Shown here one piece after another: positions 1 through 64,000 of a DNA stretch of 64,000 nucleotides (the stretch's first letter is position 1; each line of letters opens with the position of its first letter). The notes under the pieces are model-generated. The model ran no database searches, had not been told where the DNA came from, and saw only the letters and a list, made by a program, of their open reading frames with translations. Source of the stretch: Naegleria gruberi (lineage: Eukaryota); the NCBI GenBank assembly GCA_000004985.1, contig GG738895.1. One strand, written 5' to 3'. A program made the translations under genes and the position numbers.

Positions 1-431
1 ACCCAACCCAAACCCAAACCCAAACCCAAACCCAAACCCAAACCCAAACCCAAACCCAAACCCAAACCCAAACCCAAACCCAAACCCAAACCCAAACCCA
101 AACCCAAACCCAAACCCAAACCCAAACCCAAACCCAAACCCAAACCCAAACCCAAACCCAAACCCAAACCCAAACCCAAACCCAAACCCAAACCCAAACC
201 CAAACCCAAACCCAAACCCAAACCCAAACCCAAACCCAAACCCAAACCCAAACCCAAACCCAAACCCAAACCCAAACCCAAACCCAAACCCAAACCCAAA
301 CCCAAACCCAAACCCAAACCCAAACCCAAACCCAAACCCAAACCCAAACCCAAACCCAAACCCAAACCCAAACCCAAACCCAAACCCAAACCCAAACCCA
401 AACCCAAACCCAAACCCAAACCCAAACCCAC
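1..431. repeat. Telomeric repeat array (CCCAAA)n, ~70 units (G-strand TTTGGG); window starts at a chromosome end
   Basis: Perfect 6-nt periodicity CCCAAA from base 1 to ~431 with one CCCAA variant at the very start. The C-rich strand reads 5'->3' on +, as expected for a left chromosome end. It passes abruptly into unique AT-rich DNA at 432. Confidence 0.9.
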
Positions 432-1229
432 GACTAAGGTCAGACCCAACTTTTTTACTTTTATTCATCTTAATTCATTATCTCAATAAATACTCATTAT
501 AAATCAATATATTATATATCAATATACTCCAAATTGAATATATAATCATATAATAACATAATATAACATCATTATAATGACTTATATAAGTCAATTTCAT
601 AAAATAGATTAGACAATTAGAATATCAATGAAAACATTTCAAAATCATTTCAAATCAATTTATCACATTATAAATCATGTTAATAACAATATATATCAAT
701 TTCAAATACTTTGGTATCATTTCAGGATGTTTACTATTCAACTTGTCAACTGACCTATATTAACATTGAAAGTAGAAATCTATACCACTTCAATTCACTT
801 CCAATACATCTATACATGATAATGAAATACATTAATATCAATTTTACCTTCATCCATATAATACATGGTACATGGCTGATCTACTTGATACATACAGGGA
901 TGTGACAATGACATGCACTATACAGATCATTATGAAATTGATACAGTACCTTACTAATGGTGAATAAACACTACTGTATCAGTTTCATGATAATTTGAAA
1001 TCATTCAACATGTCAGGAGTGTAATTATGGGAATAATGAATATCAAGATAATGAAATCATATTAATTTAAAAATCTTTCAATTATAATATCATATATAGA
1101 TCAATTAATCATGGTATTTCAATAATTGGTATTGACTTTCAAATCAATTCATTCAAACCTTAATGACCTATCCTTAGATGACCAAGTCAATTTTAAACTA
1201 TCATGAATCATATAATTATTGATGCCATN

Positions 1230-1526
1230 NNNNNNNNNNNNNNNNNNNNNNNNNNNNNNNNNNNNNNNNNNNNNNNNNNNNNNNNNNNNNNNNNNNNNNN
1301 NNNNNNNNNNNNNNNNNNNNNNNNNNNNNNNNNNNNNNNNNNNNNNNNNNNNNNNNNNNNNNNNNNNNNNNNNNNNNNNNNNNNNNNNNNNNNNNNNNNN
1401 NNNNNNNNNNNNNNNNNNNNNNNNNNNNNNNNNNNNNNNNNNNNNNNNNNNNNNNNNNNNNNNNNNNNNNNNNNNNNNNNNNNNNNNNNNNNNNNNNNNN
1501 NNNNNNNNNNNNNNNNNNNNNNNNNN
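1230..1526. other. Assembly gap (297 N)
   Basis: Uninterrupted run of n characters. All ORF-track entries spanning it (1149..1616) are artefacts. Confidence 0.95.
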
Positions 1527-2540
1527 TGGTATCAATTATTTGTCGATAAAATAAATAGATATACGATATTATCAAATAAAATATATAGGTCCCTATTGAA
1601 AGTGTTTACCTGGTAAAAAGTGAGCGTAACTTCCCCTACTTTCATCCTAATTGATTATCTCCCTATATATATGATAGATTTCAATTATTTCAATTATATA
1701 TCATAATACATGATAATTAGACATGTATCAATGAGTGGAATTAAGTCATGTAAGATATTCATCCTTCAATTGCCAGTACTGTCAATTTCACACAAGTTGA
1801 CTTCCTACAGTCTGAATATGGGTCTAATAATGATTATTTCAATTATATATGATTATATTTGATATTTACTACTGTATATATGAGTTTAATAAATTAGTAT
1901 AGTGTTTCCATAGTATGGCTCAATATCTTGGTCAATTAAGGTAGAATGAGTACAGTATACTAAGGATATTATATATTATACTTCCAACACTTCTACAAGG
2001 TAGATATCATCATTATACATCATGTATATGAGATTGGTGATGATTCTAATAACATTCATATAATAATACAATAAATGTTGAAAAGTTAATATTTAGACAT
2101 GTTGTCATTTATTCAATATACCGATTCAACAAGATTAATTCATAATATCATCTATTCATACATATATCTACAATATATCAAAAATTTCATTCTGGCCCAA
2201 CTTTGAAATTTTAGACCTACTAGGGTAAAAACCTTAATATTTTAGGCAATGCCTTATAACTTTTTGGCCTCCAACTATGTTTTAATTTTTTCACCGGATT
2301 TAGTCAACTCATATATTGATCTATTGATTATGTGTAGATGGTATTTCAGATATTCCTAATTATTGAGATATGCGAAGAAAACCTAACTTTTTTTTCATCG
2401 AGTACCTATTATCTCTAGAACCACTTTGAGTTTTTATTATCATATAACAGTTTGTCGATGAAATTGTACCCTGATTAACATATATAAGATCCAAGTTTTG
2501 AATATTAGCCATTAATAAAATGGTAATGGGTTTTCGCCAT

Positions 2541-2567
2541 ACCCAAACCCAAACCCAAACCCAAACC
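2541..2567. repeat. Interstitial telomere-like tract (CCCAAA)x4.5
   Basis: acccaaacccaaacccaaacccaaacc lies 2.1 kb inside the terminal array in the same orientation, followed by a degenerate aacacc. Confidence 0.8.
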
Positions 2568-2715
2568 AACACCTTCTTTTGATGTTTCACTGGATAAACC
2601 TTATTACAGAGGAAATACTTCAATAAGAACAGATATTCAAAATTTTTTTGTTGGAGATCGTGTACGCTACAGATACCCAGACAATCAATGTATCAGTCCT
2701 GATACAGCTTTCAGT

Positions 2716-3099
2716 TTGTACCCTAATGCTGATGCTGTTCAGAGTGTTTGTGGATGTTCAAAGTTCTTTGCGATAATGCATACCGGATTCGGATTGGTAG
2801 ACAATTCTACTATTCCTGATGAGTATTATCCTTTGACAATTACTATCAAACCAAAGTTCCAAAAATATTCTACACAACAAGAGTATTTTTGCACAGCAAG
2901 TCCATTTTCTTGTTCTAGACAGCACTGTGAATGTACATCTGGAGGAGTTAATCTTGATGAAAGTAGTTTTTTTTTCCCTCCCATTAGCAATTCAATTAAT
3001 AGATATGGAAGTACTAGAAGTGTTTCATCAGCCATAACAATTTCACAAAATATTTATTTAATAGTTTTATTGATTTTCTTCATTTTGTATTTACAATAA
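2716..3099 (+). CDS. Hypothetical ORF (TTG start in track); Cys-containing, hydrophobic C-terminus; possibly a gene fragment
   Basis: 127-aa ORF with no recognisable domain. It ends in a hydrophobic tail (IYLIVLLIFFILYLQ). No ATG at the listed start. It lies in the subtelomeric zone next to a kinase remnant. Confidence 0.15.
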   Translation: MYPNADAVQSVCGCSKFFAIMHTGFGLVDNSTIPDEYYPLTITIKPKFQKYSTQQEYFCTASPFSCSRQHCECTSGGVNLDESSFFFPPISNSINRYGSTRSVSSAITISQNIYLIVLLIFFILYLQ

Positions 3100-3208
3100 A
3101 TCATACATTCTATTTGCATTAAAAATTTTTCATTTAGAAATAGTGAGATTGTGTTCAGATACTGTTTTAACTCTTAAAAAATGGCTAAATGTTAACTAAT
3201 GTGAAATT

Positions 3209-3660
3209 TCATTCAATATTTGAATCATTTGCGAGAAGGAAGGTCTTTCCATTGGATTTGGATGCAAGTTCACAATACTTGAGCACACTCTTCATACTTT
3301 TCTCCTTCGATTGGTTTTCATGCACTGGATATAGTAATAACCATTCATTCAATTCATTTTCGTTTTCAAATGGAATACTTGGTCGTTCCCCTTTTAAAAC
3401 ATTTGAGATGATATCAACAATTGATCTATCCGATTGATACTTGGCTTTCTCTGATTTACAATAAGGAGAAACTTCGAAAAATAATTCCCACATTATAATA
3501 GCAAAGCTATACACGTCAACTTTGGGAGCCCTTTGAGATTTATCAGTATTACTATTACTCGTATTATCTGATCGAATTGTTTCCTATTTAAATAACAGGT
3601 AAGCTGAGAGGTAAGCTCAATCCGAAATCAACGATTTTACATGAATCAATCTCCTTCTTC
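3209..3660 (-). pseudogene. Protein kinase catalytic-domain remnant (subdomains VII-XI), apparently disrupted
   Basis: Minus-strand translation gives ...KIVDFGLS... (DFG motif) and ...APKVDVYSFAIIMWELF...PY...VLKGERPSIP (APE, subdomain IX-XI, TKL-like). Reading frame is broken between DFG and APE without a convincing GT..AG intron. No glycine loop or HRD region is found upstream. Confidence 0.4.
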
Positions 3661-4076
3661 CTCAATAATGACAGTCTTTTCTGAATGTGAACAATACCTT
3701 TTGTATAATATTTGAATTCAATGGAATAGTTTCAGAATCTAGTGACAGGGCAGTTACATTGACGAAAAATGTTTCTCCTGGTTTCACAACTTTCAAAACT
3801 GCTCTAATGTCAGTAAACTTAGCAGCAGCTGCCAATAAATTAGGACTGCTTTATTTCTAGTGAATAAGCAATTTTGAATGTAATTAGGATAATTATTACT
3901 GCCCAAAAGATAAATGGCACCTCCAAACTCATTTGCATATTATTTTGAAATGCAGTATTAGATATTATTCAGATATTTGTAAATTGTACATCATATCCAA
4001 GTTTAGTGCGCATCCACTGGTTTTACATACAGTATTAATAAAATTTGATTTGTAAATAATAACTTCAAACCTTGTA

Positions 4077-4961
4077 TTATCTGACATGGATTGTATAACC
4101 AGTTTTTACGTCATTGCTGTAATGATTTTGGATTGTAACATTTACCATAGATAAATCATCTACAATATAGAAAGAAATAGGTGAACTTATTTTTCCTGAA
4201 ATGGCTTGAGATTGAGCATTCCCATCAAAATCAACATTCATACTCTCAACCTTTTGTGCACTTCGTACTAAGAGAGAACCACCTGATCTTTTGAAAGATG
4301 AATCCTCAGAAAATTGAAACACAAATACAATTGCAAGTTTTGTACATTCTTCAATATGTATATTTCGTATCTTGATTTCTTTAACACTGATGGTATCCAC
4401 CATTAAGTTAGATTTCATAAACTGCCCATTTTGAAATATGATAAGATTAGCTTCATAGATTGGTAAATTTACAGATGCATCTTCCATGAAATTGTTTTGA
4501 AAAACAATCCGATTATTTCCTCTCAGCTCTATATAGCATCCTTGTAATAACTTGCCAACGAGTTTACAATCTTTGAATAATGTTAGATATGTTGCTGTAG
4601 TTAAAATGTTAGAACTGATTAGTTCACTACTTTCAACAATAAAATTAACTTTTGTAGGCTTAGTGTTGAAATCTACATCATTCATATGCTGAAATAGTGA
4701 GGACGTCAATTAGCAATTAGCATAACCAAAAGAGGTACTTATAATTTTTGAAAATATTCTAAAATTCACAATTTCAATATTATTAAATATTATCCAAGCA
4801 ACATCTGTTCTGTCTTTCAAATACATGTATGTGTTGCCCTTCTGGAAAGTCAAACCTCTCTTTTCAGAACTTTGAAACATGAAATAGTATGAAATTAATG
4901 AATTTGATGGTAAATCAAAATCTCCGTATGTGAATGAAAGATTACCTTCAATATTAATCAC
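4077..4961 (-). CDS. Hypothetical protein (two abutting ORFs 4077-4709 and 4710-4961, frameshift or tiny intron)
   Basis: Adjacent same-strand ORFs of 210 and 83 aa with ordinary coding composition. No recognisable motif. Confidence 0.3.
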
Positions 4962-5892
4962 AAATAGAATATTAATACTATTATTTCTAATATTGTTTCC
5001 ATGTTTTGATCCATAACTACTTTCATTGTTTTGAACAATTTACTAAAACTCTGGCAGGGATCATTCTGAATTCATGTTTCCTGCATATTTGATGTTTTTC
5101 ATTTTCAAATAAAAAACTGCTCGTGAGACGGAAGAGCTGTAGAACATGTTTTGCATAGCAGTGATGCTCACATAATTGGTTTGAATTATTTCTCTTTCAT
5201 TGCCAACAACATTAGGTGTATTGTAATATAAATTACTAAATATTGAAAGATTGTCTGATGAAGTATGTTGTTGGGTTGTTGTCGGAATCTATTAACCATT
5301 CCGAACAAGTTTGCAACTCTCACTACAAATTAATTTTACAAATACTATTGTTATGTTGCTTACGGAAATATATCATTGATGGTTGGAGAATGATAGGATG
5401 ATGATCACTGCACCAACTTGTATTTTTCCATCAAGAAAAATAATATCCAATTTCATGATAATCTACCAATAAAAATTACTATTATTCCTACTATTTAGAT
5501 CATGTTGAGATGATCATAAGGAAGTTTGGTGGAGGTTAATCATGCTGTTCATCAGACGTTACGGGTGATGAAATTTTTTTTAAAAATTTTTTAAAAAATT
5601 GAAAAAACATATTCCAATTTCTTACTATGGAGAATTTCATTATAAAATTATTATTGCACAATATAGAATAACTAGAATAACCAAGTTTTAAACTCAGAAT
5701 ACTATGTGCTTTAGTATTGTAAGAGTCAACCAAGACAATACCAAAAGAACTTCTCATCAACCTGTCAATTCAAACGATGTCCTTCCATTTCCGAGTGACA
5801 CGACTAAATGCAACTAAATTGACACAATTTCTCACCTTCCACTTCGCTTTCATCTTTTAAAAAAAATTTCACAGACCTACCTGCCAGAAATC

Positions 5893-7665
5893 ATGCGTTC
5901 AAAATCTCTCTTGATCGCTATCTTCTTGCTTTTGTGTTTGATCTTCACAGCTCAATCTTCATTTGCTGCTGAAGAACAATCAAACCCTCTCAAACAAGAA
6001 CTTTCCCGCCTTTTAAAATTAAAAAAACAACTCAAAACCAAGTGGAACCCTAGCCGTTATTTGAATGAGCGTATTTTGCGTATTGCCAAGAGATTTAGAA
6101 TTGCCATTCCTCAACGTTGCAAGAGACGTGTTATTATTGATGATGAAGTAGTTGATACTATTAGAAAATTGGCCGAGTGTGATCGTGATACTAAACCTGA
6201 ATTGCCAACCAATCCTTCCACTCCATCAAATCCATCTACACCAACAACACCATCTAATCCAAGTACTCCAACAAATCCTTCCACTCCAACAACACCACAA
6301 GAACCTACAAATCCTTCTGTTCCTACTGTTCCTTCCACTCCAACAACACCATCAACACCATCCAATCCAAGTACTCCAACCACTCCATCAAATCCAACTA
6401 CTCCATCTACTCCAACTCTTCCAAAATGTCCAAAGAGACTCACTTGTAGATTGTTGTGTAAGAATGGATATTATTACGATTCAAATGGATGTGTTGATAC
6501 TTGTCGTTGTAAGCCATCTTCTTGTCCACAATTCAGATGTTTGAGAGCTTGTCCATATGGATATAAGGTTAATGCTCGTGGATGTACCACTTGTGATTGT
6601 AAGCCAAAACCTTCCACTCCAACTAAACCAACTAAACCAACCTTTGAATGTCCAAAGCGTAAATGTGCTCGTTTGTGTGCCCATGGCTATAAGACTGATA
6701 GAAGAGGATGTCAAACTTGTTCTTGTGTTAGAAAGCCAGTCAGACCAACACCAGTTAGACCAACTCCTGTTAGACCAACACCAGTCAGACCAACACCTCC
6801 AGTTAGACCACCAGTTATTGTCACACCAACACCTGTTAGACCAACTCCAGTTGTCACACCAACACCTGTCAGACCAACACCTCCTCCAGTGAGACCACCA
6901 GTTGTTGTCAGACCACCAGTTGTCAGACCAAGACGTAGAAGAAGACGTTTCTTCGGAAGAGGTAGAGGTGACCCACATTACAGTTTGTTGCATGCCAGCA
7001 ATGCTGCCCATAAGGATGTACTTTTTAATGGATTGGGTGATTATATTTTAGCTGAAACTGTTGATAAGGAATTTATTGCTCATGTCAGAATTGGCAAGTG
7101 GCATAAGAAGGCTACTGTTAATATTGGTGCTGCCATCAAGCTTGGAACTGATGTTATTGAATTCGATTCTAAGGATGGTCAATTCTACCTTAATAAGGAA
7201 GAAGCTGAATTCAAGATTGGAAAGAAATATGAACTTGAAGGAGGTTCTCTTATTAGAAAGAGTGAAAATAGATTTATTATCAAGTCCGTTGATGGAGTTG
7301 AATTCTTTGGTGAAAGATTCACTCTCCACGATGGAAAGAGTTACATGGATGTCCAAGTTGATTCTCCAAAGGATGTTGAATTCAGACGTGGTTTGATTAT
7401 CAATGGTAAGGGCAGACAAGGAAAGGGTCTTTTCAGAGTTTTAAAGGCTGCTAAGGTTAATAAGAACGCTGTTGCTGTTGTTGAAATTCCAAAGTGGGCC
7501 AAGAAGGCTTGTGCTAAGCAAGGATTGACTGGAAAGAAACTCAAGGATTGTGCCTATGATATTACCGTTACAGGTAAGGAATTCGCCAAGGAAATTGCCA
7601 AGGATGAAGCCAAGTTTGCCAAGAAGAGTAGAAAGGTTTTAAAGGCTGTTTCTAAGAAGAAATAA
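5893..7665 (+). CDS. Secreted modular protein with a signal peptide, mucin-like Pro/Thr/Ser repeats, four antistasin-like 6-Cys modules, (PVRPT)n repeats, an Arg6 tract, a GDPH-motif (VWD-like) domain and a Lys-rich tail
   Basis: ATG at 5893. N-terminus MRSKSLLIAIFLLLCLIFTAQSSFA is a classic signal peptide. PSTPTTPSNPSTP repeats follow. Four copies of C-x5-C-x3-C-x2-G-x3-D-x2-GC-x3-C-x-C (e.g. CPKRLTCRLLCKNGYYYDSNGCVDTCRC) fit the antistasin-like spacing. PVRPTPVRPTP repeats, RRRRRR and then RGDPHYSLL... follow, GDPH being the VWD/RGM autocleavage motif. Single exon, TAA stop. Confidence 0.7.
   Translation: MRSKSLLIAIFLLLCLIFTAQSSFAAEEQSNPLKQELSRLLKLKKQLKTKWNPSRYLNERILRIAKRFRIAIPQRCKRRVIIDDEVVDTIRKLAECDRDTKPELPTNPSTPSNPSTPTTPSNPSTPTNPSTPTTPQEPTNPSVPTVPSTPTTPSTPSNPSTPTTPSNPTTPSTPTLPKCPKRLTCRLLCKNGYYYDSNGCVDTCRCKPSSCPQFRCLRACPYGYKVNARGCTTCDCKPKPSTPTKPTKPTFECPKRKCARLCAHGYKTDRRGCQTCSCVRKPVRPTPVRPTPVRPTPVRPTPPVRPPVIVTPTPVRPTPVVTPTPVRPTPPPVRPPVVVRPPVVRPRRRRRRFFGRGRGDPHYSLLHASNAAHKDVLFNGLGDYILAETVDKEFIAHVRIGKWHKKATVNIGAAIKLGTDVIEFDSKDGQFYLNKEEAEFKIGKKYELEGGSLIRKSENRFIIKSVDGVEFFGERFTLHDGKSYMDVQVDSPKDVEFRRGLIINGKGRQGKGLFRVLKAAKVNKNAVAVVEIPKWAKKACAKQGLTGKKLKDCAYDITVTGKEFAKEIAKDEAKFAKKSRKVLKAVSKKK
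6208..6420 (+). repeat. Coding tandem repeats (Pro/Thr/Ser mucin-like, ~18-21 nt units)
   Basis: Repeated ccatc(t/a)a(a/c)tcc(a/t)...actcca units encoding PSNPSTPTTP. They also generate the spurious antisense and alternate-frame ORFs 6111..6443, 6152..6544 and 6481..7011. Confidence 0.6.
6727..6948 (+). repeat. Coding tandem repeats (PVRPT 15-nt units) ending in an Arg6 tract
   Basis: ccagt(c/t)agaccaaca(cct) is repeated about 10 times and is followed by agacgtagaagaagacgt. Confidence 0.6.
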
Positions 7666-7816
7666 ATAGATCCTTTTCATTTACGTATTTGGTTTATCCC
7701 AAAAATGAATCACTGAATAGTACTACTTGCATTTCGAACAGTTCAGTCCAATCTAATTGTCAAAATCATTACTTGAATTAATCACCACAACTCTTTCATT
7801 TAATAGGTAAATAAAA

Positions 7817-8776
7817 ATGAATTACAAACTTAAACTGATACTAATTGTTATGGTTGTCTCGCTGGTGACTCTATTCGCTGAGAGAAATCTTCTGTTTTCA
7901 ATCCTTAACCATTATCCACATAAGGAAACAGAAGCAATTACAAACGAAATCCATGTCGTAACGATTTATGAAAATTCAGCAAAGGTACAATCTCCTCTTC
8001 TTGCATTTCTTCCGTGTCCTTCTCAGTCTCATTCTCAATCCCTAACCATTCATCTATTCATTAATTCCAATCACACAATTGAGTGTTTACAAAACAGATT
8101 AAGCTCTTGCCAAAGGTTAACTCTCAAATTTTACAGTTCATCAGAATTGAGCATCAATACTCAATCCACTCATTACAGTGCCTCATCTGCCAAAAAGAAA
8201 CTCAAATTATTACAATTTTTTCAACACAAAATTCAACGATTCTTATATTTGGACGCTGACACATTTTTAGTGCACGGATTTGAAGGATTAATTCAGGTGT
8301 GGAAGAATTTCTTATTATTCGAAAAGGATGAATTTATTGGAATGAGTAAAGAATTGAGTAATTGGTACAAGTATGATTCGTATAATTCTGGAGTCATCCT
8401 AATAGATATTCGAAAATCATTACAATATCCTTGGAAACAAATATTGGAAGAAACTATCCAAGATGTTGGAGTAACCCAACTTGCAGATCAGGATATTTTC
8501 AATGTAATTGATAGAAAAACAAGAGGAAAGTGGTTCCATCGAATAGATTGTGGACTAAACTTGCAACATGCTGGATGGAAAGAGTGTTCTACAAGTTGTG
8601 TAAGAATCATTCATTTCAATGCCATGCCAAATATTCAAAATACCACCAATCTTGCTTCCATGCTGAACTATGCCAGAAAAACCTATCAGTCAATTGGTTG
8701 TGAAACGACTATTTTCCCACATGATAATTTGTTTAATTGGATTGGTAATTCAAACATTAGCCTTATCTGTAAATAA
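7817..8776 (+). CDS. Glycosyltransferase family 8-like protein, type II membrane topology
   Basis: N-terminal signal anchor (LKLILIVMVVSLVTLF). Carries the GT8 hallmarks YLDADTFLV (DxD), YNSGVILIDI and DQDIFNVI. Confidence 0.55.
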   Translation: MNYKLKLILIVMVVSLVTLFAERNLLFSILNHYPHKETEAITNEIHVVTIYENSAKVQSPLLAFLPCPSQSHSQSLTIHLFINSNHTIECLQNRLSSCQRLTLKFYSSSELSINTQSTHYSASSAKKKLKLLQFFQHKIQRFLYLDADTFLVHGFEGLIQVWKNFLLFEKDEFIGMSKELSNWYKYDSYNSGVILIDIRKSLQYPWKQILEETIQDVGVTQLADQDIFNVIDRKTRGKWFHRIDCGLNLQHAGWKECSTSCVRIIHFNAMPNIQNTTNLASMLNYARKTYQSIGCETTIFPHDNLFNWIGNSNISLICK

Positions 8777-8863
8777 ATCAAAGATATTTGATTGATTTTT
8801 TATTGTAAACTCGTCAAACTCATTGTAAACTATTCGATTGGAACTAAAGCAAATTAAATTGAT

Positions 8864-9763
8864 TTAATAATCATCATAGTAATCATAATCATCATCATCA
8901 CTGCTGTCTTCACCACCATCGTAATCACTCCAGGATCGATGACTTGGACCTCCATCATAAAAGTGCCAAATTTTCACACCATCTTTCTTTTCAATAAAGT
9001 AGCGAATAGAAGTTTCGACTGGTTTCGTAATAAGAAAACTACAAATGAGATGGAAACTGTCATCGCATACTAAATTCAAAGGATGATTAAGTAATAATTG
9101 AGAATTTGGTGTCGCCTTAGTAGATTTTGCTTTTTCTCTAATTAGAAAAGCAGGTTTGAGATCTTTCCAAATCAATTCTTGACGTTTCTTCTTGGCGTTT
9201 AGCAGAAATTCATTTCTGACATTTGGCATAGTTGCTTGTGAGGCATAACTTTCCAATTCTAGCGGTCCTATTTCTTTACATTTTGGCAGAATCAACTTTA
9301 ACATGTCAATCTTAATGTTGTCACATGACATTTTCAAAATATTATACCAATTAAAATCTGCATCCAAACAACAATGATCAAACACACTTTTAAATATCCA
9401 ATAATCACCCTTTTCAATCGAAACAAGAAGTGCCTTCTTTCTACTCGATCTAATTATCTCAGTACTTGCTAACCAATTGACCAATTGTTCATTTCCACTT
9501 TTAACTGCCAATGTCAAAGGATCTTCCCCCTTCAACACAAACCTTATAGCATTCCTTCCTTTTCCAGATTTTTCATAAATTATTTTAGCAATTTCATAAT
9601 TTCCATTTTCACACGCGTGAATAAATGAAGTTTTTCCATCGAAATCTTTCATGCCCATGTTACAACCGGCAGAGATTAAGCATTTGATTATTTCAGAGTC
9701 GAGATTTTCTTGTTGTGCTGCGACCATGAGTGGGGATTGACCGTTTCGTCCATGAATTCGCAT
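8864..9763 (-). CDS. Ankyrin-repeat protein with an acidic Asp/Tyr-rich C-terminus
   Basis: Ankyrin consensus stretches (GQSPLMVAAQQENLDSEIIKCLISAGCNMGMKDFDGKTSFIHACENGNYEIAKII...DPLTLAVKSGNEQLVNWL). C-terminal DDDDYDYYDDY. An in-frame extension upstream of the ATG lacks a start, so an extra 5' exon is possible. Confidence 0.6.
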   Translation of the reverse strand: MRIHGRNGQSPLMVAAQQENLDSEIIKCLISAGCNMGMKDFDGKTSFIHACENGNYEIAKIIYEKSGKGRNAIRFVLKGEDPLTLAVKSGNEQLVNWLASTEIIRSSRKKALLVSIEKGDYWIFKSVFDHCCLDADFNWYNILKMSCDNIKIDMLKLILPKCKEIGPLELESYASQATMPNVRNEFLLNAKKKRQELIWKDLKPAFLIREKAKSTKATPNSQLLLNHPLNLVCDDSFHLICSFLITKPVETSIRYFIEKKDGVKIWHFYDGGPSHRSWSDYDGGEDSSDDDDYDYYDDY

Positions 9764-10005
9764 ATTGAATAGTTTTCTGTTGAGGGAGAAATGTTTAACT
9801 TGCCAATAGTTATTGGATTCGATGGCTGTTATTAGTTGATCAAGTTCTTGAGACTTTTTTTCATTGTTGAGTGGAATGTGGAATAATTATTTGGGATTTA
9901 GCTTGGAATGGAAATTTTCTTTAAATGAATCATAATTATGTCCAATACAAAGAAAACTAAACACTTATTCTAGAAAATTAGATGGCCAATCAACAAACAA
10001 TTCAT

Positions 10006-11091
10006 TTATCTCACATACATATTTGCTTTTGGTATTACCGAATATGAACCACTAAATGTCCATTGCTTGAAAGTTGAACCTGCACATAGATTATACACAT
10101 GAGAATTCTGATTAAGAGGACCACCTCCAAAAAGACAATAATCTAAACCTGTTCCATCACATCCATTGTTTTCTATATGACCCAGTGAAAGATCTGTCAA
10201 TTTAGTGCTCAATGGGACACAAATTCCCGGAGCTGTCCAAACAGAAATTAAAGAAACAGCAAAACCTGTTCCTGTTGCATCTTTCCACATGATCTCAGTT
10301 GATGCACTTCTCAACATGGCCCATTTATCATCTCTCATTGAAGCACCATCACTGGTTACATTGACTATATCAACATAATATGGAGCTAGTTGAACATTTC
10401 TTGATGAAACAAGTGCCCAACCACCTCCATTAGCAGATTGTTCACAATAGACCACAAATTCTGATTTGGTAGCATCAGGTTTAATCCAATACAAACCACT
10501 CACTGCAGAATCATTGAATTGTTTCTTATATTCAGCACAGGATTTCAAAATGCCACTTCCAAATGTGAAAATACTATTGGTGGAAGAGAGAGTTTGCACA
10601 TCACAATTAGATCCTGTCCAACCACTCTTACATGTGGAACATGTGGCTCCATCCCAATTTCCTGAACAAACTGAACATTGACCTGCAGATGAGCATACAG
10701 AACATTTGACATCACATGAAGATTTTACAATATTACAATCAGGACCATCAAATGCATTACATGTAGAATTGAAAATTTGAATTTCTTCTGAAAGAGTAGC
10801 ATAAGCTCTCTTTACCTTACTTAATTGAGTTTGACGAATTGAGAGCGATGTGAAATTTGCCTTACTCAATACTGCAATTACCTTTTCCAATTGAGAGACG
10901 GTTAATTCTAATGCAGATGCCTCTTTCTTTAATGAATTTAACCAATCTCTGACATTACCAGAAGTAGTGGAAGTGCTATTGGTTGTTGCCGCAGCACAAG
11001 ACCATCCACCACCGTTGAGAGATGGAAAGGCATGTAACAATAGACAACATACCACTAAGCACATCATCAACAATCCGTTGGCTGTAGACAT
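10006..11091 (-). CDS. Secreted fibrinogen-related-domain (FReD) protein with an EGF-like Cys-rich segment
   Basis: Signal peptide, coiled-coil segment and Cys-rich CSVCSSAGQCSVCSGNWDGATCSTCKSGWTGSNC. Then ...GLYWIKPD...FVVYCEQSANGGGWALVS..., matching the fibrinogen C-terminal signature (F.VYCDM...GGGWTV). Confidence 0.6.
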   Translation of the reverse strand: MSTANGLLMMCLVVCCLLLHAFPSLNGGGWSCAAATTNSTSTTSGNVRDWLNSLKKEASALELTVSQLEKVIAVLSKANFTSLSIRQTQLSKVKRAYATLSEEIQIFNSTCNAFDGPDCNIVKSSCDVKCSVCSSAGQCSVCSGNWDGATCSTCKSGWTGSNCDVQTLSSTNSIFTFGSGILKSCAEYKKQFNDSAVSGLYWIKPDATKSEFVVYCEQSANGGGWALVSSRNVQLAPYYVDIVNVTSDGASMRDDKWAMLRSASTEIMWKDATGTGFAVSLISVWTAPGICVPLSTKLTDLSLGHIENNGCDGTGLDYCLFGGGPLNQNSHVYNLCAGSTFKQWTFSGSYSVIPKANMYVR

Positions 11092-11668
11092 TTTTTTAAC
11101 TGTGAAAATTGCACAATCTTGTCGTTATCATCTACTGAAAATGGAAATGTAATGTAGGGCTCTGTAGTTTGCTGTAGTGACAACTCCAATTTGGGAGGGT
11201 AACCTCCTCGTTAGGAAATTTAATTGTGAAATAAATAATGGCTTGTGCACTTGATTTTCAATGGTCTTTTCACAAGGAAGAAAGGATCATTCCCACCGAA
11301 ATCTCACAATACAGTGCACTGTGTTACGGTGAGATTGGAGACTATTCTGGTATTTGCCATCTTTTATACATCAACAGTATAGAGAGCTTTTCCAATATTA
11401 AATTCTTTAGAAACCTTAATTAATTTTACTAGTTTAAGGTAACAGTGAATGACATCATCCTGATCACTCTAAAATGTGTGTAGCCTACAAGCAATTGATC
11501 TTGTTGAGAAAGACCAATTTTGAAAATGTTAAATTCATGGATATTCACCTAAACTTTTTAGGTAGTGGAAATGGTATGTGGAAGGGATAACTAGAACTAC
11601 TTTTGTAAATTACAACATTCCAATTCCAGAATATCTCCAGATGGCTATTTAACCCACTTGGACTAGAT

Positions 11669-12657
11669 TTATTTCTTTTTCATGGATGGACATCTATCAT
11701 CACACTTATTCAAACTAGCATCATGGAATAAAAAGTGCATGGTTGAGAATACTCTAAATGAACTCTCCTTTTCCATGCAATTATCTGAACAGAAATTCTT
11801 ACAAAACAATGATGGAATGAATGGACCTTCCCATTGCCCAACTGGCCACAATTCTTGTAATTGATGAGTATAGAATAGGATTGCACTGACGAAACCATCA
11901 TGGTACATTGGAATGACTGGCATTAGAGTGTAACTGTAACCTGACAAGTTTGGATGTTCAACCAAGTCAAAACCCCAATGTGTACTTTAATTTTTTTTTT
12001 TAAAAAAAATAATTAAAAAATTTAAAAATATAAATAATGTTAATAATTAAATATAAATAATGTTAATAATAATGTAAATATAAATATTCAAAATTACCCC
12101 ATGCCCGTAATGCACCCTCCTTTGGTAAATTGTGCCTTATCTGCTTCAGCTTCTGTTAATGGAACTGAAATTGGAAATTTACTATTTGGAGCTACCAATA
12201 ATCGATCTCCTAAAACTCCTCCTTTTGTATCCAATTGCCCAGAGCATGCAAAAGCTGGATCACGAGTAGAAACTTCAATTTGATAAACATCAGGTGAAAC
12301 TCTCTTCCAGAAACTAGCTTGTTCCAATTGACTTAAAACTCCATGAACTCTAACACCAAAACCACCCAGTTGACCAGCTTTTGTATAATAAACAACAATT
12401 CTATCATTAATGAAGCCATATCCAAGATTTGGAATGCATGCCCCATTTTCAATTGGTGTATTCCAATCGGATGAATTTCTGGCTTGTGTAATGTTTAAAG
12501 GCATTGGAGTTTTACTAAAAAATGTATGAAGTAAACGATCTCCAAGTCCAATCCATGGTTGTTGTTTGTGTGGTGAAAGACCTCGGAGAGGAACATTTGC
12601 ATGCACAAAGGTGAGAATTAGAAACAATGCAGAGATGAGCAAAATGAATTTTGACAT
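11669..12657 (-). CDS. Secreted hypothetical protein, 2 exons (12657..12098 and 11984..11669; intron 11985..12097)
   Basis: The signal peptide MSKFILLISALFLILTFVHA starts at the ATG at 12657 (the track's 12750 ATG adds 31 non-signal residues). The 113-nt AT-rich intron has a GTAATT donor and TTAAAG acceptor and joins the two track ORFs in frame (...GGCITGM-G-THWGFDLVEHPN...). Confidence 0.45.
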
Positions 12658-13117
12658 TTTTTTTTGATGATGAGAATCTTGTATGGTGGAATATCTTGTC
12701 CTCCCTTCCTTATGATATTGGATCCAAATTAGTTCATGTTTGTTGATCATTCAAATCCAGTCCGTCCTTAGTGGAAGAGTGTGTTTGGCAACTCCTGTAT
12801 GTTAGTATTAATAATCAATTAATCTTTAATTTTTGCAGAGATTTGAAGTGGTGAATGTTCAAATTTTTAATTGATGATATGATAAGCTCCATCTCCACAA
12901 CTGTTCCGAATAATTTATACAATTAAATATAAAAATTATTAATCCCTCCTCCGATCCATATATCTTTCTACAGTCTCACAATTTAGCTACATTAATTTTA
13001 TTTTTTATTTAAAATTATTTAAAATTATTTAACGGTTGTTGGTGGCGTGAGCTTTTTAATGTTCAACAAATTTCTCAACACACCAAACAAAATCATCAAT
13101 AATTTAACAATAAAAAA

Positions 13118-14470
13118 ATGACTCAACAAGAAGTATCATCATCAACAACAACTACGGAATCAGTCCCAACAACAACATTATCATCGGAAGAAACCAAGAT
13201 GGAAACTCAACAAATGGACACAACAAGCGATGAAAAGAAGAGAGAAAAACGACCACCTCTCACTGAAGAAGAACAATTAGCCTTGGATGAAAAGAAGAAG
13301 AGAAAGAGAATGGAAGCAAACAAGAAGAGAAAAAAGAAAAAGGTTGAAAAGTTTAAAAAAAAGAAAGCTCCAGCTGTTTTCCAAGTATTGAATGTTCACT
13401 TGATGGATTCAAGCAAGATACATACCATTACAAAGGAAGATATCAAGAAGTGCTTCCCTGAATGTGTACAAATGTCGAGACCTTGTGAGAATATATTTCG
13501 AATTCAATTTAGTAAGGAACAAGATTGTTTGAAATATTTCAAAAAGGAGGAAAAGAAGAGGAAGAAGCAATTGAGAAAGAGAGATATTGAAAAGAAGAAG
13601 GAAGAAAAGGAAGAAAAAGAAGAAACACCAAAGGAAGAAAAGGAAGAAACAGAAGAAACACCAAAGGAGGAAGAATCAAAGGAAGATACACCAATGGAAG
13701 AATCAACAACAACTAATACTGAAACATCCGAATCAACATCAAGTAAGGAAACAGCTGATAGTAGAGAAGAACGTATTCTTGCATACAAGATTCAAGAAGT
13801 TATCAATGGATTCAAATTTACCTTACGAGCAGAAGCAGCCAAATTTATTGCCAAACCAGAATGGAAAGAAGTCACCAAACAAAAGAAGAAGGATCCAAGA
13901 GTTCTTGTCTTTTTACTTCCAAAAGAAGTTGATATTTCACATGAAAAGTTTAAGGAATTATTCCCAGATTGTGTCAAGGCCATCAGAAATAATAGAGATA
14001 TCTATGGTCTCTTCTCATCTGAAAAGCAAGTTGCAAATTACCTTAATCAATCAAAGTATAGAAAATTGGAAAGGGGTGGAATTTCATTCGTTTTGAGAGT
14101 TGGTCCTGAAAATCTCTCACTCAAACCATGTAATTGGAATCCAGAAGAGAAATTCCTCAGAGATGAAGATAAGGAAAAACAAGTTGTCAAGGAAAAGAAG
14201 GAAGAAAAGAAACAAAAGAGAAAGGAAAAGAAGGAAGAGAAGGAAAAGAACAAGTCAACCGAAACAACTACAGAACCAGGTGAAAAGACTGAAAAGAAAG
14301 AAAAGAAAAAGAATAAGAAAGATAAGAAGGAAAAGAAGGATAAGAAGCAATCAGACGAAACAACAACAGAAATTAAAGATAAAAAGAAGGACAGAAAGAA
14401 GATTAAAGCTAGCAAGAAACAGAAAGAAGAACCAAATGGAAATAGTGCATCCAAGATGAGTGACGAATAA
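13118..14470 (+). CDS. Highly charged Lys/Glu-rich low-complexity protein, possibly nuclear or RNA-associated
   Basis: 450 aa, dominated by K/E tracts (KKKRKRMEANKKRKKKKVEKFKKKK; EEKEEKEETPKEE). Two less biased globular segments. (GAA/AAG)n coding generates long spurious ORFs in other frames and strands. Confidence 0.5.
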   Translation: MTQQEVSSSTTTTESVPTTTLSSEETKMETQQMDTTSDEKKREKRPPLTEEEQLALDEKKKRKRMEANKKRKKKKVEKFKKKKAPAVFQVLNVHLMDSSKIHTITKEDIKKCFPECVQMSRPCENIFRIQFSKEQDCLKYFKKEEKKRKKQLRKRDIEKKKEEKEEKEETPKEEKEETEETPKEEESKEDTPMEESTTTNTETSESTSSKETADSREERILAYKIQEVINGFKFTLRAEAAKFIAKPEWKEVTKQKKKDPRVLVFLLPKEVDISHEKFKELFPDCVKAIRNNRDIYGLFSSEKQVANYLNQSKYRKLERGGISFVLRVGPENLSLKPCNWNPEEKFLRDEDKEKQVVKEKKEEKKQKRKEKKEEKEKNKSTETTTEPGEKTEKKEKKKNKKDKKEKKDKKQSDETTTEIKDKKKDRKKIKASKKQKEEPNGNSASKMSDE

Positions 14471-15250
14471 AACATAAATTAACAGAATGGATATAATTGT
14501 CCAAACTATCCCAAATTAGACGTGCACCATGAAATTACCAACACTATTCTAACAGTCTGCTTTCCACTCTAGAACAATACATGAAGAATTTCATCATCAC
14601 CAAATAATTTATTTAACAAATTCATTCTCCATCATCATTTTCCTCTCATCTCTTTGAAAAAAATTCAAATCTCTGAACCATTGCCTCTCTTGCTGGTTTG
14701 GTTCTTGGATCTTTGCATCATCATCACGAAATTAAATATTCATCATCACGAATTTATTCTTCCCGCGTTATCATCCATCATAGGCTGCTTCCTCTTTAAA
14801 AAAATAACACCATAGAAAAAAAACGCAAGACATCACACACTAGTGTTGTATTACTACAATTTTGTTGTTGTACTCTGACCTGGTTTTTTGAAAAATTGAA
14901 ACTCTTGAAATTATCTGCTACTTTTGATTTTGTTTAGTCAAATATTGTGGTGGTAGAATCATTATATATTTAGGATTTTCGGAATCGAATAGGTTTTTTT
15001 GTATTTTCTCTACGAAAGGAGGAAATTCAGTTGATTTGAAATTATTGGTGTTATCTCTACTTGTGTTGAAAGCATAACATCAACAATTAATCAGTAATAA
15101 CAAAAATAACAACAGCAAACACGTTACTAAACATTAGTTTCAATATCGGACTATTTCTAAATTGTCAACCACAACAACTACTAGTAGTTGAAATATTCAT
15201 CAATAATAATAATAACAACAAATATATTAACATATTAACACATCAATACA

Positions 15251-15760
15251 ATGGTACTTCACGTAACAATACTTGAAATAACTAACTTGGATAACAAACA
15301 TACTGATCCGAATTATACATCTGATCCATATGTGGTCGTTTCAATAGATCACAAACAATTTGCAAATACAGATGATCACTTTAGGACGAATATACAAAAA
15401 GATACACTAAATCCAAAATATAACGAAACGTTTCAATTCGAGATACCCAAGCAATCTACGTTTGAAAATATTGATATAGTATTTGAGGTTTATGATTGGC
15501 GTGTGATTGGTAAGAATGCATCAATGGGTCAAGCACAAACTAGTTTAGCATGTTTGAGGAATCAATTTGTGGATTGTGATTCCTCAATGCAATCAGAAAA
15601 GAAAGGAGAAGAAGTTCACGAACAAGAAAACTCAACATCTAGGAAACGAAAGCTCTACAAGAAGGAACCCCAGAGATTAAAATTAGAGTTATCAAGGAAT
15701 AGAAATGCATTTATTGAAATTGAAATGATGGTAGATGAAACTGATCGGCGACATTATTGA
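15251..15760 (+). CDS. C2-domain protein
   Basis: VLHVTILEITNL...SDPYVVVSID...NTDDHFRTNIQKDTLNPKYNETFQFEI...DIVFEVYDWRVIGKNASMG matches the C2 (Ca-dependent lipid-binding) fold motifs. Confidence 0.65.
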   Translation: MVLHVTILEITNLDNKHTDPNYTSDPYVVVSIDHKQFANTDDHFRTNIQKDTLNPKYNETFQFEIPKQSTFENIDIVFEVYDWRVIGKNASMGQAQTSLACLRNQFVDCDSSMQSEKKGEEVHEQENSTSRKRKLYKKEPQRLKLELSRNRNAFIEIEMMVDETDRRHY

Positions 15761-16027
15761 TTTTATAAACTACCTAATTGGATTCTTTCTAATACTTTAG
15801 GTTTAATCAGTTATTATTTCTACACCAAAACCTTCTGGTATCTGTTTTCAGATTTTCATCCCTTTCTATATTCTTCTAATTTCGCAAATATTGGGTATCT
15901 CTGTTCCTGATGTGAACAGGAGATTGTTAAACTGTTTAGAATCTAAACCAATCTAAGATCTGACATCAATGTCAATAGAGTTTTCTCTTCACAGATGATA
16001 TGATACTCGATTTTTTAAATCAAAGAT

Positions 16028-18956
16028 CTAGTCTTTTACCATCTCCTCTCCAAGCATTGCTTGAATACCATTTTGCAAATCGTTACGAGTACATGGCTTG
16101 CAAATCACTGCATCCACTACACTTGCATAATATTCAGCATTTGTTAGTGCATCTGCAGTCAACATGATTATCTTAATGTCCTTATATTTGGTCTTGATTA
16201 TTTTAGATGCCTCAATACCACTCATGAAGGGCATGTGCTATAATGTAAAATTAATTCATTCAAAATTTAAAACAACTCAGTAAACATACCATATCTGTAA
16301 TAACTAGTTTGTGTCGAGTTGGGTCAATTTTCTCTACCAACTGGCGACCGTCCACTGCTACATCCACCTCAAATCCCAAACTTCTCAACATTTTGGTAAG
16401 CACTTTTCGATTGATTGCATTATCTTCGGCAATAATAATTTGAATATTGTCTGTGTTTGGTTTGGAGGTTTCAGCATTCTTAACATAAGAGTCTGCCTTT
16501 TCAAATTGATCCAAATAATTGTTTTGAATGTCAATCTGTCTCTTGATTGAAAAATCGACAGTTTGCTCCTCTGCTGAAAGAACAACCTCCTTTGCATCCA
16601 AGGTATTCATGTTGTAAATTTGTATAGGTATTTGAATAGTAAAAGTGCTGCCATGATTTTCCTCTGACTCGAGAGTAATGCATCCATTCATGGAACGTAC
16701 AATATTAAGGCAAGTAGATAAACCTAAACCACTGCTTGGGAAAATACTTTCATTAAGGTTATGGAGCTGAATAAAATCATTAATATATGGAAACAATTAT
16801 TACTTACCTGACCAAATGGTTGAAAGATAAATTCTTGCTTCGACTTGGGAATACCAACACCATAATCAACAACCTTAAACTCAAACCATTGGTGAGAATT
16901 TTCCGTAATGACATTTGGAGGATTTGGTATTGTTTTGCAGTGAAGTTCTACAACTTGAGATGGATGAGAAGCTTTCACGGCATTAGTTAATAAATTAACT
17001 AGAATTTGACTCATTCTTGCCTGATTCATCTTGACAAAAACATTGGCCTCCAAATTTTGAGTAAATATCTGCACATCCACAACAAACTTTTTGGCATAGC
17101 TCTTCATAATTTCCTGTACACTTTGAAGGCAATTCCTCAGACAAAAAACTTGTTTGGTATTGGTTTGAACTTTGCTCTTGGTTTCATGTTCCGATTTTAC
17201 AAAAAGTAAAATATCCTCAATGAGAGTCAATAGAATATTTTCGGCACTCTCAATGGTTTCTATGTGTTCTCGTTGTTCCTTAGTCAGATTTGTTTCCTTA
17301 ATTAATTCTATCGATCCTAAACTACTCAGGGTTGGTGTTCTAAATTCGTGTGAAAGATGGCTGACAAAATTTGATTTGGCTTCCAAAGCCAATTTGAGTC
17401 TGTCTGTTGTTTCTTGAAGTTGATCACACTCTGATGATAATTGAACATTTCCGAACACTATAAATAATCCAAAAATTAGAATAGTATAAATGGCTGGTGA
17501 ATACTCGAAAATTACATCCAATGTGTAGGTCCATCCCATTGCATTGATTTTGAGCAGTCCAGCTAGAAAGTAGTGAAAAGCCATGGAAACTGTTGGAAGC
17601 ATTGACCAAAATGGATCTCCCTTACTATGAGCTGTTTTCAATGAAATTATTCCAATAGTAATATTAATAATAATAATAACAATAATTGAAAATTCCAATA
17701 TGCAATTTTACATTCCACAACAATAAATATTAAGAATTAAAAGAAATTGATAAAAACTCACCTGTGTTTTTAGACATGACTGCAATAGTTGCCAGTGAAT
17801 TGCTCAACATTAAAACTCTGTGCTTTTGCATTACAAAGAAACGAATTGAAAAGCTAACAACATTAAAAAGAATGATAACCTTTGATTCGTAAGTATTTTC
17901 TGCCTTATCCATCCTAATAAGACGTCCACTATTTACAAGTATCGTCAGTGCTCCCAGAATAAACATCCAAAAAGTTGCATTAATATCATGACTCTGTTCT
18001 CGAAAGACATACATGGTCTGTATCAGATATCCTGTATAAACTGTGAATAAAATCGTAGAAGCTTGAATTTTCAGCAGTGAATGCCAAGCTTTCGGAATGG
18101 ATGTTCCCTCAAGTGGCAAATTGAAAAAGTTTAAAGAGTAGTGAGCATTGGCTGAATAGGGTACATTTGTATGAGGTGTTGGTGAGTTGGAAAAATTCAT
18201 TTCTGTTGTTGTTGTTATATTCTCATCAGATGAAATGATTTTTGTGATTTTATCTTCCTTATCACTTGATGATGATGATGGTACTGATTCAATATTGTTT
18301 GAATCTATTAGATTCTTATTGCTAGATGATTTAGATATTTCTTCTCGTGAATTCTTCCTCAAATTGTTATCCAATACCTGTTTTTTAGTATTAATGATCG
18401 GATTTAGGTGGTATATCCTAGATGATAGGGTTTTCAAATAATCCTCTTCTTTTTCAGCACCTCCGCACTGTATCTTCTTTTCCGTATCACTATTATTAGT
18501 ACTAAGGTTATTATTGTCTATTTGTACTTCTCCTCCCTCTTCACAATTATTATTATTCTTACGAGTGGTAGATGCCTTTTTCAATTCTGATGATGATGAT
18601 AAGGAAGAAGTAAACGGTTGTTGCTTTTTTTCTGTAAGGTCCAAATTTGTTTGCTGCCTTACTAATTTTTGTTCTTGGGCGCAAAATAATGTCGTTGCAT
18701 TCTCCTCCGCCACAGAGGAGTTGACTTGTTCTTCTTCTTCTTGATGAGCAGTAAAAGAAGAGGAAGAAGAAGAATTTGATGATGATGAATGATGGCAAGT
18801 TGATGAAAAAGTATCGGAGGGAGAATTAGAAAGTTTTGATAGGGTTGTTGTGATATTGTTGGAGTGATGAAGATTGTTTAATTCTTCTGATGCTACTTCT
18901 TGTTGAAGAGGCATGTCATTTGTTGATGGAAGTGCTTGGTTTTTGGGTTCCAACAT
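16028..18956 (-). CDS. Hybrid sensor histidine kinase, 4 exons (18956..17762, 17631..16808, 16766..16290, 16237..16028)
   Basis: Ser-rich N-terminal region, then TM helices, HisKA (HEFRTPTLSSLGSIELI), HATPase_c (VVDYGVGIPKSKQEFIFQPFGQ | ...SSGLGLSTCLNIVRSMNGCITLESEENHGSTF) and a receiver domain (IIIAEDNAINRKVLTKML...LVITDM | HMPFMSGIEASKII...IIMLTAD). Introns of 130, 41 and 52 nt (GTGAGT..AACAG, GTAAGT..TTCAG, GTATGT..TATAG) restore the frame across the split track ORFs. Confidence 0.7.
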
Positions 18957-19426
18957 GTTAGTAGAGAGGGAAGTGAGATGTTTTTTTGTGGAAAGGATTC
19001 GAATACCTTCATCATGTGTTGACAGCTAATTTCGAATAAAAAAATGACCATAAAAGTAGCTTGGTTTTGATTTTTGGTAAATACGCATCTTGATATTCGG
19101 CAATTTTCAAATAGTTGACCAAAATCTCCAAACTAACCAATAATTGATATATCAATACTATCTCAATAACATGTGAATTTTTAGTTTAAATATTTATTCG
19201 AAATCATATGACAGTCAAACAATCGACAAATTAAGAACTATCCCCGTCCTTTCCTACCATTATTTTTACAATTTTATCCTTCATCATATTTCTTCAACAA
19301 TTATATCGATTATCGAAATCCTTACCACATCATAAAACACGAAAAAATAACAATTATCAAATTTATCACCAGCAAACACTGATTTTAAATTTTAATTTAT
19401 TTTAAAAATAAATTAAAAAATAATTT

Positions 19427-20626
19427 ATGAAAAGAGAAGCTTTGGAATCAATAACAACAAAAACAACTCGCGTTAAAGAGGAAAAGGAGGATAAATCATC
19501 TACTTTATCAAATTCTTTAGGTGTTATTGATCCTAGTAATAATAATAATGATGAAGGATTGCAACCAGCATTGAAGAAGGTAAAGACGGAATCGTCATCA
19601 TCTTCTAATCAAATTAAAGGAAATATTAGTACTAGTAATAATAATAATGGATTATTAACGAGCACACCAAGTAGAATTGCCTCTTCTTCATCAGCATCAA
19701 ATAATAATAACAATTTAAATATTATTATTAATACTTCTACTACTAGTAGTACTCCTACAAACATAATCATGACATCAACTAACAACAACAACAATACTAA
19801 CAATAATTTAAAGTGGAGCGTGGTCAACTTTACAAATAATAACACTAATAACAATGCTTCTGCTAGTAGTGCCACCATCAATAATAATAATAACAATAAT
19901 AGAATTAGAATTGCATATAATCCTGATGACATTCAAGTTTATCTAATTTGGAGACATGTTAATGATACAAGTGATGATACAAAGGAAAGTAATTGGAAGA
20001 AGGTAGAATCTACTTTTATTCCTTCATTCTCTTCATCAGTTCACAAGCAATACATGTCTCATTTGGAAGAATTGAACAAATCGTCAACAGAATCTATTCG
20101 AATTGGAGTCATGTGTAAAAATAAGACACATTTAAATATTGCCTTAAAGTTTGAATTGGATGGAAAGGATTACGCTTTTATGAGTACAACACTTAAACCT
20201 GGAGAGGATCGTCTCATAAGAAGACTCATTCACAAAGTTACAAAAGCTTCACAAACAGTTCAAGTGAAGAAGAATCAAGTTGTGGAAAATTCATCTGGAG
20301 CAACTAGTGAACAGAGTTTAATTGAAAAATTGGGAACTATCAAGATTAAAGCGTTTAGAATTCAAGTTGCTTCGGAACAAACATCATCATCTTCTGTTGC
20401 TACTGCCCAAAACTCTATCAAAGCTCCAGATGTTAAAATTAAAGAAGGAATGACCAAAATGAAGGATTTATCTGTTGGTTTTGGAGCTACTACTAAAGCT
20501 CCCTCATTCCAACAAACTGGATTTGCTTATAAAGAGGAAATCAAAGCTTTGGAATTTGTTTATCATACAAGATTGGGTTACTTGTTTGAATTGAGAAAGG
20601 CTGGTATTGATATTAGTAATAAGTAA
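19427..20626 (+). CDS. Hypothetical protein with Asn/Ser/Thr-rich low-complexity N-terminal half
   Basis: 399-aa single ORF with poly-N tracts (NNNNNNNRIRIAYNP) and a more complex C-terminal half. No recognisable domain. Confidence 0.45.
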   Translation: MKREALESITTKTTRVKEEKEDKSSTLSNSLGVIDPSNNNNDEGLQPALKKVKTESSSSSNQIKGNISTSNNNNGLLTSTPSRIASSSSASNNNNNLNIIINTSTTSSTPTNIIMTSTNNNNNTNNNLKWSVVNFTNNNTNNNASASSATINNNNNNNRIRIAYNPDDIQVYLIWRHVNDTSDDTKESNWKKVESTFIPSFSSSVHKQYMSHLEELNKSSTESIRIGVMCKNKTHLNIALKFELDGKDYAFMSTTLKPGEDRLIRRLIHKVTKASQTVQVKKNQVVENSSGATSEQSLIEKLGTIKIKAFRIQVASEQTSSSSVATAQNSIKAPDVKIKEGMTKMKDLSVGFGATTKAPSFQQTGFAYKEEIKALEFVYHTRLGYLFELRKAGIDISNK

Positions 20627-20794
20627 TTTTGGATCATTGTCTCATTTTTTCGAGACATCTATGATTGAAACAAGACTGTCACATTTTGATTAATTGACTC
20701 AACTCAGAAAGAGGAAGAATTATTGTTTTGGAGCTGAAAAACGACTGAATCGATATTATTTAATTGAATGAAATTAGAATAAGAAAATAAACAG

Positions 20795-22225
20795 TTATTC
20801 CCAATTTTTAATTAAAATGTCAGAGCATGGAACAACCCCTGATGAATGTTGAGATTCCATTACAGAATACAAGTACATTTTGTGTAAATTAATCAATAAG
20901 AGTATCTGTTGTCGAGGAGATCCCATCAATACTCCAATGATATTACTTCCACAATGCACATCCAGAACATCATGACTGTCAATGTACTGAGATAGATCAG
21001 AATGGTCAGTCTTGATTTTTTCTAATATATTGTAAGGTACTGAAGGAGCATTACTCGTAGATCCAACTGCCATCAGTTGCTTCTTTCTATTATTACAAAT
21101 TACAACAGTTGTAAATCCTCCATATGGCTCAATGTCCCATCCATTTACTGTTTGTGAAGAATGATATTCTTTTTCTTTTACGTAATCTCCTAAGGGTGTA
21201 TTTCCAATATATCCATAAACATCCAATCGATTTGGAGTCACCTTACATGTTAAGTGACTCAATCGTAGAGCTTTGAGATTTAATATTTGCTCGTCTTTTA
21301 AATCCAGTTTCTCAAACTTGAACTTGCTAACGTGTGAGAATAATTGTCCATATTCATTCTCTCCAAAAATATAGTACGTTCCATCCACAGTCTTGACAAT
21401 CAAGTGGTCGTATCCAACTGAAAGTGATGATATCATTGGGTCTGATTCAATTGAAATCTTTTGAAAATCAATTCTGGATTCTCTCATTCTCCCTGTCAAA
21501 TATATTTCTCTATTGTCTTTTGAATAAATAAGAGAATTAGATGGTTCACAATGTTAATGCTTGCAAAAATATTCGAAACTTACTGAGTACAAGAATTGTG
21601 CAATTAGTTCCACAAACAGCATGAGTAATTTCAGATTTCTCTCCTATGAAATGGTGAGTTTTAACCTGAGATAGTCTCTTCTTTGCAGAGTTAGAATCAC
21701 CTATCAAAATTCCAATCTCACCACTATCAGAACTGACCTCATCTATTCAATAATTATTTTTCAAATATTCGAAACTAAAACCTTTGAAAAAACTCACCTG
21801 AAAATGCATAAACATTATTACTCTCCTTCACAACCATTATATGATAAAATCCAGCTATCAAAAACTATTCCAATACATAATAATTCAATTCCAAATTATT
21901 CCAAATTAGTCCACTTTAGTATATCCAAAAATTCTCCTCCTAAAAAACAAACCTTTATCCTCGAGCGATCTTGTTTAAATTCTTCACAACTCTCCAACTC
22001 TACAAATGTATTTTCCTTCTTCCTATCATCAATACAATAAACTTTTCCCTTCACCGTCGAAACTAGACACAAATAGCCTGAGCAAATCATGTGCTCGAAA
22101 GGATCATTAATTTCCTTCGGAGCAAATGGGCGAAATTTCTGCTCTGCAAATGAGACAAATATACGATTTTCCCAACAACATGGAGTTACTCCGTGAATTC
22201 GGTTTGGATATTGGTGTGTCATCAT
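20795..22225 (-). CDS. RCC1-like repeat protein, multi-exon (about 4 exons)
   Basis: Minus-strand segments contain RCC1/beta-propeller repeat signatures (IFGENEYGQLF; HAVCGTNCTILVL; VYGYIGNTPLGDY). Segments are linked by short GTGAGT/GTAAGT introns between 21500 and 21900. Exact junctions not fully resolved. Confidence 0.45.
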
Positions 22226-22399
22226 GATGTGTTTCCTCTTCCTATTAATTAATTTGTTGCGTTTTTAATTATTTACAATTAGATGATCAAAAAAAATTGA
22301 TGAAATTTTGCTGTTTGTTTTAATTTTTCTTATTTTTTTTTTCTATTTTTAAATGTAGAATGTTATTGTAAAGTTTGTTGATTTTGTTGAAATATTGCA

Positions 22400-22790
22400 T
22401 GGGACGCTATCTCCCAGAAATTTAGCCTTAACAAGATTCGTTTCCCTCCTGATATCTCAGAATCCTCTCAACTTAGGATAGAATTTGATGGTCGTTGCTC
22501 CCGTAATGACTGGCTTAACTGGTCTAAGCGCAAAAGAATACCTAAGAATGTGGCCCTAGAAGTCTAGAAAGCACTAGCTATTTATTTGGAAAATTGCTAC
22601 AAGAACTCAGTGTGGTACAACCGTCCCAATGCAAGCTTCACTATTAACAGGAAATACCTCTCTGCCTACCACAGGCAAGCTCAGTCTAACCAACCACTTA
22701 GCATCAACCCATAACACTTAAACGCTGAACCGAAACTTACTGGTTGTAGACCTCGTCTCTCAGGTCTTTACGATACAAGAGACGTTAATA
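22400..22790. ncRNA. Candidate non-coding RNA locus (ORF-free, GC-richer island)
   Basis: About 390 bp with no ORF in any frame and markedly higher GC than the flanking intergenic DNA. Contains a U1-like ACUUACUGG, a 7-bp perfect hairpin CGTCTCT...AGAGACG and a D-arm-like GCTTAACTGGTCTAAGCGC. Class and strand undetermined. Confidence 0.15.
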
Positions 22791-22891
22791 AATATTACAA
22801 TTTATATTTATTGAAATATTGATTGGATACTAATAGCACAAATGTCATCAACATCAAGGTTAGAGAATCCTCTCGCTTTCCATTAAAAAAA

Positions 22892-23386
22892 ATGAGTCAA
22901 CTTGCTATCAAAAAGATTGTCAAACCAATTGTCTTTTTCGATGGAGAATGCATTCTCTGCAATCGTGGAGTTCAGTTCATTATCAAACGAGATGCAACAT
23001 CTGCTTCCACTGCTAACAAGATTGAATTTTGTCGTGTGCAATCCATGACCGGAAAAAACTTGTTGGAAAAATATGGAAAAACTCAACAAGAAGTTTTGGA
23101 TCGTTTCGTAATTCTTGATACGAATGATAAGATTTATTCTGCTTCGACTGCTGCATTGCGTTTGGCTAAGTATCTTCCATTTCCATATCCGTTATTGTAT
23201 GGATTTATTATTGTTCCACCATTTATTCGAAATGCCATTTATGATTTTGTGGCTACGAATAGATATGGATGGTTTGGAAAGTATGAGACTTGTATGATGT
23301 ATAGGAAGGATTTGATGCAGAGGTTTGTGGATCAGGAAGAAATTGATCAATCTTCTAAGAATAAGGGAGCTCCAAGTTTCGAATAA
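22892..23386 (+). CDS. DUF393 / DCC-family thiol-disulfide oxidoreductase-like protein
   Basis: First in-frame ATG is at 22892 (the track start at 22823 is TTG). VFFDGECILCNRGVQFIIKRD matches the DUF393 FDG-x-C-x-L-C signature. Confidence 0.55.
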   Translation: MSQLAIKKIVKPIVFFDGECILCNRGVQFIIKRDATSASTANKIEFCRVQSMTGKNLLEKYGKTQQEVLDRFVILDTNDKIYSASTAALRLAKYLPFPYPLLYGFIIVPPFIRNAIYDFVATNRYGWFGKYETCMMYRKDLMQRFVDQEEIDQSSKNKGAPSFE

Positions 23387-23416
23387 CAAATATTGGAAAT
23401 GAGTATTCGAAAGGGT

Positions 23417-24178
23417 TTAGACTGTTGATTTTGGGAATAAATATTTGTGATTCTTCTTGATAAATCTTTGATAGGATATTAAGGTTGTGCAAATGGAGGC
23501 AGTGCTCAGAAGGAAAAAGAATAGTAAGTTAATGATAGGATTCGAATAGATCATTAGATTCTCTTGAGTTTGAATGTCCATTTCACTGCCCACAAATGGT
23601 GGTTTTACAAACGGAATATCCACATTCTCATAACTATTGTAATCATTCATCACTGTTTCGAATAAATTTTGATAGAATCGACTTTGAGAAAATTCGACAC
23701 AACTCTCACCCAACAAGACTAAACATGCAATAGTCAATCCAAACATGCAAGCCATCCAATGGAGAGCACCCATGACAATCGTATGGTTTCGTTCAAGAAA
23801 TTCTTTTTTTCTTGACTTGCAAGCCGAAATTCCCAAACATCCAACCAAAATAACAAACAAATCCAATCCAAACAATAAAATTATATTCGAAACTGCATTT
23901 CTTATAATGTAGCCACAAAATAACCAAGCTACTGTCAATCCTAAATGAACGGCTAACATGAAAACTCCCAAACTTATTAACAATACATTCGAATGAAACA
24001 TTCGTATTTTGGAGATTTTGTGATGAAGGTTCTCCTGATGAGAATCACCATTTTCTATCGCATTTTCAAATGCCCTCGAATTGGTAACAGACGAAGAGTC
24101 ATTATTCGAGTTCCCTTCGCTACTGATGTTACTGCCACTCGAACAACTTTCGTCTAAAGATCTTATAAGAATTGTCAT
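23417..24178 (-). CDS. Four-pass membrane protein (tetraspanin-like topology, no CCG motif)
   Basis: Four predicted TM helices with a large loop between TM3 and TM4. N-terminal Ser-rich region. Confidence 0.4.
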   Translation of the reverse strand: MTILIRSLDESCSSGSNISSEGNSNNDSSSVTNSRAFENAIENGDSHQENLHHKISKIRMFHSNVLLISLGVFMLAVHLGLTVAWLFCGYIIRNAVSNIILLFGLDLFVILVGCLGISACKSRKKEFLERNHTIVMGALHWMACMFGLTIACLVLLGESCVEFSQSRFYQNLFETVMNDYNSYENVDIPFVKPPFVGSEMDIQTQENLMIYSNPIINLLFFFLLSTASICTTLISYQRFIKKNHKYLFPKSTV

Positions 24179-24531
24179 GCTGTTTTTTTGTGTTTGTCCA
24201 ACAAACTATTGTAACTAGATAAGAGGCGAAAATCTACGATCAGTTCACGTAGAACTGTGCACACCACTAAATCTGGAAGGTAAGTGCCACATGGTTGAGT
24301 AGAAGCATTTTTATTGGAACTAACTTCCACTGAGATATTTGTATAGTTTACAATGGAAAGTGTGCTGTTAGGTAATTATGAATATCAATTTAAAAAAACA
24401 TCATTTAAATTGCCAAACAACTTGGTGAACGAAGTCGGATAAATGAATTAGAGGTGATTGTACTTTGATTTCACACATTGATAAATTGTCTCGCATATTT
24501 ATTCAAACCTAGAGTATCCCAAGTGGGATGT

Positions 24532-25281
24532 TTATTTGGATGGAGAAAAGAAAGGAAAGACAAATTGGTTCAGTCTTGCTTTCAGTTGGACCTTATCGAG
24601 AGAATCACATGCATTTTCATCCAACAGCATAGAAGAGAGAGGTACTGTATCTTCATTATGTGATGATGCTGGTTCAATTACTTGCATGGAAAGAGTTTTT
24701 TCCATCTTGTTGTGGGTACCAGTATTCGAAACATTGGATAATGATGGAGAAGAAGTTGGGTGTAATGCTTGGTGGATAATCTCAGCTAATTCATTGGCTA
24801 CACGCTCAATAATTGCATCAATGTCCATTAGTGGTATATCGAAGAGTGAGGACTTTCGTCTATCTTGCTGTAACGAAAGGGAAATGTTCAAATCATCACT
24901 TGGAGAGGATGTCAAACGGAAATCATTATTGCCATCACTATGTCTTCTATTGGTGGCTATGTGAGGTGATGTCGAATAAATGGAAGTATCTACTTCAAAA
25001 TAAACAATGGATGATGTCAAGAATTGAAAACTGCTCCATCCTAGCTCTACAATAATCTTTCCAAGTCCAATAACCAAGTGGAAGGTCATCACCAACAAAT
25101 CATATAATTGAGCGAACATTATCGATTCTAAACTATCTAACATTTCAATGCCGCCATATGAATAGTCCACTATCTGAGATGAAGCGCTCGATTTTCTACG
25201 TTCATTATGGTGATGTACTGAGTTAAACTCTTGACTAACTAGTGCTGAGAGAGAGATTGGACCTCTAATTGTTCCTGTCAT
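24532..25281 (-). CDS. Hypothetical Ser-rich protein
   Basis: 249-aa ORF with a central hydrophobic segment (LVMTFHLVIGLGKIIVELGW). No domain recognised. Confidence 0.35.
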   Translation of the reverse strand: MTGTIRGPISLSALVSQEFNSVHHHNERRKSSASSQIVDYSYGGIEMLDSLESIMFAQLYDLLVMTFHLVIGLGKIIVELGWSSFQFLTSSIVYFEVDTSIYSTSPHIATNRRHSDGNNDFRLTSSPSDDLNISLSLQQDRRKSSLFDIPLMDIDAIIERVANELAEIIHQALHPTSSPSLSNVSNTGTHNKMEKTLSMQVIEPASSHNEDTVPLSSMLLDENACDSLDKVQLKARLNQFVFPFFSPSK

Positions 25282-25610
25282 CTTTTGTATTGATACGCGC
25301 TCAGTAGTGAAAGGCTATGTTCTTGTTTTTTTTCTGTTTGTTTGTAGTGCGTATTGAGGGAATATTTGACCTGTTTGGCCATTGATGTAAAATCTCTGCA
25401 TTTGAGGAGGATGGAGGGGGACCAATTCGACTTTGTTTGTATTCTTGTAACCCCAAATAAAGCAAGAATAATTGCATCGAATATTCATACTATTAATAAC
25501 AATTTGCTGAAACTGATTCTCGTCATCCAAAATCATAATTACGGAAACTTTGTTTGTATCATATGCTAATTTCGACAAGAATAGCAATTAATAGGTACAA
25601 AAGCGGTAAT

Positions 25611-26900
25611 TTATAAAATTACACACTTCTTCTTGTTGGAAGTTGTATGTGGTTGTTCTTGTTGTTCTTGTTTGGAAGGAGAGCTACTTTTGACAGTACT
25701 CTTTCTTGAAACTTGTGATGATCCACCAGGTGAAGTTGGATCTGTTTGTTGTTGTTGATTATTGCTGCCAAAATTGAATAATAGAGAAGAACTCCTCCCT
25801 ACTGTTGTTGTTGGTGAGGAAACTTTTTCTAAGGATGTTTTCTTTGATACTTGTTCAGCAGAGGAGGATGAATCTGCTCCGAAAGTTGAAATGGTAGCAA
25901 ATTGACCATCAACTTCTCCCGATGGAGTTGTACTCGATAAAATCTTCTCCCCGAATGGATTCAAAGTAATTCCCTTATGTTGGAGAGTATAACGTGCAGC
26001 TCTCTGAAAAGCCACCTTTATATTTCTTCCCGATAAGGCTGAACATTCGAAATAATCAATTCCCTTAGGTGTAATGGTTGAGACATTTTTTTTTCGCGCC
26101 CATTCCTCTACTGTTGATTTTTCAACCTTTCTATTTAATTCGGGATTTTCTTCGGCCAAATCTACCTTATTGCCCTAAATTAAATATATTATAAATATTA
26201 TATTATTAACAATAGAATTGTTGTTGATCAAGTTGTGATTTCGATATTTGAAATCAAATATTATTATTTCATTCCAAAAAGAAAAATGCAAAAGAGAGTA
26301 ATTCGGATCAATTAAATTAAATAATATTAAATTATCAATTATTAACGTAATAACCTACCAATAGAACAATGGCTGGCCAATCATCAACATCTTTAACTCG
26401 TAATATTTGTTCGTAGAGTTCTTCTATATTTTCGTAGGACTTTTTATCATTGAGAGCAAAAACCAATAGGAAACCATCGGCTTGCTTCATCCAATTTTCC
26501 CTAAGGCTTGAAAATTCTTCCTATTATTATCATCAATATTTTGTTTTTAAATTAATATCATCAATCATCAGAGAATTACAAATAATATTAGAGTTTGTCA
26601 AGCTTGATAATACAAACCTGTCCGGCTGTGTCCAAGATGGAAAAACCACATGATTGACCATTTTCTAATTCGGTTACTTTATAATAACTATCATCATTGT
26701 TGTGGTGTATTAGAATTAAACAAGAAGATAACTACATACGAATCTTCAATGGTTGGGTCATAGTTTTCCGAGTAGCTATCAGATATGAATCTACATGTAA
26801 CACACGACTTTCCAACACCACCTATCCGAAACAATGATTATAATAACACTGTCTAGAGAATCAACATACCTGAACCAATAATTGCTAGTTTAACTTCCAT
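25611..26900 (-). CDS. Ras-family small GTPase, 5 exons, Ser/Thr-rich hypervariable region, C-terminal CaaX (CVIL)
   Basis: Exon 1 is [11 protein letters not shown] and exon 2 [11 protein letters not shown]...YDPT (G1). Later exons carry ...ILDTAGQ (G3), [25 protein letters not shown]...IVLLVG and NKVDL (G4)...ECSAL (G5), ending KKKCVIL*. Introns of 48-190 nt with GTATGT/GTTTGT/GTAGGT donors. Confidence 0.7.
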
Positions 26901-27262
26901 AGCGAACTGTTTATTGTTTCTTTTTTTCAGTGATTATGTAAAAGATGTTGACATGTATTATTGCCAAGTGATGTATTGGGAAGGATGAAGACAATTTAAG
27001 AAGAATTGTAACCTTTTTGGATTGATAGCAAGACCTTACATATTGAGGATGTTTCACATGCTAGCCATGGTAGCAATTGAAAACTCTGGACAACAAAACC
27101 AAGCCGTTCCAAATGTGATCAACTCTGTCTGTAAGGATTTGAAAATAAGAACAAAGTACGCTTCACCAAGTATCGACTGAAGAATACAATTAATCGAAAT
27201 TAAGGCATGATGTTTCTGCTCATTATTTCCTCTATGTTGAGCATCATTTAATTTAAAAAAAA

Positions 27263-28540
27263 ATGTTCTCATCTTTGGCTAGTAGACTGGTTTCTGCTGT
27301 AGGATCTCTTTTGGGTAAGAGAAATCCCGAAGAAGTACACGACCCATTGGAACCAGAAAAGAAAAAGAAAGCTTCTGGTCGATATGATACACATACAGAT
27401 CACAAAGACTTTATTACCATGATATGTGAAATGAGATTAGCTCTTGCAAAGAGTGTAAGAAAATTGATACGGGATGAACTTGAGGATTGGCATGATAAGA
27501 TTACTGTACTTGGAATCACAACAGATTCAAGAAATAGTTACCTTTACTCTATGCACTGTTCTATTGAGAAGAATTCTTCAAACAACAAATTTGCGATCAC
27601 AAACTATTTTCTTAATTACATTGGAGCCTTTTCTCATTTTGATGAAAAAGATAGAATTCGACTAATGTCGAAAATTATTGTTGCGTTGACAACTCCAATT
27701 TTTGGATCAGTTGAACAATATTTTCAAACTCATCAAAGTGCTTTAGATACCGCTAAACAATCAGTTGACTTCCCAACACACTTCTGCTTCACAAATCCAC
27801 AACCAAACAATGTAATTGTTACTTATAACAAAGAACGAGAGTATGTAGCAACAGGAAAAGTGATCAAAAGAGCCACAGTTTCAAATTCAACCTCCATTTA
27901 TGTGAAACGTAACAAAAGTGCAAATGAGAATGAGATTGCACGTACACTAATGTTTGCATCCCTTTATATCATAGCAGAAAAATCCAAATATTGTCTTTCC
28001 TTAGCTGGAACTCCACTATCTCATTTTTTTAATAGCAGAAATAATCTCCCTTCTAACTCTATACTCAACTTCACTCTAGACTTGCTTGCTCAATTGTACA
28101 TGCTAGAACAACAAAGTCACATTCACAATGATGTAAAACCAGAAAAGTTGTTTACTTAGTTTTTAGGATATAGAGCTCCAGAGAGAAAAGATAATGATCT
28201 TGTCTCCCCAAAAAGTGACATTTATTCCCTAGGTTTGGTAATTCTCGGAATACTTGGAGGTAACAGATATAAAAATTGGGAATCAAAAGACGAGAAGGAA
28301 ATCTTTAAGAAATGTGATGGATTCAAAGACTCTGCAGTACACAAGTTTATTAAGAGAATGTTATACACAGATACAGGGCAAAGAGGCTCTCCATTAAATT
28401 TAGTGGAATTATTGGCATCAGATATCGAGATTAAACCTAAATTGATTGAAACTTTGGATTATTTTAAGAAGAGGGATAGATTTTGGAATTTATTTGAGAT
28501 CAACGATATTGATGTTGCTCGTACTTTGTACTTTGAATGA
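27263..28540 (+). pseudogene. Protein kinase-like gene interrupted by an in-frame TAG (28157-28159); DFG segment absent
   Basis: The same frame reads ...HIHNDVKPEKLFT-TAG-FLGYRAPERKDNDLVSPKSDIYSLGLVILGILGG... It has a catalytic-loop-like HNDVKPEKL, an APE motif and DIYSLG (subdomain IX), but only 7 residues lie between the catalytic loop and APE. No GT..AG intron can remove the stop. Confidence 0.4.
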
Positions 28541-29340
28541 TTTCTCAACCAAAATTCCAAGAATATTTAGTAGTGAGGCAATTGAAATTGCTCTCAATTT
28601 TGTACTATGAGCCCAATTTGAGGAATGAGGATTAGTTTTTAGATGGTTGTTAAAACTGGAATTTTGCTCAACCTTAGTTATTGAAAGAGAAACATCTATG
28701 TAATCCAATCATTATTGAAGAAGATGAAAATAATACAAAAACAGATAATGAAGAAATTGAAGTAGAGAAGAAAACATCATATCATCAACGCTGACTATTC
28801 TCTCAATAATTCCTTCGTACATTTCTCCAAATGGTTTTGTTTTGAGGACATGCGTGGAAAATTCCGTAAATACCCACCAACAAGACAACACCAACCAATA
28901 CTAGCAATATTATTTCTCATGAAACATTCAAGAAACCATCAATTGGTAAAAAGTCAAAACGAAATCCTAGTTAAATGAGATCATTTCAATCTTGCGAAAA
29001 TGGGCCTACATTTTAACACGTTGGAAACGTAAGGGTCTTTTATAGTATATTGACTTGACCAATTTTGAAATAAGGCGCAATATTTTCGGTCCAACATGAC
29101 CACCAAAACCTAAACCAAGTCACAAATTATGAAGACACCAACTAGCTCCTCCTCACTGCTGCGCAACACCCAAAGAAAAGCAATTTCCTTAGAAGAGCCT
29201 TAATGATTTTTCTTAGGTAACAAGTTTCCCTAAGAAAAACCACACCGAATCAACAGCAATTGAAGTCAGTGATTTCTTCCCACGTTCATCTACTAGCTGA
29301 CAGTATTATTAATTGTATAGTATAACCAAAGTAGAAGAAA

Positions 29341-32300
29341 ATGTCTGCTGAGAATAATCCTCTGCCCAACAATGAGCAACACTATAAGGGAACTCCACAC
29401 AATAGCAATGCGAATAATAACATGTGGGGTTTGTTGGATAATCCACCACATGTCAATCTCTCGACACAACTCCTTCATGGCAGTGTGAATTTTAATAATA
29501 GCACTAATAATGTGACCACCAATACAATACAACAACAGGACAATTCTTCATCAATTATTAGTTCACCCACTTCAGCATCAGCAGCCAACAATTCAGTCTC
29601 AATTATGAGATTTGTCAAGGATAACATGTGGCAATTCTTCTCCGTGATTCAACACAGGTATGCTGTTAAGGGAAGGAAAATTTATATACTTTTCACATTA
29701 TTACACATTTACTATTCGTATGTGGTGATGATTTTACCAACATTGAGTTCACAAATTAATTCTCCTGCCTTCTCTGCAACAACTACCACGACAACTAATT
29801 CTAATAGTGGAACAATCAACAGAGACACAACACTTCACAATTATCCTTATGGTTTCTATGGGACTTGGCTGTTTAAAGCAATGAATTATCCTATAACATT
29901 ATCATTGGATTGGATTCCCTATGAGGCTGCTATTGCCGTTACAATTTTTGGTTTATCAGTTGCCTTAGTTCATATAACGATTCTATTTCTCACATTCAAG
30001 ACTAATTTCGGTCGATTACAAGAGAAACTCAAGAATATTTCCTTCATGTTGGCCATCTTTATTCTTTTCATTGGACCACCAACAGCATTTGTAATGACTT
30101 CCTTTATTGACTGCAATTATCAGCAATTAATTTTTTCAGTCATTGACAAGATGTACTCTGCCTCTCTGTGGAGATATCCCAATGTAATTTGTTCGAGTAG
30201 TATGAACGTGAGCATGATTGTTGTGTCCATCATTTCAATAGTCTTGTTTAGTTTTGGTTGGCTCTTTTCCTTATTCATTTTACCAATGGCCAATCCAAAG
30301 AGTCAAATTCCCTTCCTCATTTCCTACAAACTACCAATGTGTGTCATTTACACATCAACTGGATTCAGAATTCTGGTTCATTTCGCCATTCCATCTCAAT
30401 ACTCGTATGCCAGAGCCGCATTCCACATTGTGGCCTCGATTGGATTTATTCTCTTCTTTACAGATACAGTTCCACTGTATCGACGTGTGGAGAATAGTAT
30501 ATTCTTTTCAGTCTTGTGCACTTATTGTGCATTTGCTGTTGGTTTGTTAGTTTCATCAATTGTGAACTCGTCAACAGCTATCATGAATTATGATCTTCTA
30601 GGAATTGGATTAGGAGCTGGTTTGACAGTTGGTTTACCAATTGTTGTTTGGATACTTTCATTCACAGGTTTTGAAATTTACACACGAGTAGTATTTAAAA
30701 ACATCCAAAAGATTGTGAGAAGAAAATTGGAACATGATTCTCAACATGATAATTTTGAAACAGCTCAATCATCAATTTACATGATGTGCGAAGAGTATTC
30801 CATGAGAAATTTGAAATTCTATCTTCAATTCGTGAGTCAAATGCCAAAATCACAAGAAATGGTTCAAGCTTTGAGTTTTGTGAAATCTGAATCTCCACAA
30901 AAGTTTTTCACATCACCTTCCATTTTAATGATGGCAAGTGATCTTGTCGCTAGATGTTGGGGAGATGAAAATAGATTGAACTTTGCATTGTTCCTCCTTA
31001 AGAAGGCATTGAAACATAATGAAGGTCCTTGGCTTGCCATGCAAATTAAATTCAAATTGAGAGATGTTGAGAGTGAATTGTTTGAAAATGCAAATTATGG
31101 AAAATTTGGATATGCTGTGAAAAATGTTTTGATGGAAATTGAAAAGAAACAAGATCAAATCAAATCAATTCACAAACTATTTTGGAAGGAATTATTGAGT
31201 GATATTCCAAATAATGAAAAACTTGAAAGAATCAATGCAACAGCCACACATTTGACCCATTACTGTGAAGAACAATTTGAACACTTGTTGGCAAACTTTG
31301 CACACGACAAGACTGTATTGAGATATTATGCCAACTTTTTAGAAACTATCAAACAAGATAAGGAATCAGCAGTAACTTATTATGAAGAAGCGGCCTCCTT
31401 GGAAGAAGAAGATTCCAAGAATAAGTTTACCATGAAACGTTTCAGAAATAAGGTCATTCCAGAGTTGGCCGAGTCACAATCTTGGAATTTTATGAGAAGT
31501 TCCAGTAGAAAGGAGTTCAACAATGAAGATGTTGAGAAGGATTCGTTTGATGGAGTTGAGAAACAACTCGAAAAGAAACAAAATATTTATAGAAATTCAT
31601 TGAATACTCCATTCAAATCTCGTTCTAGATTGATTAGCTTTTGTGCGTTGAATATGATTGGATTGGGTTTGTTGTTTGTGGCGTTTGTCCTGTCATTGGT
31701 TTATGGAGATTATTTATCAAAGACTGATTTGGTAAAAGTGTCAAGTTTACCAATTTTAACACCTGGAGCATTGTTGAGAGATATTAGAATGAGACAAATT
31801 GTTTATGAATTATTCAATGTTGAAAATAAGACCTATCCCTCAAATGGTACTTCCGAATTTAGTTCACTTTCTTTCTTTTTATCAAACTATAAGGATAGAA
31901 TTAGACGTCAGAGAGAAATCTTATTGGACTTGAGTAGTAAATCAAGATCTGGGGAATTTACAAGCAAAATGTATGCTGACTTTATTAGGGAAGATAATGT
32001 AATTTCGATTCCTGTTGCAAGTGAAAGTGGAAAAGTAGAGTTCAAGTCAACCTTTCCAAAGAATACTTCAATTAGTGATGTAGTTCATGAACTTATTCAA
32101 CATTCCACTTATTTTAATTTGGCCTCTGATTCTGAATTTAACAAGACAACAACTTCTTATCCATTCATGTATATTTACCATAATAGGAGAACTGCACCTG
32201 ATGTGACCTTTGCATTTTTCAAGAATTTTCAAGAGAGCCAAAAGTTCGTCGTTGATTATGTGAATGAATTGTTGTGGAATTACATTTTAATTTCAGCACT

Positions 32301-34551
32301 GGTCTATATTGGAATCTTTTCCGGATTTATCATCATGTCCAGAGTTGAAATGCAAAGAATTTCATTCATCCTAGCTCTATACAGAAAGCTGCCAAAAGAC
32401 ATGATTGGTGTCATTTATCATGAAATTGATAAGAAGGGAGAAGATGTCAAGTATGAGAAGAGTAATATCTTTTTAAGACCAAAGGAATTTTCACTTGTTG
32501 TTGCATTTTGCATTATTTTCATTATTGCCGCCTATTCTGGAATTATTTACTTTGAAATTTCAGAGAATGTTAGCACTTCTACTGATAATTTGACTACTGT
32601 TAATCAATTATCAATTTTGATTAGAGCTGCCCACAGGTTGACCATTCGATTGGGTGAATTATTTGCCTACTTTGGATGTCCTACTGGAAGTCCAGTCAAT
32701 ATTGTAGTTTCACCTAGCTATGTGGCTCAATATAGACAAGATGCAAGAGGTTTCGTCAGTTTAATTACATCCAGTTACAATGAAGTTGTTTATGGAAATA
32801 ATAACAGTCAACCATTAATTGGAAGATTCTCCAAGATTGATAACATCATTAATGGACCATCCAATTGTACAGCTGATTCACCAGTTGAAGAATGTTCCAG
32901 TTTACAAACCTTCATTTCAGCGTTTACAATTTCAAGTTCTCAAATGACTGAAGAATTTTTCAATCCAACTTATCAAAAATCTGATTCACTTTTTTATCAA
33001 GTTTTGAAAATTTACAATATGAATGATGTTCTTTATGAAAGATTAATGGATTTGATGAATTTATTGTTCATTTCCACTTCAGAATCATTCAAAGTTTTGA
33101 CTATTACCTTTTTTATCTTTGGAGTTATACTTTATTTATTGTTTAGTTCATTGTTATTGTATAGTTTCTTGATTTATGATAGACAGATCACTAATTTGAG
33201 ATCTTTCTTGAATTATTTACCTGTTGATTATATAGATTCAAGTGAAGCTATGAGAAATTTCATTTATTTCAACTCACTCACAATATTCAAAAAGAAAATT
33301 AAGGAAGCAAATGATGATTCATTGAGAAATGTGTTGAGTTCAATGGTAGATGGTGCTCTTCTTGTTAATGAAAAATCAGAAATTATGTTATTCAACTTGA
33401 CAGCTCAGAAAATGTTTGGAAAAGCTCCAGAAGAAGTTATTGGTTTGAAATTTTACAACTTGTTCGAACCAAGTCAAAGTGAAAAATTGACATCTGTGGT
33501 CAAACAAGTGAAATCATCGTTGACAGATCCAAACTCAAAACATGGTGAAACTTTGGAATTGGATTGTATCAGAAAGAATCAATCTAAATTTCCAGCCATT
33601 GTAAACATTTTTGCAACACGTGAAAGAGGAGTTGTCATTTATGCCTTCTTTATTAAGGACATTACATCAGAAAAGAAACAAAATGCATTATTGAACGAGG
33701 AAAAGAAGAATTCTGAAAATTTATTGAGAAACATCTTGCCAGATTCTGTTGCCTTCAAATTGAAAGCAGGTGAAACATTAATTGCTGACAAGTTTTCTGA
33801 TATCACCTGTTTCTTTTCAGATATGGTCGGTTTTACCAAGTTTAGTTCTGGAATGAATCCAAATGAATTGGTAATCATGTTGAATACAGTGGTTAACGGC
33901 TTTGATGATTTAACAGACAAGTATCAATTGGAGAAAATTAAAACAATTGGAGATGCATACTTTTGTGTAGGTGGATTGCACGGATTAAATGCTCAATCAG
34001 ATCACCCTGAAAGATGTGTTAAATTCGCAATTGACACTCTCCAAGTAATCAAAGATTACAACATTCAAAATCCACATGCACAAATCAATATTCGTGTTGG
34101 ATTGAATACTGGAAGTGTTGTTGCAGGTGTGATTGGAAGAAAGAAATTTGCCTATGATTTATGGGGTGATACCATTAATATTGCCTCAAGAATGGAATCA
34201 AATTCATTGTCAGGAAGAATTCAATTATCGAGATCAAGTTATGAAAGGGTTTATGATATTTTCGAATTTGAGGAACGTAAAATTGAAGTGAAAGGAAAAG
34301 GAATGACTCTTGCTTATTTATTGAAAGAAAAACATCATTGCAATCCAATCATTACCATTCAATCACATGATGATGAAGATGATGTGAATACTGATAATGA
34401 TGAAATTGAGGTAGAGAAGAAACCATCCATGCAAAACCTGACTGCTCACTCTCCAAATAGTGGCATTCCAAATATCACTAGAGAACACAGTTTGAATCAA
34501 CATGGCAACAATAGTACACCAAATGTTATGAGTGACACTATGGTATTCTAA
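29341..34551 (+). CDS. Polytopic membrane protein with a PAS domain and a C-terminal class III adenylyl/guanylyl cyclase domain
   Basis: 1736-aa single exon with many TM helices across residues ~100-1220. PAS-like segment (SMVDGALLVNEKSEIMLFNLTAQKMFGKAPEEVIGLKF...). The cyclase domain has both metal Asp (FSDMVGFT; IKTIGDAYF) and the Asn/Arg pair (GDTINIASRMES). Confidence 0.8.
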   Translation: MSAENNPLPNNEQHYKGTPHNSNANNNMWGLLDNPPHVNLSTQLLHGSVNFNNSTNNVTTNTIQQQDNSSSIISSPTSASAANNSVSIMRFVKDNMWQFFSVIQHRYAVKGRKIYILFTLLHIYYSYVVMILPTLSSQINSPAFSATTTTTTNSNSGTINRDTTLHNYPYGFYGTWLFKAMNYPITLSLDWIPYEAAIAVTIFGLSVALVHITILFLTFKTNFGRLQEKLKNISFMLAIFILFIGPPTAFVMTSFIDCNYQQLIFSVIDKMYSASLWRYPNVICSSSMNVSMIVVSIISIVLFSFGWLFSLFILPMANPKSQIPFLISYKLPMCVIYTSTGFRILVHFAIPSQYSYARAAFHIVASIGFILFFTDTVPLYRRVENSIFFSVLCTYCAFAVGLLVSSIVNSSTAIMNYDLLGIGLGAGLTVGLPIVVWILSFTGFEIYTRVVFKNIQKIVRRKLEHDSQHDNFETAQSSIYMMCEEYSMRNLKFYLQFVSQMPKSQEMVQALSFVKSESPQKFFTSPSILMMASDLVARCWGDENRLNFALFLLKKALKHNEGPWLAMQIKFKLRDVESELFENANYGKFGYAVKNVLMEIEKKQDQIKSIHKLFWKELLSDIPNNEKLERINATATHLTHYCEEQFEHLLANFAHDKTVLRYYANFLETIKQDKESAVTYYEEAASLEEEDSKNKFTMKRFRNKVIPELAESQSWNFMRSSSRKEFNNEDVEKDSFDGVEKQLEKKQNIYRNSLNTPFKSRSRLISFCALNMIGLGLLFVAFVLSLVYGDYLSKTDLVKVSSLPILTPGALLRDIRMRQIVYELFNVENKTYPSNGTSEFSSLSFFLSNYKDRIRRQREILLDLSSKSRSGEFTSKMYADFIREDNVISIPVASESGKVEFKSTFPKNTSISDVVHELIQHSTYFNLASDSEFNKTTTSYPFMYIYHNRRTAPDVTFAFFKNFQESQKFVVDYVNELLWNYILISALVYIGIFSGFIIMSRVEMQRISFILALYRKLPKDMIGVIYHEIDKKGEDVKYEKSNIFLRPKEFSLVVAFCIIFIIAAYSGIIYFEISENVSTSTDNLTTVNQLSILIRAAHRLTIRLGELFAYFGCPTGSPVNIVVSPSYVAQYRQDARGFVSLITSSYNEVVYGNNNSQPLIGRFSKIDNIINGPSNCTADSPVEECSSLQTFISAFTISSSQMTEEFFNPTYQKSDSLFYQVLKIYNMNDVLYERLMDLMNLLFISTSESFKVLTITFFIFGVILYLLFSSLLLYSFLIYDRQITNLRSFLNYLPVDYIDSSEAMRNFIYFNSLTIFKKKIKEANDDSLRNVLSSMVDGALLVNEKSEIMLFNLTAQKMFGKAPEEVIGLKFYNLFEPSQSEKLTSVVKQVKSSLTDPNSKHGETLELDCIRKNQSKFPAIVNIFATRERGVVIYAFFIKDITSEKKQNALLNEEKKNSENLLRNILPDSVAFKLKAGETLIADKFSDITCFFSDMVGFTKFSSGMNPNELVIMLNTVVNGFDDLTDKYQLEKIKTIGDAYFCVGGLHGLNAQSDHPERCVKFAIDTLQVIKDYNIQNPHAQINIRVGLNTGSVVAGVIGRKKFAYDLWGDTINIASRMESNSLSGRIQLSRSSYERVYDIFEFEERKIEVKGKGMTLAYLLKEKHHCNPIITIQSHDDEDDVNTDNDEIEVEKKPSMQNLTAHSPNSGIPNITREHSLNQHGNNSTPNVMSDTMVF

Positions 34552-35052
34552 TGAGCTGAATAAATAATGATCTTAATCTAAATACATAGGAAAATACCAA
34601 AAAAATATTTCAAAAATATTGGCAACAACCAGTCCCTCACAACGCTCTTGATTCCTTCTTGGAGTAGTTTCACATCTATTAACTCAAAGAATTTCACCAC
34701 ATCATCTCATAGTAATAATTTTTGGAATTTAATCCTTCGCCATGTGATTTGGAAATTATTTTATTGTTCTATTAGGAATAATTCAAATTGGTAAATAATC
34801 ATCCACAACCATCATGTGATAGTAGTATACATGGGTATTGTAAGACCATACTTCTCCGTCACTTCTCAAGTATATTTAATACAAGTTATGTTTTACAACA
34901 TGAAACATTGTATTTGGTGGTATGATGAAAATCTATTAATGATGGGATTGATAAACCAAAATACTTTTTTGGGGTTGTGAATTCCCAACCTTCCTTGCTT
35001 CTTTCTAATCACAACGAAGTTTCTAACGAAAAAAACCACACAGAAAAAAAAC

Positions 35053-38000
35053 ATGTCAACCCAAACAACAAAACCCTCCATTGTTCTCTTCATTAGGACC
35101 TCAAATTCATCAAAGAAGCAATCAATAATTTGTGATCATATTAGAAAGATGACTTTTGGCAAGCCCCATGAAGGTAATGCTCTATTAGTATTACAAGTTG
35201 GTTCAGAGCCAATTCTACTTGATGATCTTGTTATTAAATTGAAAGGATGGAAGATCGGACAACATGTTTCACAAGAACAACAACCTCCTCACTTTGTACA
35301 TACTAACAAGTTGCGAGATTGTTTGCAGTATTCGAAAGGTTCAACTCTTAAAAATTCTTCATGTACATTCAATGCATTGGATGTGAATGCATGCAATCAA
35401 CTTGAGAAAGGACAGCACTATGCTATTCGATTGAGTGATGTTAAATTGGCCTTTCTTCCACCTTCACTAGATTTTGATCAAGTGCAAGTTGAAATTTTCA
35501 AGAAGGATCAACTTGTTGGTGCAATTTCACATTCAAAACAAGAGGCCATCGACAGTCATATCGAAATGAGTGCAAAGAGTCTTGTTAGTAAATGGAAAAC
35601 AAAATCAAGATACGAACATTTGGATTTGATAGATGGAGTTGGAGCTGCAGATTTCATTGTAATTAATGTAGACGCTCTTATTTCAATGGCTTTAAAAAAG
35701 AGTAATGGATTGGATTGGAAAGAGCACGGTGGACAATGGTTGCATCTTGTATGGTTATGTGAAAAGATGCTCTCACTTCTAAAGTCCAGAAATGTGAATT
35801 TTGATCTAATTTGTTTTAAGAATTCAATTATTATGGATGGCAATTTCAGCTTTTTTGTTGCGAGAATGATAGTTTTCAATCATTTGAAAAAGTATTGTAC
35901 CTTTCCATGTTACTTGTTTGATTCATTATTATCAAAAGAGTGGGAGGAATATATCAGACAAGCCAATCCATCTGCAGTTATTTCAAGTGATTGCAATTAC
36001 ACAAATGCTTATTTGAATTTGATGTCTAATATTTCCTATATTGTAACAAATGTTGAAGAAGGTGCTAAATCTGTACTAGGTGATGTTTATTCAAGTGCTT
36101 ACCTATCATGGGTTAGGTCTGTAGAGCCAGAGCTAGACAATTTGTCAAAATTTTTACAAAATTCTTCAATTTCTAGCACTTTGAAGATTAGAGAATTTCA
36201 CCAATTAGAAAATGTTATGAAACAAGTTAATGAATTACAATTACATAGTAATTTTACAAGACTTGAGGTATTTTTAAGCTCTTTCCTATTATTTATTGAA
36301 AATTGTAAACAAGACAAAGTTATGGAAAGCTTGTTTTATGGTATTTCAATGATTTATTCAGTTGTCTTGTTGGATTACCTACCAATTGAAGCTAGACATT
36401 GTAATTTGAAAGAGACAATCAATGAATTGACACAATTCATGCAAGAGTTATACAAGTATTGCTCTATGGTACTATTTGAAATTGATAATTTCCAAGATAT
36501 TTCATGTGATTTATTGGATTGTAGATTGATTCATTGGCTGATTTTGAATTTCAAACCAAACAATCCATTTACACTAAATCAATGGATAGAGATTATATGT
36601 GAATTATCACCACAGCCTGTAAAAGATAGCTTGAATAAGATAGTACTATTGTTGAAAGAAAGAGTGTCATTCGATTTTGACTCTGACTTTGAATTTTCAT
36701 CTATTGTCAGCCCTTACATTAGAAATTATGCCTACGACTACAGTAATAGCAAAAACAGATGCACAGTATTAGAAGTTAAAAATAATTTCATTAACACATT
36801 CTGTAATTTACAATCTAGCTCAGTGATCCAAGAAGATTCCTTTAAAAAACCTTTATTTTATGATATTTATCACTTTCACTCCACAAGATTGATAACAGAC
36901 ACTGCAGAACATTTAGAAAGGAACAAGTATTCAACAGTTGACAAAACAAGAGAAAAGTTGAACGGAATGGTTGAATTATTTAAGAAAGTGAATAAGTGCA
37001 AAGAAATAGCAACTGAACAAGTACCAAAAGATTTAAAATTCACTGAGCATGTCAATGAAAAGAATATTATGAAAATAGTTTCTGAAAATTATGAAAAATC
37101 ACAGAAACCACTGAATGCCATTAAGGAAATTATTAGAAAACAAGAAAGTCTTGTTAAGAAAAAAGAAGACGAAGAAGAAACCTTTTCAATTTCAGAATTA
37201 GTATCAATTTCACTTACTATCCAGGAAAATATTCAACAATTTATACCTATTATGGGCAAATACAGTCCAAAGAATAACACCACAATGGTTTTTGGCAAGA
37301 AATTGTACATTCAATTATTAGATTCCTTCAAATATCAACTTCCAAAATCAAGAAAACCTATAGAATCTAAATTATTACAAAGAACAGTAGAGGGTCCCAC
37401 ATCTAAAATTTCATTGAACGAATTGGAAGAGCAAAAAGCCATGTACAGATTGTACCACGTTAATAGTTGGATAAGATTTATTTATTCATACTTGATGGAA
37501 CTAAACAGTCTATGTCTCTATTTCACTGAGAAGGAAATTGCCAAAGAATTGGAAAATCTTGCCACCTCTGCCAGAATGTTTGGATTTTGTCAAACGGCAC
37601 AATTAATTGAAAATGAAATTAGTCCAAAGAAAATTTCCAAACACGAGGAGGATATTATTGATCCAAATTATTTATTTTTATATCATTTTGAAAAAACAGC
37701 ACCAACAACACCTCCATTAGAAAGATTTACAAAGAAGAAACATAACCAAATTTTAAATGAACTAGTTCAAGAAAAGGTTCTTCTAATAGAGAAACTTAAA
37801 AAAGACTCCTCAACTAAATCTAGAGAAGAAATTTCACATGAAATCAAGAAAGTGAATGTAAATATCAAATTGAGAGAGAGTTTAACATTTACACCTGATG
37901 ATTGGCAAAATCAACTTATTTCTTATGTAAATAGAGATGAATCTGTGTTAGTCTCAGTGCCAACTTCAAATGGTAAAACATTTATTGTATTTTATTTGAT

Positions 38001-40797
38001 TGAAAAGGTGTTAAGAGAAAGTGAGAATGGTGTAGTATTATTTGTTGTGCCAAATAAGGCATTAGTCAATCAAGTTTATTGTGAAATCCAATCAAGATTG
38101 AAAAAGAATCAAAATAATATGGCCACAGCTGGTATGGCTACAGCAAATACAAGATTGGATGTATTTAATTCTCAATTACTTGTCATAGTACCTGCAATGT
38201 TGGAGATTTATTTAATGAGCTCAGCTCCAAAGGTTCTTGAGTGGAGAAAGAGAATTAAATATCTTGTCCTTGATGAAATACATTGTATAACAAGTGATGA
38301 TCAAGGTGAATACTATGAACATTGTATTCAATTATTAGATTGTCCTGTCATTGGATTATCTGCTACTTTGGGTAATTCTGAAAAATTTGCAAAATGGATG
38401 ACTCATGGATCGAGAGATAATGTACATTTAATTTATGAACCTGATTATAAAAGGTTCAATCCATTAGAATATCATAACTTTAATGGAACAGAAATTTCTC
38501 ATTCACATCCATGTGAATTATTTAATCCAAAATATCTAAATGAAAAGGAAATACAAAAATGTAGAATGATGACAATAGATGAATGTTTCCAATTAAAGAG
38601 AATGCTATTGGAAATAGATCAATCCGATGAGATGAAGGAAATAATCGAAACTCATGTTGGCTATCATTTATTGAATCGCAATAACCAATTGTCATGCATA
38701 ACTTGGAATGATCACATTCAGTACAAGCTTGGCTATAAACAATTAATGATCTACCTAGTGAATCATCCAACCAAACACAAAGTACTTTCCACTGTAGTGA
38801 GCTCATTACAAATGTCATACGCAGACGAAAATATTAAGCCAGTTGAATTTGTAGATGATATGATACACTTGATCATCAAAATGAAGAAGGAAAAGATGCT
38901 TCCCTCCATAGTATTCATTTTAGATAGGAGGATGATTGATCTTATGGTTAGAACCTTACTGCATAGAAATGTCTATTTATATGAAAATGAGGAAGATTGT
39001 CCGAGAGCTGATATTTTGAGACTAAATATTGATGATAATGATAGCGAAAAGACTATCAATAGGTATTATATTGATGCACTATCTCATGGAATTGGAGCTC
39101 ACTATGCTGGTATGAACGATGGCTATTTAATTGAAATTGAAAGACTCTTTAGAGAGAAGAAATTACCACTCATATTTACAACCTCCACTCTAGCTCTTGG
39201 TATTCATCTTCCTTGTAAAACAGTAGTTATGGCTGGAAGTTCCATTTATTTAACCAATTCACTTTTTAAACAATGTTGTGGAAGAGTTGGAAGAAGAGGA
39301 ATAGATCAGAAAGGTAAAGTTATTCTATATGGACTGAGTAAACCAAGAATTAGAAGATATTTACTGTCAGAACCTATTTCCATCAATGGAACAGTTGGCT
39401 TAAAACCAAGCTTCATTCTTAAAATGTTTACATCTCTTAATCAAGCTGAACAGGATTTAAAATCTGGTGAAAAAAATCCATTCCAAGATGCATTCCAAAG
39501 AGTATTAGAAAAACCATTATTTTCCATTAATGAAAATACAATGATTGCAACACAATCACAAATGTCATACTTTATCAGATTCCATACAGAATTTTTGAGA
39601 CAAGCAATGTTCCTTAATAAGAAATGTAATCCTCTTCAATTGAGTGGATTAATTGGACATCTCCATTATAGAGAACCTTTCAACTTTTTAATGGCACACT
39701 TTTTACAAACTCGAATTTTTGAAATGTTGGATATTAACAAGATTAGGGAACACGAATTTGATAAGATTATTTTAACCATTTTTACTTTGCTCTTTGCCAG
39801 ATATAGAGTTGGCAAACACATGTCGCAAAATACGTTGGACACTGACTTTACGAAAAACATGTCCAATATTTATAGGAAAATGATTGAGAAAAATGTTGAA
39901 TTCAATAATGAAACATTGGGAATTTATTCCAATTATGCTATTGCCTATTGTTTGAGTGAAAAATTGAAAGATGAAACCCTTCCACTTTCTGATTATTCAA
40001 CAATTATTTTAAAGGAATGTGAAAGTGAGTGCAAACTATTTACCGAATTGAAAAAGAGTCGATCTACAAATACTCACTCAATTTCTTCATTTTCTGCATT
40101 AAGTGGAAATGAAGATGGTAAATATCTAACAGAAGATCATTTCTTTTCCACTCTAAAGCATACAATTTCAATTAATAAGGCACACGTACCATTTACTAGT
40201 GCTTTGTCTGATGAAGACCATCCAATAAGTTGTTTCCTTTTGGATTACTATGGACATGGATCTTTGAAGATTCTCACAGAAGATCATCAATTTATCAACA
40301 TTGGTGCAAGCTCTAAACTTATCAGTGAAGCCATTAGAGATTTGAAGAAATTGAGAGCTAGTTTGATTAATGAAGAAATATTTTCATTTTCAATTTCAGA
40401 TTATGAACGAAAATTGGATAGTGGAGTTGTTTCTGAATGGTTAGTTAAGGAGTGTCCTTGGTTGAAGAATAATCCCAATTTAGAATTGATAACATTTGAA
40501 AAACTCTATAATTGGTTAACAAAAAACGTGCTAGAGATAGAGGTATCTGCACTGTTTCCTATTAGGGGAAATGGATTGAAGATGTTGAAAAGAAAAATTG
40601 AAAATAGATTTGCTCATCCAATTATTCAAAGTCTTGATAGAATCTTATCTAAACTTGAGGAAGGTGAAAGAAGAGAAAGACAACAATCTTTTAATGAAAG
40701 AAAAGAAATCAAACAAAAGAAACAATCATTGCGGAATGATTTGGATTCAGTTGAGAGTTTTAAGGGTATCAAGCATGCAAAATCAAATTTCATGTGA
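35053..40797 (+). CDS. Ski2-like DExH-box superfamily-2 helicase with a ~900-aa N-terminal extension of unknown function
   Basis: 1914-aa single exon. Motif I VPTSNGKTFIV, motif II LVLDEIHCI (DEIH), motif III LSATLGN, Ski2-type IGAHYAGM, motif VI QCCGRVGRRGID. The N-terminal ~900 aa and C-terminal ~450 aa have no recognisable domain. Confidence 0.75.
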   Translation: MSTQTTKPSIVLFIRTSNSSKKQSIICDHIRKMTFGKPHEGNALLVLQVGSEPILLDDLVIKLKGWKIGQHVSQEQQPPHFVHTNKLRDCLQYSKGSTLKNSSCTFNALDVNACNQLEKGQHYAIRLSDVKLAFLPPSLDFDQVQVEIFKKDQLVGAISHSKQEAIDSHIEMSAKSLVSKWKTKSRYEHLDLIDGVGAADFIVINVDALISMALKKSNGLDWKEHGGQWLHLVWLCEKMLSLLKSRNVNFDLICFKNSIIMDGNFSFFVARMIVFNHLKKYCTFPCYLFDSLLSKEWEEYIRQANPSAVISSDCNYTNAYLNLMSNISYIVTNVEEGAKSVLGDVYSSAYLSWVRSVEPELDNLSKFLQNSSISSTLKIREFHQLENVMKQVNELQLHSNFTRLEVFLSSFLLFIENCKQDKVMESLFYGISMIYSVVLLDYLPIEARHCNLKETINELTQFMQELYKYCSMVLFEIDNFQDISCDLLDCRLIHWLILNFKPNNPFTLNQWIEIICELSPQPVKDSLNKIVLLLKERVSFDFDSDFEFSSIVSPYIRNYAYDYSNSKNRCTVLEVKNNFINTFCNLQSSSVIQEDSFKKPLFYDIYHFHSTRLITDTAEHLERNKYSTVDKTREKLNGMVELFKKVNKCKEIATEQVPKDLKFTEHVNEKNIMKIVSENYEKSQKPLNAIKEIIRKQESLVKKKEDEEETFSISELVSISLTIQENIQQFIPIMGKYSPKNNTTMVFGKKLYIQLLDSFKYQLPKSRKPIESKLLQRTVEGPTSKISLNELEEQKAMYRLYHVNSWIRFIYSYLMELNSLCLYFTEKEIAKELENLATSARMFGFCQTAQLIENEISPKKISKHEEDIIDPNYLFLYHFEKTAPTTPPLERFTKKKHNQILNELVQEKVLLIEKLKKDSSTKSREEISHEIKKVNVNIKLRESLTFTPDDWQNQLISYVNRDESVLVSVPTSNGKTFIVFYLIEKVLRESENGVVLFVVPNKALVNQVYCEIQSRLKKNQNNMATAGMATANTRLDVFNSQLLVIVPAMLEIYLMSSAPKVLEWRKRIKYLVLDEIHCITSDDQGEYYEHCIQLLDCPVIGLSATLGNSEKFAKWMTHGSRDNVHLIYEPDYKRFNPLEYHNFNGTEISHSHPCELFNPKYLNEKEIQKCRMMTIDECFQLKRMLLEIDQSDEMKEIIETHVGYHLLNRNNQLSCITWNDHIQYKLGYKQLMIYLVNHPTKHKVLSTVVSSLQMSYADENIKPVEFVDDMIHLIIKMKKEKMLPSIVFILDRRMIDLMVRTLLHRNVYLYENEEDCPRADILRLNIDDNDSEKTINRYYIDALSHGIGAHYAGMNDGYLIEIERLFREKKLPLIFTTSTLALGIHLPCKTVVMAGSSIYLTNSLFKQCCGRVGRRGIDQKGKVILYGLSKPRIRRYLLSEPISINGTVGLKPSFILKMFTSLNQAEQDLKSGEKNPFQDAFQRVLEKPLFSINENTMIATQSQMSYFIRFHTEFLRQAMFLNKKCNPLQLSGLIGHLHYREPFNFLMAHFLQTRIFEMLDINKIREHEFDKIILTIFTLLFARYRVGKHMSQNTLDTDFTKNMSNIYRKMIEKNVEFNNETLGIYSNYAIAYCLSEKLKDETLPLSDYSTIILKECESECKLFTELKKSRSTNTHSISSFSALSGNEDGKYLTEDHFFSTLKHTISINKAHVPFTSALSDEDHPISCFLLDYYGHGSLKILTEDHQFINIGASSKLISEAIRDLKKLRASLINEEIFSFSISDYERKLDSGVVSEWLVKECPWLKNNPNLELITFEKLYNWLTKNVLEIEVSALFPIRGNGLKMLKRKIENRFAHPIIQSLDRILSKLEEGERRERQQSFNERKEIKQKKQSLRNDLDSVESFKGIKHAKSNFM

Positions 40798-40899
40798 GAT
40801 CACTGCTTTCTCTATGTACTTTGATAATTCTTGATTTTTTAGTGAAATAATTGGAATTTGCCATGGTAGATACTTTAAAAAATTCAATAAATTACAATA

Positions 40900-42723
40900 T
40901 TATTTACTTCTTACACATCCCTGAAGGATTTGTGTTGCCAGTTCCTTTTCAGATGAAGAGTAAAAATCAGCCAAAATGATCTTAATGTCATTCTTCGAGT
41001 CTAGGTAAATAAAATCCTTCAACTTTTCAATCATTTTGAGTTTGGAACTACAAGTGATAAGGTCTACCATTGTGAAAATCTTGAGAAGATCCATTGCATT
41101 CATCTTTTGAATGTTTCCACTTGAAATCAAAAGATCAAGGAATTCCTTCTTACTGAACGAATATTTGAGAATTCCACTAATAGCTTCAATTTGAGGAATG
41201 GTTAACACTTCTGTTGAATTCCATACAATTCGTTGCAATTGTGATGATAAATTCCACTTATCTTTAGCTCCTTGATGCACTATCTCAGCAAACAGTGTAC
41301 TTGATCCTCCCACTTTTTTCACCATTGCATTGGTAAATGATCTAAGTTCCAAATAATTTTGAATATTTCCTTTCACCGCAAATGCTGTTATGACATAAGC
41401 AATTCTAAACATCCATTTTTGACCTGTGGATAGATCAGATGGTTTGAATCCAAAGACTTCTAATAAGTGGTTTCCAACAGCTACGAACGGCATCTTGGCA
41501 ACATTCCAACAGAGTTTCATGATTGAGTTTTTGGATTTTACAATCTTTTCTCTTTCCTCTTTAAATTTAGTAATTTTAGATTGAATGAAATTAACATCTT
41601 CTTCCTTTTGATTGAATGAAATGGTTGACTTGAGAATTTGTGAGTCTGCTCTCGTGATACCATACTTTCCAATGTCATCTCTCAATAATTGTAAAAATTC
41701 AAAACAATTTTGTAACTTTTGATCTCCAAAAAGTGGAATTTCACTACTATCAATGAATAGAATATTTCCAACAGAAGCAGATCCAATCTTGTAATTATAA
41801 ACAATTTCAGGTCTCTGAACAGTGAATTGATTTGAAATGTATTCACTAATTAGAGGATAGGTTGATGGAAATTGTGTCACGAAAAACTTGGAAAGAATGT
41901 TTGAATGAGTCTCCAAATCTGGAATTTTGAAAAACACAGTGGAAGAGAATGAATTTTGGTCAAAGGTTGGAACTGCCATCAAGGTAACTTCCTCAGATTG
42001 GAAAACATGAATTTCATCATCACTCATCAATGGATTCAACACATCAAATGGAATATTCAATCTCATGTAAGCATAATTTGATGGAGATTGAGAAACTGAC
42101 AAGCTTGAATTAAAACTACTCAATAATGATCTCAGAACGAAACTCTTTCTCTCACAATCAATAATCATTTGTGAGAGAATTTCTTCTTGATTTCCTTCCT
42201 TGGTGATATATTTGAGAGATGGCAATTTCTGGTCTTGACTATTCTTAATTTCCATTTGTTCGTCAAAGCATTCCAATCGCATTTCAACATTTGGACTTGT
42301 TTGTGAAAGAAAGTCCACAATTGCTCTCTTCAAATCGCTCACTTTAATCAAGGCCTTTCTTTCATTAATAGCTGATAATTCTCTCTTATTGTCCAACATG
42401 ATATTCACAGAATATCCCTTCAAATTCCTATAAGAAACCTTTCCTTTCAACAAGTGCCAATCAATTAACTTTCCCAAACTTGCAGTTCCCTCAACATCCA
42501 AAAACAACACATCATTACTATTTCCCGATTCAAATGATGAAGTCAATATAAACTTTTGCATTGGATATTCCCTTGCCAAAAACAAGGTAATTAAATGTGC
42601 AGTCAATGAACATTCACTTCTTCCTGCATTAATAATGATCGGATTCTCACACCCGATGTGTTTTCCATTTGATGATGATGATGATGAAGAACTCGAAGCA
42701 GCAGCAGTACTTGATACGGTCAT
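40900..42723 (-). CDS. Hypothetical protein; N-terminus resembles a degenerate GBP/atlastin-type G domain
   Basis: First ATG is at 42723 (track start is TTG). Poly-Ser N-terminus. IIINAGRSECSL (degenerate P-loop) sits ~45 aa before LFLDVEGT, matching the GBP-family DTEG G3 motif. The rest is unrecognised. Confidence 0.45.
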   Translation of the reverse strand: MTVSSTAAASSSSSSSSSNGKHIGCENPIIINAGRSECSLTAHLITLFLAREYPMQKFILTSSFESGNSNDVLFLDVEGTASLGKLIDWHLLKGKVSYRNLKGYSVNIMLDNKRELSAINERKALIKVSDLKRAIVDFLSQTSPNVEMRLECFDEQMEIKNSQDQKLPSLKYITKEGNQEEILSQMIIDCERKSFVLRSLLSSFNSSLSVSQSPSNYAYMRLNIPFDVLNPLMSDDEIHVFQSEEVTLMAVPTFDQNSFSSTVFFKIPDLETHSNILSKFFVTQFPSTYPLISEYISNQFTVQRPEIVYNYKIGSASVGNILFIDSSEIPLFGDQKLQNCFEFLQLLRDDIGKYGITRADSQILKSTISFNQKEEDVNFIQSKITKFKEEREKIVKSKNSIMKLCWNVAKMPFVAVGNHLLEVFGFKPSDLSTGQKWMFRIAYVITAFAVKGNIQNYLELRSFTNAMVKKVGGSSTLFAEIVHQGAKDKWNLSSQLQRIVWNSTEVLTIPQIEAISGILKYSFSKKEFLDLLISSGNIQKMNAMDLLKIFTMVDLITCSSKLKMIEKLKDFIYLDSKNDIKIILADFYSSSEKELATQILQGCVRSK

Positions 42724-43009
42724 TTCTTCTCCCAATTTTAAAATATTATGAAATTTAATTATTTAATTATTTGATGATGAGAAATCTTTGTTTTTTTTTG
42801 TAAGTTTTGAAAAATTTTGTCTAAAAAAAGAATTTTTGTTCAGTAAAAGTTCTTCTTTCAGCCAATTGATTTGATATTTCAATCAAAATGATTCAAATCC
42901 AATACAAATCCAATAGATTGGATGGCTTTCACACTTTCCGTATGATCCTTTTACAATAGAATACACTTTTCAAAGTTCATCAATAATCGAACCATAAAAA
43001 CTGGAAAAA

Positions 43010-44677
43010 ATGTCGTATTTCAATGATGATGATCATAAACCTAGCCGTTATCATACAAAGTGCACAGGAGAAATTGAGAAATCAGAGAAGGTACTACCTT
43101 GGTTGGACATGAAGAGGAGTGATTTGCAGATGAAGGAAATTGCCACTCTGATTAGACAAACAAGAAGAAATCAATTGCTGAAGATGATTAATACGACTAA
43201 TTCCGAAGCAAATTGTTACATTCCCAAAATTCGAAATTTAATTAATCAAATTCCTGATGAAGTGTATACAATACACATCTTTCCGTACTTGAAAGTTGAG
43301 AGCTTGGCTGGAAAGTGCTCATTGGTATGCAAAAAGTGGTTTTCCAATGTTCAATTAGCTCACGTTTCGATCAATAACTTTGATAAACTTGGATGGAAAA
43401 GAGAAAAGCATCTCTCCAATATTGTGAAATCATTTAAATGTCTTGAAAGTTTAGTGGCATTTCATGGAGGAAATGAGGATTATAGTTTGATTAGATTCCT
43501 TAGTGAGAATGCAACTAGTTTGAGAAAATTAGAATTGAGTGGAAACTCGTTTAATCAAGGTCATATTGTGACTAGATATATAACGAATGGGAAATTGAAC
43601 AATTTGGAAGAATTGGCATTCAAAGACTATGAATTGGAAGAGAGGGGAATACTGCATCTCACTAAACATGAATCTTGCTTGAAGAACTTAACGAGTCTGG
43701 AAATTTCGGATAAGAATATTGGAAAGCACTTGGCACATTTGAGTGTTTTGGAAAATTTAAAATCACTAACAATTTCATATTGCATTAGTGATGAGAAGGT
43801 AATTGAAACATTGTGCAATGGTTTGAAGAATTTGGAGAAACTTTCTCTTTCCTTTAACACACCAACAGTTGATCCAAAATGTTTCAAGCACATTGCCAAT
43901 CTTTCCAATTTGAAATATTTTCACACCACTTCAATGAGCAATGAATCTGCTCAATATCTATCGAGTGGAAAGTTGACAAACCTCAAGACCCTTTCATTAC
44001 TATTTGTAACAATGGAAGAGGGAGTGTTGGAAAGTTTATTCTCTGGAAATTTAAATGAAATAACCTGTCTACACTTGAAATATTGTACATTTGCAAGCAT
44101 GAAACCAATTGCAACCAATCTCCACTCTCTCACAACATTAGAAATTTCTACTGGTAATGATTCTCCACTCCTATTACACGAACTTTCAGTGGCAAATTGT
44201 AAACTTTTAAATTTTCAATGTTATGCTCACTCTGGTTTTACACCACTTTACAATTTCAATTCTCCTACATTTTCATCTCTGAAAGTTTTAAATTTAAGCC
44301 AAACTTCAAGTATTGGCAATCAGTTGAATGAGTTATTGCAAGGTAAACTCATCCACTTGCAAGATTTGAATTTGAAATTAACAGGAATCACAGACGAGGA
44401 TTTGAAAAGTATTCGGAATGCCATTAATCAAACTCCAGAAACAGAAGAGCAATCATTTGGTCAACTAACTCGATTGAATCTTTCACTGAATAAGATTGGA
44501 GATGAAGGTTGTAGATACCTCAGTGAGTGTCGTGGCTTGTACAATCTAAGGAAGCTGCAATTGAAGAATAATAGAATTGGAGAGGAGGGAAGTAAATACT
44601 TGATAGTATTTGCTTTGGCCAGACCAAAGTTTACCAATTTGCAAGGTTATTCTCTCCTTGCCAATGATGATGATTAA
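43010..44677 (+). CDS. F-box / leucine-rich-repeat (RNI-like) protein
   Basis: F-box IPDEVYTIHIFPYLKVESLAGKCSLVCKKWFS. Multiple RNI-type LRRs follow (LNLSLNKIGDEGCRYLSECRGLYNLRKLQLKNNRIGEEGSKYL). Confidence 0.65.
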   Translation: MSYFNDDDHKPSRYHTKCTGEIEKSEKVLPWLDMKRSDLQMKEIATLIRQTRRNQLLKMINTTNSEANCYIPKIRNLINQIPDEVYTIHIFPYLKVESLAGKCSLVCKKWFSNVQLAHVSINNFDKLGWKREKHLSNIVKSFKCLESLVAFHGGNEDYSLIRFLSENATSLRKLELSGNSFNQGHIVTRYITNGKLNNLEELAFKDYELEERGILHLTKHESCLKNLTSLEISDKNIGKHLAHLSVLENLKSLTISYCISDEKVIETLCNGLKNLEKLSLSFNTPTVDPKCFKHIANLSNLKYFHTTSMSNESAQYLSSGKLTNLKTLSLLFVTMEEGVLESLFSGNLNEITCLHLKYCTFASMKPIATNLHSLTTLEISTGNDSPLLLHELSVANCKLLNFQCYAHSGFTPLYNFNSPTFSSLKVLNLSQTSSIGNQLNELLQGKLIHLQDLNLKLTGITDEDLKSIRNAINQTPETEEQSFGQLTRLNLSLNKIGDEGCRYLSECRGLYNLRKLQLKNNRIGEEGSKYLIVFALARPKFTNLQGYSLLANDDD

Positions 44678-45066
44678 TATCCCTTCAAAGCGGGATCACT
44701 TTCTTTGCTGGTTATTCAATGATGAATAGCATGCTCTTCCTATTGTTGATTTTTTTTGATGATTTTTTTTAAAATATGTAACGGCTAGTCTAGCGGTTTC
44801 TTTGGCTGTACTTAAAGCAATAAGAACATCCTTCCATGATGATGGTGGTAGTACTACCATAATATCCTTCACCTTCATCCAACAAATTCAATTTTTTCAT
44901 GAAGATGACAATCAACAACAACTCCATACTTCGCAAGTCCTTCCACTTCAATCCAATCTCATCAAAAGAATCCCATGATCATCAATTCATTAGAAAAAAA
45001 GTAACAACAACAACAATAATTGATATAACAAACTCAACAGTAAATTAAAAGAGAGTAAATCACACA

Positions 45067-47172
45067 ATGCTCAATACTAGTAGTAATTATTTAAAAACCA
45101 AGCACTTTGCTCATCTCTTTGAAAATCTCTCCTTTGCCAATACATTTTGCAAGGAAACTCTTGCTGATCCCTTAGGGCAATTAAACAAGACTCGACAAGT
45201 GCTGGGCTCCATGTATTCATATGTGGATTCTACACCATTGGAGAAGGCTAAATATGCCTTTGATCCTAGTAGTGGACGTTTACTTCCCACTCGACAACAA
45301 GTTTCCGAAGACTTTGATGATCAAGATGAAGAGAGAAATAATAGAAGTAATATATTGTCATCTTCATCATCATCATCTGTGGGTATATTGAAATCTGCAA
45401 CATCTGATAAGGGAGTAACATCTGATTTTATTAATTTAATTGATTATAACAGGTATTCTCGTTTTGAATTTGTGATGGCTTCGAATAGTGTTGCAAAGGA
45501 ATGTTTGAATGGAGACTTGTTGTCGAGTGAAAGTGGTGATGAGAGAGGAGTGAATGGAGTGAATGACTTGATTACTGTGGAACATTTGATGAAACAACAG
45601 GAGAAGGAACATGATTTGGATAATTTTGTAAATATACTATCTGGATATGATCTTGTAAATAGTACTAAATATTATGCACATTGTTATGGTGGTTTTCAGT
45701 TTGGAAATTGGGCTGGTCAATTGGGTGATGGAAGAGCTATTAGTATGGGACAAGTTGAAACACCATTCACAGATATGGATTCGTCTGGTTTCGAGTTTAA
45801 CAATAGTAGAAATTCCTACAATTATATCAAACCAAAGAGATTGTGGGAGTTGCAATTCAAGGGAGCTGGTCACACACCATTCTCTAGACATGCAGATGGA
45901 AGAGCAGTATTGAGATCTTCTATTAGAGAATTTTTGGGTAGTGAATTTATGGACAGTTTGGGAATTGCTACAACGAGAGCATTCTCACTTGTGAGAAGTA
46001 AGGAAAAGGCAGTCCTCAGAGATGAATTCTATGATAACAATCCAAAATATGAATATGGAGCTATTGTATTGAGAGTTGCTCCAACTTTTGTCAGATTTGG
46101 ATCCTTTGATATTTTCAATTACAGATATCATCCTATCAATGAAAAGGAAAAGGCATTGGAAGAGAAGAAGAATATCGAAGTATTGGCTCGTTATGTCATT
46201 AAGAATCACTTCCCTCATTTGTGGATTAATGGTGATCTCACTTTGGAATTGAAGGAAAAGTTTTCAAAGGAGATTGTTAGAAGAACTGCCAAATTATGTG
46301 CTGATTGGATGTCTGTTGGCTTTGTTCACGGAGTTCTCAATACGGATAACATGAGTATTCTAGGATTGACTATTGATTATGGTCCATTTGGATTTGTTGA
46401 TTATTTTTCTGAAGATTTCGTACCAAATAACAGTGATAGTGACGGTAGATATCGTTACAAGAATCAACCAGCTATTGTCTTTTGGAATTTACAAAAGTTG
46501 ATGAGAGCTTTCACACCAACACTCCTTCCAGAGGAATACTTTGCCAAAGTTTTGAATGTTTATGCTCCACACTTTGAACATTACTACTTGATGAATTTTA
46601 GAAAGAAACTTGGTTTGATTTCTTCCAGTACAATTATTGACACTTCTGAAGATGTTACCAACTTTGACATGTTTGATGGCGATTCTGAGAATTTAAGAAA
46701 TGAAGATTGGGAGCTTATTGAGGGATTTTTGGCTTGGATGAATGAGAACAGAGCTGATTTTACCAACTTTTTCAGATTATTGTCAAATGTAAAGAAGGGA
46801 GCAGAAGTTTCTCAAGAGTTACTCGATAATTTACTTCAAACAAGAATGCACGCTGATCACACTCCATCTGAAACAACTGTATCAGAGCTCAAGAATTGGC
46901 TCTCCATTTATACCAAGAGACTTGAATCTGTTCCACTCTCCGATGAGGAAAGAAAGACTCAAATGGACAAGACTAATCCAAGATACATCTTGAGAAATTA
47001 CATTGCCCAAAAGGTAATCAAATCAGCTGAAGAATTTGACTATGGTCCACTCTATGAATATTACAATGTTCTGAGAAATCCATATGATAATCATTCTACA
47101 GAGTTTGAAGAAAAGTTTGGTGGTAATGCACCACTTTCTTCTCGTTGTTTGAAATTGAGCTGTAGTTCTTAA
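45067..47172 (+). CDS. selO: SelO / UPF0061-family protein adenylyltransferase homologue (Cys form, C-terminal ...CSS)
   Basis: YAHCYGGFQFGNWAGQLGDGRAISMGQ and downstream conserved SelO blocks. The C-terminus ...LKLSCSS* has Cys (TGT) where selenoprotein O carries Sec. ~150-aa N-terminal extension. Confidence 0.8.
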   Translation: MLNTSSNYLKTKHFAHLFENLSFANTFCKETLADPLGQLNKTRQVLGSMYSYVDSTPLEKAKYAFDPSSGRLLPTRQQVSEDFDDQDEERNNRSNILSSSSSSSVGILKSATSDKGVTSDFINLIDYNRYSRFEFVMASNSVAKECLNGDLLSSESGDERGVNGVNDLITVEHLMKQQEKEHDLDNFVNILSGYDLVNSTKYYAHCYGGFQFGNWAGQLGDGRAISMGQVETPFTDMDSSGFEFNNSRNSYNYIKPKRLWELQFKGAGHTPFSRHADGRAVLRSSIREFLGSEFMDSLGIATTRAFSLVRSKEKAVLRDEFYDNNPKYEYGAIVLRVAPTFVRFGSFDIFNYRYHPINEKEKALEEKKNIEVLARYVIKNHFPHLWINGDLTLELKEKFSKEIVRRTAKLCADWMSVGFVHGVLNTDNMSILGLTIDYGPFGFVDYFSEDFVPNNSDSDGRYRYKNQPAIVFWNLQKLMRAFTPTLLPEEYFAKVLNVYAPHFEHYYLMNFRKKLGLISSSTIIDTSEDVTNFDMFDGDSENLRNEDWELIEGFLAWMNENRADFTNFFRLLSNVKKGAEVSQELLDNLLQTRMHADHTPSETTVSELKNWLSIYTKRLESVPLSDEERKTQMDKTNPRYILRNYIAQKVIKSAEEFDYGPLYEYYNVLRNPYDNHSTEFEEKFGGNAPLSSRCLKLSCSS

Positions 47173-47180
47173 TAAACTTT

Positions 47181-48743
47181 TTATTTACATTTCTCTAGAA
47201 TTTTATCGAATATTTGTGAGAGCTTTGGTACCAGATCTTCTGTGTCCAATGAATTTGTTATAATGATTTCGCAAACTCTATTTCCTAAATCCACTTCCTT
47301 GAATTTGTTAGTAATTGAGGTCAAGTAAAAATCCGCATCTAGGTTGTTATTATCATTTCCTATGGAAAGTAACGAGTTCAAAATTGTAACCTTATTTGGT
47401 GAGTCTAACTTTTTCTTGAATCTATCAACATTAGTTAATACGAGAAACACTGGTTGATTCTTGATCGATTCATTCGTAATCCAATCTTTAAATGTTGTCA
47501 AATCCTCAATAAATCTATTAGTAGTAATATCTTCCCAACAAACTAGGTCAAACTCTGAAAGAGATGCCACATAAACAAGTGCTTGGCAGCATTTCATTAC
47601 TGCAGACCATTTTTTCCTTTCGGTACGAACGCCTGCTAAGTCCATCAGAGTTATTGACTTGTCCTTGTAGGTATAAATTCGAGAAATGACTCCAGTTGTT
47701 CGTTGTTGGAATACAATGTAGTCTCTCTCGGTAGCTCTGTATTCTGAACTTGTTAATCGTTCATATTCTGAAATATAATACTCAATACAATTTCCAATCG
47801 AATAATTCAAATTCTTATAGTCGTGAATGTTATCCAAAATTTCTTTAACTCTTGAATCATGTAAAATATCATACCATGTTGCAGCATCTATCACCTTGTC
47901 ACCAATTAATTTTTCAGAAGCGTGCTTTGAGATGAAATTTTTCATTTTCTGACAAGTTGCCCAATCGAGAGCAACATCACCATTTGATTCCTGTTCTTTG
48001 AGTATTCCTTCAAAGAGAGCTCTCAATACTTCCACCAAATTTTGTTGTATGAATGTGGCTGAAAGATTAACAGCCTTCTCAGCATATTTTCCTCCAATAA
48101 TCTTTTCGCATTGTTTGAATAGAGTACTCTTTCCACTTCCTTCACATCCAAACAAGGCAATCTTGAGGTCGGAATCTTTTGGCACTTCATTGGCCTTCCT
48201 TCCAGAGAGCCATTGCAACAAGTTACTTCTCGGAGATGATGGTGGAGACATTGTTGGAGGAGTTTTTGATTTCTTATTGTTGAATGGAATATTTCTTGGC
48301 GAAGTACTTCCAGAAGATGACGATGAGCCTTCATCCATTATACCACTATTCGGAACAAGCAAATAATTAGCACTCTTAATCCCCTCGTCTGATGATGACG
48401 AAGAGGATGCTGGAGAAGCAGAGGAGTGACCCATCAATCGATTCCCAGCCGAAGTTGTCCTTCCAAAACTGACGAGACTTTCATTATTATTACTACTACT
48501 GGAAGCAGCGTTGTTGTTTGTATTTTTTCGTTGCTGTAAATTTCCAAGCGAGGGAGAAGTTGGAATGGCGGGAGAAGTGTTGGTAGAGCTTGGAATGAGA
48601 AATTCTTGGACATCTTGTTTGGTGGTTCGACTCTTGAATGATGGAAGGGAAAATTTACGTTTAGTTTTGGACATTTTTTTGCATTGAGAGTGATGAACTA
48701 TTTTTTTGAAAGGGAACTTTAAATGCAATCTGTCAAAAGTCAT
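47181..48743 (-). CDS. Divergent heterotrimeric G-protein alpha-like subunit with a long Ser-rich N-terminal extension
   Basis: P-loop KIALFGCEGSGKSTLFKQ, switch II/G3 DLAGVRTERKKW (cf. DVGGQRSERKKW) and a G4-like LVLTNVDRF. About 190 aa of S/N-rich low complexity sits upstream. Confidence 0.55.
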   Translation of the reverse strand: MTFDRLHLKFPFKKIVHHSQCKKMSKTKRKFSLPSFKSRTTKQDVQEFLIPSSTNTSPAIPTSPSLGNLQQRKNTNNNAASSSSNNNESLVSFGRTTSAGNRLMGHSSASPASSSSSSDEGIKSANYLLVPNSGIMDEGSSSSSGSTSPRNIPFNNKKSKTPPTMSPPSSPRSNLLQWLSGRKANEVPKDSDLKIALFGCEGSGKSTLFKQCEKIIGGKYAEKAVNLSATFIQQNLVEVLRALFEGILKEQESNGDVALDWATCQKMKNFISKHASEKLIGDKVIDAATWYDILHDSRVKEILDNIHDYKNLNYSIGNCIEYYISEYERLTSSEYRATERDYIVFQQRTTGVISRIYTYKDKSITLMDLAGVRTERKKWSAVMKCCQALVYVASLSEFDLVCWEDITTNRFIEDLTTFKDWITNESIKNQPVFLVLTNVDRFKKKLDSPNKVTILNSLLSIGNDNNNLDADFYLTSITNKFKEVDLGNRVCEIIITNSLDTEDLVPKLSQIFDKILEKCK

Positions 48744-49163
48744 CGCTTTGAATGTGCTCTTGGACTTTGAAATAATTGAGGCGAGAAGTTATTCGCCATT
48801 TATTATTTTCGTCTTCATTAAAAGTAATCCAACCAACATACAAACATCAATTAAAAATTGAAATATGAAAGAGTGAATGACTAAAATATCATTTTTAAAG
48901 TCAGTCAATGGAGCACACTAATTTTGGTCAGCAACTTAGTTAAGAAGGCTAGAAACTAGCTTAGCTTGTCATCAGCAATTTTCATTGATAAAATTCAAAT
49001 ACAAATTGGCGCCAAATATTAAAAAAAAAATTGATATTTTGGTTTTCTTTAAAGAAAATTTAATACATGTAACCAATTATGATTCCAATAAACGTTGTGA
49101 TTTGATTACGTGGATAGCGAGATCAAAAAATTGTCATCACACAAGATCACCACAACATTGCAC

Positions 49164-50762
49164 ATGATGGAATCAACAAAACCATCATCCGAGATGAAAA
49201 TGTTCATGGAAAAGGTTGGTCTGGATGTTTTTCAATTCATCCTTTCCTTCTTGCCTCCTGTTCCGTATTTATTTCAACTTCAGAGAGTGAGCAAACATTA
49301 TTCACAATTGTGTCAATCATGTATGGAAGAAGATTGTAGTGAATTGTATTGGGATGAAGAAGCTGTCGCTCAAATGAATGATCAGATGAAAAAATCGTCA
49401 TCAAACAATATTCCGAATACTTTGTCGAAATTATTGAAACAAGTTAGACCAGCACATAAAGATTGGGTCTTGTTCTTTAGGGATATCCTACATAAATTCA
49501 AAAAGTTGGATCGTCTGGTTTTGAAGAATATGGAATTTTCGAATGTGATCATGTATTTAATTTTTGTAGATTGGAAAGGAGATTTGAAAGAATTGAAACT
49601 CATTGAATGTGATTTCAAGGTACAAATACCATGTAGTTTTTCAAGCATGTCTCAAGGTCAAGTTGTAACACTGAGAGAAATATATTTTCAAGTGGAGAGC
49701 TTTTTGGATTGTACTTTAGACTTGGGTGACCATACAGGATTCATGACAGATATTCAGAAGTCAACAAATATTGGAAAAATTGAAAAGATCAAAATTGTAT
49801 CCAAATCGAACGGTTATAATAACGATGCTAAATATCCAAATAATGGATATGGGTTGATTCCATTTGTGAAATGTTTCCCCTCACTCAAGAATATATTCTG
49901 CTTAGTTTTCAGAAACAAATCACCTGTATGGGAATCGGTTCTTTTAATGTTTCCAGATATTGTTTTTGAACCCTTACCTAGAGAATTAACCAATAATGAA
50001 ACAAACTTGGGCGAATTTTATATTGATTACCTGTGTAAGGAATTCAATTTGAGGAAAAACAGACTAGAATTGATTCAACACGAATTTACATCTTCCAGAA
50101 CTAGAGAGAATATTCATAGTTTCTTTAGTACAATTATTGATTTCTTGGAGGTGCATACACCATTTGGTCTTGATAGTTTGATAAAGGATGTTCGTGGTAA
50201 TAATATCATTCAATTGGCTATCCTATTTACAAACTATGAAACAGTTCGATTCTTTGTCAAATACCTTACAGCACTTGAGGATAAGGATCATGCTGCTAAA
50301 GAACTCTCCCAACTCTTCTCTGCTAATAACCGACTCGATGGAAGAAATGCTCTATTTAAATGTATTTCCTCATCCTCACTTACTTATTTCGATCTGCTTT
50401 TAGAGTATGGAGTTTCATTCAATTTTCCAGATAGTGATGGAAATACAATACTTCACAGCTTGTGTATGTTTGGACAATTAGCTAAATTACAAACCTTGTG
50501 GGATAATACTTTGGGTAAAAAGCAATTGAAAGAAAAAATGTACTATTTGAATTTTAATACAAAGAATAAGAATGGTGAAACACCACTCTATCTATGTAAA
50601 AAGAATAGAATGAATAATATGGCAAACCAATTACAAACCCAATTTGAACATTATGGCATTGATTTGAGTGTTACTGATCCAGTGCCACCAGTAGCAAGCA
50701 GCAACCCAACACCAATAAGAAATGACACACCAAGCTCAGCCACGAAATGTGATATTTTGTAG
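49164..50762 (+). CDS. F-box-like N-terminus with C-terminal ankyrin repeats
   Basis: First ATG is at 49164 (track start 49110 is GTG). VFQFILSFLPPVPYLFQLQRVSKHYSQLC is F-box-like. C-terminal ankyrin-type repeats (DGNTILHSLCMFGQLAKLQTLW; NGETPLYLCKKNRMNNMANQL). Confidence 0.45.
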   Translation: MMESTKPSSEMKMFMEKVGLDVFQFILSFLPPVPYLFQLQRVSKHYSQLCQSCMEEDCSELYWDEEAVAQMNDQMKKSSSNNIPNTLSKLLKQVRPAHKDWVLFFRDILHKFKKLDRLVLKNMEFSNVIMYLIFVDWKGDLKELKLIECDFKVQIPCSFSSMSQGQVVTLREIYFQVESFLDCTLDLGDHTGFMTDIQKSTNIGKIEKIKIVSKSNGYNNDAKYPNNGYGLIPFVKCFPSLKNIFCLVFRNKSPVWESVLLMFPDIVFEPLPRELTNNETNLGEFYIDYLCKEFNLRKNRLELIQHEFTSSRTRENIHSFFSTIIDFLEVHTPFGLDSLIKDVRGNNIIQLAILFTNYETVRFFVKYLTALEDKDHAAKELSQLFSANNRLDGRNALFKCISSSSLTYFDLLLEYGVSFNFPDSDGNTILHSLCMFGQLAKLQTLWDNTLGKKQLKEKMYYLNFNTKNKNGETPLYLCKKNRMNNMANQLQTQFEHYGIDLSVTDPVPPVASSNPTPIRNDTPSSATKCDIL

Positions 50763-50798
50763 AGATCTATTAAATTAAGTGTAAATACAGTTAGATTT

Positions 50799-51878
50799 TT
50801 AATTCGTGAACGAAAATGTTACATCATGAAAACAATTAGACATTAATCCACATTGCTCATTTAAGGAATGCTTGAAATGCTTTCTAATTTTCCTATTCTT
50901 ATGACAGGTATCCAAACTAAAATCACGTAGAAACCTCACAATCTCCTTATGACCATAACGTTGAGCAGTTTCAACAGGTAACTCATCCAGACACTTTTGA
51001 TATTGATTGGCTCCATTTTTCATTAGAAACTTGACCGTACTCAAACAACCAATGATACAAGCAGTGGTTAATGGCATGAATTTTCGTTTCGTTCTCTTTG
51101 ATCCAACATAATTAATTACTTCTCTGATGAGCTTTTGACCACCTCCAACATGTCCATATAGTGCAATACCATAATTCTTTACATCTTTTCTAATGAACTC
51201 TTTGATTTGAGACAGATTTTTTGAATTGACAAGAACTACCAGTTTGTTAGCCAAGTCCAAAATCATGAGCATCCTCATACTCATTCGTATAGAGTAATTG
51301 TGCTTGTGTAACATTTCACAAAATGATAGGTGAAGTGTTGGTTCAATTGGAGCCAAACCCACTTCACCTTCATGTGGTACTACTGGTAGGTGTTGTTGCT
51401 GTTGACCTTCACTAGAAATAATTGCATCACCACTCTTTTCATTCACAAGCCCATCACCATCACCACATTGAGAACCATCATTCAAACATTCATTCAATAC
51501 TATTGTTGTACATGTACCATTATTACTTGTATTCGCCTGTGAAGAAGCATTCAATACTGTAATATCGGATGATGGCAATGATGACAATTGTGGACTAGTA
51601 CTAATAACAGAATTTGATATTGTTGGTTCCTGATGTAAAAGTGCAGAATTTGTTGTTGGTTGTTGGACTATTGAATTAGAGGATGAAATGGAAGAGGTAC
51701 TATAATTATTTTGTATCAAAACATTTGATGATGAACTATACGAAGGAGTAGAAGAATAATCATCAGACGCCTTGTTGGTATACAGAGATGAATTCATCAT
51801 CGATGCTGTTGATGGAGATGACTGAGAAGAATTGAATGAAGAGGAGTTATTTGACTGTGTCATGACTAGTGACAGCAT
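50799..51878 (-). CDS. Ser/Thr/Asn-rich protein with C-terminal ankyrin repeats
   Basis: Low-complexity N-terminal half. C-terminal half with ankyrin-like GHVGGGQKLIREVINYVGSK...TACIIGCLSTVKFLMKNGANQYQ...ETAQRYGHKEIVRFL. Confidence 0.45.
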   Translation of the reverse strand: MLSLVMTQSNNSSSFNSSQSSPSTASMMNSSLYTNKASDDYSSTPSYSSSSNVLIQNNYSTSSISSSNSIVQQPTTNSALLHQEPTISNSVISTSPQLSSLPSSDITVLNASSQANTSNNGTCTTIVLNECLNDGSQCGDGDGLVNEKSGDAIISSEGQQQQHLPVVPHEGEVGLAPIEPTLHLSFCEMLHKHNYSIRMSMRMLMILDLANKLVVLVNSKNLSQIKEFIRKDVKNYGIALYGHVGGGQKLIREVINYVGSKRTKRKFMPLTTACIIGCLSTVKFLMKNGANQYQKCLDELPVETAQRYGHKEIVRFLRDFSLDTCHKNRKIRKHFKHSLNEQCGLMSNCFHDVTFSFTN

Positions 51879-52507
51879 TTTTTGTCTGTTGGTTTCGAAT
51901 CAGAAGAACCTTTCGCGACGATTGGTGAATGAATGACATATTCTGTATTTGGACTCTTCAGTTTCACATGTGTTTTGATTTGTCAAATTTGGGGTTTTGC
52001 TTGCCGAGGAGAAGTATTGAATTGTTAAGGTTTGATAATTTGTAAGTTGTTTTCAAATCTACTTATCTAAACACATAAATTGCATCTCCTTAATTGTGTC
52101 CTTAGAGATGCACTAGTTTGTCTCCTTCCCATTCATCGACATGTTCATGCAAAAATTACCTCGTATTTGATCTATACAAATTAATATTCCATGCGCAACA
52201 ATGGTCAAACTAGCAGTTTTTCAATTTGTAAAGAGTGCATCTTCCTTACTGAACTCAAACTGAGAACTTGATAATGCCTCCTTAATAACCAGTGTACAAC
52301 AGCACAATTCACATCTCTCCAACAAATACTGTTCATCCTTATTAACAAATAGTAAGAAAAAAACAAACGACAACAAGAACGCATTCACTGTATTCTCTCG
52401 AGTGTTTTTGAAGATCATTAAGGCGTACCTTTGTGTATTATATAACCAATCAAGCAAAACTAATCTATACACAACTAACTAGTAATTGTACATAATAGTA
52501 TTTAACA

Positions 52508-55084
52508 ATGCCAACTAAAATTCAACCATTCAATTTGCAACCAACAAGTTCAGAAACCAAGATTCGTTCCACAGCACAACTCTCCACACAAACATCGTGC
52601 TTTGAATTTACAAAGGAAGGAGGAGGAATTGCATCTTCTGATTATGATCCAGATCATGATTTGGAAGAACCACTCAATGGAGTGGAAATGACACAAACTA
52701 CATGTGCTCAATGTATTTCTATTCGGTTATTTATTATCATTCTGATGACTTCCTTGTTATTGGTGTGCTCTATTTTAATTTGGCTCACTGGATTTGTCAT
52801 GTCCCAGCAAGCTCTTAATTCCATGTCGAGTGAATTAATGGCCACCTATGGACAATCTATCATTCGCTTCATGGATGGTCAAGTAAGACCTTACATTGCA
52901 GCCACACACTCAGTAGCCGACGATTACAACATTGGACTTGTTGGAAGAGCTCCACCATTGTCCTATCTCTACAAAAAGTACTCGACCTTCAAACCATACG
53001 GTATTGGTTTGGTATTTGATGATGAGTTGAATACTTTCAATACTTTTGGTGTTCCACCGAATGAAGTAGCAGCTTACTACCAAACTCCAAAGGGACAACC
53101 AATTTTGAATACATGGAGTGTGAATACTACCAGCCCCAATGTCACAATCAATGGATTGTACAAGATTACCAGCAATTATCTCACCACAAAGCAAAGTTAT
53201 TGGATTACCGCCTTTGGTTTATTTGAAAAACATCCAGAAATGGAGGGCGTCTTTGGCTCTTCAATTTATTACGTGCCAGGGGGTGGTTACACCATGTATT
53301 ATTGTGCAAAATTGTATGATCCTTCTATTTATTTCAATACTGGTAATAAGGTGGTTGTTGGTGTGGCCAAGACCAATTTGGCTGTAAATATCATTCAGAG
53401 ATTCCTCTCAAAAGTAACCTTATTCGGTACAGGTTACTTACTTGTTGCAGAGGATAATGATTTAGTCATTGGAGGTAATATCAATACCACTGCTTTGGAT
53501 AAGGTCTCCCGTGTATCCATGTTTGATTTGGAAGATCGTGATTCTGGCAAGTTGATGCAAAAGATTTCGATCACATACGGAGATTTGAACATGGCCCCAG
53601 CTCACTTTGAAATGAACAGTGTGGGAGTTGATTATTTCATATCGAGATTTGAATTTCAATTATTGAACTTGCAATGGCATGTGTTCATGGTTCTGAAAAG
53701 GGATGAAGTTCAAGAAGCACTCAATATAAGTTCTGGTGTTTCGGTAGCTGTCACATTTATCATTATAATATTTGGTGTGGCAATCAGTTTTGCTATTGGT
53801 GTCATTATCACAAGACCATTCAAAGTTCTGGAACGTGAATTTGGAAAAATCAAAACAATGGACCTTGAACATGTAATGATTTCACAAAGCAAACTCAAGG
53901 AAGTAGACATTATATATGGATATCTCTTTGAAATGACAGCATGGCTCAATGAAATTAAGAGTTTCATCCCAGAGAGCGTCTTTCTCCAGCTAAAGAATGC
54001 CAAGCATGAGGAAACCAAACGAGTTCAACTTTTTGAAAAGAAGCAAATCAGTGTAACTGAGCTGCAATCCAAGAATAGTAGAAATTTCTCTGCTATTGGT
54101 TCACACTTTTCTGGTTTCTCTAGAAATTGTCCAGATCCAGGTGCATCCAACTTGTTCAAGATGGGTCTCAATGTGAAAAAGACTGCAGTGATTAGAATTA
54201 CACTTCCTGGGTTTTCCAAATCCTATTCGGCAGCTATCATTTCACACGTCTTTTCAAAGATTGTTTCTGGTCTATCTACCATTTCTAAGGCTATCCAAGC
54301 CGATTTTTCAATTAGCTCTGTTGAGGAATTCCAAATCATTGTGAGTGCTGATGAATCACCAAACAAAAAGACTATTAACATTCAAAGTTTGGATGCCGCA
54401 TTGAAATTCTCTAAATTGATTCAAACCATCAATGATACTTCCCAACTCAATATCAAGTGCTGTATTGGTGTGAGTGTTGGTAAGGCCAATGTTGGTAATT
54501 TGGGTTGTGCCAGTTTTAGATCATTTAGTGTGGTTGGTGGTATTTTAGAAAATGCCAAGCGCCTCAGTAAGCTGGCTAACTTGCTTAATTGTAAGATTTT
54601 GACAGACCCTGGATGTTTGGACTCTCAAACAAGACAATACTTTGTTTCCAGACCAGTCGAAAGATTACTTATGGAACCACCAATTTATGAAAACTGTCAA
54701 GCAACAGTTTCTGGATGCATTTCAACAGTATTCGAAGTTGAAAAGGAAAGATCAGTAGAAAGTGATGAATGGATGTATGAATTGCAACAACACAAGGCCA
54801 ACGAAAAGTTCTCTGATTTTTGCAAGTACTTTGTCTTTGATCAGGATTATTCACAATTAGGAAATTCATTACTGGTCGAAACTTTAAAGCAAACTGAACA
54901 ACAACTCAAAGATGAAGTGGAAATCCAATTGTCAGGTGATGTGATTGCTCTTCGGTTATTGAGAAGTATTCAAACATTTATTGGAAGATCTCACGATTTA
55001 GAAAAGCACCACGTGAAACTTTCAGATGCCTTGTTGAATTATTATACTAAACTTGATACTTCCATGTTAGAAGTATTTCCATAA
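52508..55084 (+). CDS. Receptor-type cyclase-homology protein (TM - ~310-aa extracytoplasmic domain - TM - juxtamembrane - degenerate class III cyclase domain); likely pseudo-cyclase
   Basis: Two TM helices (LFIIILMTSLLLVCSILIWLTGFVM; VSVAVTFIIIIFGVAISFAIGVIIT). The cyclase-like domain VIRITLPGFSK...IIVSADE...CCIGVSVGKANVGNLG...SVVGGILENAKRLS aligns to the neighbouring active-type cyclase. The first metal-binding Asp is Leu, while the Asn/Arg pair is retained. Confidence 0.65.
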   Translation: MPTKIQPFNLQPTSSETKIRSTAQLSTQTSCFEFTKEGGGIASSDYDPDHDLEEPLNGVEMTQTTCAQCISIRLFIIILMTSLLLVCSILIWLTGFVMSQQALNSMSSELMATYGQSIIRFMDGQVRPYIAATHSVADDYNIGLVGRAPPLSYLYKKYSTFKPYGIGLVFDDELNTFNTFGVPPNEVAAYYQTPKGQPILNTWSVNTTSPNVTINGLYKITSNYLTTKQSYWITAFGLFEKHPEMEGVFGSSIYYVPGGGYTMYYCAKLYDPSIYFNTGNKVVVGVAKTNLAVNIIQRFLSKVTLFGTGYLLVAEDNDLVIGGNINTTALDKVSRVSMFDLEDRDSGKLMQKISITYGDLNMAPAHFEMNSVGVDYFISRFEFQLLNLQWHVFMVLKRDEVQEALNISSGVSVAVTFIIIIFGVAISFAIGVIITRPFKVLEREFGKIKTMDLEHVMISQSKLKEVDIIYGYLFEMTAWLNEIKSFIPESVFLQLKNAKHEETKRVQLFEKKQISVTELQSKNSRNFSAIGSHFSGFSRNCPDPGASNLFKMGLNVKKTAVIRITLPGFSKSYSAAIISHVFSKIVSGLSTISKAIQADFSISSVEEFQIIVSADESPNKKTINIQSLDAALKFSKLIQTINDTSQLNIKCCIGVSVGKANVGNLGCASFRSFSVVGGILENAKRLSKLANLLNCKILTDPGCLDSQTRQYFVSRPVERLLMEPPIYENCQATVSGCISTVFEVEKERSVESDEWMYELQQHKANEKFSDFCKYFVFDQDYSQLGNSLLVETLKQTEQQLKDEVEIQLSGDVIALRLLRSIQTFIGRSHDLEKHHVKLSDALLNYYTKLDTSMLEVFP

Positions 55085-55237
55085 AATTGATTGATTTTAA
55101 TGAGGCAACCTTTGAACGAAAAATAACAAGAAAAATTGTGTATTTTTTGCTTGGTGTTTGTGCCACAATTTTTCTTGTTTTACCTGAGAACACACTTGCT
55201 CTATGACCGAAGAAAATTGAAAAATCAATAGAAAAAA

Positions 55238-55618
55238 ATGAATACAACCTTTCCCTTCGAAATAAATTACACATCTTGTGGCAAAGATCATGTTTTTAAA
55301 TTGGGCAAAAAGTCAAATGTTCTAATAGATCTGCAAGATTTTCCCAGCTCGATGAATTTCCAACTCAGAGTCATCAATTTCACTGGTGGCTCCTCTCTTG
55401 GTCAAGTAATTTTTGGTGAACGAGAGTTTCATGATGCTGGTTTTCACTTGGTTTTGGATTTTGAAAAGATTTACAGAGTTTGGGTAGAGAACAGTGAGGT
55501 GAAGGTCGAGTTGGTGCTTATTTCAGAGGAAGGAGAGCAAAGAGTGGTTTCTGAGTTTTTGGGAGAGTTGAATGGAAGGGGTGGGATTAGAAAGTGGTGT
55601 TGTGGAAAGTGGCTGTGA
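55238..55618 (+). CDS. Small hypothetical protein (126 aa)
   Basis: ATG-initiated ORF with coding-like, GC-richer codon usage. Ends ...RKWCCGKWL*. No recognised domain. Confidence 0.3.
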   Translation: MNTTFPFEINYTSCGKDHVFKLGKKSNVLIDLQDFPSSMNFQLRVINFTGGSSLGQVIFGEREFHDAGFHLVLDFEKIYRVWVENSEVKVELVLISEEGEQRVVSEFLGELNGRGGIRKWCCGKWL

Positions 55619-55841
55619 GTTTAGTTTTGTGAAAAAGATTGAGAAATTATTCGAAATTATTCAAAACAATCACCAATATTGAAATCGAATAGATTTAATG
55701 TAAAATACAAAATATCTTGCAAGCATTGATTTAAACATGCCTTAACAAGAAACCAAAACGAAACTTGCTAGTTTTAGAAATAAGGCGCCAAATTTTGCAT
55801 TTTCAAATTTAAAAAAAAATATAACAAAAATCTCGCCCTCG

Positions 55842-58421
55842 ATGAACAACAATTCCATCATTCAAAGTGATGATGTGGTGATGGAAAAACAACTCGATAA
55901 TAACAACAAAAATCTTCGGAATGAACAACAACAACAAGTAATAATTTCTCCTTCCGATAAAGATGATTGTGTTGTTGCTTCTTCTTCTTCTGTATCATCT
56001 GATAATAATACAACAACAATAGTTATTGGAAAATTGGAGGGAACACCTTGTGTGAATAATAGTAATAATAATAGTGGAAATATTGTGGTTGATCCGAATA
56101 GATTGTCACCTCATACATCATCACATCTCTCGATAGAATCGAGTCTTGAACAAAATATGGATGATTATATTGCGGATGATGATGGAAATGCATCGAATAA
56201 TAACAAAACGAAAAAACATCATCCAGTCGAATTTTTGACAAAACGAATGAAGAGTTTTTCAAATTCTGATGTTTTGAGCTTTTTCAAAAAACCATCACCG
56301 AGAAGTGCTTCACCAAATAATGTGCATGAAACTAATAGTTCGGAACTCTTATCTTCTCCCAGTGAAACAGAAAAGATTTCAACAACTCAACTATCAAAAC
56401 AGGAAAATACAATGTCAATTTCCTCTTCTTCTGTATCCTATCCTACTACCACCAAATTGATTCCACCAAAAGTGAAAAGAGAAAAATCAACAGGAAATAT
56501 CTACACTTCTTCATCTGATGATGAAATAACATCAACAATTCAACACCAGCTTCAGGAAAAGAAGAGAAAGAGTAGACAAATTCCACCACTACCTCTCAAC
56601 GAGACTAAGATAAAGAGAATTGCATTGAAAACCATTTACAACATGATGGTTCTTCAACCGAGTATTACAGATAGGGTTCTTCCTCTAATTTTGATAGATG
56701 TCAGATCTTCTGAGAAGGACTACATTTCAAAAGTTAGCCCAACCATTGGTCCCCAACACAATAGTCACAATAGTTTTTCTGTATCAGAAATGAGTAGCAT
56801 CCTTTCTTCCCAAATTGAAAGTGAACTTATATTCGATCAAATGAGGCCTCGATCAAGAAGTTCAGCTACTCCACCCACTCAACCAATAATTTCACCAGGT
56901 ACTCCCCTCGGTACAAAGGTGCCACTCCTCAATATTAGCTCTATCTCTCCAGACCAAAAATTTAAAGGTATTATGGGTAGCCCTAAATCAGGTTACAACA
57001 CTCCAGTGGCCAGTCCACTAATGAGTCCAAGAACTTCTTCACTCGGAATTTCTCAACATGTCCAATGGTCAATTCATTTCTATTTACCAGATCATATCAT
57101 TGATCATATACCAATTGATGATTTGAACAAGGAAAATGTAGCTAGTATAATTCACATGATTGAAACATCTAACACATGCATTGAGAAGGATTTGTACAAA
57201 GCCAGATTTGCTTGGAGGAAAATGTCAAATGTTGTTGTAATGGCTGGTAGCTCGAGAGATGAACACAGAGCCAAATGGCTCCTTAGAGTTTTACAATTGG
57301 AGGGGAAGTCCTATAATCTATACTCACTCCCACATGGTCTTAATTTCACTCATTTCGAAGCTAAATATCCCTTCTCCATTACTTCTTTCGATTTTGTTGA
57401 ATTTCAATTACCAACCCATATTTTCAAGAATATTTATTTGGCAAGTTATAGAGTTTTAACACAGGAACGAGGAATAGAAGTGCTCATAGCAAAGAGGTTG
57501 AACATTAAGAGGGTTTTGAATTGTGCAAAGGAATGTAAATGTGTAATACCCAACAAATTTCTCTCAGAGGACTCTCCAACAAAGCCAGTCCAAAATAGCT
57601 CTCAAACTCTCTCAAGATCAGAGAGCTTTTCCAAGACTGGAATTTCCACCTCTCAAACCCCAAAGATTTCCTATCTCCATCTTCTTCTTGATGATTTTGA
57701 TCCAAAGCACTGTTACTTTACCGCAGAACAAATGAAGGAAAGTGTCCTCTTCATTAATCAATCATTGAAAAACAATGAAAACATCTTGATTCACTGCCAA
57801 GAAGGTAGATCTAGATCAGTAACTATCATTTGCCTCTACATGATGATTAATATTGGATGGAAATTGTCATACTCATTGGAATTTATGAGATCTCAAAAGC
57901 CCACCATTTCTGTCCATCCAACCTTCCTTCTTGAACTTCAAGCCATTGAGGATTACATTAGTGACAAGATTGAAAAAATCAAAGGAAACAGCACTATTTC
58001 CAGTGATTCTCTCGACAACATGGAAGGAATGATAAAAGTTGATAGTATTCTCACCATAACAGACGATCCTGAACCTCCTGAAAGATACCTCCTCAAATTC
58101 ACACCACTGTACGAATATTCCTCCACCGATGATCTTTCCTCGGTCAGCACCAATGCATCCCCAAGAGTTTCACCTCGTCTCATCAGCAATAGAAAATTAA
58201 AGAAAAGCTCGGTAGACAAATTGAATGTCTCTTTAATTTTCAATAGGGCCAAAAGTGCCACACTATCCTTACCTGATTCTCCACTCCTTCTAGACCCCTC
58301 TACCTTATATCTTGATGATTCAGTATTGAGCACATTCTTGGATGAAATTGGACACAATGTCATTCGCCCATTCATTGAAAATTTATATTCATCCAATGAC
58401 CAATTACAGCAATTACGATAA
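55842..58421 (+). CDS. Dual-specificity protein phosphatase domain protein with long low-complexity N-terminus
   Basis: HCQEGRSRSVTIICLYMM matches the DSP catalytic signature HCxxGxxRS. Preceded by ~600 aa of S/N-rich sequence. Confidence 0.65.
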   Translation: MNNNSIIQSDDVVMEKQLDNNNKNLRNEQQQQVIISPSDKDDCVVASSSSVSSDNNTTTIVIGKLEGTPCVNNSNNNSGNIVVDPNRLSPHTSSHLSIESSLEQNMDDYIADDDGNASNNNKTKKHHPVEFLTKRMKSFSNSDVLSFFKKPSPRSASPNNVHETNSSELLSSPSETEKISTTQLSKQENTMSISSSSVSYPTTTKLIPPKVKREKSTGNIYTSSSDDEITSTIQHQLQEKKRKSRQIPPLPLNETKIKRIALKTIYNMMVLQPSITDRVLPLILIDVRSSEKDYISKVSPTIGPQHNSHNSFSVSEMSSILSSQIESELIFDQMRPRSRSSATPPTQPIISPGTPLGTKVPLLNISSISPDQKFKGIMGSPKSGYNTPVASPLMSPRTSSLGISQHVQWSIHFYLPDHIIDHIPIDDLNKENVASIIHMIETSNTCIEKDLYKARFAWRKMSNVVVMAGSSRDEHRAKWLLRVLQLEGKSYNLYSLPHGLNFTHFEAKYPFSITSFDFVEFQLPTHIFKNIYLASYRVLTQERGIEVLIAKRLNIKRVLNCAKECKCVIPNKFLSEDSPTKPVQNSSQTLSRSESFSKTGISTSQTPKISYLHLLLDDFDPKHCYFTAEQMKESVLFINQSLKNNENILIHCQEGRSRSVTIICLYMMINIGWKLSYSLEFMRSQKPTISVHPTFLLELQAIEDYISDKIEKIKGNSTISSDSLDNMEGMIKVDSILTITDDPEPPERYLLKFTPLYEYSSTDDLSSVSTNASPRVSPRLISNRKLKKSSVDKLNVSLIFNRAKSATLSLPDSPLLLDPSTLYLDDSVLSTFLDEIGHNVIRPFIENLYSSNDQLQQLR

Positions 58422-58607
58422 CAGTATCATGTACAAACGAATATATTGTATTAATTTAACAATTATCACTCTCTGAAATACAATATTCATACATTAGAAA
58501 ATACTCTTCTCTCTTTTCCAAACGTCATCAACTGTCTCCAATCATCACTGCACACAAATTATTATAATTTCATTACCAACAACTAACAAAATCATCATCA
58601 ATAAAAA

Positions 58608-60631
58608 ATGTTTGGAATCTTCTCAGCATCATCTTCCATCAGTAGTGCTGCTACTGCTGCTGTTGCGGGAAGAAGATCCTACTATAAACAACATCAGGAA
58701 CAAATTCATCGTCATCATCAACGTGGCAAATTCCTTCCAACAAGAACAACAACAATTTGTCTCCTCCTTCTCATAATACTTCTCCAATTACTTTCAGAGG
58801 CAAATGTTGTTCATTCCTTGACCTTTTCTAAACGTTTTTGGAATGCCAATTGTACATCGGAGACGTATCTTCGTGATTGTGGTGAAGAATTAATTTGTGA
58901 TACAAGTATTGGAAAGTGTTCCTTCTGTGCCAATACAACACAATGTTCAACAGTATTTGGATCAATGAGACAATGTAGAAGATCAATATTGGCAGATCAG
59001 TTGCAGGATTTATATCCAAGTTTGATCACCGATCCGAGAGCTCCTATCCATGGAGGTGTTTGTTATCATAAGGATTTATTTCCACAATTTTCATATTTGG
59101 ATGCTATTGCAACTGTGATTTCATTCCTCGGAAGTGTCTTGTCAACAATGGCTGGAATTGGTGGAGGTGGTTTGATTGTTCCATTGATGGAAACTGCAGG
59201 TCAATTTCCTCCTCAAATGGCTGTTGGTATTTCAAAGACAATGATTTTTGGTGCTTGTAAGTACAGTGTTTGAATGATTTGTATTCGAGTTGAGTTGTGC
59301 GAATATTTATGATGATAATGATTGTGTGTGAAATAGCCATTTCAAATTTCATTGCTCTTTCATTGAAGAGACATCCACACGCTGATAGACCACTTATTAA
59401 TTATGATGTGGCACTTTTACTTCAACCTACTTCATTGGTGGGTGTCTTGGTTGGTGTTTTATTGAATAGTATGACTCCTAATTGGCTCATTGTCTTGTTG
59501 AGTGCTATTATTTTGACAATTGTCAGTTTGACAACATTTGTCAGAGCTGGTAGAATGTGGAGGGCCGAAAGTGCAGCCAAATTAGTTGGTTCAAACAATG
59601 GTTCATCTGCAAACTATCATCAAATTACAGATAATGGAGTAAATAATGATACTATTATTTCAGATGACGAAGACGAAACATTTGACAGACCAAAAAATAC
59701 CAACAATGAAAATGTATTGGAAACTTCCCTATTAGGAGAAGATGAATTGGAACAAATGGAACAGGAAAATATTGAAAAGGAGGAAAAGAAACAAATTGCC
59801 AGAAAAGTCTTACACAATGAAAAATCCACTCCATTCACAAAGCTTTTCGTTTTGGTTTTATGTTGGGTTATTGTATTTATTTTGACAATTGTCAGAGGTG
59901 GCCATGGTGCTCCAAGTGTTTTCCACATTGATCACTGTTCTGTTTGGCATTGGGTCTTATTTGCTGCCATGTTTCCAATAATGATTGCTGTTTCATATAT
60001 GGTTGGTGTCTATCTTGTTAGAAAACACAAAGAAAGATCAGCACTCGTTAGCCATGGATACAGATTCGTAGCTGGAGATCCTCACTGGAGTGTTGGAACT
60101 GTAATTCTCTATCCAGTTTTTTCTGCTCTTTCAGGAGTAATTGCTGGTATGCTTGGTGTTGGAGGTGGAATGATTAAATCACCAATGCTTCTCTATCTAG
60201 GATTGGATCCACTTGTTGCAGCAGCTACTGCTTCATTCATGATGTTGTTCACATCCTCAATTTCATCCATTCAGTTCGTTATTTTGGGAACTGTTCCATT
60301 TGATTATGGTCGTAAGTATTATTGTGTGCATAATTAATATTTATTCATTTATTATCATAATAATTTATTGCTACTTTAGTATGGTATTTCGTTTTTGGAT
60401 TATTGTAAGTAGAAATTGTAATGTTTTGTAATATTAATTGATTTTAGTGCTGGTATGGTTGGTCAGATATTGATGCATTTCGTATTCCAGAAAGGAAGAA
60501 AATCAGTGCTTGTCTTTATTGTGGCCTTTATCATTATTGTTTCAACATTATGCATGACTGGTTTTGGTATTTACAATGCTGTCATTATGTTGCAAAACAA
60601 TATGTATATGGGTTTCCACTCAATTTGTTAG
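58608..60631 (+). CDS. TSUP (TauE/SafE, DUF81) family membrane transporter, 4 exons including a 25-nt micro-exon
   Basis: Two TSUP Gly-rich signatures (MAGIGGGGLIVPLM; GMLGVGGGMIKSPML). Exons 58608..59256, 59337..60311, 60380..60404 and 60448..60631. Introns of 80, 68 and 43 nt (GTAAGT..AATAG, GTAAGT..TTTAG, GTAAGT..TTTAG) keep the frame and hydrophobic continuity (...PFDYG-LWYFVFGLL-FAGMVGQILM...). Confidence 0.7.
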
Positions 60632-60696
60632 ATAAATCTGTTTTTCTTGTTCATATTTTCTTAATTGAAAAATTATTAAATTTATAAAAGTTGAAA

Positions 60697-62636
60697 TTAA
60701 ATGTTAAAGGCATAATTGAGCTTGGCCCTTTCTAAGCAGGAATTATAGAGCAAAGATGATTCCTTTGCGTTCGAAACCAACTTACTAACCATTGGAATTG
60801 GAGAGGAAATATTGACAGGAGTTTCAGGAATAAATGGTGATTGGACAGTGTTTGTTGTTGTGTTGTTGGAAGAATCAATATCCTCCAATAAGGCATTTGG
60901 TATTATGTGTGATTGAACATCAAATTTCCATTTAGCAATTGTCTGTAAATTTTGATTCAATTGACCGAACCGTTTGTTAATTCTTTTGTATCTTTTCGAG
61001 AATTCATTCATCATTTTCAAACTATGAACAATTCCATTGAAATACTTTTGAAATTTCTCCAAGCAAAATATCGAACGAATGTCCATTCCATTAAGAATAT
61101 GGTGATGAAATTCTGCAAGAATATTCCCAAATCGGTTCACTCTATAGGTCATATAGATGGAGAGGTGAGGAAAGACAGCTATTGGGAATAGCAATGGGTC
61201 AAATATTTGCATGAGTTCATCAGCTCTATCAACTAGTGCATCAACCATTTCTCCCTCCAATCCAAGTGAAAAGAACACTGATGAAATACCAGATAAGAAA
61301 ACAAGTTCATGGAGTACGTGCTTCATCCTGGTATATTCCTCAGTGTACTTGTTTGGAAAGTTACGTAAGATTGAATTCATCATATCATTAACTTGCTGTA
61401 CAACTGTGATGGCAAGACCAGCATTTTGAGGATTAATTTCTTCTTCAATGCTTTTCAAATCAAAAGTATGATTTTCTCGATTGTATAAAGAAAATATGAA
61501 TACAATACTTGACATTACTCCATTACAACCTCTATCTTCCAATGTACATGCTTTCTGAGCCCTTATAAGTAAATGCTCAAAATCTTGAGCACCATCTCCC
61601 AAAATTCTATTCAAATGATTCAAATACGATTGAGCAACTTCGTCCTCGCCTTCTCCACCGTAATAATCACTCAATACTGCATAACTAATCTTTGTATAAA
61701 TATTGTAATCACTCTTTGTCAAGTATCTTCTAGATTCATGAGCTGCCAATTCGGCTCCTTTTGAATTAGCCAATCTCTGCTCACATAATGCTTGAATAGA
61801 GTACATCATTGACAGAAATCCAGTATTATCTCTCGAATCATCTTCATTCATCTCTTTCAACTTTAGTTTCATTTCCACATTGGTAATCAAAGAAAATCCA
61901 GGATCCACCACTTTATAAAAGAAATCAATAGTTCCAATTTACAATTATTTCTAATCAAATTATCATCCACTCCCACCAATTCTCTTCCTTTCAATATATT
62001 TACAATTTCATTCTTTGCATTCATATAGGGATGATACTTTCTAGATTCATTTGATTTCTTTACATTCTCATCATCACCATTAGTCAATTGAAATGTTAAC
62101 GCTTTTCTCTTTACTTTCTTATTTACTTCAGTATTTCCACCACTGCTACTACTGCTACAACTATTAGAAGAGGTGGAAACAGCGCAATCATTACTATTAT
62201 TCGATTCTGGTGAAGACTTGACAGAAGAGATTGGTCGTCCCCTCCTCTTTGGCTTCTCATAACAACAGGTTTTACCTCTCTGAGAACATTCGGAGCATGA
62301 TGGTAATGTCTTATCACAAAACAAATGCAAATGTCGACACGATTTACATGCTATGGAGTGATATTGTTGTTGGGCACTGGAAAGGCTTGTTGTATTATTA
62401 TTGATTGAGACTATTTGATTATTATTTAAAGTAGTGTTCCTCCTCGATTGTTGTTGACTTTCTGTTATTGTGGATGGAGATGAAAATTGCAAGTTAGTCA
62501 TGTTGTTATCTATTACTTGAGAAAAATTAGTTAATAATTGAATGGTTTTTTTTTGCTTTGTTTTACTTAGTGCTGGAAGAGATGGAATGTGCCAATGGCT
62601 TTGATGTGGTGAGGAAGAATTTGTGCGTGCGAGCAT
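60697..62636 (-). CDS. Zn(II)2Cys6 binuclear-cluster transcription factor, 2 exons (intron 61911..61942)
   Basis: ACKSCRHLHLFCDKTLPSCSECSQRGKTCCYEKPKRRGRP fits C-x2-C-x6-C-x6-C-x2-C-x6-C followed by a basic linker. First ATG is at 62636 (track start is TTG). A 32-nt intron GTAAAT..ATAAAG joins the two track ORFs in frame (...NLIRNN-L-VDPGFSLIT...). Confidence 0.6.
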
Positions 62637-62820
62637 GATTACTTTATTTGTATTCAAGAGGACAAATATGTGAAAATTGAAGAAATTTGTTGTTATTTGT
62701 AAAATTGGATTGCTGTGAATGCTTTATTACCAGTGTCTCTTTCAAATATTTTGTGTTTCGAACGTACATTATTGTTCCCATCTCTTGTTTTAAATTATTT
62801 GGTTTAAACCAATGCAAAAA

Positions 62821-62826
62821 CAAAAT
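62821..62826 (-). terminator. Probable RNA polymerase III oligo-T terminator downstream of tRNA-Glu
   Basis: On the minus strand the tRNA 3' end is followed by AATCATTTTG (T4 run). Confidence 0.3.
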
Positions 62827-62830
62827 GATT

Positions 62831-62902
62831 CTCCCATGCCGGGAATTGAACCCGGACCTCCTGGGTGAAAGCCAGGTATCCTAGCCATTGGACTACACGG
62901 GA
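62831..62902 (-). tRNA. tRNA-Glu (anticodon UUC)
   Basis: Reverse complement TCCCGTG-TA-GTCC-AATGGCTA-GGAT-A-CCTGG-CTTTCAC-CCAGG-AGGT-CCGGG-TTCAATT-CCCGG-CATGGGA-G folds as a canonical 72-nt cloverleaf. 7-bp acceptor stem with one G-U pair, anticodon loop CUUUCAC (UUC), T-loop TTCAATT. Confidence 0.85.
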
Positions 62903-63232
62903 ATCTTGTTCATTATGAAAATAGTTCTCTTATAATATTTACAATATTTCTGTAAACAACAAATGACAAGACGCTATCTCAAGATTTTACAAACAATAGC
63001 CAGACACATTCGAATAAGTTTCCATGTGCGATTAATGAACGCTTTCTTTTATCACCAACTTTGTCTCTCAATCCTGAATAGAATTTGTTTCGATACTTCT
63101 CCCTTCCAATGAGCATCAAATTTAACCTCTAAAAAAAATAATTACGACTTCAAAGCACCAACCGATTTTTTATTGATTTGTGTCTCTTTGAATAACAGAA
63201 TCTTTTTATACAAACAAACAACATAACAACAA

Positions 63233-64000
63233 ATGTCTAATAACCCATACGGATCCACTGATGTTGATCCATACGATTATGATTATCAAGTAAGTAGTGA
63301 TTGTTTTCAACAAGAAGAAAATTTAATGTTCATGTTTGTTATTTTCCGTACTAAATGCTACTTTTGATATTCAAATAATATTCTACCAATAACGACAATT
63401 TATAACAACCCAAAACTGATCGTATTGTATTTTGAAATTGTTCATCACCATCAAATTTAAATGTCCTACACCTCTACTATTATTTTACTATTATTATACT
63501 CTTTGTGATGATAATTGTACATACTTGCGATGATTTTATTTGATAATGTGATAATAATGAATAATGTCATTTACATAATAGCCAAACTATGGTAATCCAA
63601 CTCAAGGATATGTCCCACCACAAGTTGGAGCAATGAGTCAACCTGCTCAAATCAACATTGAACCTGTTGGTTCTATGGATAATGAAGCTCTCAGACTTAA
63701 GGCTATGGAACTTGCTCGTAGAGAAGCTGAATTGGAAAAGAGAGAACAAGAAGTTACAAATCTTGATAATGCCAATACTGCCAAGAAGAATTTCCCAAGA
63801 TGTTACCCTCTTGTTTATCACAACATTGCTGATGTTCCTAATGAATTCCTCCGAAGGAAGATTGCCTACTGGGGATTCATCTCTGCAATTGTTTTCCAAG
63901 TTGTGGTCTTCTTGAACTGTGTTTCTGCCTATATTACTGCCTTCTCTACTACACCAAATGCCTTCCCTAAGGATGTTTCTCTCATGAATCTTATTCAATT
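63233..64000 (+). CDS. Secretory carrier membrane protein (SCAMP) homologue, 5' portion (exon 1 63233..63289, intron 63290..63581, exon 2 63582..window end)
   Basis: Exon 1 MSNNPYGSTDVDPYDYDYQ, then a GTAAGT..AATAG intron of 292 nt. Exon 2 ...KKNFPRCYPLVYHNIADVPNEFLRRKIAYWGFIS...VVFLNCVSAYITAF matches the SCAMP conserved block (NWPP..P..H.I..IP...Y..W) followed by TM1. The ORF runs off the window. Confidence 0.65.

What the first reader, a model, noticed from the sequence alone, without database searches (positions are those of the whole stretch)
2541..2567. Interstitial telomere-like tract 2.1 kb inside the true telomere
A 4.5-unit CCCAAA tract in the same orientation as the terminal array is embedded in unique subtelomeric DNA. 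It could be a relic of an earlier healed chromosome end. In that case the distal 2 kb, including the N gap, was added later by subtelomeric duplication or recombination.
Basis: seen in the sequence. Interest (0 to 1): 0.5.

Follow-up and report, generated by a model that had tools for sequence, protein, structure and literature searches.

The report
Telomere scar at a truncated gene
A short internal stretch of telomere repeats near the end of a Naegleria gruberi chromosome sits exactly where a gene has been cut off, so it is the scar of an old chromosome break capped by telomerase; this kind of event is well known in other organisms.

Summary
ACCCAAACCCAAACCCAAACCCAAACC lies at 2541-2567, in the same orientation as the terminal (CCCAAA)~72 array at 1-430. 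It is the only non-terminal telomere-like tract in the 64 kb. The window is the end of a Naegleria gruberi NEG-M scaffold, and TTTGGG is that species' candidate telomere repeat.

The decisive result is comparative. The sequence just proximal to the tract (2574-3099) is the 3' two-thirds of a small gene for a secreted, probably membrane-anchored protein. A ~98%-identical Naegleria strain in an ENA metagenome carries this gene intact (262 aa), next to the same downstream neighbour. Homology with that copy, and with a second paralog, starts at window 2574-2576, right after the tract and one degenerate unit (AACACC). The 88 N-terminal codons are nowhere in the window.

The polarity is right for telomerase extending the 3' end of the centromere-side fragment. 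So a break inside the gene was healed by de novo telomere addition. The 2.1-kb AT-rich, ORF-free distal block with the present telomere was joined on afterwards.

Three things could not be tested: whether the block is duplicated at other ends, how it was joined, and whether the Sanger-era assembly (N gap 1230-1526) is right. This is a known kind of structure (subtelomeric ITS) and of modest interest.

The parts
1..430 (+). Terminal telomere array, C-rich strand (CCCAAA)~72, at the very start of the scaffold. The junction to the subtelomere reads ...CCCAAACCCA|CGACTAAGG.
   Evidence: period 6, 71.8 copies, 99% matches. TTTGGG is reported as the candidate telomere repeat of N. gruberi (PMC3622300).
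431..1229 (.). Distal block, part A. AT-rich (24% GC), non-coding, telomere-adjacent sequence. It is joined to the rest only across the N gap.
   Evidence: No ORF longer than 64 aa. GC content. No copy elsewhere in the window.
1230..1526 (.). Scaffolding gap of 297 N. Contiguity between the telomere-bearing contig and the contig holding the internal tract rests on the assembler's linking, not on sequence.
1527..2540 (.). Distal block, part B. 27% GC and non-coding. It is contiguous in sequence with the internal telomere tract and unrelated to the missing 5' half of the truncated gene.
   Evidence: No similarity to L001-L004 or to the rest of the window. No Rfam family or tRNA.
2541..2567 (+). 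Interstitial telomere tract, A(CCCAAA)4CC, in the same orientation as the terminal array.
2568..2573 (+). Degenerate innermost unit AACACC, lying between the perfect repeats and the point where gene homology begins. On the G strand it reads ...CATCAAAAGAA|GGTGTT|GGTTTG...
   Evidence: alignment A2.
2574..3099 (+). 5'-truncated remnant of a small gene, equivalent to residues 89-262 of the intact 262-aa protein P0001, with the stop TAA at 3097-3099. The signal peptide and 88 N-terminal codons are missing. There is an in-frame stop at 2524-2526 and no start codon, so it is presumably a pseudogene.
   Evidence: tblastn gives P0001 residues 89-262 = window 2575-3096 at 97.7%. DNA alignments are A1 and A2 and the protein alignment is A3.
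3209..4709 (-). Next gene inward. By eye it shows protein-kinase-like motifs (DFG, DVYSFAIIMWE). It serves as the synteny anchor, because the same gene follows the intact copy in the related strain.
   Evidence: L001 1261-1383 and the 3' part of the 415-1267 match align to window 3100-3602. Pfam was not significant on the 101-aa ORF, so 'kinase-like' is by eye only.

Best explanation
In the lineage leading to Naegleria gruberi NEG-M, this chromosome arm broke inside a small subtelomeric gene. The gene encodes a secreted protein with a hydrophobic C-terminal tail (the P0001/P0002/P0003 family).

Telomerase extended the 3' end of the centromere-side fragment, which on the bottom strand reads 5'-...CATCAAAAGAA-3'. 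It added first an irregular unit (GGTGTT) and then regular GGTTTG/TTTGGG repeats, which capped the end. All sequence distal to the break was lost from this chromosome, including the first 88 codons of the gene and its promoter.

Later a 2.1-kb AT-rich non-coding block carrying its own telomere became attached to the base of that telomere. This most likely happened by recombination or break-induced replication from a short telomere, or by end joining. It left 4.5 perfect repeats stranded as an interstitial telomeric sequence.

Shown here: the tract, its polarity, the truncation of the gene exactly at the tract, the intact state in a close relative, and the absence of the 5' half from the window. 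Inferred: telomerase as the agent, the order of events, and the way the distal block was joined.
For: 1. Organism and repeat.
- Six window ORFs are identical to N. gruberi NEG-M proteins on a 333,733-bp scaffold.
- TTTGGG is the published candidate telomere repeat of that species (PMC3622300).
- The window starts with 430 nt of it.

2. The internal tract is the exact telomere unit, in the same orientation, and is unique in 64 kb.

3. The ORF running out of the tract has three relatives. They are P0001 (98% identity, 262 aa) and the N. gruberi proteins P0002 and P0003 (63% and 61%). P0001 and P0002 carry an N-terminal signal-peptide-like region and P0003 is itself N-terminally partial, but all three run through the conserved GCKIY motif that the window copy lacks.

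4. tblastn places P0001 residues 89-262 at window 2575-3096. It finds no credible match to residues 1-88 anywhere in the window (best E = 0.48).

5. At DNA level, homology with L001 starts at 2574 and with the paralog L004 at 2576, directly after the tract and AACACC. Upstream of that point the sequences are unrelated. The L001 gene is one uninterrupted ORF, so the breakpoint is not an exon boundary.

6. L001 comes from the same metagenome sample as L002 and L003. Those are collinear with window 28.7-37.3 kb (98.6%) and 9.7-12.0 kb (95-96% counting gaps). L001 continues into the same downstream gene. So L001 is most simply the orthologous locus of a ~98%-identical strain in which the gene is intact.

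7. The tract is not a native coding repeat.
- No relative has it.
- CCC is only 7.5% of Pro codons.
- Pro-Lys is encoded CCA-AAR in 32 of 36 cases in window genes.

8. The remnant differs from L001 by only 7 substitutions in 522 nt (4 amino-acid changes) and has no frameshift. This is consistent with a recent event.
Against: - The N. gruberi genome could not be searched. It is therefore unknown whether the distal block occurs at other ends, whether other ends carry similar tracts, or whether an intact allele persists on a homologous chromosome.
- The scaffold has an N gap at 1230-1526 and comes from a 2010 Sanger assembly (date and method from my own knowledge). Continuity across 1527-2600 rests on that assembly alone.
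- L001 could be a close paralog rather than the ortholog, since the family has at least 2 copies per strain.
- The break-point 3' end (...GAA) shows no obvious telomeric seed.
- The first added unit is irregular.
- Telomerase activity has never been shown biochemically in Naegleria, as far as the searched literature goes.
Confidence: 0.65

Rival explanations
1. Assembly chimera or mis-scaffold. The true chromosome end is at the tract: the truncated gene carries a long, currently functional telomere. Block 1527-2540, and the telomere contig linked to it across the N gap, belong to another chromosome end and were joined by a chimeric clone or a repeat-induced misjoin.
For: There is an N gap at 1230-1526 in the distal block. 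The distal block has no relation to anything proximal. No independent assembly or read set with this junction could be found.
Against: A chimeric join would have to fall exactly after 4.5 repeats of a terminal clone. Part B of the block (1 kb) is contiguous in sequence with the tract and the gene remnant. Short subtelomeric ITS of this kind are common in other eukaryotes (my own knowledge, plus PMC7367193).
Confidence: 0.12
2. One-step repair. The tract was never a functional telomere. At a double-strand break in the gene, telomerase added a few repeats as filler. The end was then immediately joined to another broken, telomere-bearing fragment, giving a terminal translocation with a telomeric filler.
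For: The tract is very short, 27 nt plus 6 degenerate. Telomerase-mediated insertion of short telomeric tracts at repaired breaks is documented in primates and rodents (Nergadze et al. 2004 and 2007, my own knowledge).
Against: In the documented cases the two flanks are contiguous in the ancestral sequence. Here the distal flank is unrelated to the gene's 5' half. The data cannot separate this reading from healing followed by telomere erosion or recombination.
Confidence: 0.15
3. The distal block is a telomere-targeting or telomere-associated mobile element (as with MoTeR in Magnaporthe, or Y'-like elements in yeast). It inserted into, or was copied onto, the healed telomere and so internalised a few repeats.
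For: Insertion of MoTeR elements into telomeres inevitably creates interstitial telomere tracts of a few repeats (PMC7367193). The block is bounded by telomere repeats on both sides.
Against: There is no ORF longer than 64 aa and no reverse-transcriptase-like sequence in the 1.8 kb that is sequenced. No structured RNA was found. There are no terminal repeats beyond one 61-nt imperfect direct repeat. Copy number in the genome is unknown.
Confidence: 0.06
4. The tract is a native coding Pro-Lys repeat, or simple-sequence noise, that resembles the telomere unit by chance. It would belong to a functional gene whose first exon lies upstream.
For: The tract is in frame with the downstream ORF ([11 protein letters not shown]). 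C/A-rich Pro-Thr repeats occur in a neighbouring gene.
Against: - None of four relatives has the repeat, and all have conserved sequence in its place.
- There is an in-frame stop five codons upstream (2524-2526), with no ATG and no AG acceptor in between.
- The N-terminal 88 aa are absent from the window.
- CCC is a rare Pro codon (7.5%), and four CCC-AAA in a row has a probability of about 2e-6 under window codon usage.
- CCCAAA has no stop codon in any forward frame, so reading in frame means little.
Confidence: 0.02

Closest known systems
Subtelomeric interstitial telomeric sequences at boundaries of subtelomeric blocks in humans and other vertebrates, read as relics of ancestral chromosome ends (Flint 1997; Mefford & Trask 2002; my own knowledge)
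   Same: A short head-to-tail tract of the species' own telomere unit. It has the same orientation as the terminal array, lies a few kb inside the end, and marks a discontinuity between two unrelated sequence blocks.
   Different: Here the proximal block is a gene cut at the tract, with the intact state preserved in a sister strain, so the breakage-healing origin is shown at base-pair level. Whether the distal block is a duplicon shared among ends, the defining property of the human blocks, is untested.
De novo telomere addition (chromosome healing) at broken ends, e.g. terminal truncations in Magnaporthe oryzae (PMC7367193), yeast, Plasmodium and human terminal deletions
   Same: Telomere repeats start directly at a non-telomeric breakpoint inside unique sequence. 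The polarity is correct and everything distal is lost.
   Different: Healed ends normally remain terminal, whereas here the healed end is now 2.1 kb internal. No 1-4-nt telomere seed is evident at the breakpoint, whereas 19 of 24 Magnaporthe events used one. The first unit is irregular.
Yeast X-(TG1-3)-Y' subtelomere organisation
   Same: An internal telomere tract separates the chromosome-specific subtelomere from a distal telomere-associated block that carries the real telomere. It is thought to arise and spread by recombination or break-induced replication between ends.
   Different: The Naegleria block has no ORF, whereas Y' encodes a helicase. Its copy number is unknown, and the tract is shorter.
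Short ITS inserted by telomerase during double-strand-break repair (Nergadze et al. 2004 and 2007; my own knowledge)
   Same: A few exact telomere repeats sit at an internal site, at a former break.
   Different: Those insertions have flanks that are contiguous in the ancestral sequence. Here the flanks are unrelated and one of them is truncated.

Membership tests
Subtelomeric ITS as relic of a healed chromosome end | The tract consists of the organism's own telomere unit | tested here: met
   It has 4.5 exact CCCAAA units, identical to the 430-nt terminal array. TTTGGG is reported for N. gruberi.
Subtelomeric ITS as relic of a healed chromosome end | Polarity: the G-rich strand runs 5'->3' towards the chromosome end, so telomerase could have extended the centromere-side fragment | tested here: met
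   The orientation matches the terminal array at the left end. The bottom strand reads ...CATCAAAAGAA-GGTGTT-(GGTTTG)4-GGT towards the end.
Subtelomeric ITS as relic of a healed chromosome end | The proximal flank is a sequence truncated exactly at the tract, and its ancestral continuation is missing | tested here: met
   Gene homology to L001 and L004 begins at 2574-2576. Residues 1-88 are absent from the window, and the gene is intact in a ~98%-identical strain.
Subtelomeric ITS as relic of a healed chromosome end | The distal block was acquired from, or is shared with, other chromosome ends | not testable with these tools
   The N. gruberi genome is not retrievable. There were no hits in JGI metagenomes or in the protein collection.
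Subtelomeric ITS as relic of a healed chromosome end | The structure is physically real, i.e. single molecules span the tract and both flanks | not testable with these tools
   Only one assembly is available, and there is an N gap at 1230-1526 in the distal block.
Telomerase filler insertion at a repaired internal break (short ITS, Nergadze type) | The two flanks are contiguous in the ancestral or outgroup sequence | tested here: not met
   The distal flank 2100-2540 has no similarity to the 5' half or the upstream region of the intact gene.
Telomere-targeting retroelement (MoTeR, TRAS/SART and similar) | It encodes a reverse transcriptase, or is a recognisable derivative present in multiple copies | tested here: not met
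   There is no ORF longer than 64 aa in 431-1229 or 1527-2540. Copy number could not be tested, and 297 nt are hidden in the gap.
Coding tandem repeat (Pro-Lys linker) of the gene family | The repeat, or a linker at that position, is present in homologues, and the reading frame is open from a start codon | tested here: not met
   It is absent from P0001, P0002, P0003 and P0012. There is an in-frame stop at 2524-2526. The codon usage is atypical.

The most novel reading that the evidence does not exclude
The 2.1-kb block bounded by telomere repeats on both sides is one copy of a subtelomeric module that moves between Naegleria chromosome ends. It could be a Y'-like block or a non-autonomous telomere-targeting element. 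Naegleria would then routinely rebuild broken or eroded ends by copying this module through short internal telomere tracts. This could contribute to the karyotype differences between strains noted in PMC9928731.
Probability: 0.15. Interest if true: 0.5.

Novelty: new member of a known kind. Interest (0 to 1): 0.3.

Why it matters
- **Evidence for the telomere repeat.** TTTGGG has been only a genome-mined 'candidate' telomere repeat for Naegleria gruberi. Repeats added onto a non-telomeric breakpoint inside a gene are natural-experiment evidence that the cell's telomerase really makes TTTGGG and can heal broken ends.
- **Subtelomere dynamics.** The case also shows, at base-pair resolution and with the 'before' state preserved in a sister strain, that Naegleria subtelomeres lose and gain sequence on a short evolutionary time scale (~2% divergence). 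This fits reports that chromosome number and size differ between strains.
- **Significance overall.** Beyond that, it is an ordinary example of a well-known class of subtelomeric scar, and no new mechanism is implied.

Tried and rejected
- **Pfam on the ORF and on P0001:** no family.
- **Fetching the N. gruberi loci of P0002, P0003 and the window's own scaffold:** not on record. Genome-wide tests of block duplication or ITS frequency were therefore impossible.
- **JGI metagenome scan for the distal junction** GGTTTTCGCCATACCCAAACCC: 0 hits.
- **JGI metagenome scan for relatives of P0001:** none confirmed.
- **The 87-aa minus-strand ORF spanning the junction (2360-2623):** the exact look-up and the homology search both found nothing.
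- **Search with the N-terminal 88 aa of P0001:** it found only one further paralog fragment, P0012/L004, from the same metagenome, and no N. gruberi NEG-M fragment. Oddly, it did not list P0001 itself.
- **Rfam and tRNA scans of 1-6000/8000:** nothing.
- **Self-comparison of the distal block with the rest of the window and with L001-L004:** only chance-level AT-rich matches.
- **AlphaFold model of P0001 from a 5-sequence alignment:** mean pLDDT 42, unusable, so no fold search was run.
- **Literature:**
  - No paper on PRJEB11402 was found.
  - The supplement of PMC3622300 is not held.
  - No paper describing Naegleria subtelomeres or ITS was found.
- **Coding-repeat reading:** rejected for the reasons given under the rival explanations.

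Full report
**What is in the sequence**

The window opens with 430 nt of (CCCAAA)n (71.8 copies, 99% matches). At 2541-2567 there is a second tract, ACCCAAACCCAAACCCAAACCCAAACC, on the same strand and in the same orientation. TRF reports it at 2537-2567 with 5.2 copies.

- A 12-mer search with one mismatch finds 69 hits in the terminal array and 3 in this tract, and nothing else on either strand, against 0.31 expected from shuffles.
- An 18-mer search with three mismatches gives the same picture, against 0.03 expected.
- The distance from the end of the terminal array is 2,111 nt, of which 297 are an N gap (1230-1526).

One addition: the tract is followed on the proximal side by one degenerate unit, AACACC (2568-2573).

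**Organism**

- Six long window ORFs are identical, residue for residue, to annotated proteins of Naegleria gruberi strain NEG-M (EFC40043.1, EFC40044.1, EFC39966.1, EFC39969.1, EFC39970.1, EFC39972.1). All lie on one 333,733-bp scaffold.
- TTTGGG was proposed as the candidate telomere repeat of N. gruberi from genome mining (Fulneckova et al. 2013, PMC3622300).
- The window is thus the telomeric end of a NEG-M scaffold, and the terminal array has the orientation expected at a left end.

**The decisive evidence: a gene is cut off at the tract**

Reading rightwards from the tract there is an open frame to a TAA at 3097-3099, and the tract itself reads as PKPKPKPK in that frame. A search of this ORF found three relatives:

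- P0001 (262 aa, 98% identical, from an ENA metagenome contig);
- two N. gruberi predicted proteins, P0002 and P0003 (63% and 61%).

P0001 and P0002 begin with a signal-peptide-like hydrophobic N-terminus and P0003 is itself N-terminally partial, but all three carry the conserved region ending in ...GCKIY directly before the sequence SFDVSLDKPYYRGN, with which the window copy starts. All end in a hydrophobic tail.

- tblastn aligns P0001 residues 89-262 to window 2575-3096 (97.7%). It finds no credible match to residues 1-88 anywhere in the 64 kb (best E = 0.48).
- At the DNA level, the contig carrying P0001 (L001; the gene is one uninterrupted ORF at 152-940) aligns with the window from position 2574 onwards. 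The sequences are unrelated to the left of that point.
- A second, frameshifted paralog from the same sample (L004) gives the same boundary, at 2576.

The junction on the top strand is:

- window: ...CGCCAT ACCCAAACCCAAACCCAAACCCAAACC AACACC TTCTTTTGATG...
- L001: ...GGATGTAAAATTTA TTCTTTTGATG...

**Is the intact copy the ancestral state of this locus?**

- L001 comes from ENA sample ERZ929261. The same sample yielded L002 (8.7 kb) and L003 (2.4 kb), found through proteins that cluster with window proteins.
- L002 is collinear with window 28.7-37.3 kb at 98.6%. L003 is collinear with 9.7-12.0 kb at 95-96% counting gaps.
- L001 matches 2574-3422 with 16 mismatches and three indels, then 3480-3602 at 97.6%.
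- L001 also continues into the same downstream, minus-strand gene as the window.

The simplest reading is that the metagenome holds a Naegleria strain about 2% diverged from NEG-M, and that L001 is the orthologous locus with the gene intact. P0001, P0002 and P0012 carry the N-terminal region and the partial P0003 carries the stretch just before the breakpoint, so the intact form is ancestral and the NEG-M copy is derived. The remnant differs from L001 by 7 substitutions in 522 nt (4 amino-acid changes) with no frameshift, so the event is evolutionarily recent.

**Why the tract is telomeric and not a coding repeat**

- No relative has a Pro-Lys repeat there.
- Five codons upstream of the tract there is an in-frame stop (2524-2526). 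No ATG and no AG acceptor lie in between.
- In about 10,000 codons of window genes, CCC makes up 7.5% of proline codons. Pro-Lys is written CCA-AAA or CCA-AAG in 32 of 36 cases. Four consecutive CCC-AAA have a probability near 2e-6 under that usage.
- CCCAAA has no stop codon in any forward frame, so the in-frame reading carries no weight.

**Mechanism**

The polarity is what telomerase would produce. On the bottom strand the centromere-side fragment ends 5'-...CATCAAAAGAA-3' and is followed by GGTGTT, four GGTTTG units and GGT, running towards the chromosome end. In the intact gene, TAAATTTTACATCC follows at that point.

I therefore conclude that the arm broke inside this gene and was healed by de novo telomere addition. 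The first added unit is irregular, as is common for the innermost repeats, and no clear telomeric seed is visible at the break.

Today the tract is followed distally by 1,014 nt of contiguous AT-rich sequence (27% GC), the gap, 799 nt more (24% GC) and the real telomere. This block has these properties:

- no ORF above 64 aa;
- no Rfam or tRNA hit;
- no similarity to the rest of the window or to L001-L004.

It must have been attached after healing. I rank the possible routes as follows:

1. recombination or break-induced replication from a shortened telomere into another end that already had such a tract;
2. end joining of an eroded telomere to a telomere-bearing fragment;
3. immediate joining after telomerase had added only a few repeats (one-step repair);
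4. insertion of a telomere-targeting element, as MoTeRs do in Magnaporthe, where such insertions create interstitial telomeres of a few repeats (PMC7367193).

The last route is disfavoured by the lack of any coding capacity. The others cannot be separated with the data at hand.

**Caveats**

The N. gruberi genome itself could not be reached. Searches for the distal junction or for relatives in JGI metagenomes and in the protein collection found nothing.

The scaffold carries an N gap inside the distal block and stems from a Sanger-era assembly (my own knowledge). A chimeric join at the base of a real terminal telomere is therefore possible; I put this at about 12%. In that case the healing conclusion stands, but the tract would be the base of a present telomere rather than a relic. 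L001 might also be a very close paralog rather than the ortholog. That would not change the inference that the window copy lacks its 5' part from the tract outwards.

**Comparison with what is known**

Short, correctly oriented telomere tracts at boundaries between subtelomeric blocks are classic in humans and in yeast (X-TG1-3-Y'). Healed terminal truncations are known from many organisms, for example Magnaporthe (PMC7367193).

This case meets the tested defining features of a healed-end relic: own repeat unit, polarity, and truncated proximal flank. It fails the defining feature of telomerase-filler insertions, which is contiguous flanks. It also fails the tests for a retroelement and for a coding repeat. 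I found no description of subtelomere structure or interstitial telomere tracts in Naegleria in the searchable literature. The pangenome paper does not mention telomeres, but notes that chromosome number and size vary between strains (PMC9928731).

**Verdict**

- It is a new instance of a known kind of structure.
- Its main value is as natural evidence that Naegleria telomerase makes TTTGGG and heals breaks, and as a dated example of subtelomere turnover.
- Interest is modest (0.3).

Noticed in passing
L001, L002, L003, L004 (ENA sample ERZ929261, run ERR1078381, project PRJEB11402): A sample labelled 'metagenome' contains sizeable contigs of a Naegleria strain about 98% identical to N. gruberi NEG-M. 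They are collinear with window 2.6-3.6, 9.7-12.0 and 28.7-37.3 kb. No paper citing the project was found.
   Followed up: partly
L004 207-723: This is a second paralog of the truncated gene in the related strain (86.5% to L001, 94% to the window remnant). It carries an extra base that splits it into two overlapping ORFs, so it is probably a pseudogene. The family looks small, multi-copy and decaying.
   Followed up: partly
window 3209-4709 (-), with indels against L001 near 3139-3151, 3266 and 3423-3479: The first gene inward shows protein-kinase-like motifs by eye (KIVDFGLS, DVYSFAIIMWE) but seems to lack the HRD catalytic motif, and Pfam does not call it on the 101-aa ORF. Against the related strain, the window has a 57-nt in-frame segment that L001 lacks. 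L001 has a 17-nt insertion that would alter the C-terminus. There is also a 13-nt indel in the intergenic region.
   Followed up: partly
window 5893-7665 (+): This is a 590-aa secreted-looking protein with three antistasin-type domains (Pfam PF02822, E = 7e-19). It has long Pro/Thr/Ser and Arg-Pro-Thr-Pro-Val repeats encoded by C/A-rich 9- and 15-nt units (CCAACACCT type). That shows C/A-rich simple repeats do occur in coding DNA here, though none matches the telomere unit.
   Followed up: partly
window 1684-1744 and 1833-1893: This is a 61-nt imperfect direct repeat (77% identity, 149 nt apart) inside the distal block. It is the only internal repeat found there.
   Followed up: no
window 447-455 and 2196-2204: The motif CCCAACTTT occurs both 17 nt inside the terminal telomere junction and 340 nt distal to the internal tract. 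It may be chance.
   Followed up: no
window 1-12: The outermost unit of the terminal array reads ACCCAA-CCCAAA, a 5-nt CCCAA variant at the very end of the scaffold. It is probably a read-end or trimming effect.
   Followed up: no
window 7817-8776 (+): This ORF has a glycosyltransferase family 8 domain (PF01501, E = 5e-6) and lies close to the chromosome end. Its exact sequence is not in the protein collection, although neighbouring ORFs are, so the annotated model may differ.
   Followed up: no

What the first reader, a model, noticed from the sequence alone, without database searches (positions are those of the whole stretch)
5893..7665. Unusual secreted mosaic protein combining mucin, antistasin-like, PVRPT, poly-Arg and GDPH/VWD-like modules
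This single-exon gene strings together a signal peptide, an O-glycosylation-type PTS region, four 6-Cys modules with antistasin spacing (C-x5-C-x3-C-x2-G-x3-D-x2-GC-x3-C-x-C), a rigid (PVRPT)n stalk, an Arg6 dibasic-protease-like site and a C-terminal domain opening with RGDPHY. GDPH is the acid-labile autocleavage motif of VWD domains in mucins and RGM. This combination is not a described architecture. It suggests a processed, surface-exposed or secreted protease-inhibitor/adhesion molecule encoded at a subtelomere.
Basis: partly seen in the sequence, partly recalled or inferred. Interest (0 to 1): 0.65.

Follow-up and report, generated by a model that had tools for sequence, protein, structure and literature searches.

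The report
Naegleria secreted antistasin–mucin–VWD mosaic protein
This is a real, conserved gene of the amoeba Naegleria gruberi for a secreted protein that joins a mucin-like stretch, three leech-type protease-inhibitor modules and a probably self-cleaving von Willebrand D domain; its parts are already known in Naegleria, and only this combination and the loss of the cysteine pair expected to bridge the cleavage site are new.

Summary
The ORF at 5893-7665 (+, 590 aa) is real. It matches Naegleria gruberi XP_002672706.1 over the stored ~400 residues and in length. It lies about 5.5 kb from a (TTTGGG)n telomere.

**Confirmed:** signal peptide, PTS region, (PVRPT)n stalk, Arg6 and RGDPHY. There are three antistasin modules, not four (Pfam PF02822, E=7e-19).

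**Conservation:** orthologues occur in N. clarki, two uncultivated Naegleria species, N. fowleri, Willaertia and two uncultured sources. Antistasin copy number varies from 0 to at least 8.

**Prior knowledge:** antistasin-like proteins of Naegleria were published in 2025, and this protein is in their Table S3. VWD domains in Naegleria were noted in 2016.

**Probably undescribed:** the PTS–antistasin–VWD architecture, and the concerted loss in this orthogroup of the Cys pair that matches, by position, the one bridging the GD|PH cut in FCGBP.

**Best reading:** a secreted, O-glycosylated, multi-headed serine-protease inhibitor. Its C-terminal VWD self-cleaves at D360|P361 and is held only non-covalently. 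Both the inhibition and the cleavage are inferred, not shown.

Interest is modest.

The parts
5893..7665 (+). Complete single-exon CDS of 590 aa plus stop. Matches N. gruberi XP_002672706.1.
   Evidence: Matches the Table S3 entry of PMC12482156 over the ~400 residues stored there, with the same length of 590.
5893..5967 (+). Signal peptide (residues 1-25, MRSKSLLIAIFLLLCLIFTAQSSFA).
   Evidence: It is the only hydrophobic segment. SignalP 6 scores it YES in Table S3. Orthologues have equivalent leaders. N. fowleri has one if an upstream in-frame ATG is used.
5968..6192 (+). Conserved basic N-terminal domain (residues 26-100) of unknown function. It has 2 Cys (C76, C96) and invariant WNP and CKR motifs.
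   Evidence: Alignment A3 of 7 orthologues from Naegleria to Willaertia. No Pfam hit.
6193..6423 (+). PTS (mucin-like) region, residues 101-177, built of (N/T)PSTPTTPS-type repeats.
   Evidence: 36 S/T and 26 P in 77 aa, pI 4.5. TRF periods 9/18/27.
6427..6510 (+). Antistasin-like module 1 (residues 179-206). Candidate P1 is Arg186.
   Evidence: Pfam PF02822, regex match. P1 is assigned by transferring the module-2 alignment to antistasin Arg34. P1 Arg is conserved in N. clarki, PL0398 and PL0403.
6523..6600 (+). Antistasin-like module 2 (residues 211-236). Candidate P1 is Leu217.
   Evidence: Aligned Cys-for-Cys with both domains of leech antistasin 1SKZ, with L217 opposite Arg34. Pfam.
6649..6726 (+). 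Antistasin-like module 3 (residues 253-278). Candidate P1 is Ala259.
   Evidence: Best Pfam stretch, 253-278 against model positions 1-26 of 26. Regex match.
6727..6930 (+). Pro/Arg/Val/Thr-rich stalk (residues 279-346) with six PVRPT units. pI is 12 and there are no acidic residues.
   Evidence: Orthologues have Arg/Pro-rich linkers with different repeat units.
6931..6948 (+). Arg6 run (residues 347-352).
   Evidence: Present as R5-R6 in the N. gruberi-clade orthologues only and not conserved as a run elsewhere.
6946..6966 (+). Predicted strand β1 of the VWD domain (R352-R358, RFFGRGR). It lies upstream of the cleavage motif.
   Evidence: AF2 model m7a657da26bd9, strand at model residues 21-27, block pLDDT 85.
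6967..6978 (+). GDPH motif (residues 359-362). The predicted autocleavage bond is D360|P361, and the motif is preceded by an invariant Arg (giving RGD).
   Evidence: G, D, P and H are invariant in 16 aligned heterolobosean VWD domains. The motif lies between β1 and β2, as in FCGBP D10, where both D and H are required for cleavage (PMC10880436).
6967..7407 (+). VWD β-sandwich (residues 359-505). It contains no cysteine. Ile502 occupies the position of the paralogues' 'GLC' Cys.
7489..7608 (+). Helical C8-like segment (residues 533-572) with the only two Cys of the C-terminal fragment (C540, C553).
7609..7662 (+). Lys-rich basic C-terminal tail (residues 573-590). It carries no membrane anchor signal.
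1..430 (.). Context: telomere repeat array (CCCAAA)n, i.e. TTTGGG on the other strand.
   Evidence: TTTGGG was reported as the candidate N. gruberi telomere repeat (PMC3622300).

Best explanation
The gene encodes a secreted, strongly basic mosaic glycoprotein of Naegleria gruberi (mature pI about 10).

Order of parts: signal peptide, a conserved N-terminal domain of unknown function, a PTS stretch that is probably O-glycosylated, three antistasin-type disulfide-knotted modules, a rigid Pro/Arg-rich stalk, and a C-terminal VWD domain with a short C8-like helical cap.

Proposed mechanism (inferred, not shown):
- The antistasin modules act as canonical tight-binding inhibitors of extracellular serine proteases. 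Their P1 residues differ (Arg186, Leu217, Ala259), so they would cover trypsin-like and chymotrypsin/elastase-like enzymes.
- The VWD domain cleaves its own Asp360-Pro361 bond in the secretory pathway, as GDPH VWD domains of FCGBP, MUC2, MUC5AC and RGM do.
- This orthogroup has lost both cysteines that, by position, match the pair bridging the two fragments in FCGBP. The 37-kDa inhibitor/mucin fragment would therefore be held to the 26-kDa VWD fragment only by strand β1 (RFFGRGR). It could be released, or handed over, after secretion.
For: Shown by tools:
- The ORF and all motifs are present.
- Pfam Antistasin scores E=7e-19 in 3 stretches.
- Leech antistasin 1SKZ is the only PDB sequence hit with E below 1 (E=0.0022). 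All six Cys of module 2 align, and reactive-site Arg34 falls opposite the residue after Cys2.
- A profile search against PDB hits FCGBP at E=4.6e-12. Three of 5 orthologue domains hit Pfam VWD, and 8 of 10 related full-length hits scanned (6 named heterolobosean, 4 unnamed) pass its cut-off.
- GDPH is invariant in 16 aligned domains and is predicted to lie between β1 and β2.
- Heterolobosean paralogues have C-x3-GDPH and a GLC motif. The four orthologues aligned here have G/R and GLI at those positions. N. clarki (x2) and PL0398 also lack the upstream Cys, and PL0398 shows GLI.
- Cys parity: 20 Cys in the mature N-fragment (2 plus 18) and 2 in the C-fragment, so none is left over.
- There is no TM or GPI signal.
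- P1 Arg and P1 Leu are conserved in the N. gruberi-clade orthologues.

From papers:
- In FCGBP the D and H of GDPH are required for cleavage, and the released peptide carries β1 (PMC10880436).
- The FCGBP fragments are held by C472-C611, and C472 has the same C-x3-GDPH spacing (PMC8267560).
- Antistasin-like proteins of Naegleria are mostly predicted to be secreted (PMC12482156).
Against: - There is no experimental evidence of expression, secretion, glycosylation, inhibition or cleavage.
- The modules have 6 Cys, whereas leech inhibitor domains have 10. Whether they inhibit is unknown, and the 2025 paper also leaves their function open.
- The N. fowleri orthologue and one metagenomic orthologue lack antistasin modules entirely. 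Inhibition therefore cannot be the conserved core function of the orthogroup.
- The window copy has a 6-residue insertion straight after GDPHYSLL and gives no Pfam VWD hit of its own. Model confidence is lower there (block pLDDT 72).
- Cys-less GDPH VWD domains are common: 81 of 248 motifs among the profile hits. Some such proteins stay associated non-covalently, so release is not a necessary consequence of cleavage.
Confidence: 0.5

Rival explanations
1. The protein is a structural or adhesive matrix protein of the glycocalyx, substrate-adhesion layer or cyst wall. On this reading the antistasin-like modules are only disulfide-knotted spacers. The PTS and Pro/Arg stalk form an extended glycosylated rod. 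The VWD domain, cleaved or not, serves for binding or oligomerisation and stays attached.
For: - The orthogroup keeps the N-domain, the low-complexity rod and the VWD, while antistasin copy number varies from 0 to at least 8. The conserved function therefore lies in the N-domain and the VWD.
- The protein is strongly basic and Pro-rich.
- RGD is invariant before PH in the orthogroup.
- In FCGBP, GDPH cleavage stabilises the domain rather than releasing anything (PMC10880436).
Against: - The candidate P1 residues Arg and Leu and the full 6-Cys pattern are conserved among the N. gruberi-clade orthologues. That suggests constraint on the inhibitory loop rather than a mere spacer role.
- There are no known oligomerisation cysteines, no anchor and no wall-binding domain.
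Confidence: 0.28
2. [quoted passage not shown] GD|PH cleavage would leave a reactive C-terminal Asp anhydride on the mucin/antistasin fragment. That Asp would then be esterified or amidated onto a glycan or protein of the amoeba surface, cyst wall or prey, and the disulfide-free VWD fragment would be discarded as a propeptide.
For: - The VWD is at the extreme C-terminus with GDPH at its start and no inter-fragment disulfide. This layout matches ITIH precursors, whose GDPH cleavage couples the new C-terminal Asp to chondroitin sulfate on the protease inhibitor bikunin (PMC8267560).
- The ITIH C-terminal domain is predicted to be VWD-like, with GDPH between the first two strands (PMC10880436).
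Against: - In FCGBP the anhydride is simply hydrolysed and no cross-links were found.
- No ITI_HC_C, VIT or VWA similarity was detected.
- No acceptor molecule is known in Naegleria.
Confidence: 0.12
3. Processing is enzymatic rather than autocatalytic. A kexin/furin-type convertase would cut after Arg6 (RRRRRR|FF) and/or after the conserved CKRR in the N-domain, and the GDPH motif would be a fold signature only.
For: - The Arg6 run lies 6 residues upstream of GDPH.
- CKR[RK] is invariant from Naegleria to Willaertia.
Against: - The poly-Arg run is not conserved outside the N. gruberi clade. Orthologues simply have Arg/Pro-rich linkers.
- R352 is predicted to be inside strand β1.
- G, D, P and H are invariant in all 16 aligned domains, which fits selection on the motif itself.
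Confidence: 0.08
4. The ORF is a non-functional subtelomeric relic, or a chance or mis-assembled reading frame.
For: - It is the first intact gene after the telomere. Only short or stop-interrupted ORFs and an assembly gap lie between them.
Against: - The 590-aa frame is intact.
- Orthologues with 54-83% identity in the two globular domains occur in at least six other taxa or sources.
- The repeat regions stay in frame.
- It matches the RefSeq model XP_002672706.1.
Confidence: 0.02

Closest known systems
Naegleria/Willaertia antistasin-like domain proteins (PMC12482156, mSphere 2025; orthogroup OG0001630)
   Same: This is the same protein: XP_002672706.1 is listed in their Table S3 with a signal peptide. 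That family comprises secreted proteins carrying 1-11 six-Cys antistasin-like repeats.
   Different: The paper counts 2 domains, whereas Pfam finds 3 stretches here. Its main text never mentions VWD or von Willebrand, and no VWD-type annotation was found in its supplements. The C-terminal GDPH VWD, the PTS region and the conserved N-domain are therefore not described.
Leech antistasin/hirustasin-type serine-protease inhibitors (Pfam PF02822; PDB 1SKZ)
   Same: The six-Cys spacing matches, as does the G-x-x-x-D/N-x-x-GC core. The reactive-site position directly after Cys2 also matches (Arg34 of antistasin), and module 1 has Arg there.
   Different: The leech domains have 10 Cys, with an extra N-terminal sub-domain, and are small stand-alone inhibitors. 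Here there are 6-Cys modules embedded in a 590-aa mosaic, with P1 = R, L and A. Activity is untested.
GDPH-type VWD domains of FCGBP, MUC2, MUC5AC and RGM
   Different: The cysteines at the positions of the FCGBP C472-C611 inter-fragment pair are absent here (C-x3-GDPH changed to G/R, GLC changed to GLI). There is no full C8, TIL or E module. It is a single VWD at the extreme C-terminus. The window copy scores below Pfam reporting.
[quoted passage not shown]
   Same: It works alike on paper. A C-terminal VWD-like domain starts with GDPH, is not disulfide-linked to the rest and acts as a removable propeptide. The system is tied to a protease inhibitor.
   Different: No sequence similarity was detected, and there are no VIT or VWA domains. 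In ITIH the inhibitor (bikunin) is a separate chain, and coupling is to chondroitin sulfate. None of this has been shown in Naegleria.
Heterolobosean VWFD-domain proteins (N. gruberi D2VXA1; N. fowleri FDP41_012263 and FDP41_005632; N. lovaniensis C9374_012355; Willaertia ABK040_003113)
   Same: They are paralogous VWD plus helical-cap domains (E from 1e-50 to 1e-26 with the orthogroup profile). They share GDPH, 'G.GDY' and the two helical-cap Cys. VWD in Naegleria was noted in PMC4948705.
   Different: The paralogues keep the Cys at C-x3-GDPH and the GLC Cys. No Pfam domain other than VWD passes its cut-off in the ones scanned, so no antistasin modules. Their GDPH is not preceded by Arg, so they have no RGD.
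Metazoan gel-forming mucins
   Same: A PTS region and a VWD domain occur in one secreted protein, together with small Cys-rich protease-inhibitor-like modules (TIL in mucins, antistasin here).
   Different: There is no VWD-C8-TIL triplet, no CysD, no VWC or CK dimerisation knots and no inter-chain cysteines. The PTS region is only 77 aa. This is an analogue, not a member.

Membership tests
Antistasin family (Pfam PF02822 / IPR004094) | HMM score above the curated gathering threshold | tested here: met
   68.4 bits against a cut-off of 21.2, E=7.2e-19, 3 stretches.
Antistasin family (Pfam PF02822 / IPR004094) | Six-Cys spacing C-x4-5-C-x3-C-x10-C-x2-3-C-x-C with an internal GC | tested here: met
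   Three modules at 179-206, 211-236 and 253-278. Cys-for-Cys alignment to 1SKZ.
Antistasin family (Pfam PF02822 / IPR004094) | Full leech-type inhibitor domain with 10 Cys (an extra N-terminal sub-domain) | tested here: not met
   Each module has only 6 Cys. PMC12482156 notes the same for the Naegleria proteins.
Antistasin family (Pfam PF02822 / IPR004094) | Basic P1 residue at the reactive site (Arg34 of antistasin, directly after Cys2) | tested here: inconclusive
   Module 1 has Arg186, module 2 has Leu217 and module 3 has Ala259. In the L002 orthologue 5 of 8 modules have Lys.
Antistasin family (Pfam PF02822 / IPR004094) | Serine-protease inhibitory activity | not testable with these tools
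   This needs recombinant protein and enzyme assays.
VWD domain (Pfam PF00094) | HMM score above the gathering threshold | tested here: not met
   The window copy gives no VWD hit at E up to 10. Three of 5 orthologue domains hit (best E=1.8e-6). Eight of 10 related full-length hits pass the 22.9-bit cut-off. The orthogroup profile hits FCGBP VWD domains at E=4.6e-12.
VWD domain (Pfam PF00094) | VWD β-sandwich fold | tested here: met
VWD domain (Pfam PF00094) | GDPH motif between strands β1 and β2, with Asp and His present | tested here: met
   GDPH is at 359-362, β1 at 352-358 and β2 starts at 362 in the model. G, D, P and H are invariant in A2. The requirement for D and H is from PMC10880436.
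VWD domain (Pfam PF00094) | Conserved cysteines at the positions of the FCGBP inter-fragment pair (C-x3-GDPH and GLC) | tested here: not met
   Both are replaced (G/R and Ile502) in the four orthologues aligned and are present in the paralogues. The FCGBP pair is C472-C611 (PMC8267560). Its downstream partner is equated with the GLC Cys by spacing only.
VWD domain (Pfam PF00094) | Autocatalytic Asp-Pro cleavage | not testable with these tools
   This needs SDS-PAGE and MS of the expressed protein and of D360A and H362N mutants.
Mucin/VWF D assembly (VWD-C8-TIL-E) | Full C8, TIL and E modules after the VWD | tested here: not met
Gel-forming mucins | A long PTS domain plus N-terminal VWD-C8-TIL repeats and C-terminal VWC/CK knots | tested here: not met
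   The PTS region is present but only 77 aa. There is a single C-terminal VWD and no CK or VWC.
Repulsive guidance molecules (RGM) | RGM_N and RGM_C domains with a GPI anchor | tested here: not met
[quoted passage not shown] | VIT and VWA domains plus the ITI_HC_C propeptide | tested here: not met
   None of these Pfam families is hit. The resemblance is in layout and proposed mechanism only.

The most novel reading that the evidence does not exclude
The disulfide-free, C-terminal GDPH VWD is a self-removing 'activation' propeptide. Its autocleavage would generate a C-terminal Asp anhydride on the ...GRGD end of the mucin/antistasin chain. That end would then be covalently grafted onto glycans or proteins of the amoeba's surface, cyst wall or prey. 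This would be a protist counterpart of ITIH-to-chondroitin-sulfate coupling. It would mean that VWD-mediated protein-glycan ligation, and a PTS+VWD 'proto-mucin' design, exist outside animals.
Probability: 0.12. Interest if true: 0.7.

Novelty: new variant of a known kind. Interest (0 to 1): 0.38.

Why it matters
Both antistasin-like and VWD domains are overwhelmingly animal domains. Their scattered presence in Heterolobosea was noted separately in 2016 and 2025.

This protein shows the two fused in one conserved secreted protein, together with a mucin-type PTS stretch. Its VWD keeps the self-cleavage motif but has lost the cysteine pair expected to bridge the cut.

If cleavage occurs, it would be a simple, genetically tractable non-animal model for GDPH autoprocessing, and for how such processing can release or couple a cargo. 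It would also give a functional lead for the unexplained antistasin-like proteins of Naegleria, a genus that includes the pathogen N. fowleri. The N. fowleri orthologue has lost the inhibitor modules.

If cleavage does not occur, this is simply one more lineage-specific domain shuffle in an amoeba secretome.

Tried and rejected
- Exact look-ups of the window protein and two neighbouring ORFs in the contig collection found nothing. The organism was identified instead through Table S3 of PMC12482156 and the TTTGGG telomere.
- The first full-length homology search was swamped by low-complexity Pro/Thr hits. Only 3 real homologues came out.
- A search with the N-domain alone found no candidates.
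- phmmer of the single C-domain against PDB found nothing. A profile was needed.
- The first AF2 model, built from 5 sequences, was poor at the GDPH end (pLDDT below 50 for residues 1-31). It was replaced by a 16-sequence model.
- The afdb50 fold library was unavailable.
- tblastn and regex scans found no paralogue, further antistasin module or VWD in the 64-kb window. A second GDPH at about 60074 has no VWD context.
- There is no synteny with the N. fowleri, L002 or L003 loci.
- The idea that loss of the upstream Cys is unique was rejected: 81 of 248 GDPH motifs in related hits also lack it.
- A kinase-like motif seen by eye at 3209-3514 (-) is not supported by Pfam.
- A literature search for the RefSeq accession gave only an unrelated nematode paper.
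Full report
**1. What is in the sequence**

The window starts with about 430 bp of (CCCAAA)n. This is the complement of TTTGGG, the candidate telomere repeat reported for Naegleria gruberi (PMC3622300).

The ORF named in the finding is exactly at 5893..7665 on the + strand and encodes 590 aa. Table S3 of PMC12482156 lists N. gruberi XP_002672706.1 with the same length. Its sequence matches over the roughly 400 residues stored there. The window is therefore a chromosome end of N. gruberi, and the gene is an annotated 'predicted protein'.

Between the telomere and the gene there is only an assembly gap (1230-1526) and short or stop-interrupted ORFs.

**2. Check of the observation**

Confirmed:
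- A signal-type hydrophobic leader, which is the only hydrophobic segment in the protein. SignalP 6 scores it YES in the published table.
- A PTS stretch at residues 101-177, with 36 S/T and 26 P in 77 aa, encoded by 9/18/27-bp repeats.
- Six exact PVRPT units in a 67-aa Pro/Arg stalk with no acidic residue.
- RRRRRR at 347-352 and GDPH at 359-362.

Corrected:
- There are three 6-Cys modules, not four (179-206, 211-236, 253-278).

The protein has no second hydrophobic segment and no GPI-type tail. It is predicted to be soluble and secreted, and it is very basic, with a mature pI of about 10.

**3. The Cys modules are antistasin-type**

Pfam Antistasin (PF02822) scores 68.4 bits against a cut-off of 21.2 (E=7e-19) in three stretches. 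The only PDB sequence hit with E below 1 is leech antistasin 1SKZ. Module 2 aligns Cys-for-Cys to both of its domains.

In that alignment the reactive-site Arg34 of antistasin falls on the residue just after the second Cys. That Arg34 is the P1 residue is established knowledge about antistasin, not something tested here. By this rule the candidate P1 residues are Arg186, Leu217 and Ala259.

P1 Arg (module 1) and P1 Leu (module 2) are the same in N. clarki, Naegleria sp. PL0398 and PL0403.

The modules have 6 Cys, not the 10 of leech inhibitor domains. The 2025 paper makes the same point for all Naegleria members.

**4. The C-terminal domain is a VWD domain**

The window copy alone gives no Pfam VWD hit. 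This is probably because of a 6-residue insertion (HASNAA) right after GDPHYSLL that the orthologues lack.

Other evidence is strong:
- Three of 5 orthologue domains hit Pfam VWD.
- A profile of the orthologues hits the repeated VWD domains of FCGBP in PDB at E=4.6e-12.
- The same profile finds 448 proteins at E up to 1e-3 among 1.84 billion representatives.
- Of the ten full-length matches scanned, six are named N. gruberi, N. fowleri, N. lovaniensis or Willaertia proteins, and four of those six are labelled 'VWFD domain-containing' by a source. Eight of the ten pass the Pfam VWD cut-off.

The helical cap carrying C540 and C553 therefore probably corresponds to the start of a C8 module.

**5. 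Position of GDPH and the missing disulfide**

In the model, residues R352-R358 (RFFGRGR) form strand β1. GDPH follows, and β2 starts at H362. This is the arrangement described for FCGBP D10. There, cleavage releases 'the peptide containing the first β-strand', and D→A/N or H→N mutations block cleavage (PMC10880436). G, D, P and H are invariant in all 16 aligned domains.

In FCGBP the two fragments stay joined by a disulfide, C472-C611. C472 lies in ...C-RAQ-GD, which is C-x3-GDPH spacing (PMC8267560). The heterolobosean paralogues have this upstream Cys and a 'GLC' Cys at the end of the sandwich, whose spacing from the Asp (142 residues here against 134 in FCGBP) makes it the likely partner. 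The four orthologues of the window protein aligned here have replaced both, with G/R and with GLI (Ile502 here). N. clarki (two copies) and PL0398 also lack the upstream Cys, and PL0398 shows GLI.

The Cys counts are even on both sides of the cut: 20 in the mature N-fragment and 2 in the C-fragment. No cysteine is therefore left to bridge them. This last step is inference.

The loss is not unique among VWD-like domains. Of 248 GDPH motifs among the profile hits, 81 lack a nearby upstream Cys.

**6. Conservation and variation**

The layout is signal peptide, N-domain, low-complexity rod, Arg-rich segment, GDPH-VWD. It is found in:
- N. clarki (two genes), Naegleria sp. PL0398 and PL0403;
- N. 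fowleri FDP41_011818;
- a JGI metagenome contig (P0002, L003);
- a Logan contig (L002).

Willaertia wmagna_018089 shares the N-domain and one antistasin domain; its stored sequence is cut before any VWD could be seen.

Identity to the window protein is 54-64% in the VWD and 31-83% in the leader plus N-domain. WNP, C76-K-R and C96 are invariant in the N-domain.

Antistasin copy number varies:
- 3 in N. gruberi and PL0398;
- 2 called plus a disrupted third in N. clarki 001341;
- 3 visible (2 called) in N. clarki 004291;
- 5 visible in PL0403;
- at least 8 in L002 (contig-truncated);
- 1 in Willaertia;
- 0 in N. fowleri and P0002, with no module in any frame.

The N. fowleri gene sits about 290 kb inside an 859-kb contig and has different neighbours. 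The family is therefore not bound to subtelomeres. No paralogue lies in the window.

**7. How it most likely works**

Shown: domain identities, fold, motif position, Cys pattern, conservation and absence of an anchor.

Inferred:
- (a) The PTS stretch is O-glycosylated.
- (b) The antistasin modules inhibit extracellular serine proteases of different specificity (P1 = R, L, A).
- (c) The VWD cuts its own D360-P361 bond during secretion.
- (d) Without a bridging disulfide, the 37-kDa N-fragment is held only by β1 and can dissociate.

I put about 0.5 on this package.

The main rival (0.28) is a structural or adhesive role in which the modules are spacers. It is favoured by the fact that orthologues without any antistasin module keep everything else.

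A more novel variant (0.12) is ITIH-like coupling. In ITIH precursors a GDPH cleavage at the start of a C-terminal VWD-like propeptide produces an Asp anhydride, which is esterified to chondroitin sulfate on bikunin. The layout here is the same: a C-terminal domain, GDPH at its start, and no disulfide.

Convertase cleavage at Arg6 is less likely (0.08). The run is not conserved outside the N. gruberi clade, and its last Arg lies in β1.

A pseudogene or artefact is essentially excluded by the conservation.

**8. Comparison with what is known, and novelty**

[quoted passage not shown] The domain is otherwise almost restricted to animals and their closest protist relatives. This very protein is in their table.
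- The 2025 paper never mentions VWD in its main text, and no VWD-type annotation was found in its supplements.
- Within the searched library I found no description of the PTS + antistasin + GDPH-VWD architecture, of the orthogroup-specific loss of the Cys pair, or of the invariant RGD before PH.

This is therefore a new variant of known kinds, not a new kind.

By membership it is:
- an antistasin-family member by HMM and Cys pattern, but a 6-Cys form;
- a VWD by fold and profile, although the window copy itself fails the Pfam threshold and lacks the two cysteines at the inter-fragment positions;
- not a gel-forming mucin, an RGM or an ITIH.

**9. Verdict**

It overstated novelty and surface exposure.

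Interest is modest (0.38). The useful new point is a testable prediction: self-cleavage at D360|P361 with non-covalently held fragments, in a tractable non-animal organism.

Noticed in passing
window 1-430: A perfect (CCCAAA)n array at the very start of the window. It is the complement of TTTGGG, the candidate N. gruberi telomere repeat proposed from genome data in PMC3622300. The window therefore supports that repeat as a true chromosome end.
   Followed up: partly
window 1230-1526: A run of N (assembly gap) lies inside the AT-rich subtelomeric spacer between the telomere and the first gene.
   Followed up: no
window 7817-8776 (+): The gene directly downstream encodes a family-8 glycosyltransferase (Pfam GT8, E=4.6e-6) with an N-terminal hydrophobic anchor. 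It sits next to a PTS-rich secreted protein. The adjacency is suggestive of a glycosylation link, but this was not tested, and the pairing is not conserved in the N. fowleri, L002 or L003 loci.
   Followed up: partly
window 10006-11091 (-): A 361-aa ORF gives a partial Fibrinogen_C hit (E=4.3e-6, covering only model positions 3-49 of 221). This is another typically animal extracellular domain near the chromosome end.
   Followed up: no
window 4077-4961 (-): Two adjacent same-frame ORFs (210 aa and 83 aa) are separated by a single stop codon and have no Pfam hit. This may be a decaying subtelomeric gene.
   Followed up: partly
window 3209-3514 (-): A 101-aa ORF contains a motif that looks by eye like protein-kinase subdomain IX (YSFAIIMWELF). 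Pfam gives no kinase hit, so this is unconfirmed.
   Followed up: partly
window 6961-6978 (residues 357-362) and orthologues (L001, L002, L003; Table S3 of PMC12482156): Arg-Gly-Asp directly precedes Pro-His in all seven members of the orthogroup seen, but in none of the Cys-containing heterolobosean paralogues. Loss of the Cys pair and gain of an RGD tripeptide therefore go together. This is unexplained.
   Followed up: partly
L002:2-1765 (+), Logan SRR29240419 contig: An uncultured Naegleria-like orthologue, truncated by the contig end, carries at least eight tandem antistasin-like modules before the same Pro-rich stalk and GRGRGDPHY VWD. The automatic gene call (P0029) kept only the last 281 aa.
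   Followed up: yes
L001:9840-10000 (N. fowleri VFQX01000012): The N. fowleri gene model FDP41_011818 starts at MASSTT with no leader. An in-frame upstream ATG (MMMKQRSSSLIRGGWAVTFILASLLVICCIPAII...) would add a signal peptide, so the deposited start codon is probably wrong. The two deposited N. fowleri versions (P0001 and P0003) also differ by a frameshifted stretch in the Arg/Pro linker.
   Followed up: partly
window 6109-6126 (residues 73-78) and alignment A3: The motif P-x-R-C-K-R is invariant (followed by R or K) in the N-terminal domain from Naegleria to Willaertia. It could be a dibasic processing site or a structural element. This was not tested.
   Followed up: no

What the first reader, a model, noticed from the sequence alone, without database searches (positions are those of the whole stretch)
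5893..11091. Subtelomeric neighbourhood of surface-glycoprotein-type genes (mucin-like protein, GT8 glycosyltransferase, fibrinogen-related lectin-like protein)
The first intact genes after the telomere are all secretory-pathway proteins on a ~5 kb stretch. They are a PTS-rich mucin-like protein, a type II membrane GT8 transferase 150 bp downstream that could glycosylate such substrates, and a secreted FReD protein, a fold commonly used for carbohydrate recognition. The co-location at a chromosome end is reminiscent of contingency and surface-variation loci in other protists.
Basis: inference. Interest (0 to 1): 0.55.

Follow-up and report, generated by a model that had tools for sequence, protein, structure and literature searches.

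The report
Secreted-protein genes at Naegleria chromosome end
The three genes are real and lie at a chromosome end of the amoeba Naegleria gruberi, but they look like unrelated neighbours with a cytosolic gene between them, not a working glycosylation cluster or a surface-variation locus, so the finding is ordinary.

Summary
The window is a Naegleria gruberi chromosome end: a (CCCAAA)n array at 1-430, which is the published TTTGGG telomere repeat.

All three ORFs sit at the stated coordinates, and the domain calls hold with qualifications.
[quoted passage not shown] It is the annotated XP_002672706.1, already described as an antistasin-like protein with orthologues across the genus.
- Gene B (7817-8776) is a GT8 enzyme closest to the LARGE1 xylosyltransferase domain. 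Its DxD motif and downstream His are intact.

Nothing supports a functional or contingency cluster. There are no paralogue arrays or shared repeats. The N. fowleri orthologue of A has unrelated downstream neighbours. A-like and B-like genes lie on separate contigs elsewhere. Codon bias differs between the genes.

Secretory genes are locally enriched: 4 of the first 5 intact genes versus 0 of 22 further in (post hoc).

Verdict: an ordinary subtelomeric neighbourhood.

The parts
1..430 (.). Terminal telomere array (CCCAAA)n, 71.8 copies
   Evidence: TTTGGG is the published candidate N. gruberi telomere repeat (PMC3622300)
2537..2567 (.). Interstitial telomere repeat in the same orientation as the terminal array
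2569..3099 (+). 5'-truncated Cys-rich ORF with a hydrophobic C-terminal tail. It is open right through the interstitial telomere repeat and has no upstream start codon. Gene remnant.
   Evidence: frame translation; no Pfam family
3209..4961 (-). Decayed receptor-kinase-like gene: in-frame stops and frameshifts, a TM-like segment and a kinase C-lobe
   Evidence: the stitched translation hits PK_Tyr_Ser-Thr at 5.1e-5 and Pkinase at 1e-5
5893..7665 (+). Gene A (XP_002672706.1, 590 aa). Signal peptide; PTS tract (residues ~100-178); 3 antistasin repeats (residues 179-278); P/V/R/T-rich tract (281-345); R6 run; VWD domain with GDPH (nt 6967-6978); K-rich tail.
   Evidence: PMC12482156 Table S3; VWD in Naegleria noted in PMC4948705
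7817..8776 (+). Gene B (319 aa). N-terminal hydrophobic anchor (residues ~5-21) and a GT8 catalytic domain with DxD (D146-A-D148, nt 8252-8260) and the His of the IHFN motif (H266).
8864..9763 (-). Ankyrin-repeat gene (XP_002672787.1, NAEGRDRAFT_72069, 299 aa). No signal sequence, acidic C-terminal tail.
10006..11091 (-). Gene D (XP_002672788.1, NAEGRDRAFT_72070, 361 aa). Signal peptide, predicted long helices (~47-113), EGF-like Cys-rich region (~111-165), and a compact fibrinogen-like head (residues 178-361 = nt 10009-10560).
12094..12657 (-). ORF E (187 aa from the internal Met MSKFILL...). Hydrophobic signal-like N-terminus; no recognisable domain.

Best explanation
This is an ordinary subtelomeric stretch of the Naegleria gruberi genome. 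It holds independently acting genes, and most of them happen to encode secretory-pathway proteins.

- Gene A is a secreted protein, probably O-glycosylated. It combines protease-inhibitor-type antistasin knots with a VWD domain that likely self-cleaves at GDPH. It is conserved across the genus and probably acts as an extracellular adhesive, matrix or protease-inhibiting protein.
- Gene B is a Golgi-type retaining GT8 glycosyltransferase of the LARGE / XXYLT-like kind. Such enzymes add an alpha-linked sugar to an existing glycan.
- The next gene is a cytosolic ankyrin protein.
- Gene D is a secreted protein with a helical stalk, EGF-like repeats and a compact fibrinogen/intelectin-like head. 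It plausibly acts as an oligomeric glycan-binding protein for prey or surface recognition.
- ORF E is a small secreted protein of unknown fold.

Their co-location reflects the general tendency of lineage-restricted, environment-facing genes to sit near chromosome ends. It does not reflect co-regulation, an enzyme-substrate relation or programmed variation.

Shown: gene positions, domain and fold assignments, lack of conserved linkage.
Inferred: subcellular locations, glycosylation, lectin activity, GDPH cleavage.
For: - Organism and chromosome end.
- Domains: Antistasin 7e-19; VWD through the homologue and the profile; GT8, with DxD and His conserved in the 52%-identical relative P0007.
- Independence of the genes:
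  - an ankyrin gene lies in the middle;
  - there are no paralogues in the window and no shared repeats;
  - the N. fowleri A orthologue has unrelated downstream neighbours;
  - A-like and B-like genes are unlinked in ERZ929261;
  - A is in a genus-wide orthogroup;
  - A has AAG/Lys 0.74 and TTC/Phe 0.62, against 0.33/0.50 for B and 0.42/0.42 for D.
- Local enrichment of signal-bearing genes: 4/5 versus 0/22.
- Decay next to the telomere.
Against: - I could not read any other N. gruberi chromosome end. I also had no position data for the D paralogues, which lie on other scaffolds, so recurrence at other subtelomeres is untested.
- No expression data were available.
- The N. fowleri contig starts inside the A orthologue, so its upstream side is unseen.
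- L002 and L003 may be paralogues rather than orthologues, because the same metagenome holds a 95%-identical N. gruberi-complex strain.
- The protein database is incomplete for Naegleria: it lacks A itself (versus 58). Its negative results on paralogues are therefore weak.
- The 4/5 versus 0/22 enrichment leaves room for some regional organisation.
Confidence: 0.72

Rival explanations
1. Enzyme-substrate module. The GT8 enzyme B, 151 bp downstream of A, extends the O-glycans on A's PTS tracts (or the glycans on D). The genes are kept together for co-regulation.
For: - A and B are on the same strand, 151 bp apart.
- B's best solved relative is the LARGE1 GT8 domain, and LARGE1 acts on a mucin-domain protein, alpha-dystroglycan (established knowledge).
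- A has PTS tracts.
- All three have secretory N-termini.
Against: - Short intergenic distances are normal in this gene-dense window.
- Linkage is absent downstream of the N. fowleri A orthologue, and between the A-like and B-like genes in ERZ929261.
- Codon bias is discordant.
- No shared upstream motif or repeat was found.
- B has only the GT8 half of LARGE. Nothing ties its acceptor to A.
Confidence: 0.1
2. Contingency or surface-variation locus. Subtelomeric position drives rapid diversification, switching or silencing of surface glycoprotein genes, as at VSG, var or adhesin loci.
For: - Subtelomeric position.
- Gene remnants, an interstitial telomere repeat and a pseudogene next to it show past end-rearrangement.
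- Repeat number in A's orthogroup varies between species: Pfam finds 3 antistasin stretches here and Table S3 lists 11 domains in N. fowleri.
- Secretory genes are enriched.
Against: - No multigene family. A has a single N. gruberi entry in its orthogroup, B has no detected paralogue, and D has two FReD-like paralogues on other scaffolds.
- No paralogues or homology tracts in the window.
- The PTS repeats are imperfect, 64-77% matches.
- D plus its flanks are collinear at 95-96% identity in a related strain.
- A is conserved across the genus.
Confidence: 0.05
3. Pure coincidence. There is no subtelomere effect at all, and the run of secretory genes is a chance fluctuation noticed after the fact.
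For: - The test is post hoc and rests on one window and a crude hydropathy rule.
- The four secretory genes are unrelated in sequence and fold.
Against: - 4/5 versus 0/22 (p = 2.8e-4) is a strong local contrast.
- Enrichment of secreted, lineage-specific genes at subtelomeres is a common pattern in eukaryotes (general knowledge).
Confidence: 0.13

Closest known systems
Naegleria/Willaertia antistasin-like secreted proteins, orthogroup OG0001630 (PMC12482156)
   Same: Gene A is the listed N. gruberi member XP_002672706.1: 590 aa, signal peptide, antistasin repeats. It has orthologues in N. fowleri, N. lovaniensis and N. clarki.
   Different: The section and table I read do not mention the C-terminal VWD/GDPH module or the gene's subtelomeric position. 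Table S3 lists 2 antistasin domains; Pfam hmmscan here finds 3 stretches.
Gel-forming mucins / FCGBP (VWD-C8-TIL assemblies with PTS domains)
   Same: [quoted passage not shown] The family profile hits FCGBP VWD domains at 2.2e-9, and the 'LKDCAYDxxVTG' segment aligns with FCGBP 'LDDCVFDLCVTG'. VWD in Naegleria was already noted by Lang et al. 2016.
   Different: A single VWD, no Pfam C8 or TIL hit, and antistasin instead of TIL. The PTS tract is only ~80 aa. No cystine-knot or other polymerisation domain. The VWD region has just two cysteines.
GT8 glycosyltransferases of the LARGE1 XylT domain / XXYLT1 type
   Same: GT8 Pfam hit above the gathering score. LARGE1 GT8 domain at 1.6e-8, with the DxD and the IHxN His aligned. 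XXYLT1 at 0.012. The N-terminal hydrophobic anchor suggests a type II Golgi enzyme.
   Different: Only 319 aa and no GT49 second domain. Donor and acceptor are unknown. Only one close relative was found (P0007, 52% identity).
Fibrinogen-related domain lectins (ficolins, tachylectin-5A, angiopoietins) and X-type lectins (intelectin/XEEL)
   Different: The head is 184 aa against ~215-280. The distal ~120 residues have no sequence similarity to canonical B/P subdomains. Foldseek TM is only 0.45-0.5. It belongs to a separate compact family (468 hits) found in protists and bacteria. No ligand site can be mapped.
Subtelomeric contingency gene families (trypanosome VSG, Plasmodium var, yeast FLO/EPA adhesins)
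   Same: Position next to a telomere, secreted or surface proteins, and nearby pseudogenes and gene remnants.
   Different: No paralogous arrays, no shared flanking repeats, conserved single-copy orthologues, and a housekeeping-type cytosolic gene interleaved.

Membership tests
Antistasin-like domain proteins (PF02822) | Repeated Cys-rich antistasin domain recognised by the family profile | tested here: met
   E 7.2e-19, 68.4 bits against a 21.2 cutoff, 3 stretches. Listed as such in PMC12482156 Table S3.
Antistasin-like domain proteins (PF02822) | Serine-protease inhibitory activity | not testable with these tools
   Needs biochemistry. The paper notes fewer cysteines than in characterised antistasins.
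VWD domain with autocatalytic GDPH | VWD fold recognised by a profile | tested here: met
   A itself misses Pfam VWD. Its 60%-identical homologue P0001 hits at 2.8e-6 (28.2 bits against 22.9). The 3-sequence profile hits FCGBP at 2.2e-9.
VWD domain with autocatalytic GDPH | G-D-P-H motif at the start of the VWD beta-sandwich | tested here: met
   GDPH at residues 359-362 (nt 6967-6978), conserved in P0001.
VWD domain with autocatalytic GDPH | Asp-Pro cleavage actually occurs | not testable with these tools
   Requires protein analysis. Cleavage depends on residues beyond the motif (PMC10880436).
Gel-forming mucin | Long PTS domain(s) | tested here: inconclusive
   An ~80-aa tract with P 33%, T 30%, S 16%, plus a 65-aa P/V/R/T tract. 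This is short by mucin standards, and glycosylation is untested.
Gel-forming mucin | VWD-C8-TIL D assemblies and C-terminal polymerisation domains | tested here: not met
   No C8, TIL or cystine-knot Pfam hit. Lang et al. state that protist VWD occurs without C8/TIL.
CAZy GT8 | Profile match to Glyco_transf_8 above the curated cutoff | tested here: met
   26.8 bits against 24.3, profile positions 35-244 of 253. LARGE1 GT8 domain at 1.6e-8.
CAZy GT8 | DxD metal/nucleotide-sugar motif and downstream His | tested here: met
   LDADT aligns with LARGE1 LDTDI, and IHFN aligns with IHWN. Both are invariant in P0007.
CAZy GT8 | Type II Golgi membrane topology | tested here: inconclusive
   A single N-terminal hydrophobic segment (KD 3.1, residues ~5-21) follows a short basic stub. 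No predictor or localisation data were available.
CAZy GT8 | Acceptor is the neighbouring mucin-like protein | not testable with these tools
   No data. Linkage is not conserved.
Fibrinogen-related domain (FReD) superfamily | FReD fold | tested here: met
   [not shown]
Fibrinogen-related domain (FReD) superfamily | Full-length match to the Fibrinogen_C profile, including the ligand-binding P subdomain | tested here: not met
   Only profile positions 3-50 of 221 match. The 28-sequence family profile matches solved FReDs only over its first ~60 positions.
Fibrinogen-related domain (FReD) superfamily | Carbohydrate (acetyl-group or diol) binding | not testable with these tools
   No ligand site could be mapped. 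Needs glycan-array or binding assays.
Subtelomeric contingency / surface-variation locus | Location adjacent to a telomere | tested here: met
   Gene A starts 5.5 kb from the terminal repeat array.
Subtelomeric contingency / surface-variation locus | Members of a large paralogous family with copies in arrays or at several ends | tested here: not met
   No paralogues in the window. A has a single N. gruberi entry in its orthogroup. D has two FReD-like paralogues, on other scaffolds. Caveat: other chromosome ends were not readable.
Subtelomeric contingency / surface-variation locus | Rapid turnover or presence/absence variation between close strains | tested here: inconclusive
   Only D and its flanks could be compared: collinear and 95-96% identical in L004. 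A and B were not recovered from that strain.
Functionally linked gene cluster | Gene neighbourhood conserved in related species | tested here: not met
   The N. fowleri contig L001 has no B, Ank, D or E homologue within 10 kb downstream of the A orthologue. L002 and L003 are unlinked.

The most novel reading that the evidence does not exclude
The block A-B-(Ank)-D-E could be a recently assembled, N. gruberi-lineage 'surface glyco-island'. In this reading the LARGE-like GT8 enzyme builds a specific alpha-linked glycan on the antistasin/VWD protein, or on the stalked fibrinogen-like protein. The compact fibrinogen/intelectin-like head would read glycans on prey or on self. That would be a non-metazoan counterpart of the mucin / glycosyltransferase / lectin triad, held at a chromosome end where it can be silenced or lost.
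Probability: 0.06. Interest if true: 0.5.

Novelty: new member of a known kind. Interest (0 to 1): 0.17.

Why it matters
As it stands this matters little. It is one more case of secreted, lineage-restricted genes sitting beside a telomere, and two of the genes were already in the literature.

The by-products are of modest use:
- One Naegleria protein carries both 'animal-type' modules that were previously reported separately, antistasin (2025) and VWD (2016). The VWD carries an intact GDPH self-cleavage motif.
- The D head belongs to a compact fibrinogen/intelectin-like domain family of 468 detected members (E <= 0.001) shared by protists and bacteria.
- N. gruberi uses one stalk with either this head or a TLDc head.

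These observations could guide work on how a bacterivorous amoeba recognises prey or builds its surface coat. They do not make an open question newly testable.

Tried and rejected
1. I first inferred that genes A and B were unannotated, because the 15-billion-protein collection lacks them. This was wrong for A: Table S3 of PMC12482156 lists it as XP_002672706.1. The collection is therefore incomplete for Naegleria, and I no longer use its silence as evidence.

2. AlphaFold on full-length D with a 2-sequence alignment failed (pLDDT 34), so I ran no fold search on that model. A 28-sequence alignment of the head alone worked.

3. The look-up of encoding contigs holds no N. gruberi gene positions. 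The contexts of the D paralogues and the other chromosome ends could not be read.

4. Two metagenome scans for B relatives, one with the single protein and one with an alignment, found nothing.

5. The afdb50 fold library was unavailable.

6. I treated L002 and L003 as orthologous contexts, then downgraded them. L004, from the same metagenome, is 95-96% identical to the window, so the 52-63%-identical A-like and B-like genes may be paralogues or come from another species.

7. A search for shared upstream motifs or repeats between the genes found only the coding repeats inside A and AT-rich low-complexity matches.

8. A PDB search with full-length A returned mostly low-complexity PT-rich noise.

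9. A literature search by accession numbers gave nothing relevant. The Naegleria pangenome paper does not discuss telomeres or subtelomeres.

Full report
WHERE WE ARE

The window starts with 71.8 copies of CCCAAA (1-430). TTTGGG is the candidate telomere repeat published for Naegleria gruberi (PMC3622300). The ORF at 10006-11091 (minus strand) is 100% identical to N. gruberi XP_002672788.1 / NAEGRDRAFT_72070. The ORF at 8864-9763 (minus strand) is identical to XP_002672787.1 / NAEGRDRAFT_72069. Both lie on a 333,733-bp reference scaffold. So this is a genuine N. gruberi chromosome end. G+C is about 27-39% along the window. Nearly all genes read as single uninterrupted ORFs in the standard code.

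BETWEEN THE TELOMERE AND THE FINDING

This region holds no intact gene.
- There is AT-rich DNA with a 298-N assembly gap (1229-1526).
- An interstitial telomere repeat (2537-2567) has the same orientation as the terminal array. It is fused directly to an ORF that stays open from about 2530 to 3099. That ORF has no start codon before 2716, is Cys-rich and ends in a hydrophobic tail.
- On the minus strand from about 5400 to 3209 there is a receptor-kinase-like gene broken by in-frame stops and frameshifts. Its stitched translation hits PK_Tyr_Ser-Thr at 5.1e-5.

GENE A (5893-7665, +, 590 aa)

The architecture, in order:
- a hydrophobic signal-like N-terminus;
- a tract at residues 100-180 with 33% Pro, 30% Thr and 16% Ser, encoded by imperfect 9/18/27-nt repeats;
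- three antistasin domains (Pfam 7.2e-19);
- a P/V/R/T-rich tract with 15-nt periodicity;
- six arginines;
- a 240-residue C-terminal module beginning GDPH (nt 6967-6978).

The C-terminal module does not reach Pfam VWD by itself. Its 60%-identical homologue P0001 does (2.8e-6, 28.2 bits against a 22.9 cutoff). A three-sequence profile hits the VWD domains of human FCGBP at 2.2e-9, including a segment aligned to 'LDDCVFDLCVTG'.

The literature already covers both halves. Table S3 of PMC12482156 lists this exact protein (XP_002672706.1) among Naegleria antistasin-like proteins. It is in orthogroup OG0001630 with orthologues in N. fowleri (842 aa, 11 domains), N. lovaniensis and N. clarki. Lang et al. 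2016 noted VWD domains in Naegleria without C8 or TIL (PMC4948705).

'Mucin-like' is acceptable as loose description. The defining D-assembly and polymerisation domains of gel-forming mucins are absent.

GENE B (7817-8776, +, 319 aa, 151 bp after A)

- The N-terminus is a short basic stub followed by a hydrophobic segment.
- Pfam Glyco_transf_8 scores 26.8 bits against a 24.3 cutoff.
- The best solved relative is the GT8 xylosyltransferase domain of LARGE1 (1.6e-8), followed by XXYLT1 (0.012).
- 'LDADT' aligns to LARGE1 'LDTDI', and 'IHFN' aligns to 'IHWN'.
- Both motifs are invariant in the only close relative found, P0007 (52% identity; alignment).

This is a credible active GT8 enzyme. Its donor and acceptor are unknown. 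GT8 enzymes extend existing glycans and do not initiate mucin-type O-glycosylation (established CAZy knowledge).

This is an ankyrin-repeat protein (Ank_2 1.9e-16). It has no hydrophobic N-terminus and an acidic tail, so it is presumably cytosolic. The stretch is therefore not 'all secretory'.

GENE D (10006-11091, -, 361 aa)

The architecture is a signal-like N-terminus, long predicted helices (residues ~47-113), an EGF-like Cys-rich region, and then a 184-residue head.

Sequence evidence for the head:
- Pfam Fibrinogen_C matches only its first ~50 residues.
- An exhaustive HMMER search of 1.84 billion representatives found 468 relatives at E <= 0.001. Some are small proteins matched over the whole head. 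Others are giant proteins in which only the first ~50 residues recur, up to 14 times.
- Named examples include Phalansterium, another N. gruberi paralogue (NAEGRDRAFT_68173) and an alphaproteobacterial MAG.
- A 28-sequence profile of the whole-head class hits fibrinogen, XEEL/intelectin, tachylectin-5A, angiopoietin, tenascin and ficolin at 1e-13 to 1e-7. The match again covers only the first ~60 positions.

Structure evidence for the head:
- AlphaFold with that alignment gave pLDDT 93.1 and pTM 0.90.
- The Foldseek hits shown (top 50) are all fibrinogen-related domains, at TM 0.45-0.5.

The head is a true but compact member of the fibrinogen-like fold. The ligand-binding subdomain cannot be recognised by sequence, so lectin activity remains an inference from architecture.

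A FURTHER SECRETORY ORF, E (12094-12657, -)

It has a signal-like N-terminus and no family or PDB match.

IS THE CO-LOCATION MEANINGFUL?

By a simple hydropathy rule, 4 of the first 5 intact genes have secretory N-termini, against 0 of 22 ORFs in the remaining 50 kb (Fisher p = 2.8e-4). That test is post hoc and crude, but it suggests a real regional bias of the kind common at eukaryotic chromosome ends.

Every test of a functional or contingency cluster came out negative.
- No paralogue of A, B, D or E lies in the window.
- The genes share no repeats or upstream motifs.
- Contig L001 is N. fowleri: its translation is identical over at least 140 residues to XP_044559591.1 in Table S3. There the A orthologue is followed by an actin-fragmin kinase, CH-domain and NHL genes, with no B or D homologue in 10 kb.
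- In metagenome ERZ929261, an A-like gene (63%) and a B-like gene (52%) lie on different contigs with unrelated neighbours.
- That same metagenome holds a contig 95-96% identical to, and collinear with, window 9659-12010. So D and its flanks are stable in a related strain. It also means the A-like and B-like genes may be paralogues rather than orthologues.
- A shows the strongest AAG/TTC codon preference of 22 ORFs (0.74 and 0.62), while B (0.33 and 0.50) and D (0.42 and 0.42) do not. This hints at different expression levels.

LIMITS

- No other N. gruberi chromosome end and no expression data could be examined.
- The big protein collection proved incomplete for Naegleria. It lacks A itself, although A is a RefSeq protein. 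Negative paralogue counts from it are therefore weak.
- The N. fowleri contig begins inside the A orthologue, so its upstream side is unseen.

VERDICT

It misses the interleaved ankyrin gene.

The interpretation as a glycoprotein module or a contingency-like locus is not supported. The best reading (about 0.7) is an ordinary subtelomeric neighbourhood of unrelated secretory-pathway genes. An enzyme-substrate module (about 0.1), pure coincidence (about 0.13) and a variation locus (about 0.05) remain as rivals.

Novelty is low. A's antistasin and VWD modules were each reported before, and the subtelomeric bias is a known pattern. Interest is 0.17.

Noticed in passing
window 2537-3099: An interstitial telomere repeat (CCAAAC x5, same orientation as the terminal array) is fused in-frame to a start-less, Cys-rich ORF ending in a hydrophobic tail. 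It looks like a surface-protein gene truncated at a former chromosome break, healed by telomere addition and later capped by 2.1 kb of new distal sequence.
   Followed up: partly
window 3209-5400 (minus strand): A decayed receptor-kinase-like gene: extracellular-type ORFs split by an in-frame stop, a TM-like segment, and a kinase C-lobe reached only by frame-shifting. The stitched translation hits PK_Tyr_Ser-Thr at 5e-5.
   Followed up: partly
[not shown]
   Followed up: partly
proteins P0008-P0010 (Phalansterium transcript; metagenome contigs): The first ~50 residues of the fibrinogen-like head recur as a stand-alone unit up to 14 times in giant 3000-4000-aa proteins of protists and environmental sequences.
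   Followed up: no
window 12094-12657 (minus strand): A further 187-aa ORF with a signal-like N-terminus and no Pfam or PDB match.
   Followed up: partly
window 5893-7665: Gene A has the strongest AAG (0.74; 0.92 in the VWD part) and TTC (0.62) codon preference among 22 ORFs of the window. This suggests high expression, unlike B and D.
   Followed up: partly
L001 10596-11765 vs window 53723-54844: The N. fowleri contig carrying the A orthologue also carries, ~9 kb away, a homologue (40-54% identity by tblastx) of the 858-aa multi-TM ORF at window 52508-55084 (domains not checked). Residual synteny or a paralogue; not resolved.
   Followed up: no
window 1229-1526: A 298-base run of N (assembly gap) lies inside the subtelomeric AT-rich region, so the distal 1.2 kb is joined by scaffolding rather than by continuous sequence.
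   Followed up: no
accessions of A, Ank and D: A is XP_002672706.1, while the adjacent Ank and D are XP_002672787.1 and XP_002672788.1. The numbers are not consecutive although the genes are neighbours here. I could not tell whether this reflects accession ordering by strand or a difference between assemblies.
   Followed up: no

What the first reader, a model, noticed from the sequence alone, without database searches (positions are those of the whole stretch)
27263..28540. Kinase-like gene with an in-frame TAG and no DFG segment
The reading frame continues perfectly across a single TAG at 28157-28159 (…HNDVKPEKLFT * FLGYRAPE…DIYSLG…). Only 7 residues separate the catalytic-loop-like motif from APE, so the Mg-binding DFG/activation segment is missing. 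This is either a recent pseudogene, a pseudokinase expressed via stop-codon readthrough, or a sequencing error. TAG is a genuine terminator elsewhere in the window (50762, 60631).
Basis: seen in the sequence. Interest (0 to 1): 0.5.

Follow-up and report, generated by a model that had tools for sequence, protein, structure and literature searches.

The report
Deletion-broken kinase gene; stop is intron remnant
This is an ordinary, very recently broken copy of an amoeba (Naegleria gruberi) protein-kinase gene: a 113-base deletion removed the part encoding the kinase's active-site segment plus the start of a tiny intron, and the in-frame TAG is leftover intron sequence.

Summary
The window is Naegleria gruberi nuclear DNA. 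Frame 27263-28540 has one internal stop, TAG 28157-28159, and the DFG/activation segment is absent.

The cause is not a nonsense mutation, readthrough or a base-calling error. Two contigs of one environmental assembly (L002, L001) are about 99% identical to this locus. They carry 114 nt where the window has a single G (28147). Those 114 nt are 98 nt of exon (…KPE-NIVLYDNHWFLIDFEIGLRFNPKENTYSKSFTK-G) plus the first 16 nt of a 35-nt GTAAGT…TTTTTAG intron. The window keeps only the last 19 nt of that intron (28148-28166), and the TAG lies inside it. Intron length and deletion length are both 2 mod 3, so the frame appears to continue.

A second deletion of 742 nt (235 codons plus a 36-nt intron), at 27370|27371, removed most of the family's N-terminal region. 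Restoring both gives an open 686-aa ORF that scores 64 bits on Pfam Pkinase, against 31.4 for the window version.

Paralogues in N. gruberi, N. lovaniensis and Willaertia keep the segment, and one shares the intron position. The annotated 298-aa "predicted protein" (XP_002672712) is therefore a truncated product of an unprocessed pseudogene or null allele.

Interest is low. Read-level confirmation in strain NEG-M was not possible.

The parts
27263..28159 (+). ORF annotated as N. gruberi 'predicted protein' XP_002672712.1 / NAEGRDRAFT_72080 (298 aa). It is the truncated reading frame of the broken kinase gene.
   Evidence: 100% match to P0001; ORF list.
27263..27370 (+). 36-codon N-terminal leader (MFSSLASRLVSAVGSLLGKRNPEEVHDPLEPEKKKK). 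In the metagenome relative it is also the start of a different gene, which encodes a villin-headpiece domain.
   Evidence: L002 945-1052 and L004 12-119 are 98-99% identical.
27370..27371 (+). Junction of deletion 1. The 742 nt present in L002 (1053-1794) are absent here: 705 coding nt (235 codons of the family N-terminal region), a 36-nt intron, and 1 extra T that is specific to L002. The junction is blunt.
   Evidence: blastn L002 1-1052 = 26333-27370 and 1795-2443 = 27371-28029; tblastn of paralogues onto the extra segment; junction sequences.
27371..28146 (+). Retained part of the family N-terminal region, the kinase N-lobe (beta3 Lys in ...IYVKRNK) and the catalytic loop HNDVKPE (Asp290 codon at 28130-28132).
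   Evidence: Family alignment A1; PDB alignments.
28147..28147 (+). Junction of deletion 2. A single filler G replaces 114 nt (L001 91-204): 98 nt of exon encoding N-IVLYDNHWFLIDFEIGLRFNPKENTYSKSFTK-G, plus the first 16 nt (GTAAGTATTTTCTTTT) of a 35-nt intron.
   Evidence: Alignment A2 and blastn.
28148..28166 (+). 19-nt 3' remnant of the 35-nt phase-1 intron (TTGTTTACTTAGTTTTTAG). It contains the in-frame TAG at 28157-28159 and the former acceptor AG at 28165-28166.
   Evidence: Identical to L001 205-223, where it is the end of a GTAAGT...TTTTTAG intron. Removing that intron joins ...SFTK-G to YRAPE in frame. A paralogous locus, L003, has a 38-nt intron in the same Gly codon.
28167..28540 (+). 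Former exon 2: kinase C-lobe ((G)YRAPE, SPKSDIYSLG, ...QRGSP...) through the TGA stop at 28538-28540. It is still open, with 3 substitutions and one 6-nt indel relative to L001.
28607..28681 (+). Frameshifted remnant (about the first 27 codons) of the gene that follows the kinase in the metagenome relative (a 213-aa ORF, MSPILRNEE...). Homology to L001 stops at 28681.
   Evidence: blastn alignment with 1-, 2-, 8- and 13-nt indels; tblastn finds only residues 14-27.
28673..28778 (+). Fragment 77% identical to the 3' end (34313-34427) of the neighbouring PAS-cyclase ORF. It is evidence of a further rearrangement immediately downstream.
   Evidence: Self-blastn, E = 1.6e-19; cyclase domains.

Best explanation
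The locus is an unprocessed pseudogene, or at least a null allele in the sequenced haplotype. It belongs to a Naegleria/Willaertia-specific Ser/Thr protein-kinase family whose members have about 400 family-specific N-terminal residues followed by a kinase domain with HND, DF(Y)-E/G/D and GYRAPE motifs.

Shown: relative to a ~99% identical environmental Naegleria sequence, the window lacks two blocks.
- Deletion 1 is 742 nt at 27370|27371. It covers 235 codons of the N-terminal region plus a 36-nt intron.
- Deletion 2 is 114 nt replaced by one G at 28147. It covers the 98 exon nucleotides that encode beta7-beta8, the Mg-binding DFE (= DFG) motif and the activation loop, plus the first 16 nt of a 35-nt intron, including its GTAAGT donor.

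The 19 nt of intron that remain cannot be spliced out and are read as codons (K)-L-F-T-stop-F-L-(G). The TAG is simply part of the old intron's pyrimidine-rich 3' end. The 35-nt intron and the net 113-nt loss are both 2 mod 3, so genomic exon 1 and exon 2 fall into the same frame. That produced the illusion of one ORF interrupted by a single stop.

Inferred: any transcript would yield at most the 298-aa N-terminal fragment, which lacks the DFE motif, the activation segment and the whole C-lobe and so cannot be an active kinase. The blunt and 1-nt-filler junctions suggest end-joining repair. The events are very recent, because the flanking coding sequence differs from the relative by only 0.8%.
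For: Identity of the window:
- ORF 27263-28159 is 100% N. gruberi XP_002672712.

The metagenome relative:
- L001 1-90 equals window 28057-28146 (100%).
- L001 91-204 is missing from the window.
- L001 205-769 equals window 28148-28681.
- L002 1-1052 equals window 26333-27370, including the upstream Ras-like gene and the intergenic region, so the loci are syntenic.
- L002 1053-1794 is missing from the window, and L002 1795-2443 equals window 27371-28029.

Polarity (deletion here, not insertion there):
- All full-length paralogues carry the segment: N. gruberi P0006, P0007 and P0091, N. lovaniensis P0005 and P0092, Willaertia P0010, and environmental P0014 and P0093.
- The extra N-terminal block is homologous to the paralogues' N-terminal regions.

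Intron:
- It has GTAAGT...TTTTTAG boundaries, and removing it gives ...SFTKGYRAPE, matching the family consensus S(R/Q/K)GYRAPE.
- Paralogous locus L003 has a 38-nt intron in the same codon and phase.
- Introns of 36-41 nt occur elsewhere in this gene and in the window.

Reconstruction:
- Adding back both blocks gives 2061 nt (686 aa) with no internal stop.
- Pfam Pkinase scores 64.4 bits in one stretch, against 31.4 bits in two stretches for the window version.
- There is a continuous alignment to solved kinases, with LIDFEIG opposite IFDFGIA.

Further decay nearby:
- The downstream neighbour gene is reduced to a frameshifted 75-nt stub, followed by a cyclase-gene fragment.
Against: - No reads, ESTs or RNA-seq of strain NEG-M could be examined. 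I cannot show that the deletions exist in the organism rather than in the sequenced clones or assembly, nor that a second, intact allele is absent. Naegleria is described as a heterozygous diploid (PMC9928731).
- L001 and L002 are separate contigs with a 27-nt gap between them, so their physical linkage is inferred.
- L001 loses similarity to the window beyond 28681, so on the downstream side orthology versus recent paralogy is not proven.
- The metagenome copy itself carries two small frameshifts relative to the family frame: an extra T in a T7 run, and a 10-nt gap equal to window 27995-28004. The 'intact ancestor' is therefore a composite reconstruction, not an observed sequence.
- Both large deletions preserve the mRNA reading frame, which would happen by chance about 1 time in 9. 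This could hint at residual selection on an ORF.
Confidence: 0.85

Rival explanations
1. Cloning or assembly artefact. The NEG-M genome really contains the intact gene, and the two blocks were lost in the Sanger clones or in the assembly.
For: It cannot be excluded without reads. AT-rich inserts can suffer deletions in E. coli. Exact-product look-ups for the window ORFs found no independent assembly of this allele.
Against: Three independent structural differences lie within 1.4 kb, and small indels in the neighbouring gene stub add to them. That many differences are hard to attribute to one artefact. No repeats flank the missing blocks that could collapse an assembly. The junctions are clean, blunt or with a 1-nt filler.
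Confidence: 0.07
2. Expressed pseudokinase made by translational readthrough of the TAG.
For: The 126 codons after the TAG are still open and kinase-like. Both deletions keep the mRNA frame.
Against: The TAG and its neighbours are intron sequence that a ~99% identical relative splices out, so the stop is not a conserved feature. The open downstream frame is explained by recency: 3 substitutions in 374 nt. The context TAG-TTT-TTA is not a known readthrough-promoting context (established knowledge). No suppressor tRNA is in the window. TAG terminates other ORFs here. The product would lack the DFE motif, the activation loop and 235 N-terminal residues.
Confidence: 0.02
3. A cryptic GT-AG intron still removes the TAG, giving a shorter in-frame protein.
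For: In-frame GT...AG pairs spanning the TAG exist, for example 28116-28166 (51 nt, GTCACA...TTTTTAG, using the native acceptor) and 28133-28159 (27 nt).
Against: None of these has the GTAAGT/GTAGGT donor seen in the three verified introns of this family. The candidates using the native acceptor delete the catalytic loop HND. The shortest are below the 35-41 nt seen for real introns here. The 20-nt GT(28147)...AG(28166) option shifts the frame into a TAG. No candidate restores the DFG segment.
Confidence: 0.03
4. The environmental sequence gained insertions, and the window shows the original, naturally DFG-less gene with a simple nonsense mutation.
For: Only one closely related sequence was available for comparison.
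Against: Every more distant family member, from three species and two genera, has the DF(Y)x segment and the N-terminal region. The 'inserted' block would have to supply a perfectly in-frame kinase beta7-beta8/DFG/activation loop plus a canonical splice donor.
Confidence: 0.01

Closest known systems
Unprocessed (non-retroposed) pseudogenes or null alleles created by genomic deletion
   Same: It sits in its native, syntenic position with the upstream Ras-like neighbour. It retains intron sequence, and it is disabled by deletions that remove essential coding sequence and a splice donor. It is still annotated as a protein-coding gene.
   Different: Nothing essential differs. One unusual detail is that the premature stop comes from an exonised intron remnant and that the deletion happens to restore genomic frame continuity, mimicking a single nonsense codon.
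Naegleria/Willaertia-specific kinase family: N. gruberi XP_002681892, XP_002682523 and XP_002683583; N. lovaniensis XP_044542251 and XP_044541430; Willaertia magna KAL9657304
   Same: 25-36% identity across the retained N-terminal region, N-lobe, catalytic loop (HNDxKPxN) and C-lobe (GYRAPE...SPKSDIYSLG). It shares a phase-1 intron in the Gly codon before YRxPE.
   Different: This copy lacks 235 N-terminal codons and the 26 codons carrying the DF(Y)x motif and activation loop. Its first 36 codons are a leader that the paralogues do not share.
Eukaryotic protein kinase domain (Pfam PF00069). The best solved matches are PknB/Stk1-type Ser/Thr kinases (4eqm), PLK3 and MAP2K7.
   Same: The reconstructed protein has the beta3 Lys, HxD...KPxN, DFx, APE and DxxSxG elements and aligns continuously.
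   Different: There is no recognisable GxGxxG loop, HND replaces HRD and DFE replaces DFG. The window version falls below the Pfam threshold.
Pseudokinases lacking DFG
   Same: The Mg-binding Asp and the activation segment are absent.
   Different: Recognised pseudokinases are intact, conserved ORFs that fold as a full bilobal domain. This one is interrupted by a stop, is missing structural strands beta7-beta8, and arose within the divergence of two ~99% identical strains.
Programmed stop-codon readthrough genes
   Same: An in-frame stop is followed by a long open, protein-like frame.
   Different: The stop is not conserved, there is no known readthrough context, and the downstream frame is open only because the lesion is recent.

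Membership tests
Eukaryotic protein kinase domain (Pfam PF00069) | Score at or above the curated gathering threshold over a contiguous domain | tested here: not met
   The window version scores 31.4 bits against a cut-off of 31.7, split into two stretches. The reconstructed ancestral protein scores 64.4 bits in one stretch, residues 424-637.
Eukaryotic protein kinase domain (Pfam PF00069) | Catalytic loop Asp and Asn (HRDxKxxN) | tested here: met
   HNDVKPE is present at residues 288-294 (28124-28144) and aligns to HRDIKPQN of 4eqm. The Asn is lost in the window (KPEK) because the deletion junction falls in its codon; it is present (KPEN) in L001.
Eukaryotic protein kinase domain (Pfam PF00069) | Mg-binding DFG Asp and activation segment up to APE | tested here: not met
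   Both are absent from the window, where 9 codons lie between KPEK and APE. They are present as LIDFEIG...GYRAPE in L001 and as DF(Y)-E/G/D in all paralogues.
Eukaryotic protein kinase domain (Pfam PF00069) | Beta3 (VAIK) Lys and glycine-rich loop | tested here: inconclusive
   A conserved (V/C)K column (IYVKRNK) aligns across the family. No GxGxxG motif is recognisable in any member, and the Pfam match starts only at profile position 20.
Unprocessed pseudogene / null allele | A disabling lesion relative to an intact close homologue | tested here: met
   There are two deletions (742 nt, and 114 nt replaced by 1 nt) and a resulting premature TAG, relative to L002/L001. The restored ORF is open for 686 codons.
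Unprocessed pseudogene / null allele | Native genomic context and retained intron sequence (not a retrocopy) | tested here: met
   The upstream 1 kb, including the Ras-like gene, is collinear with L002 at 96.7%. A 19-nt intron remnant is retained.
Unprocessed pseudogene / null allele | The lesion is real in the organism, and no functional product is made | not testable with these tools
   No NEG-M reads, ESTs or proteomics are accessible. Exact-product look-ups were negative.
Programmed stop-codon readthrough | The stop codon and downstream ORF are conserved in relatives | tested here: not met
   In the closest relative the TAG lies inside a spliceable 35-nt intron, and the coding sequence is continuous after splicing.
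Programmed stop-codon readthrough | Ribosomes demonstrably pass the stop | not testable with these tools
   This needs ribosome profiling or mass spectrometry.
Stop-codon reassignment (TAG as a sense codon) | TAG occurs frequently inside conserved ORFs and is not used as a terminator | tested here: not met
   ORFs of 1736 and 1914 aa contain no in-frame TAG. TAG ends 2 of 19 long ORFs. No tRNA with a CUA anticodon is in the window.
Pseudokinase (expressed, catalytically dead kinase fold) | An uninterrupted ORF encoding a complete bilobal fold, conserved among relatives | tested here: not met
   The ORF is interrupted at codon 299, beta7-beta8 and the activation segment are missing, and the state is not shared by the ~99% identical relative.

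The most novel reading that the evidence does not exclude
The lesions may not be random decay. Three structural losses lie within 1.4 kb. Both large-deletion left breakpoints sit at or next to the only two + strand copies of ACCAGAAAA(G) in 64 kb. In addition, a 36-codon promoter-proximal 'leader' is shared at 98-99% identity with an unrelated villin-headpiece gene, and its boundary coincides with a deletion breakpoint. Together these could reflect a recurrent, sequence-guided rearrangement process in Naegleria subtelomeres, about 27 kb from an (ACCCAA)n array. Such a process, for example breakage or template switching at purine-rich Lys-codon runs, would shuffle 5' modules and trim genes. A weaker variant is that the 298-aa truncated product is expressed and acts as a kinase-dead regulatory fragment.
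Probability: 0.05. Interest if true: 0.45.

Novelty: new member of a known kind. Interest (0 to 1): 0.15.

Why it matters
Mainly for annotation. NAEGRDRAFT_72080 / XP_002672712 is a truncated pseudogene product and should not be counted in the N. gruberi kinome. The paralogue XP_002681892 appears mis-spliced at the same conserved mini-intron.

It is also a clean worked example of how an in-frame stop with a perfectly continuing frame can arise from a deletion that exonises an intron remnant. This is a trap for readthrough or recoding screens in genomes with 35-40-nt introns.

It also documents a Naegleria/Willaertia-restricted kinase family with a large unannotated N-terminal region, and very recent strain-level gene decay near a chromosome end. 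None of this is surprising to a specialist.

Tried and rejected
1. Word-indexed protein searches.
- (conceptual 425-aa protein) returned only the self hit.
- (family profile) was swamped by generic kinases, but did surface P0047, the key lead.
- (reconstructed 686-aa protein) did not even recover the self protein.
- Absence of an intact NEG-M copy therefore cannot be concluded from these searches.

The 298-aa ORF was used instead, and that search found the family.

3. Exact-product look-ups for the window's 298-aa ORF and for its 101-aa downstream ORF found nothing on record.

4. Two JGI metagenome scans, with a 27-mer upstream of the junction and a 34-mer in exon 2, gave 0 hits.

5. No paralogue of the gene lies in the 64-kb window.

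6. I initially read 'LFT' as homologous to the 'ILL/IVL' that follows KPxN, and '*' as a mutated Tyr codon (TAY to TAG) aligned with SYSQGY of P0005. I rejected this once L001 showed these codons are intron sequence.

7. Enumerating in-frame GT-AG introns across the TAG found no credible rescue.

8. Literature searches for Naegleria intron lengths, for the metagenome project PRJEB11402 and for Naegleria telomeres gave nothing specific. They yielded only the statements that Naegleria is a heterozygous diploid with about 265 kinases (PMC9928731) and that no telomere information existed in 2013 (PMC3622300).

9. dN/dS: with only 10 substitutions (6 non-synonymous, 4 synonymous) in 1221 nt, there is too little signal to infer selection.

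Full report
**What the window is.** ORF 27263-28159 is 100% identical to the 298-aa 'predicted protein' XP_002672712.1 / NAEGRDRAFT_72080 of Naegleria gruberi. The window is about 33% G+C. It carries long intron-poor ORFs that use the standard code, and it begins with 72 copies of ACCCAA. The gene of interest therefore lies about 27 kb from a telomere-like array.

**Checking the observation.** The frame that starts at ATG 27263 has one internal stop, TAG 28157-28159, before TGA 28538-28540.
- The other two frames have 69 stops in 850 codons. The 126 open codons after the TAG are therefore not chance (P about 2e-5).
- The conceptual 425-residue protein hits Pfam Pkinase at 31.4 bits (cut-off 31.7) in two pieces. 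The C-terminal piece covers profile positions 161-253.
- Alignments to solved kinases show that about 30 residues between the catalytic loop and APE have no counterpart.

**Finding relatives.** An exhaustive HMMER search with the 298-aa ORF found a small family of 14 clusters.
- Members with names come from N. gruberi (XP_002681892, XP_002682523, XP_002683583), N. lovaniensis (XP_044542251, XP_044541430) and Willaertia magna (KAL9657304).
- They share about 400 family-specific N-terminal residues with no Pfam match, followed by a kinase domain.
- Every full-length member has, after HNDxKPxN, a block of 41-48 residues before APE that contains (W/Y)F(L/I)ID(F/Y)(E/G/D). This is the DFG equivalent. 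The window lacks it.

**The decisive comparison.** A profile search surfaced P0047, a 103-aa ORF 95% identical to the window's C-terminal part. It comes from an ENA metagenome assembly (ERZ929261 / ERR1078381). Its contig is L001.
- L001 1-90 matches window 28057-28146 at 100%.
- L001 205-769 matches window 28148-28681.
- L001 91-204 (114 nt) is represented in the window by a single G at 28147.
- The extra 114 nt read ...CCA GAA AA|T ATT GTA CTA TAC GAT AAT CAT TGG TTT TTG ATT GAC TTT GAA ATA GGT ... TTT ACC AAA G|GTAAGTATTTTCTTTT. They are 98 nt of exon encoding (N)IVLYDNHWFLIDFEIGLRFNPKENTYSKSFTK(G), followed by the first 16 nt of an intron.
- The complete intron in L001 is GTAAGTATTTTCTTTTTTGTTTACTTAGTTTTTAG (35 nt, phase 1). 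Removing it joins ...SFTK-G to YRAPE, exactly the family consensus.
- The window retains only the last 19 nt of this intron (28148-28166), and the 'in-frame TAG' lies inside those 19 nt.
- The intron (35 nt) and the net loss (113 nt) are both 2 mod 3. The two exons, which are out of frame in the intact genomic sequence, therefore become co-linear in frame after the deletion. This explains why 'the reading frame continues perfectly'.

**The intron is a family feature.** The metagenome orthologue of paralogue XP_002681892 (L003) has a 38-nt GTAGGT...AAAG intron in the same Gly codon and phase. It gives ...SFSRG|YRSPERVSS. The deposited N. gruberi model reads ...SFSR|DLQRVSS and appears mis-spliced there. 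Introns of 36-41 nt with GTAAGT donors are also seen elsewhere in this gene and in the window. A 35-nt intron is therefore normal for this genome.

**A second deletion.** P0008 shares the first 36 residues with the window ORF. Its contig, L002, comes from the same metagenome.
- L002 1-1052 is collinear with window 26333-27370 at 96.7%. This stretch includes the divergently oriented Ras-like gene and the intergenic region, so the loci are syntenic.
- L002 1795-2443 is collinear with window 27371-28029 at 97.6%.
- The 742 nt in between are absent from the window.
- That block is 705 coding nt (235 codons), a 36-nt GTAAGT...GGATAG intron, and one extra T. It is homologous to the N-terminal regions of the paralogues.

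**Reconstruction.** I joined the window's own coding parts with the two missing blocks, removing the introns and the extra T.
- The result is a 2061-nt ORF of 686 aa with no internal stop. This is the size of the paralogues (666-792 aa).
- It scores 64.4 bits on Pkinase in a single stretch.
- It aligns continuously with solved Ser/Thr kinases, with HNDVKPENIVLYDNHWF-LIDFEIG opposite HRDIKPQNILIDSNKTLKIFDFGIA of 4eqm. 220 PDB sequences match at E <= 1e-4, against a best E of 0.0018 before restoration.
- The polarity is thus clear: the window has deletions, and the relative does not have insertions.

**How recent, and how real.**
- Shared coding sequence differs at 10 of 1221 positions (6 non-synonymous, 4 synonymous) plus one 6-nt in-frame indel. 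This is too few to measure selection, but it shows the lesions are very young. That alone explains the still-open downstream frame.
- The junctions are blunt (deletion 1) or carry a 1-nt filler (deletion 2), with no flanking repeats. This argues against assembly collapse and fits end-joining repair (inference).
- The surroundings are also damaged. The 213-aa gene that follows the kinase in L001 survives in the window only as a frameshifted 75-nt stub (28607-28681).
- Immediately after the stub comes a 106-nt fragment 77% identical to the 3' end of the neighbouring PAS-cyclase gene.
- The metagenome copy has two small frameshifts of its own: a T7 run at L002 1421-1427, and a 10-nt gap corresponding to window 27995-28004, which lies 35 nt from a contig end. 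These may be real, meaning independent decay of a dispensable gene, or assembly errors.

**Mechanistic conclusion.**
- Shown: the DFG/activation segment, the intron donor and 235 N-terminal codons are missing, and the TAG is intron-derived.
- Inferred: the remnant cannot be spliced. The native donor is gone. The only GT that pairs with the native acceptor at a very short distance gives a 20-nt 'intron' and a frameshift. Other in-frame GT-AG pairs have non-consensus donors, and those using the native acceptor delete the catalytic loop.
- Translation would therefore stop at codon 299. The resulting fragment lacks the Mg-binding Asp, the activation loop and the C-lobe, so it cannot be an active kinase.
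- Readthrough is not supported. The stop is not conserved, the context is not a known readthrough context, TAG is a terminator here, and no suppressor tRNA is nearby.

**What remains open.**
- I could not inspect NEG-M reads or transcripts. A cloning or assembly artefact (about 7%) or an intact second allele in this heterozygous diploid (PMC9928731) remains possible.
- L001 and L002 are not physically joined (27-nt gap).
- Three coincidences are unexplained:
  - The 36-codon leader is 98-99% identical to the start of an unrelated villin-headpiece gene in the same metagenome (L004), and the point of divergence coincides with the left breakpoint of deletion 1.
  - Both deletion left breakpoints lie at or near the only two + strand copies of ACCAGAAAA(G) in the window.
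  - Both deletions preserve the mRNA frame.

**Verdict.** This is a correctly spotted anomaly with an ordinary explanation. It is a young, unprocessed pseudogene or null allele of a lineage-specific kinase family, whose 'single in-frame stop' is an exonised intron remnant. Interest is low. Its value lies mainly in annotation and as a cautionary example for recoding screens.

Noticed in passing
window 1-430: There are 72 near-perfect tandem copies of ACCCAA (TTGGGT on the other strand) at the very start of the window. This is a telomere-like array, so the whole window is subtelomeric. A 2013 survey stated that no information on N. gruberi telomeres was available (PMC3622300).
   Followed up: partly
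window 27263-27370; L004 1-118; L002 934-1051: The 36-codon leader, plus at least 11 nt of 5' UTR, of the kinase gene is 98-99% identical to the start of a different gene in the same metagenome. That gene is the leader plus a villin-headpiece domain (PF02209), 124 aa in all. The point where the two genes diverge coincides with the left breakpoint of the 742-nt deletion.
   Followed up: partly
L002 1421-1427 and L002 ~2409 (= window 27995-28004): The environmental relative's copy has its own two frameshifts relative to the family frame: an extra T in a T7 run, and a 10-nt gap (CTTTCCTTAG) 35 nt from the contig end. The cause is either independent decay in that strain or metagenome assembly errors.
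   Followed up: partly
window 28607-28681 and 28673-28778: Downstream of the kinase lies a frameshifted stub of the first ~27 codons of a 213-aa gene that is intact in L001 (683-1324). It is followed directly by a fragment 77% identical to the 3' end of the adjacent cyclase ORF (34313-34427). This indicates a further deletion or rearrangement.
   Followed up: partly
L003 3790-3840 (paralogue locus); protein P0091 = XP_002681892: The deposited N. gruberi model XP_002681892 reads ...SFSR|DLQRVSS and so loses the GYRSPE motif. The DNA of its metagenome orthologue supports a 38-nt GTAGGT...AAAG intron giving ...SFSRG|YRSPERVSS. The reference annotation is probably mis-spliced.
   Followed up: partly
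proteins P0006, P0007, P0010, P0091, P0092; reconstructed residues 1-420: The kinase family has about 400 conserved N-terminal residues (motifs such as PLF.., IIRED, H.DF...MRLALS, WH..., GITTD) with no Pfam match. It was found only in Naegleria and Willaertia. No member has a recognisable GxGxxG loop.
   Followed up: partly
window 59257-59294 (+) and 16767-16807 (-): Candidate 38-nt and 41-nt GTAAGT introns join adjacent long ORFs (58608-59273 with 59297-60337, and 16724-17698 with 16260-16796). Mini-introns of 35-41 nt seem to be the norm here.
   Followed up: no
window 27352-27361 and 28138-28147: The only two + strand copies of ACCAGAAAAG in the 64-kb window sit at or next to the left breakpoints of the two large deletions. 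The final G of the second copy is the junction filler base.
   Followed up: no
window 25611-26834 (-), 29341-34551, 35053-40797, 45067-47172, 47181-48743 (-), 55842-58421: The neighbourhood is rich in signalling genes. It holds an intron-containing Ras-like GTPase, a 1736-aa multi-pass PAS-adenylate/guanylate cyclase, a 1914-aa DEAD-box helicase protein, SelO, a G-alpha subunit and a dual-specificity phosphatase.
   Followed up: partly
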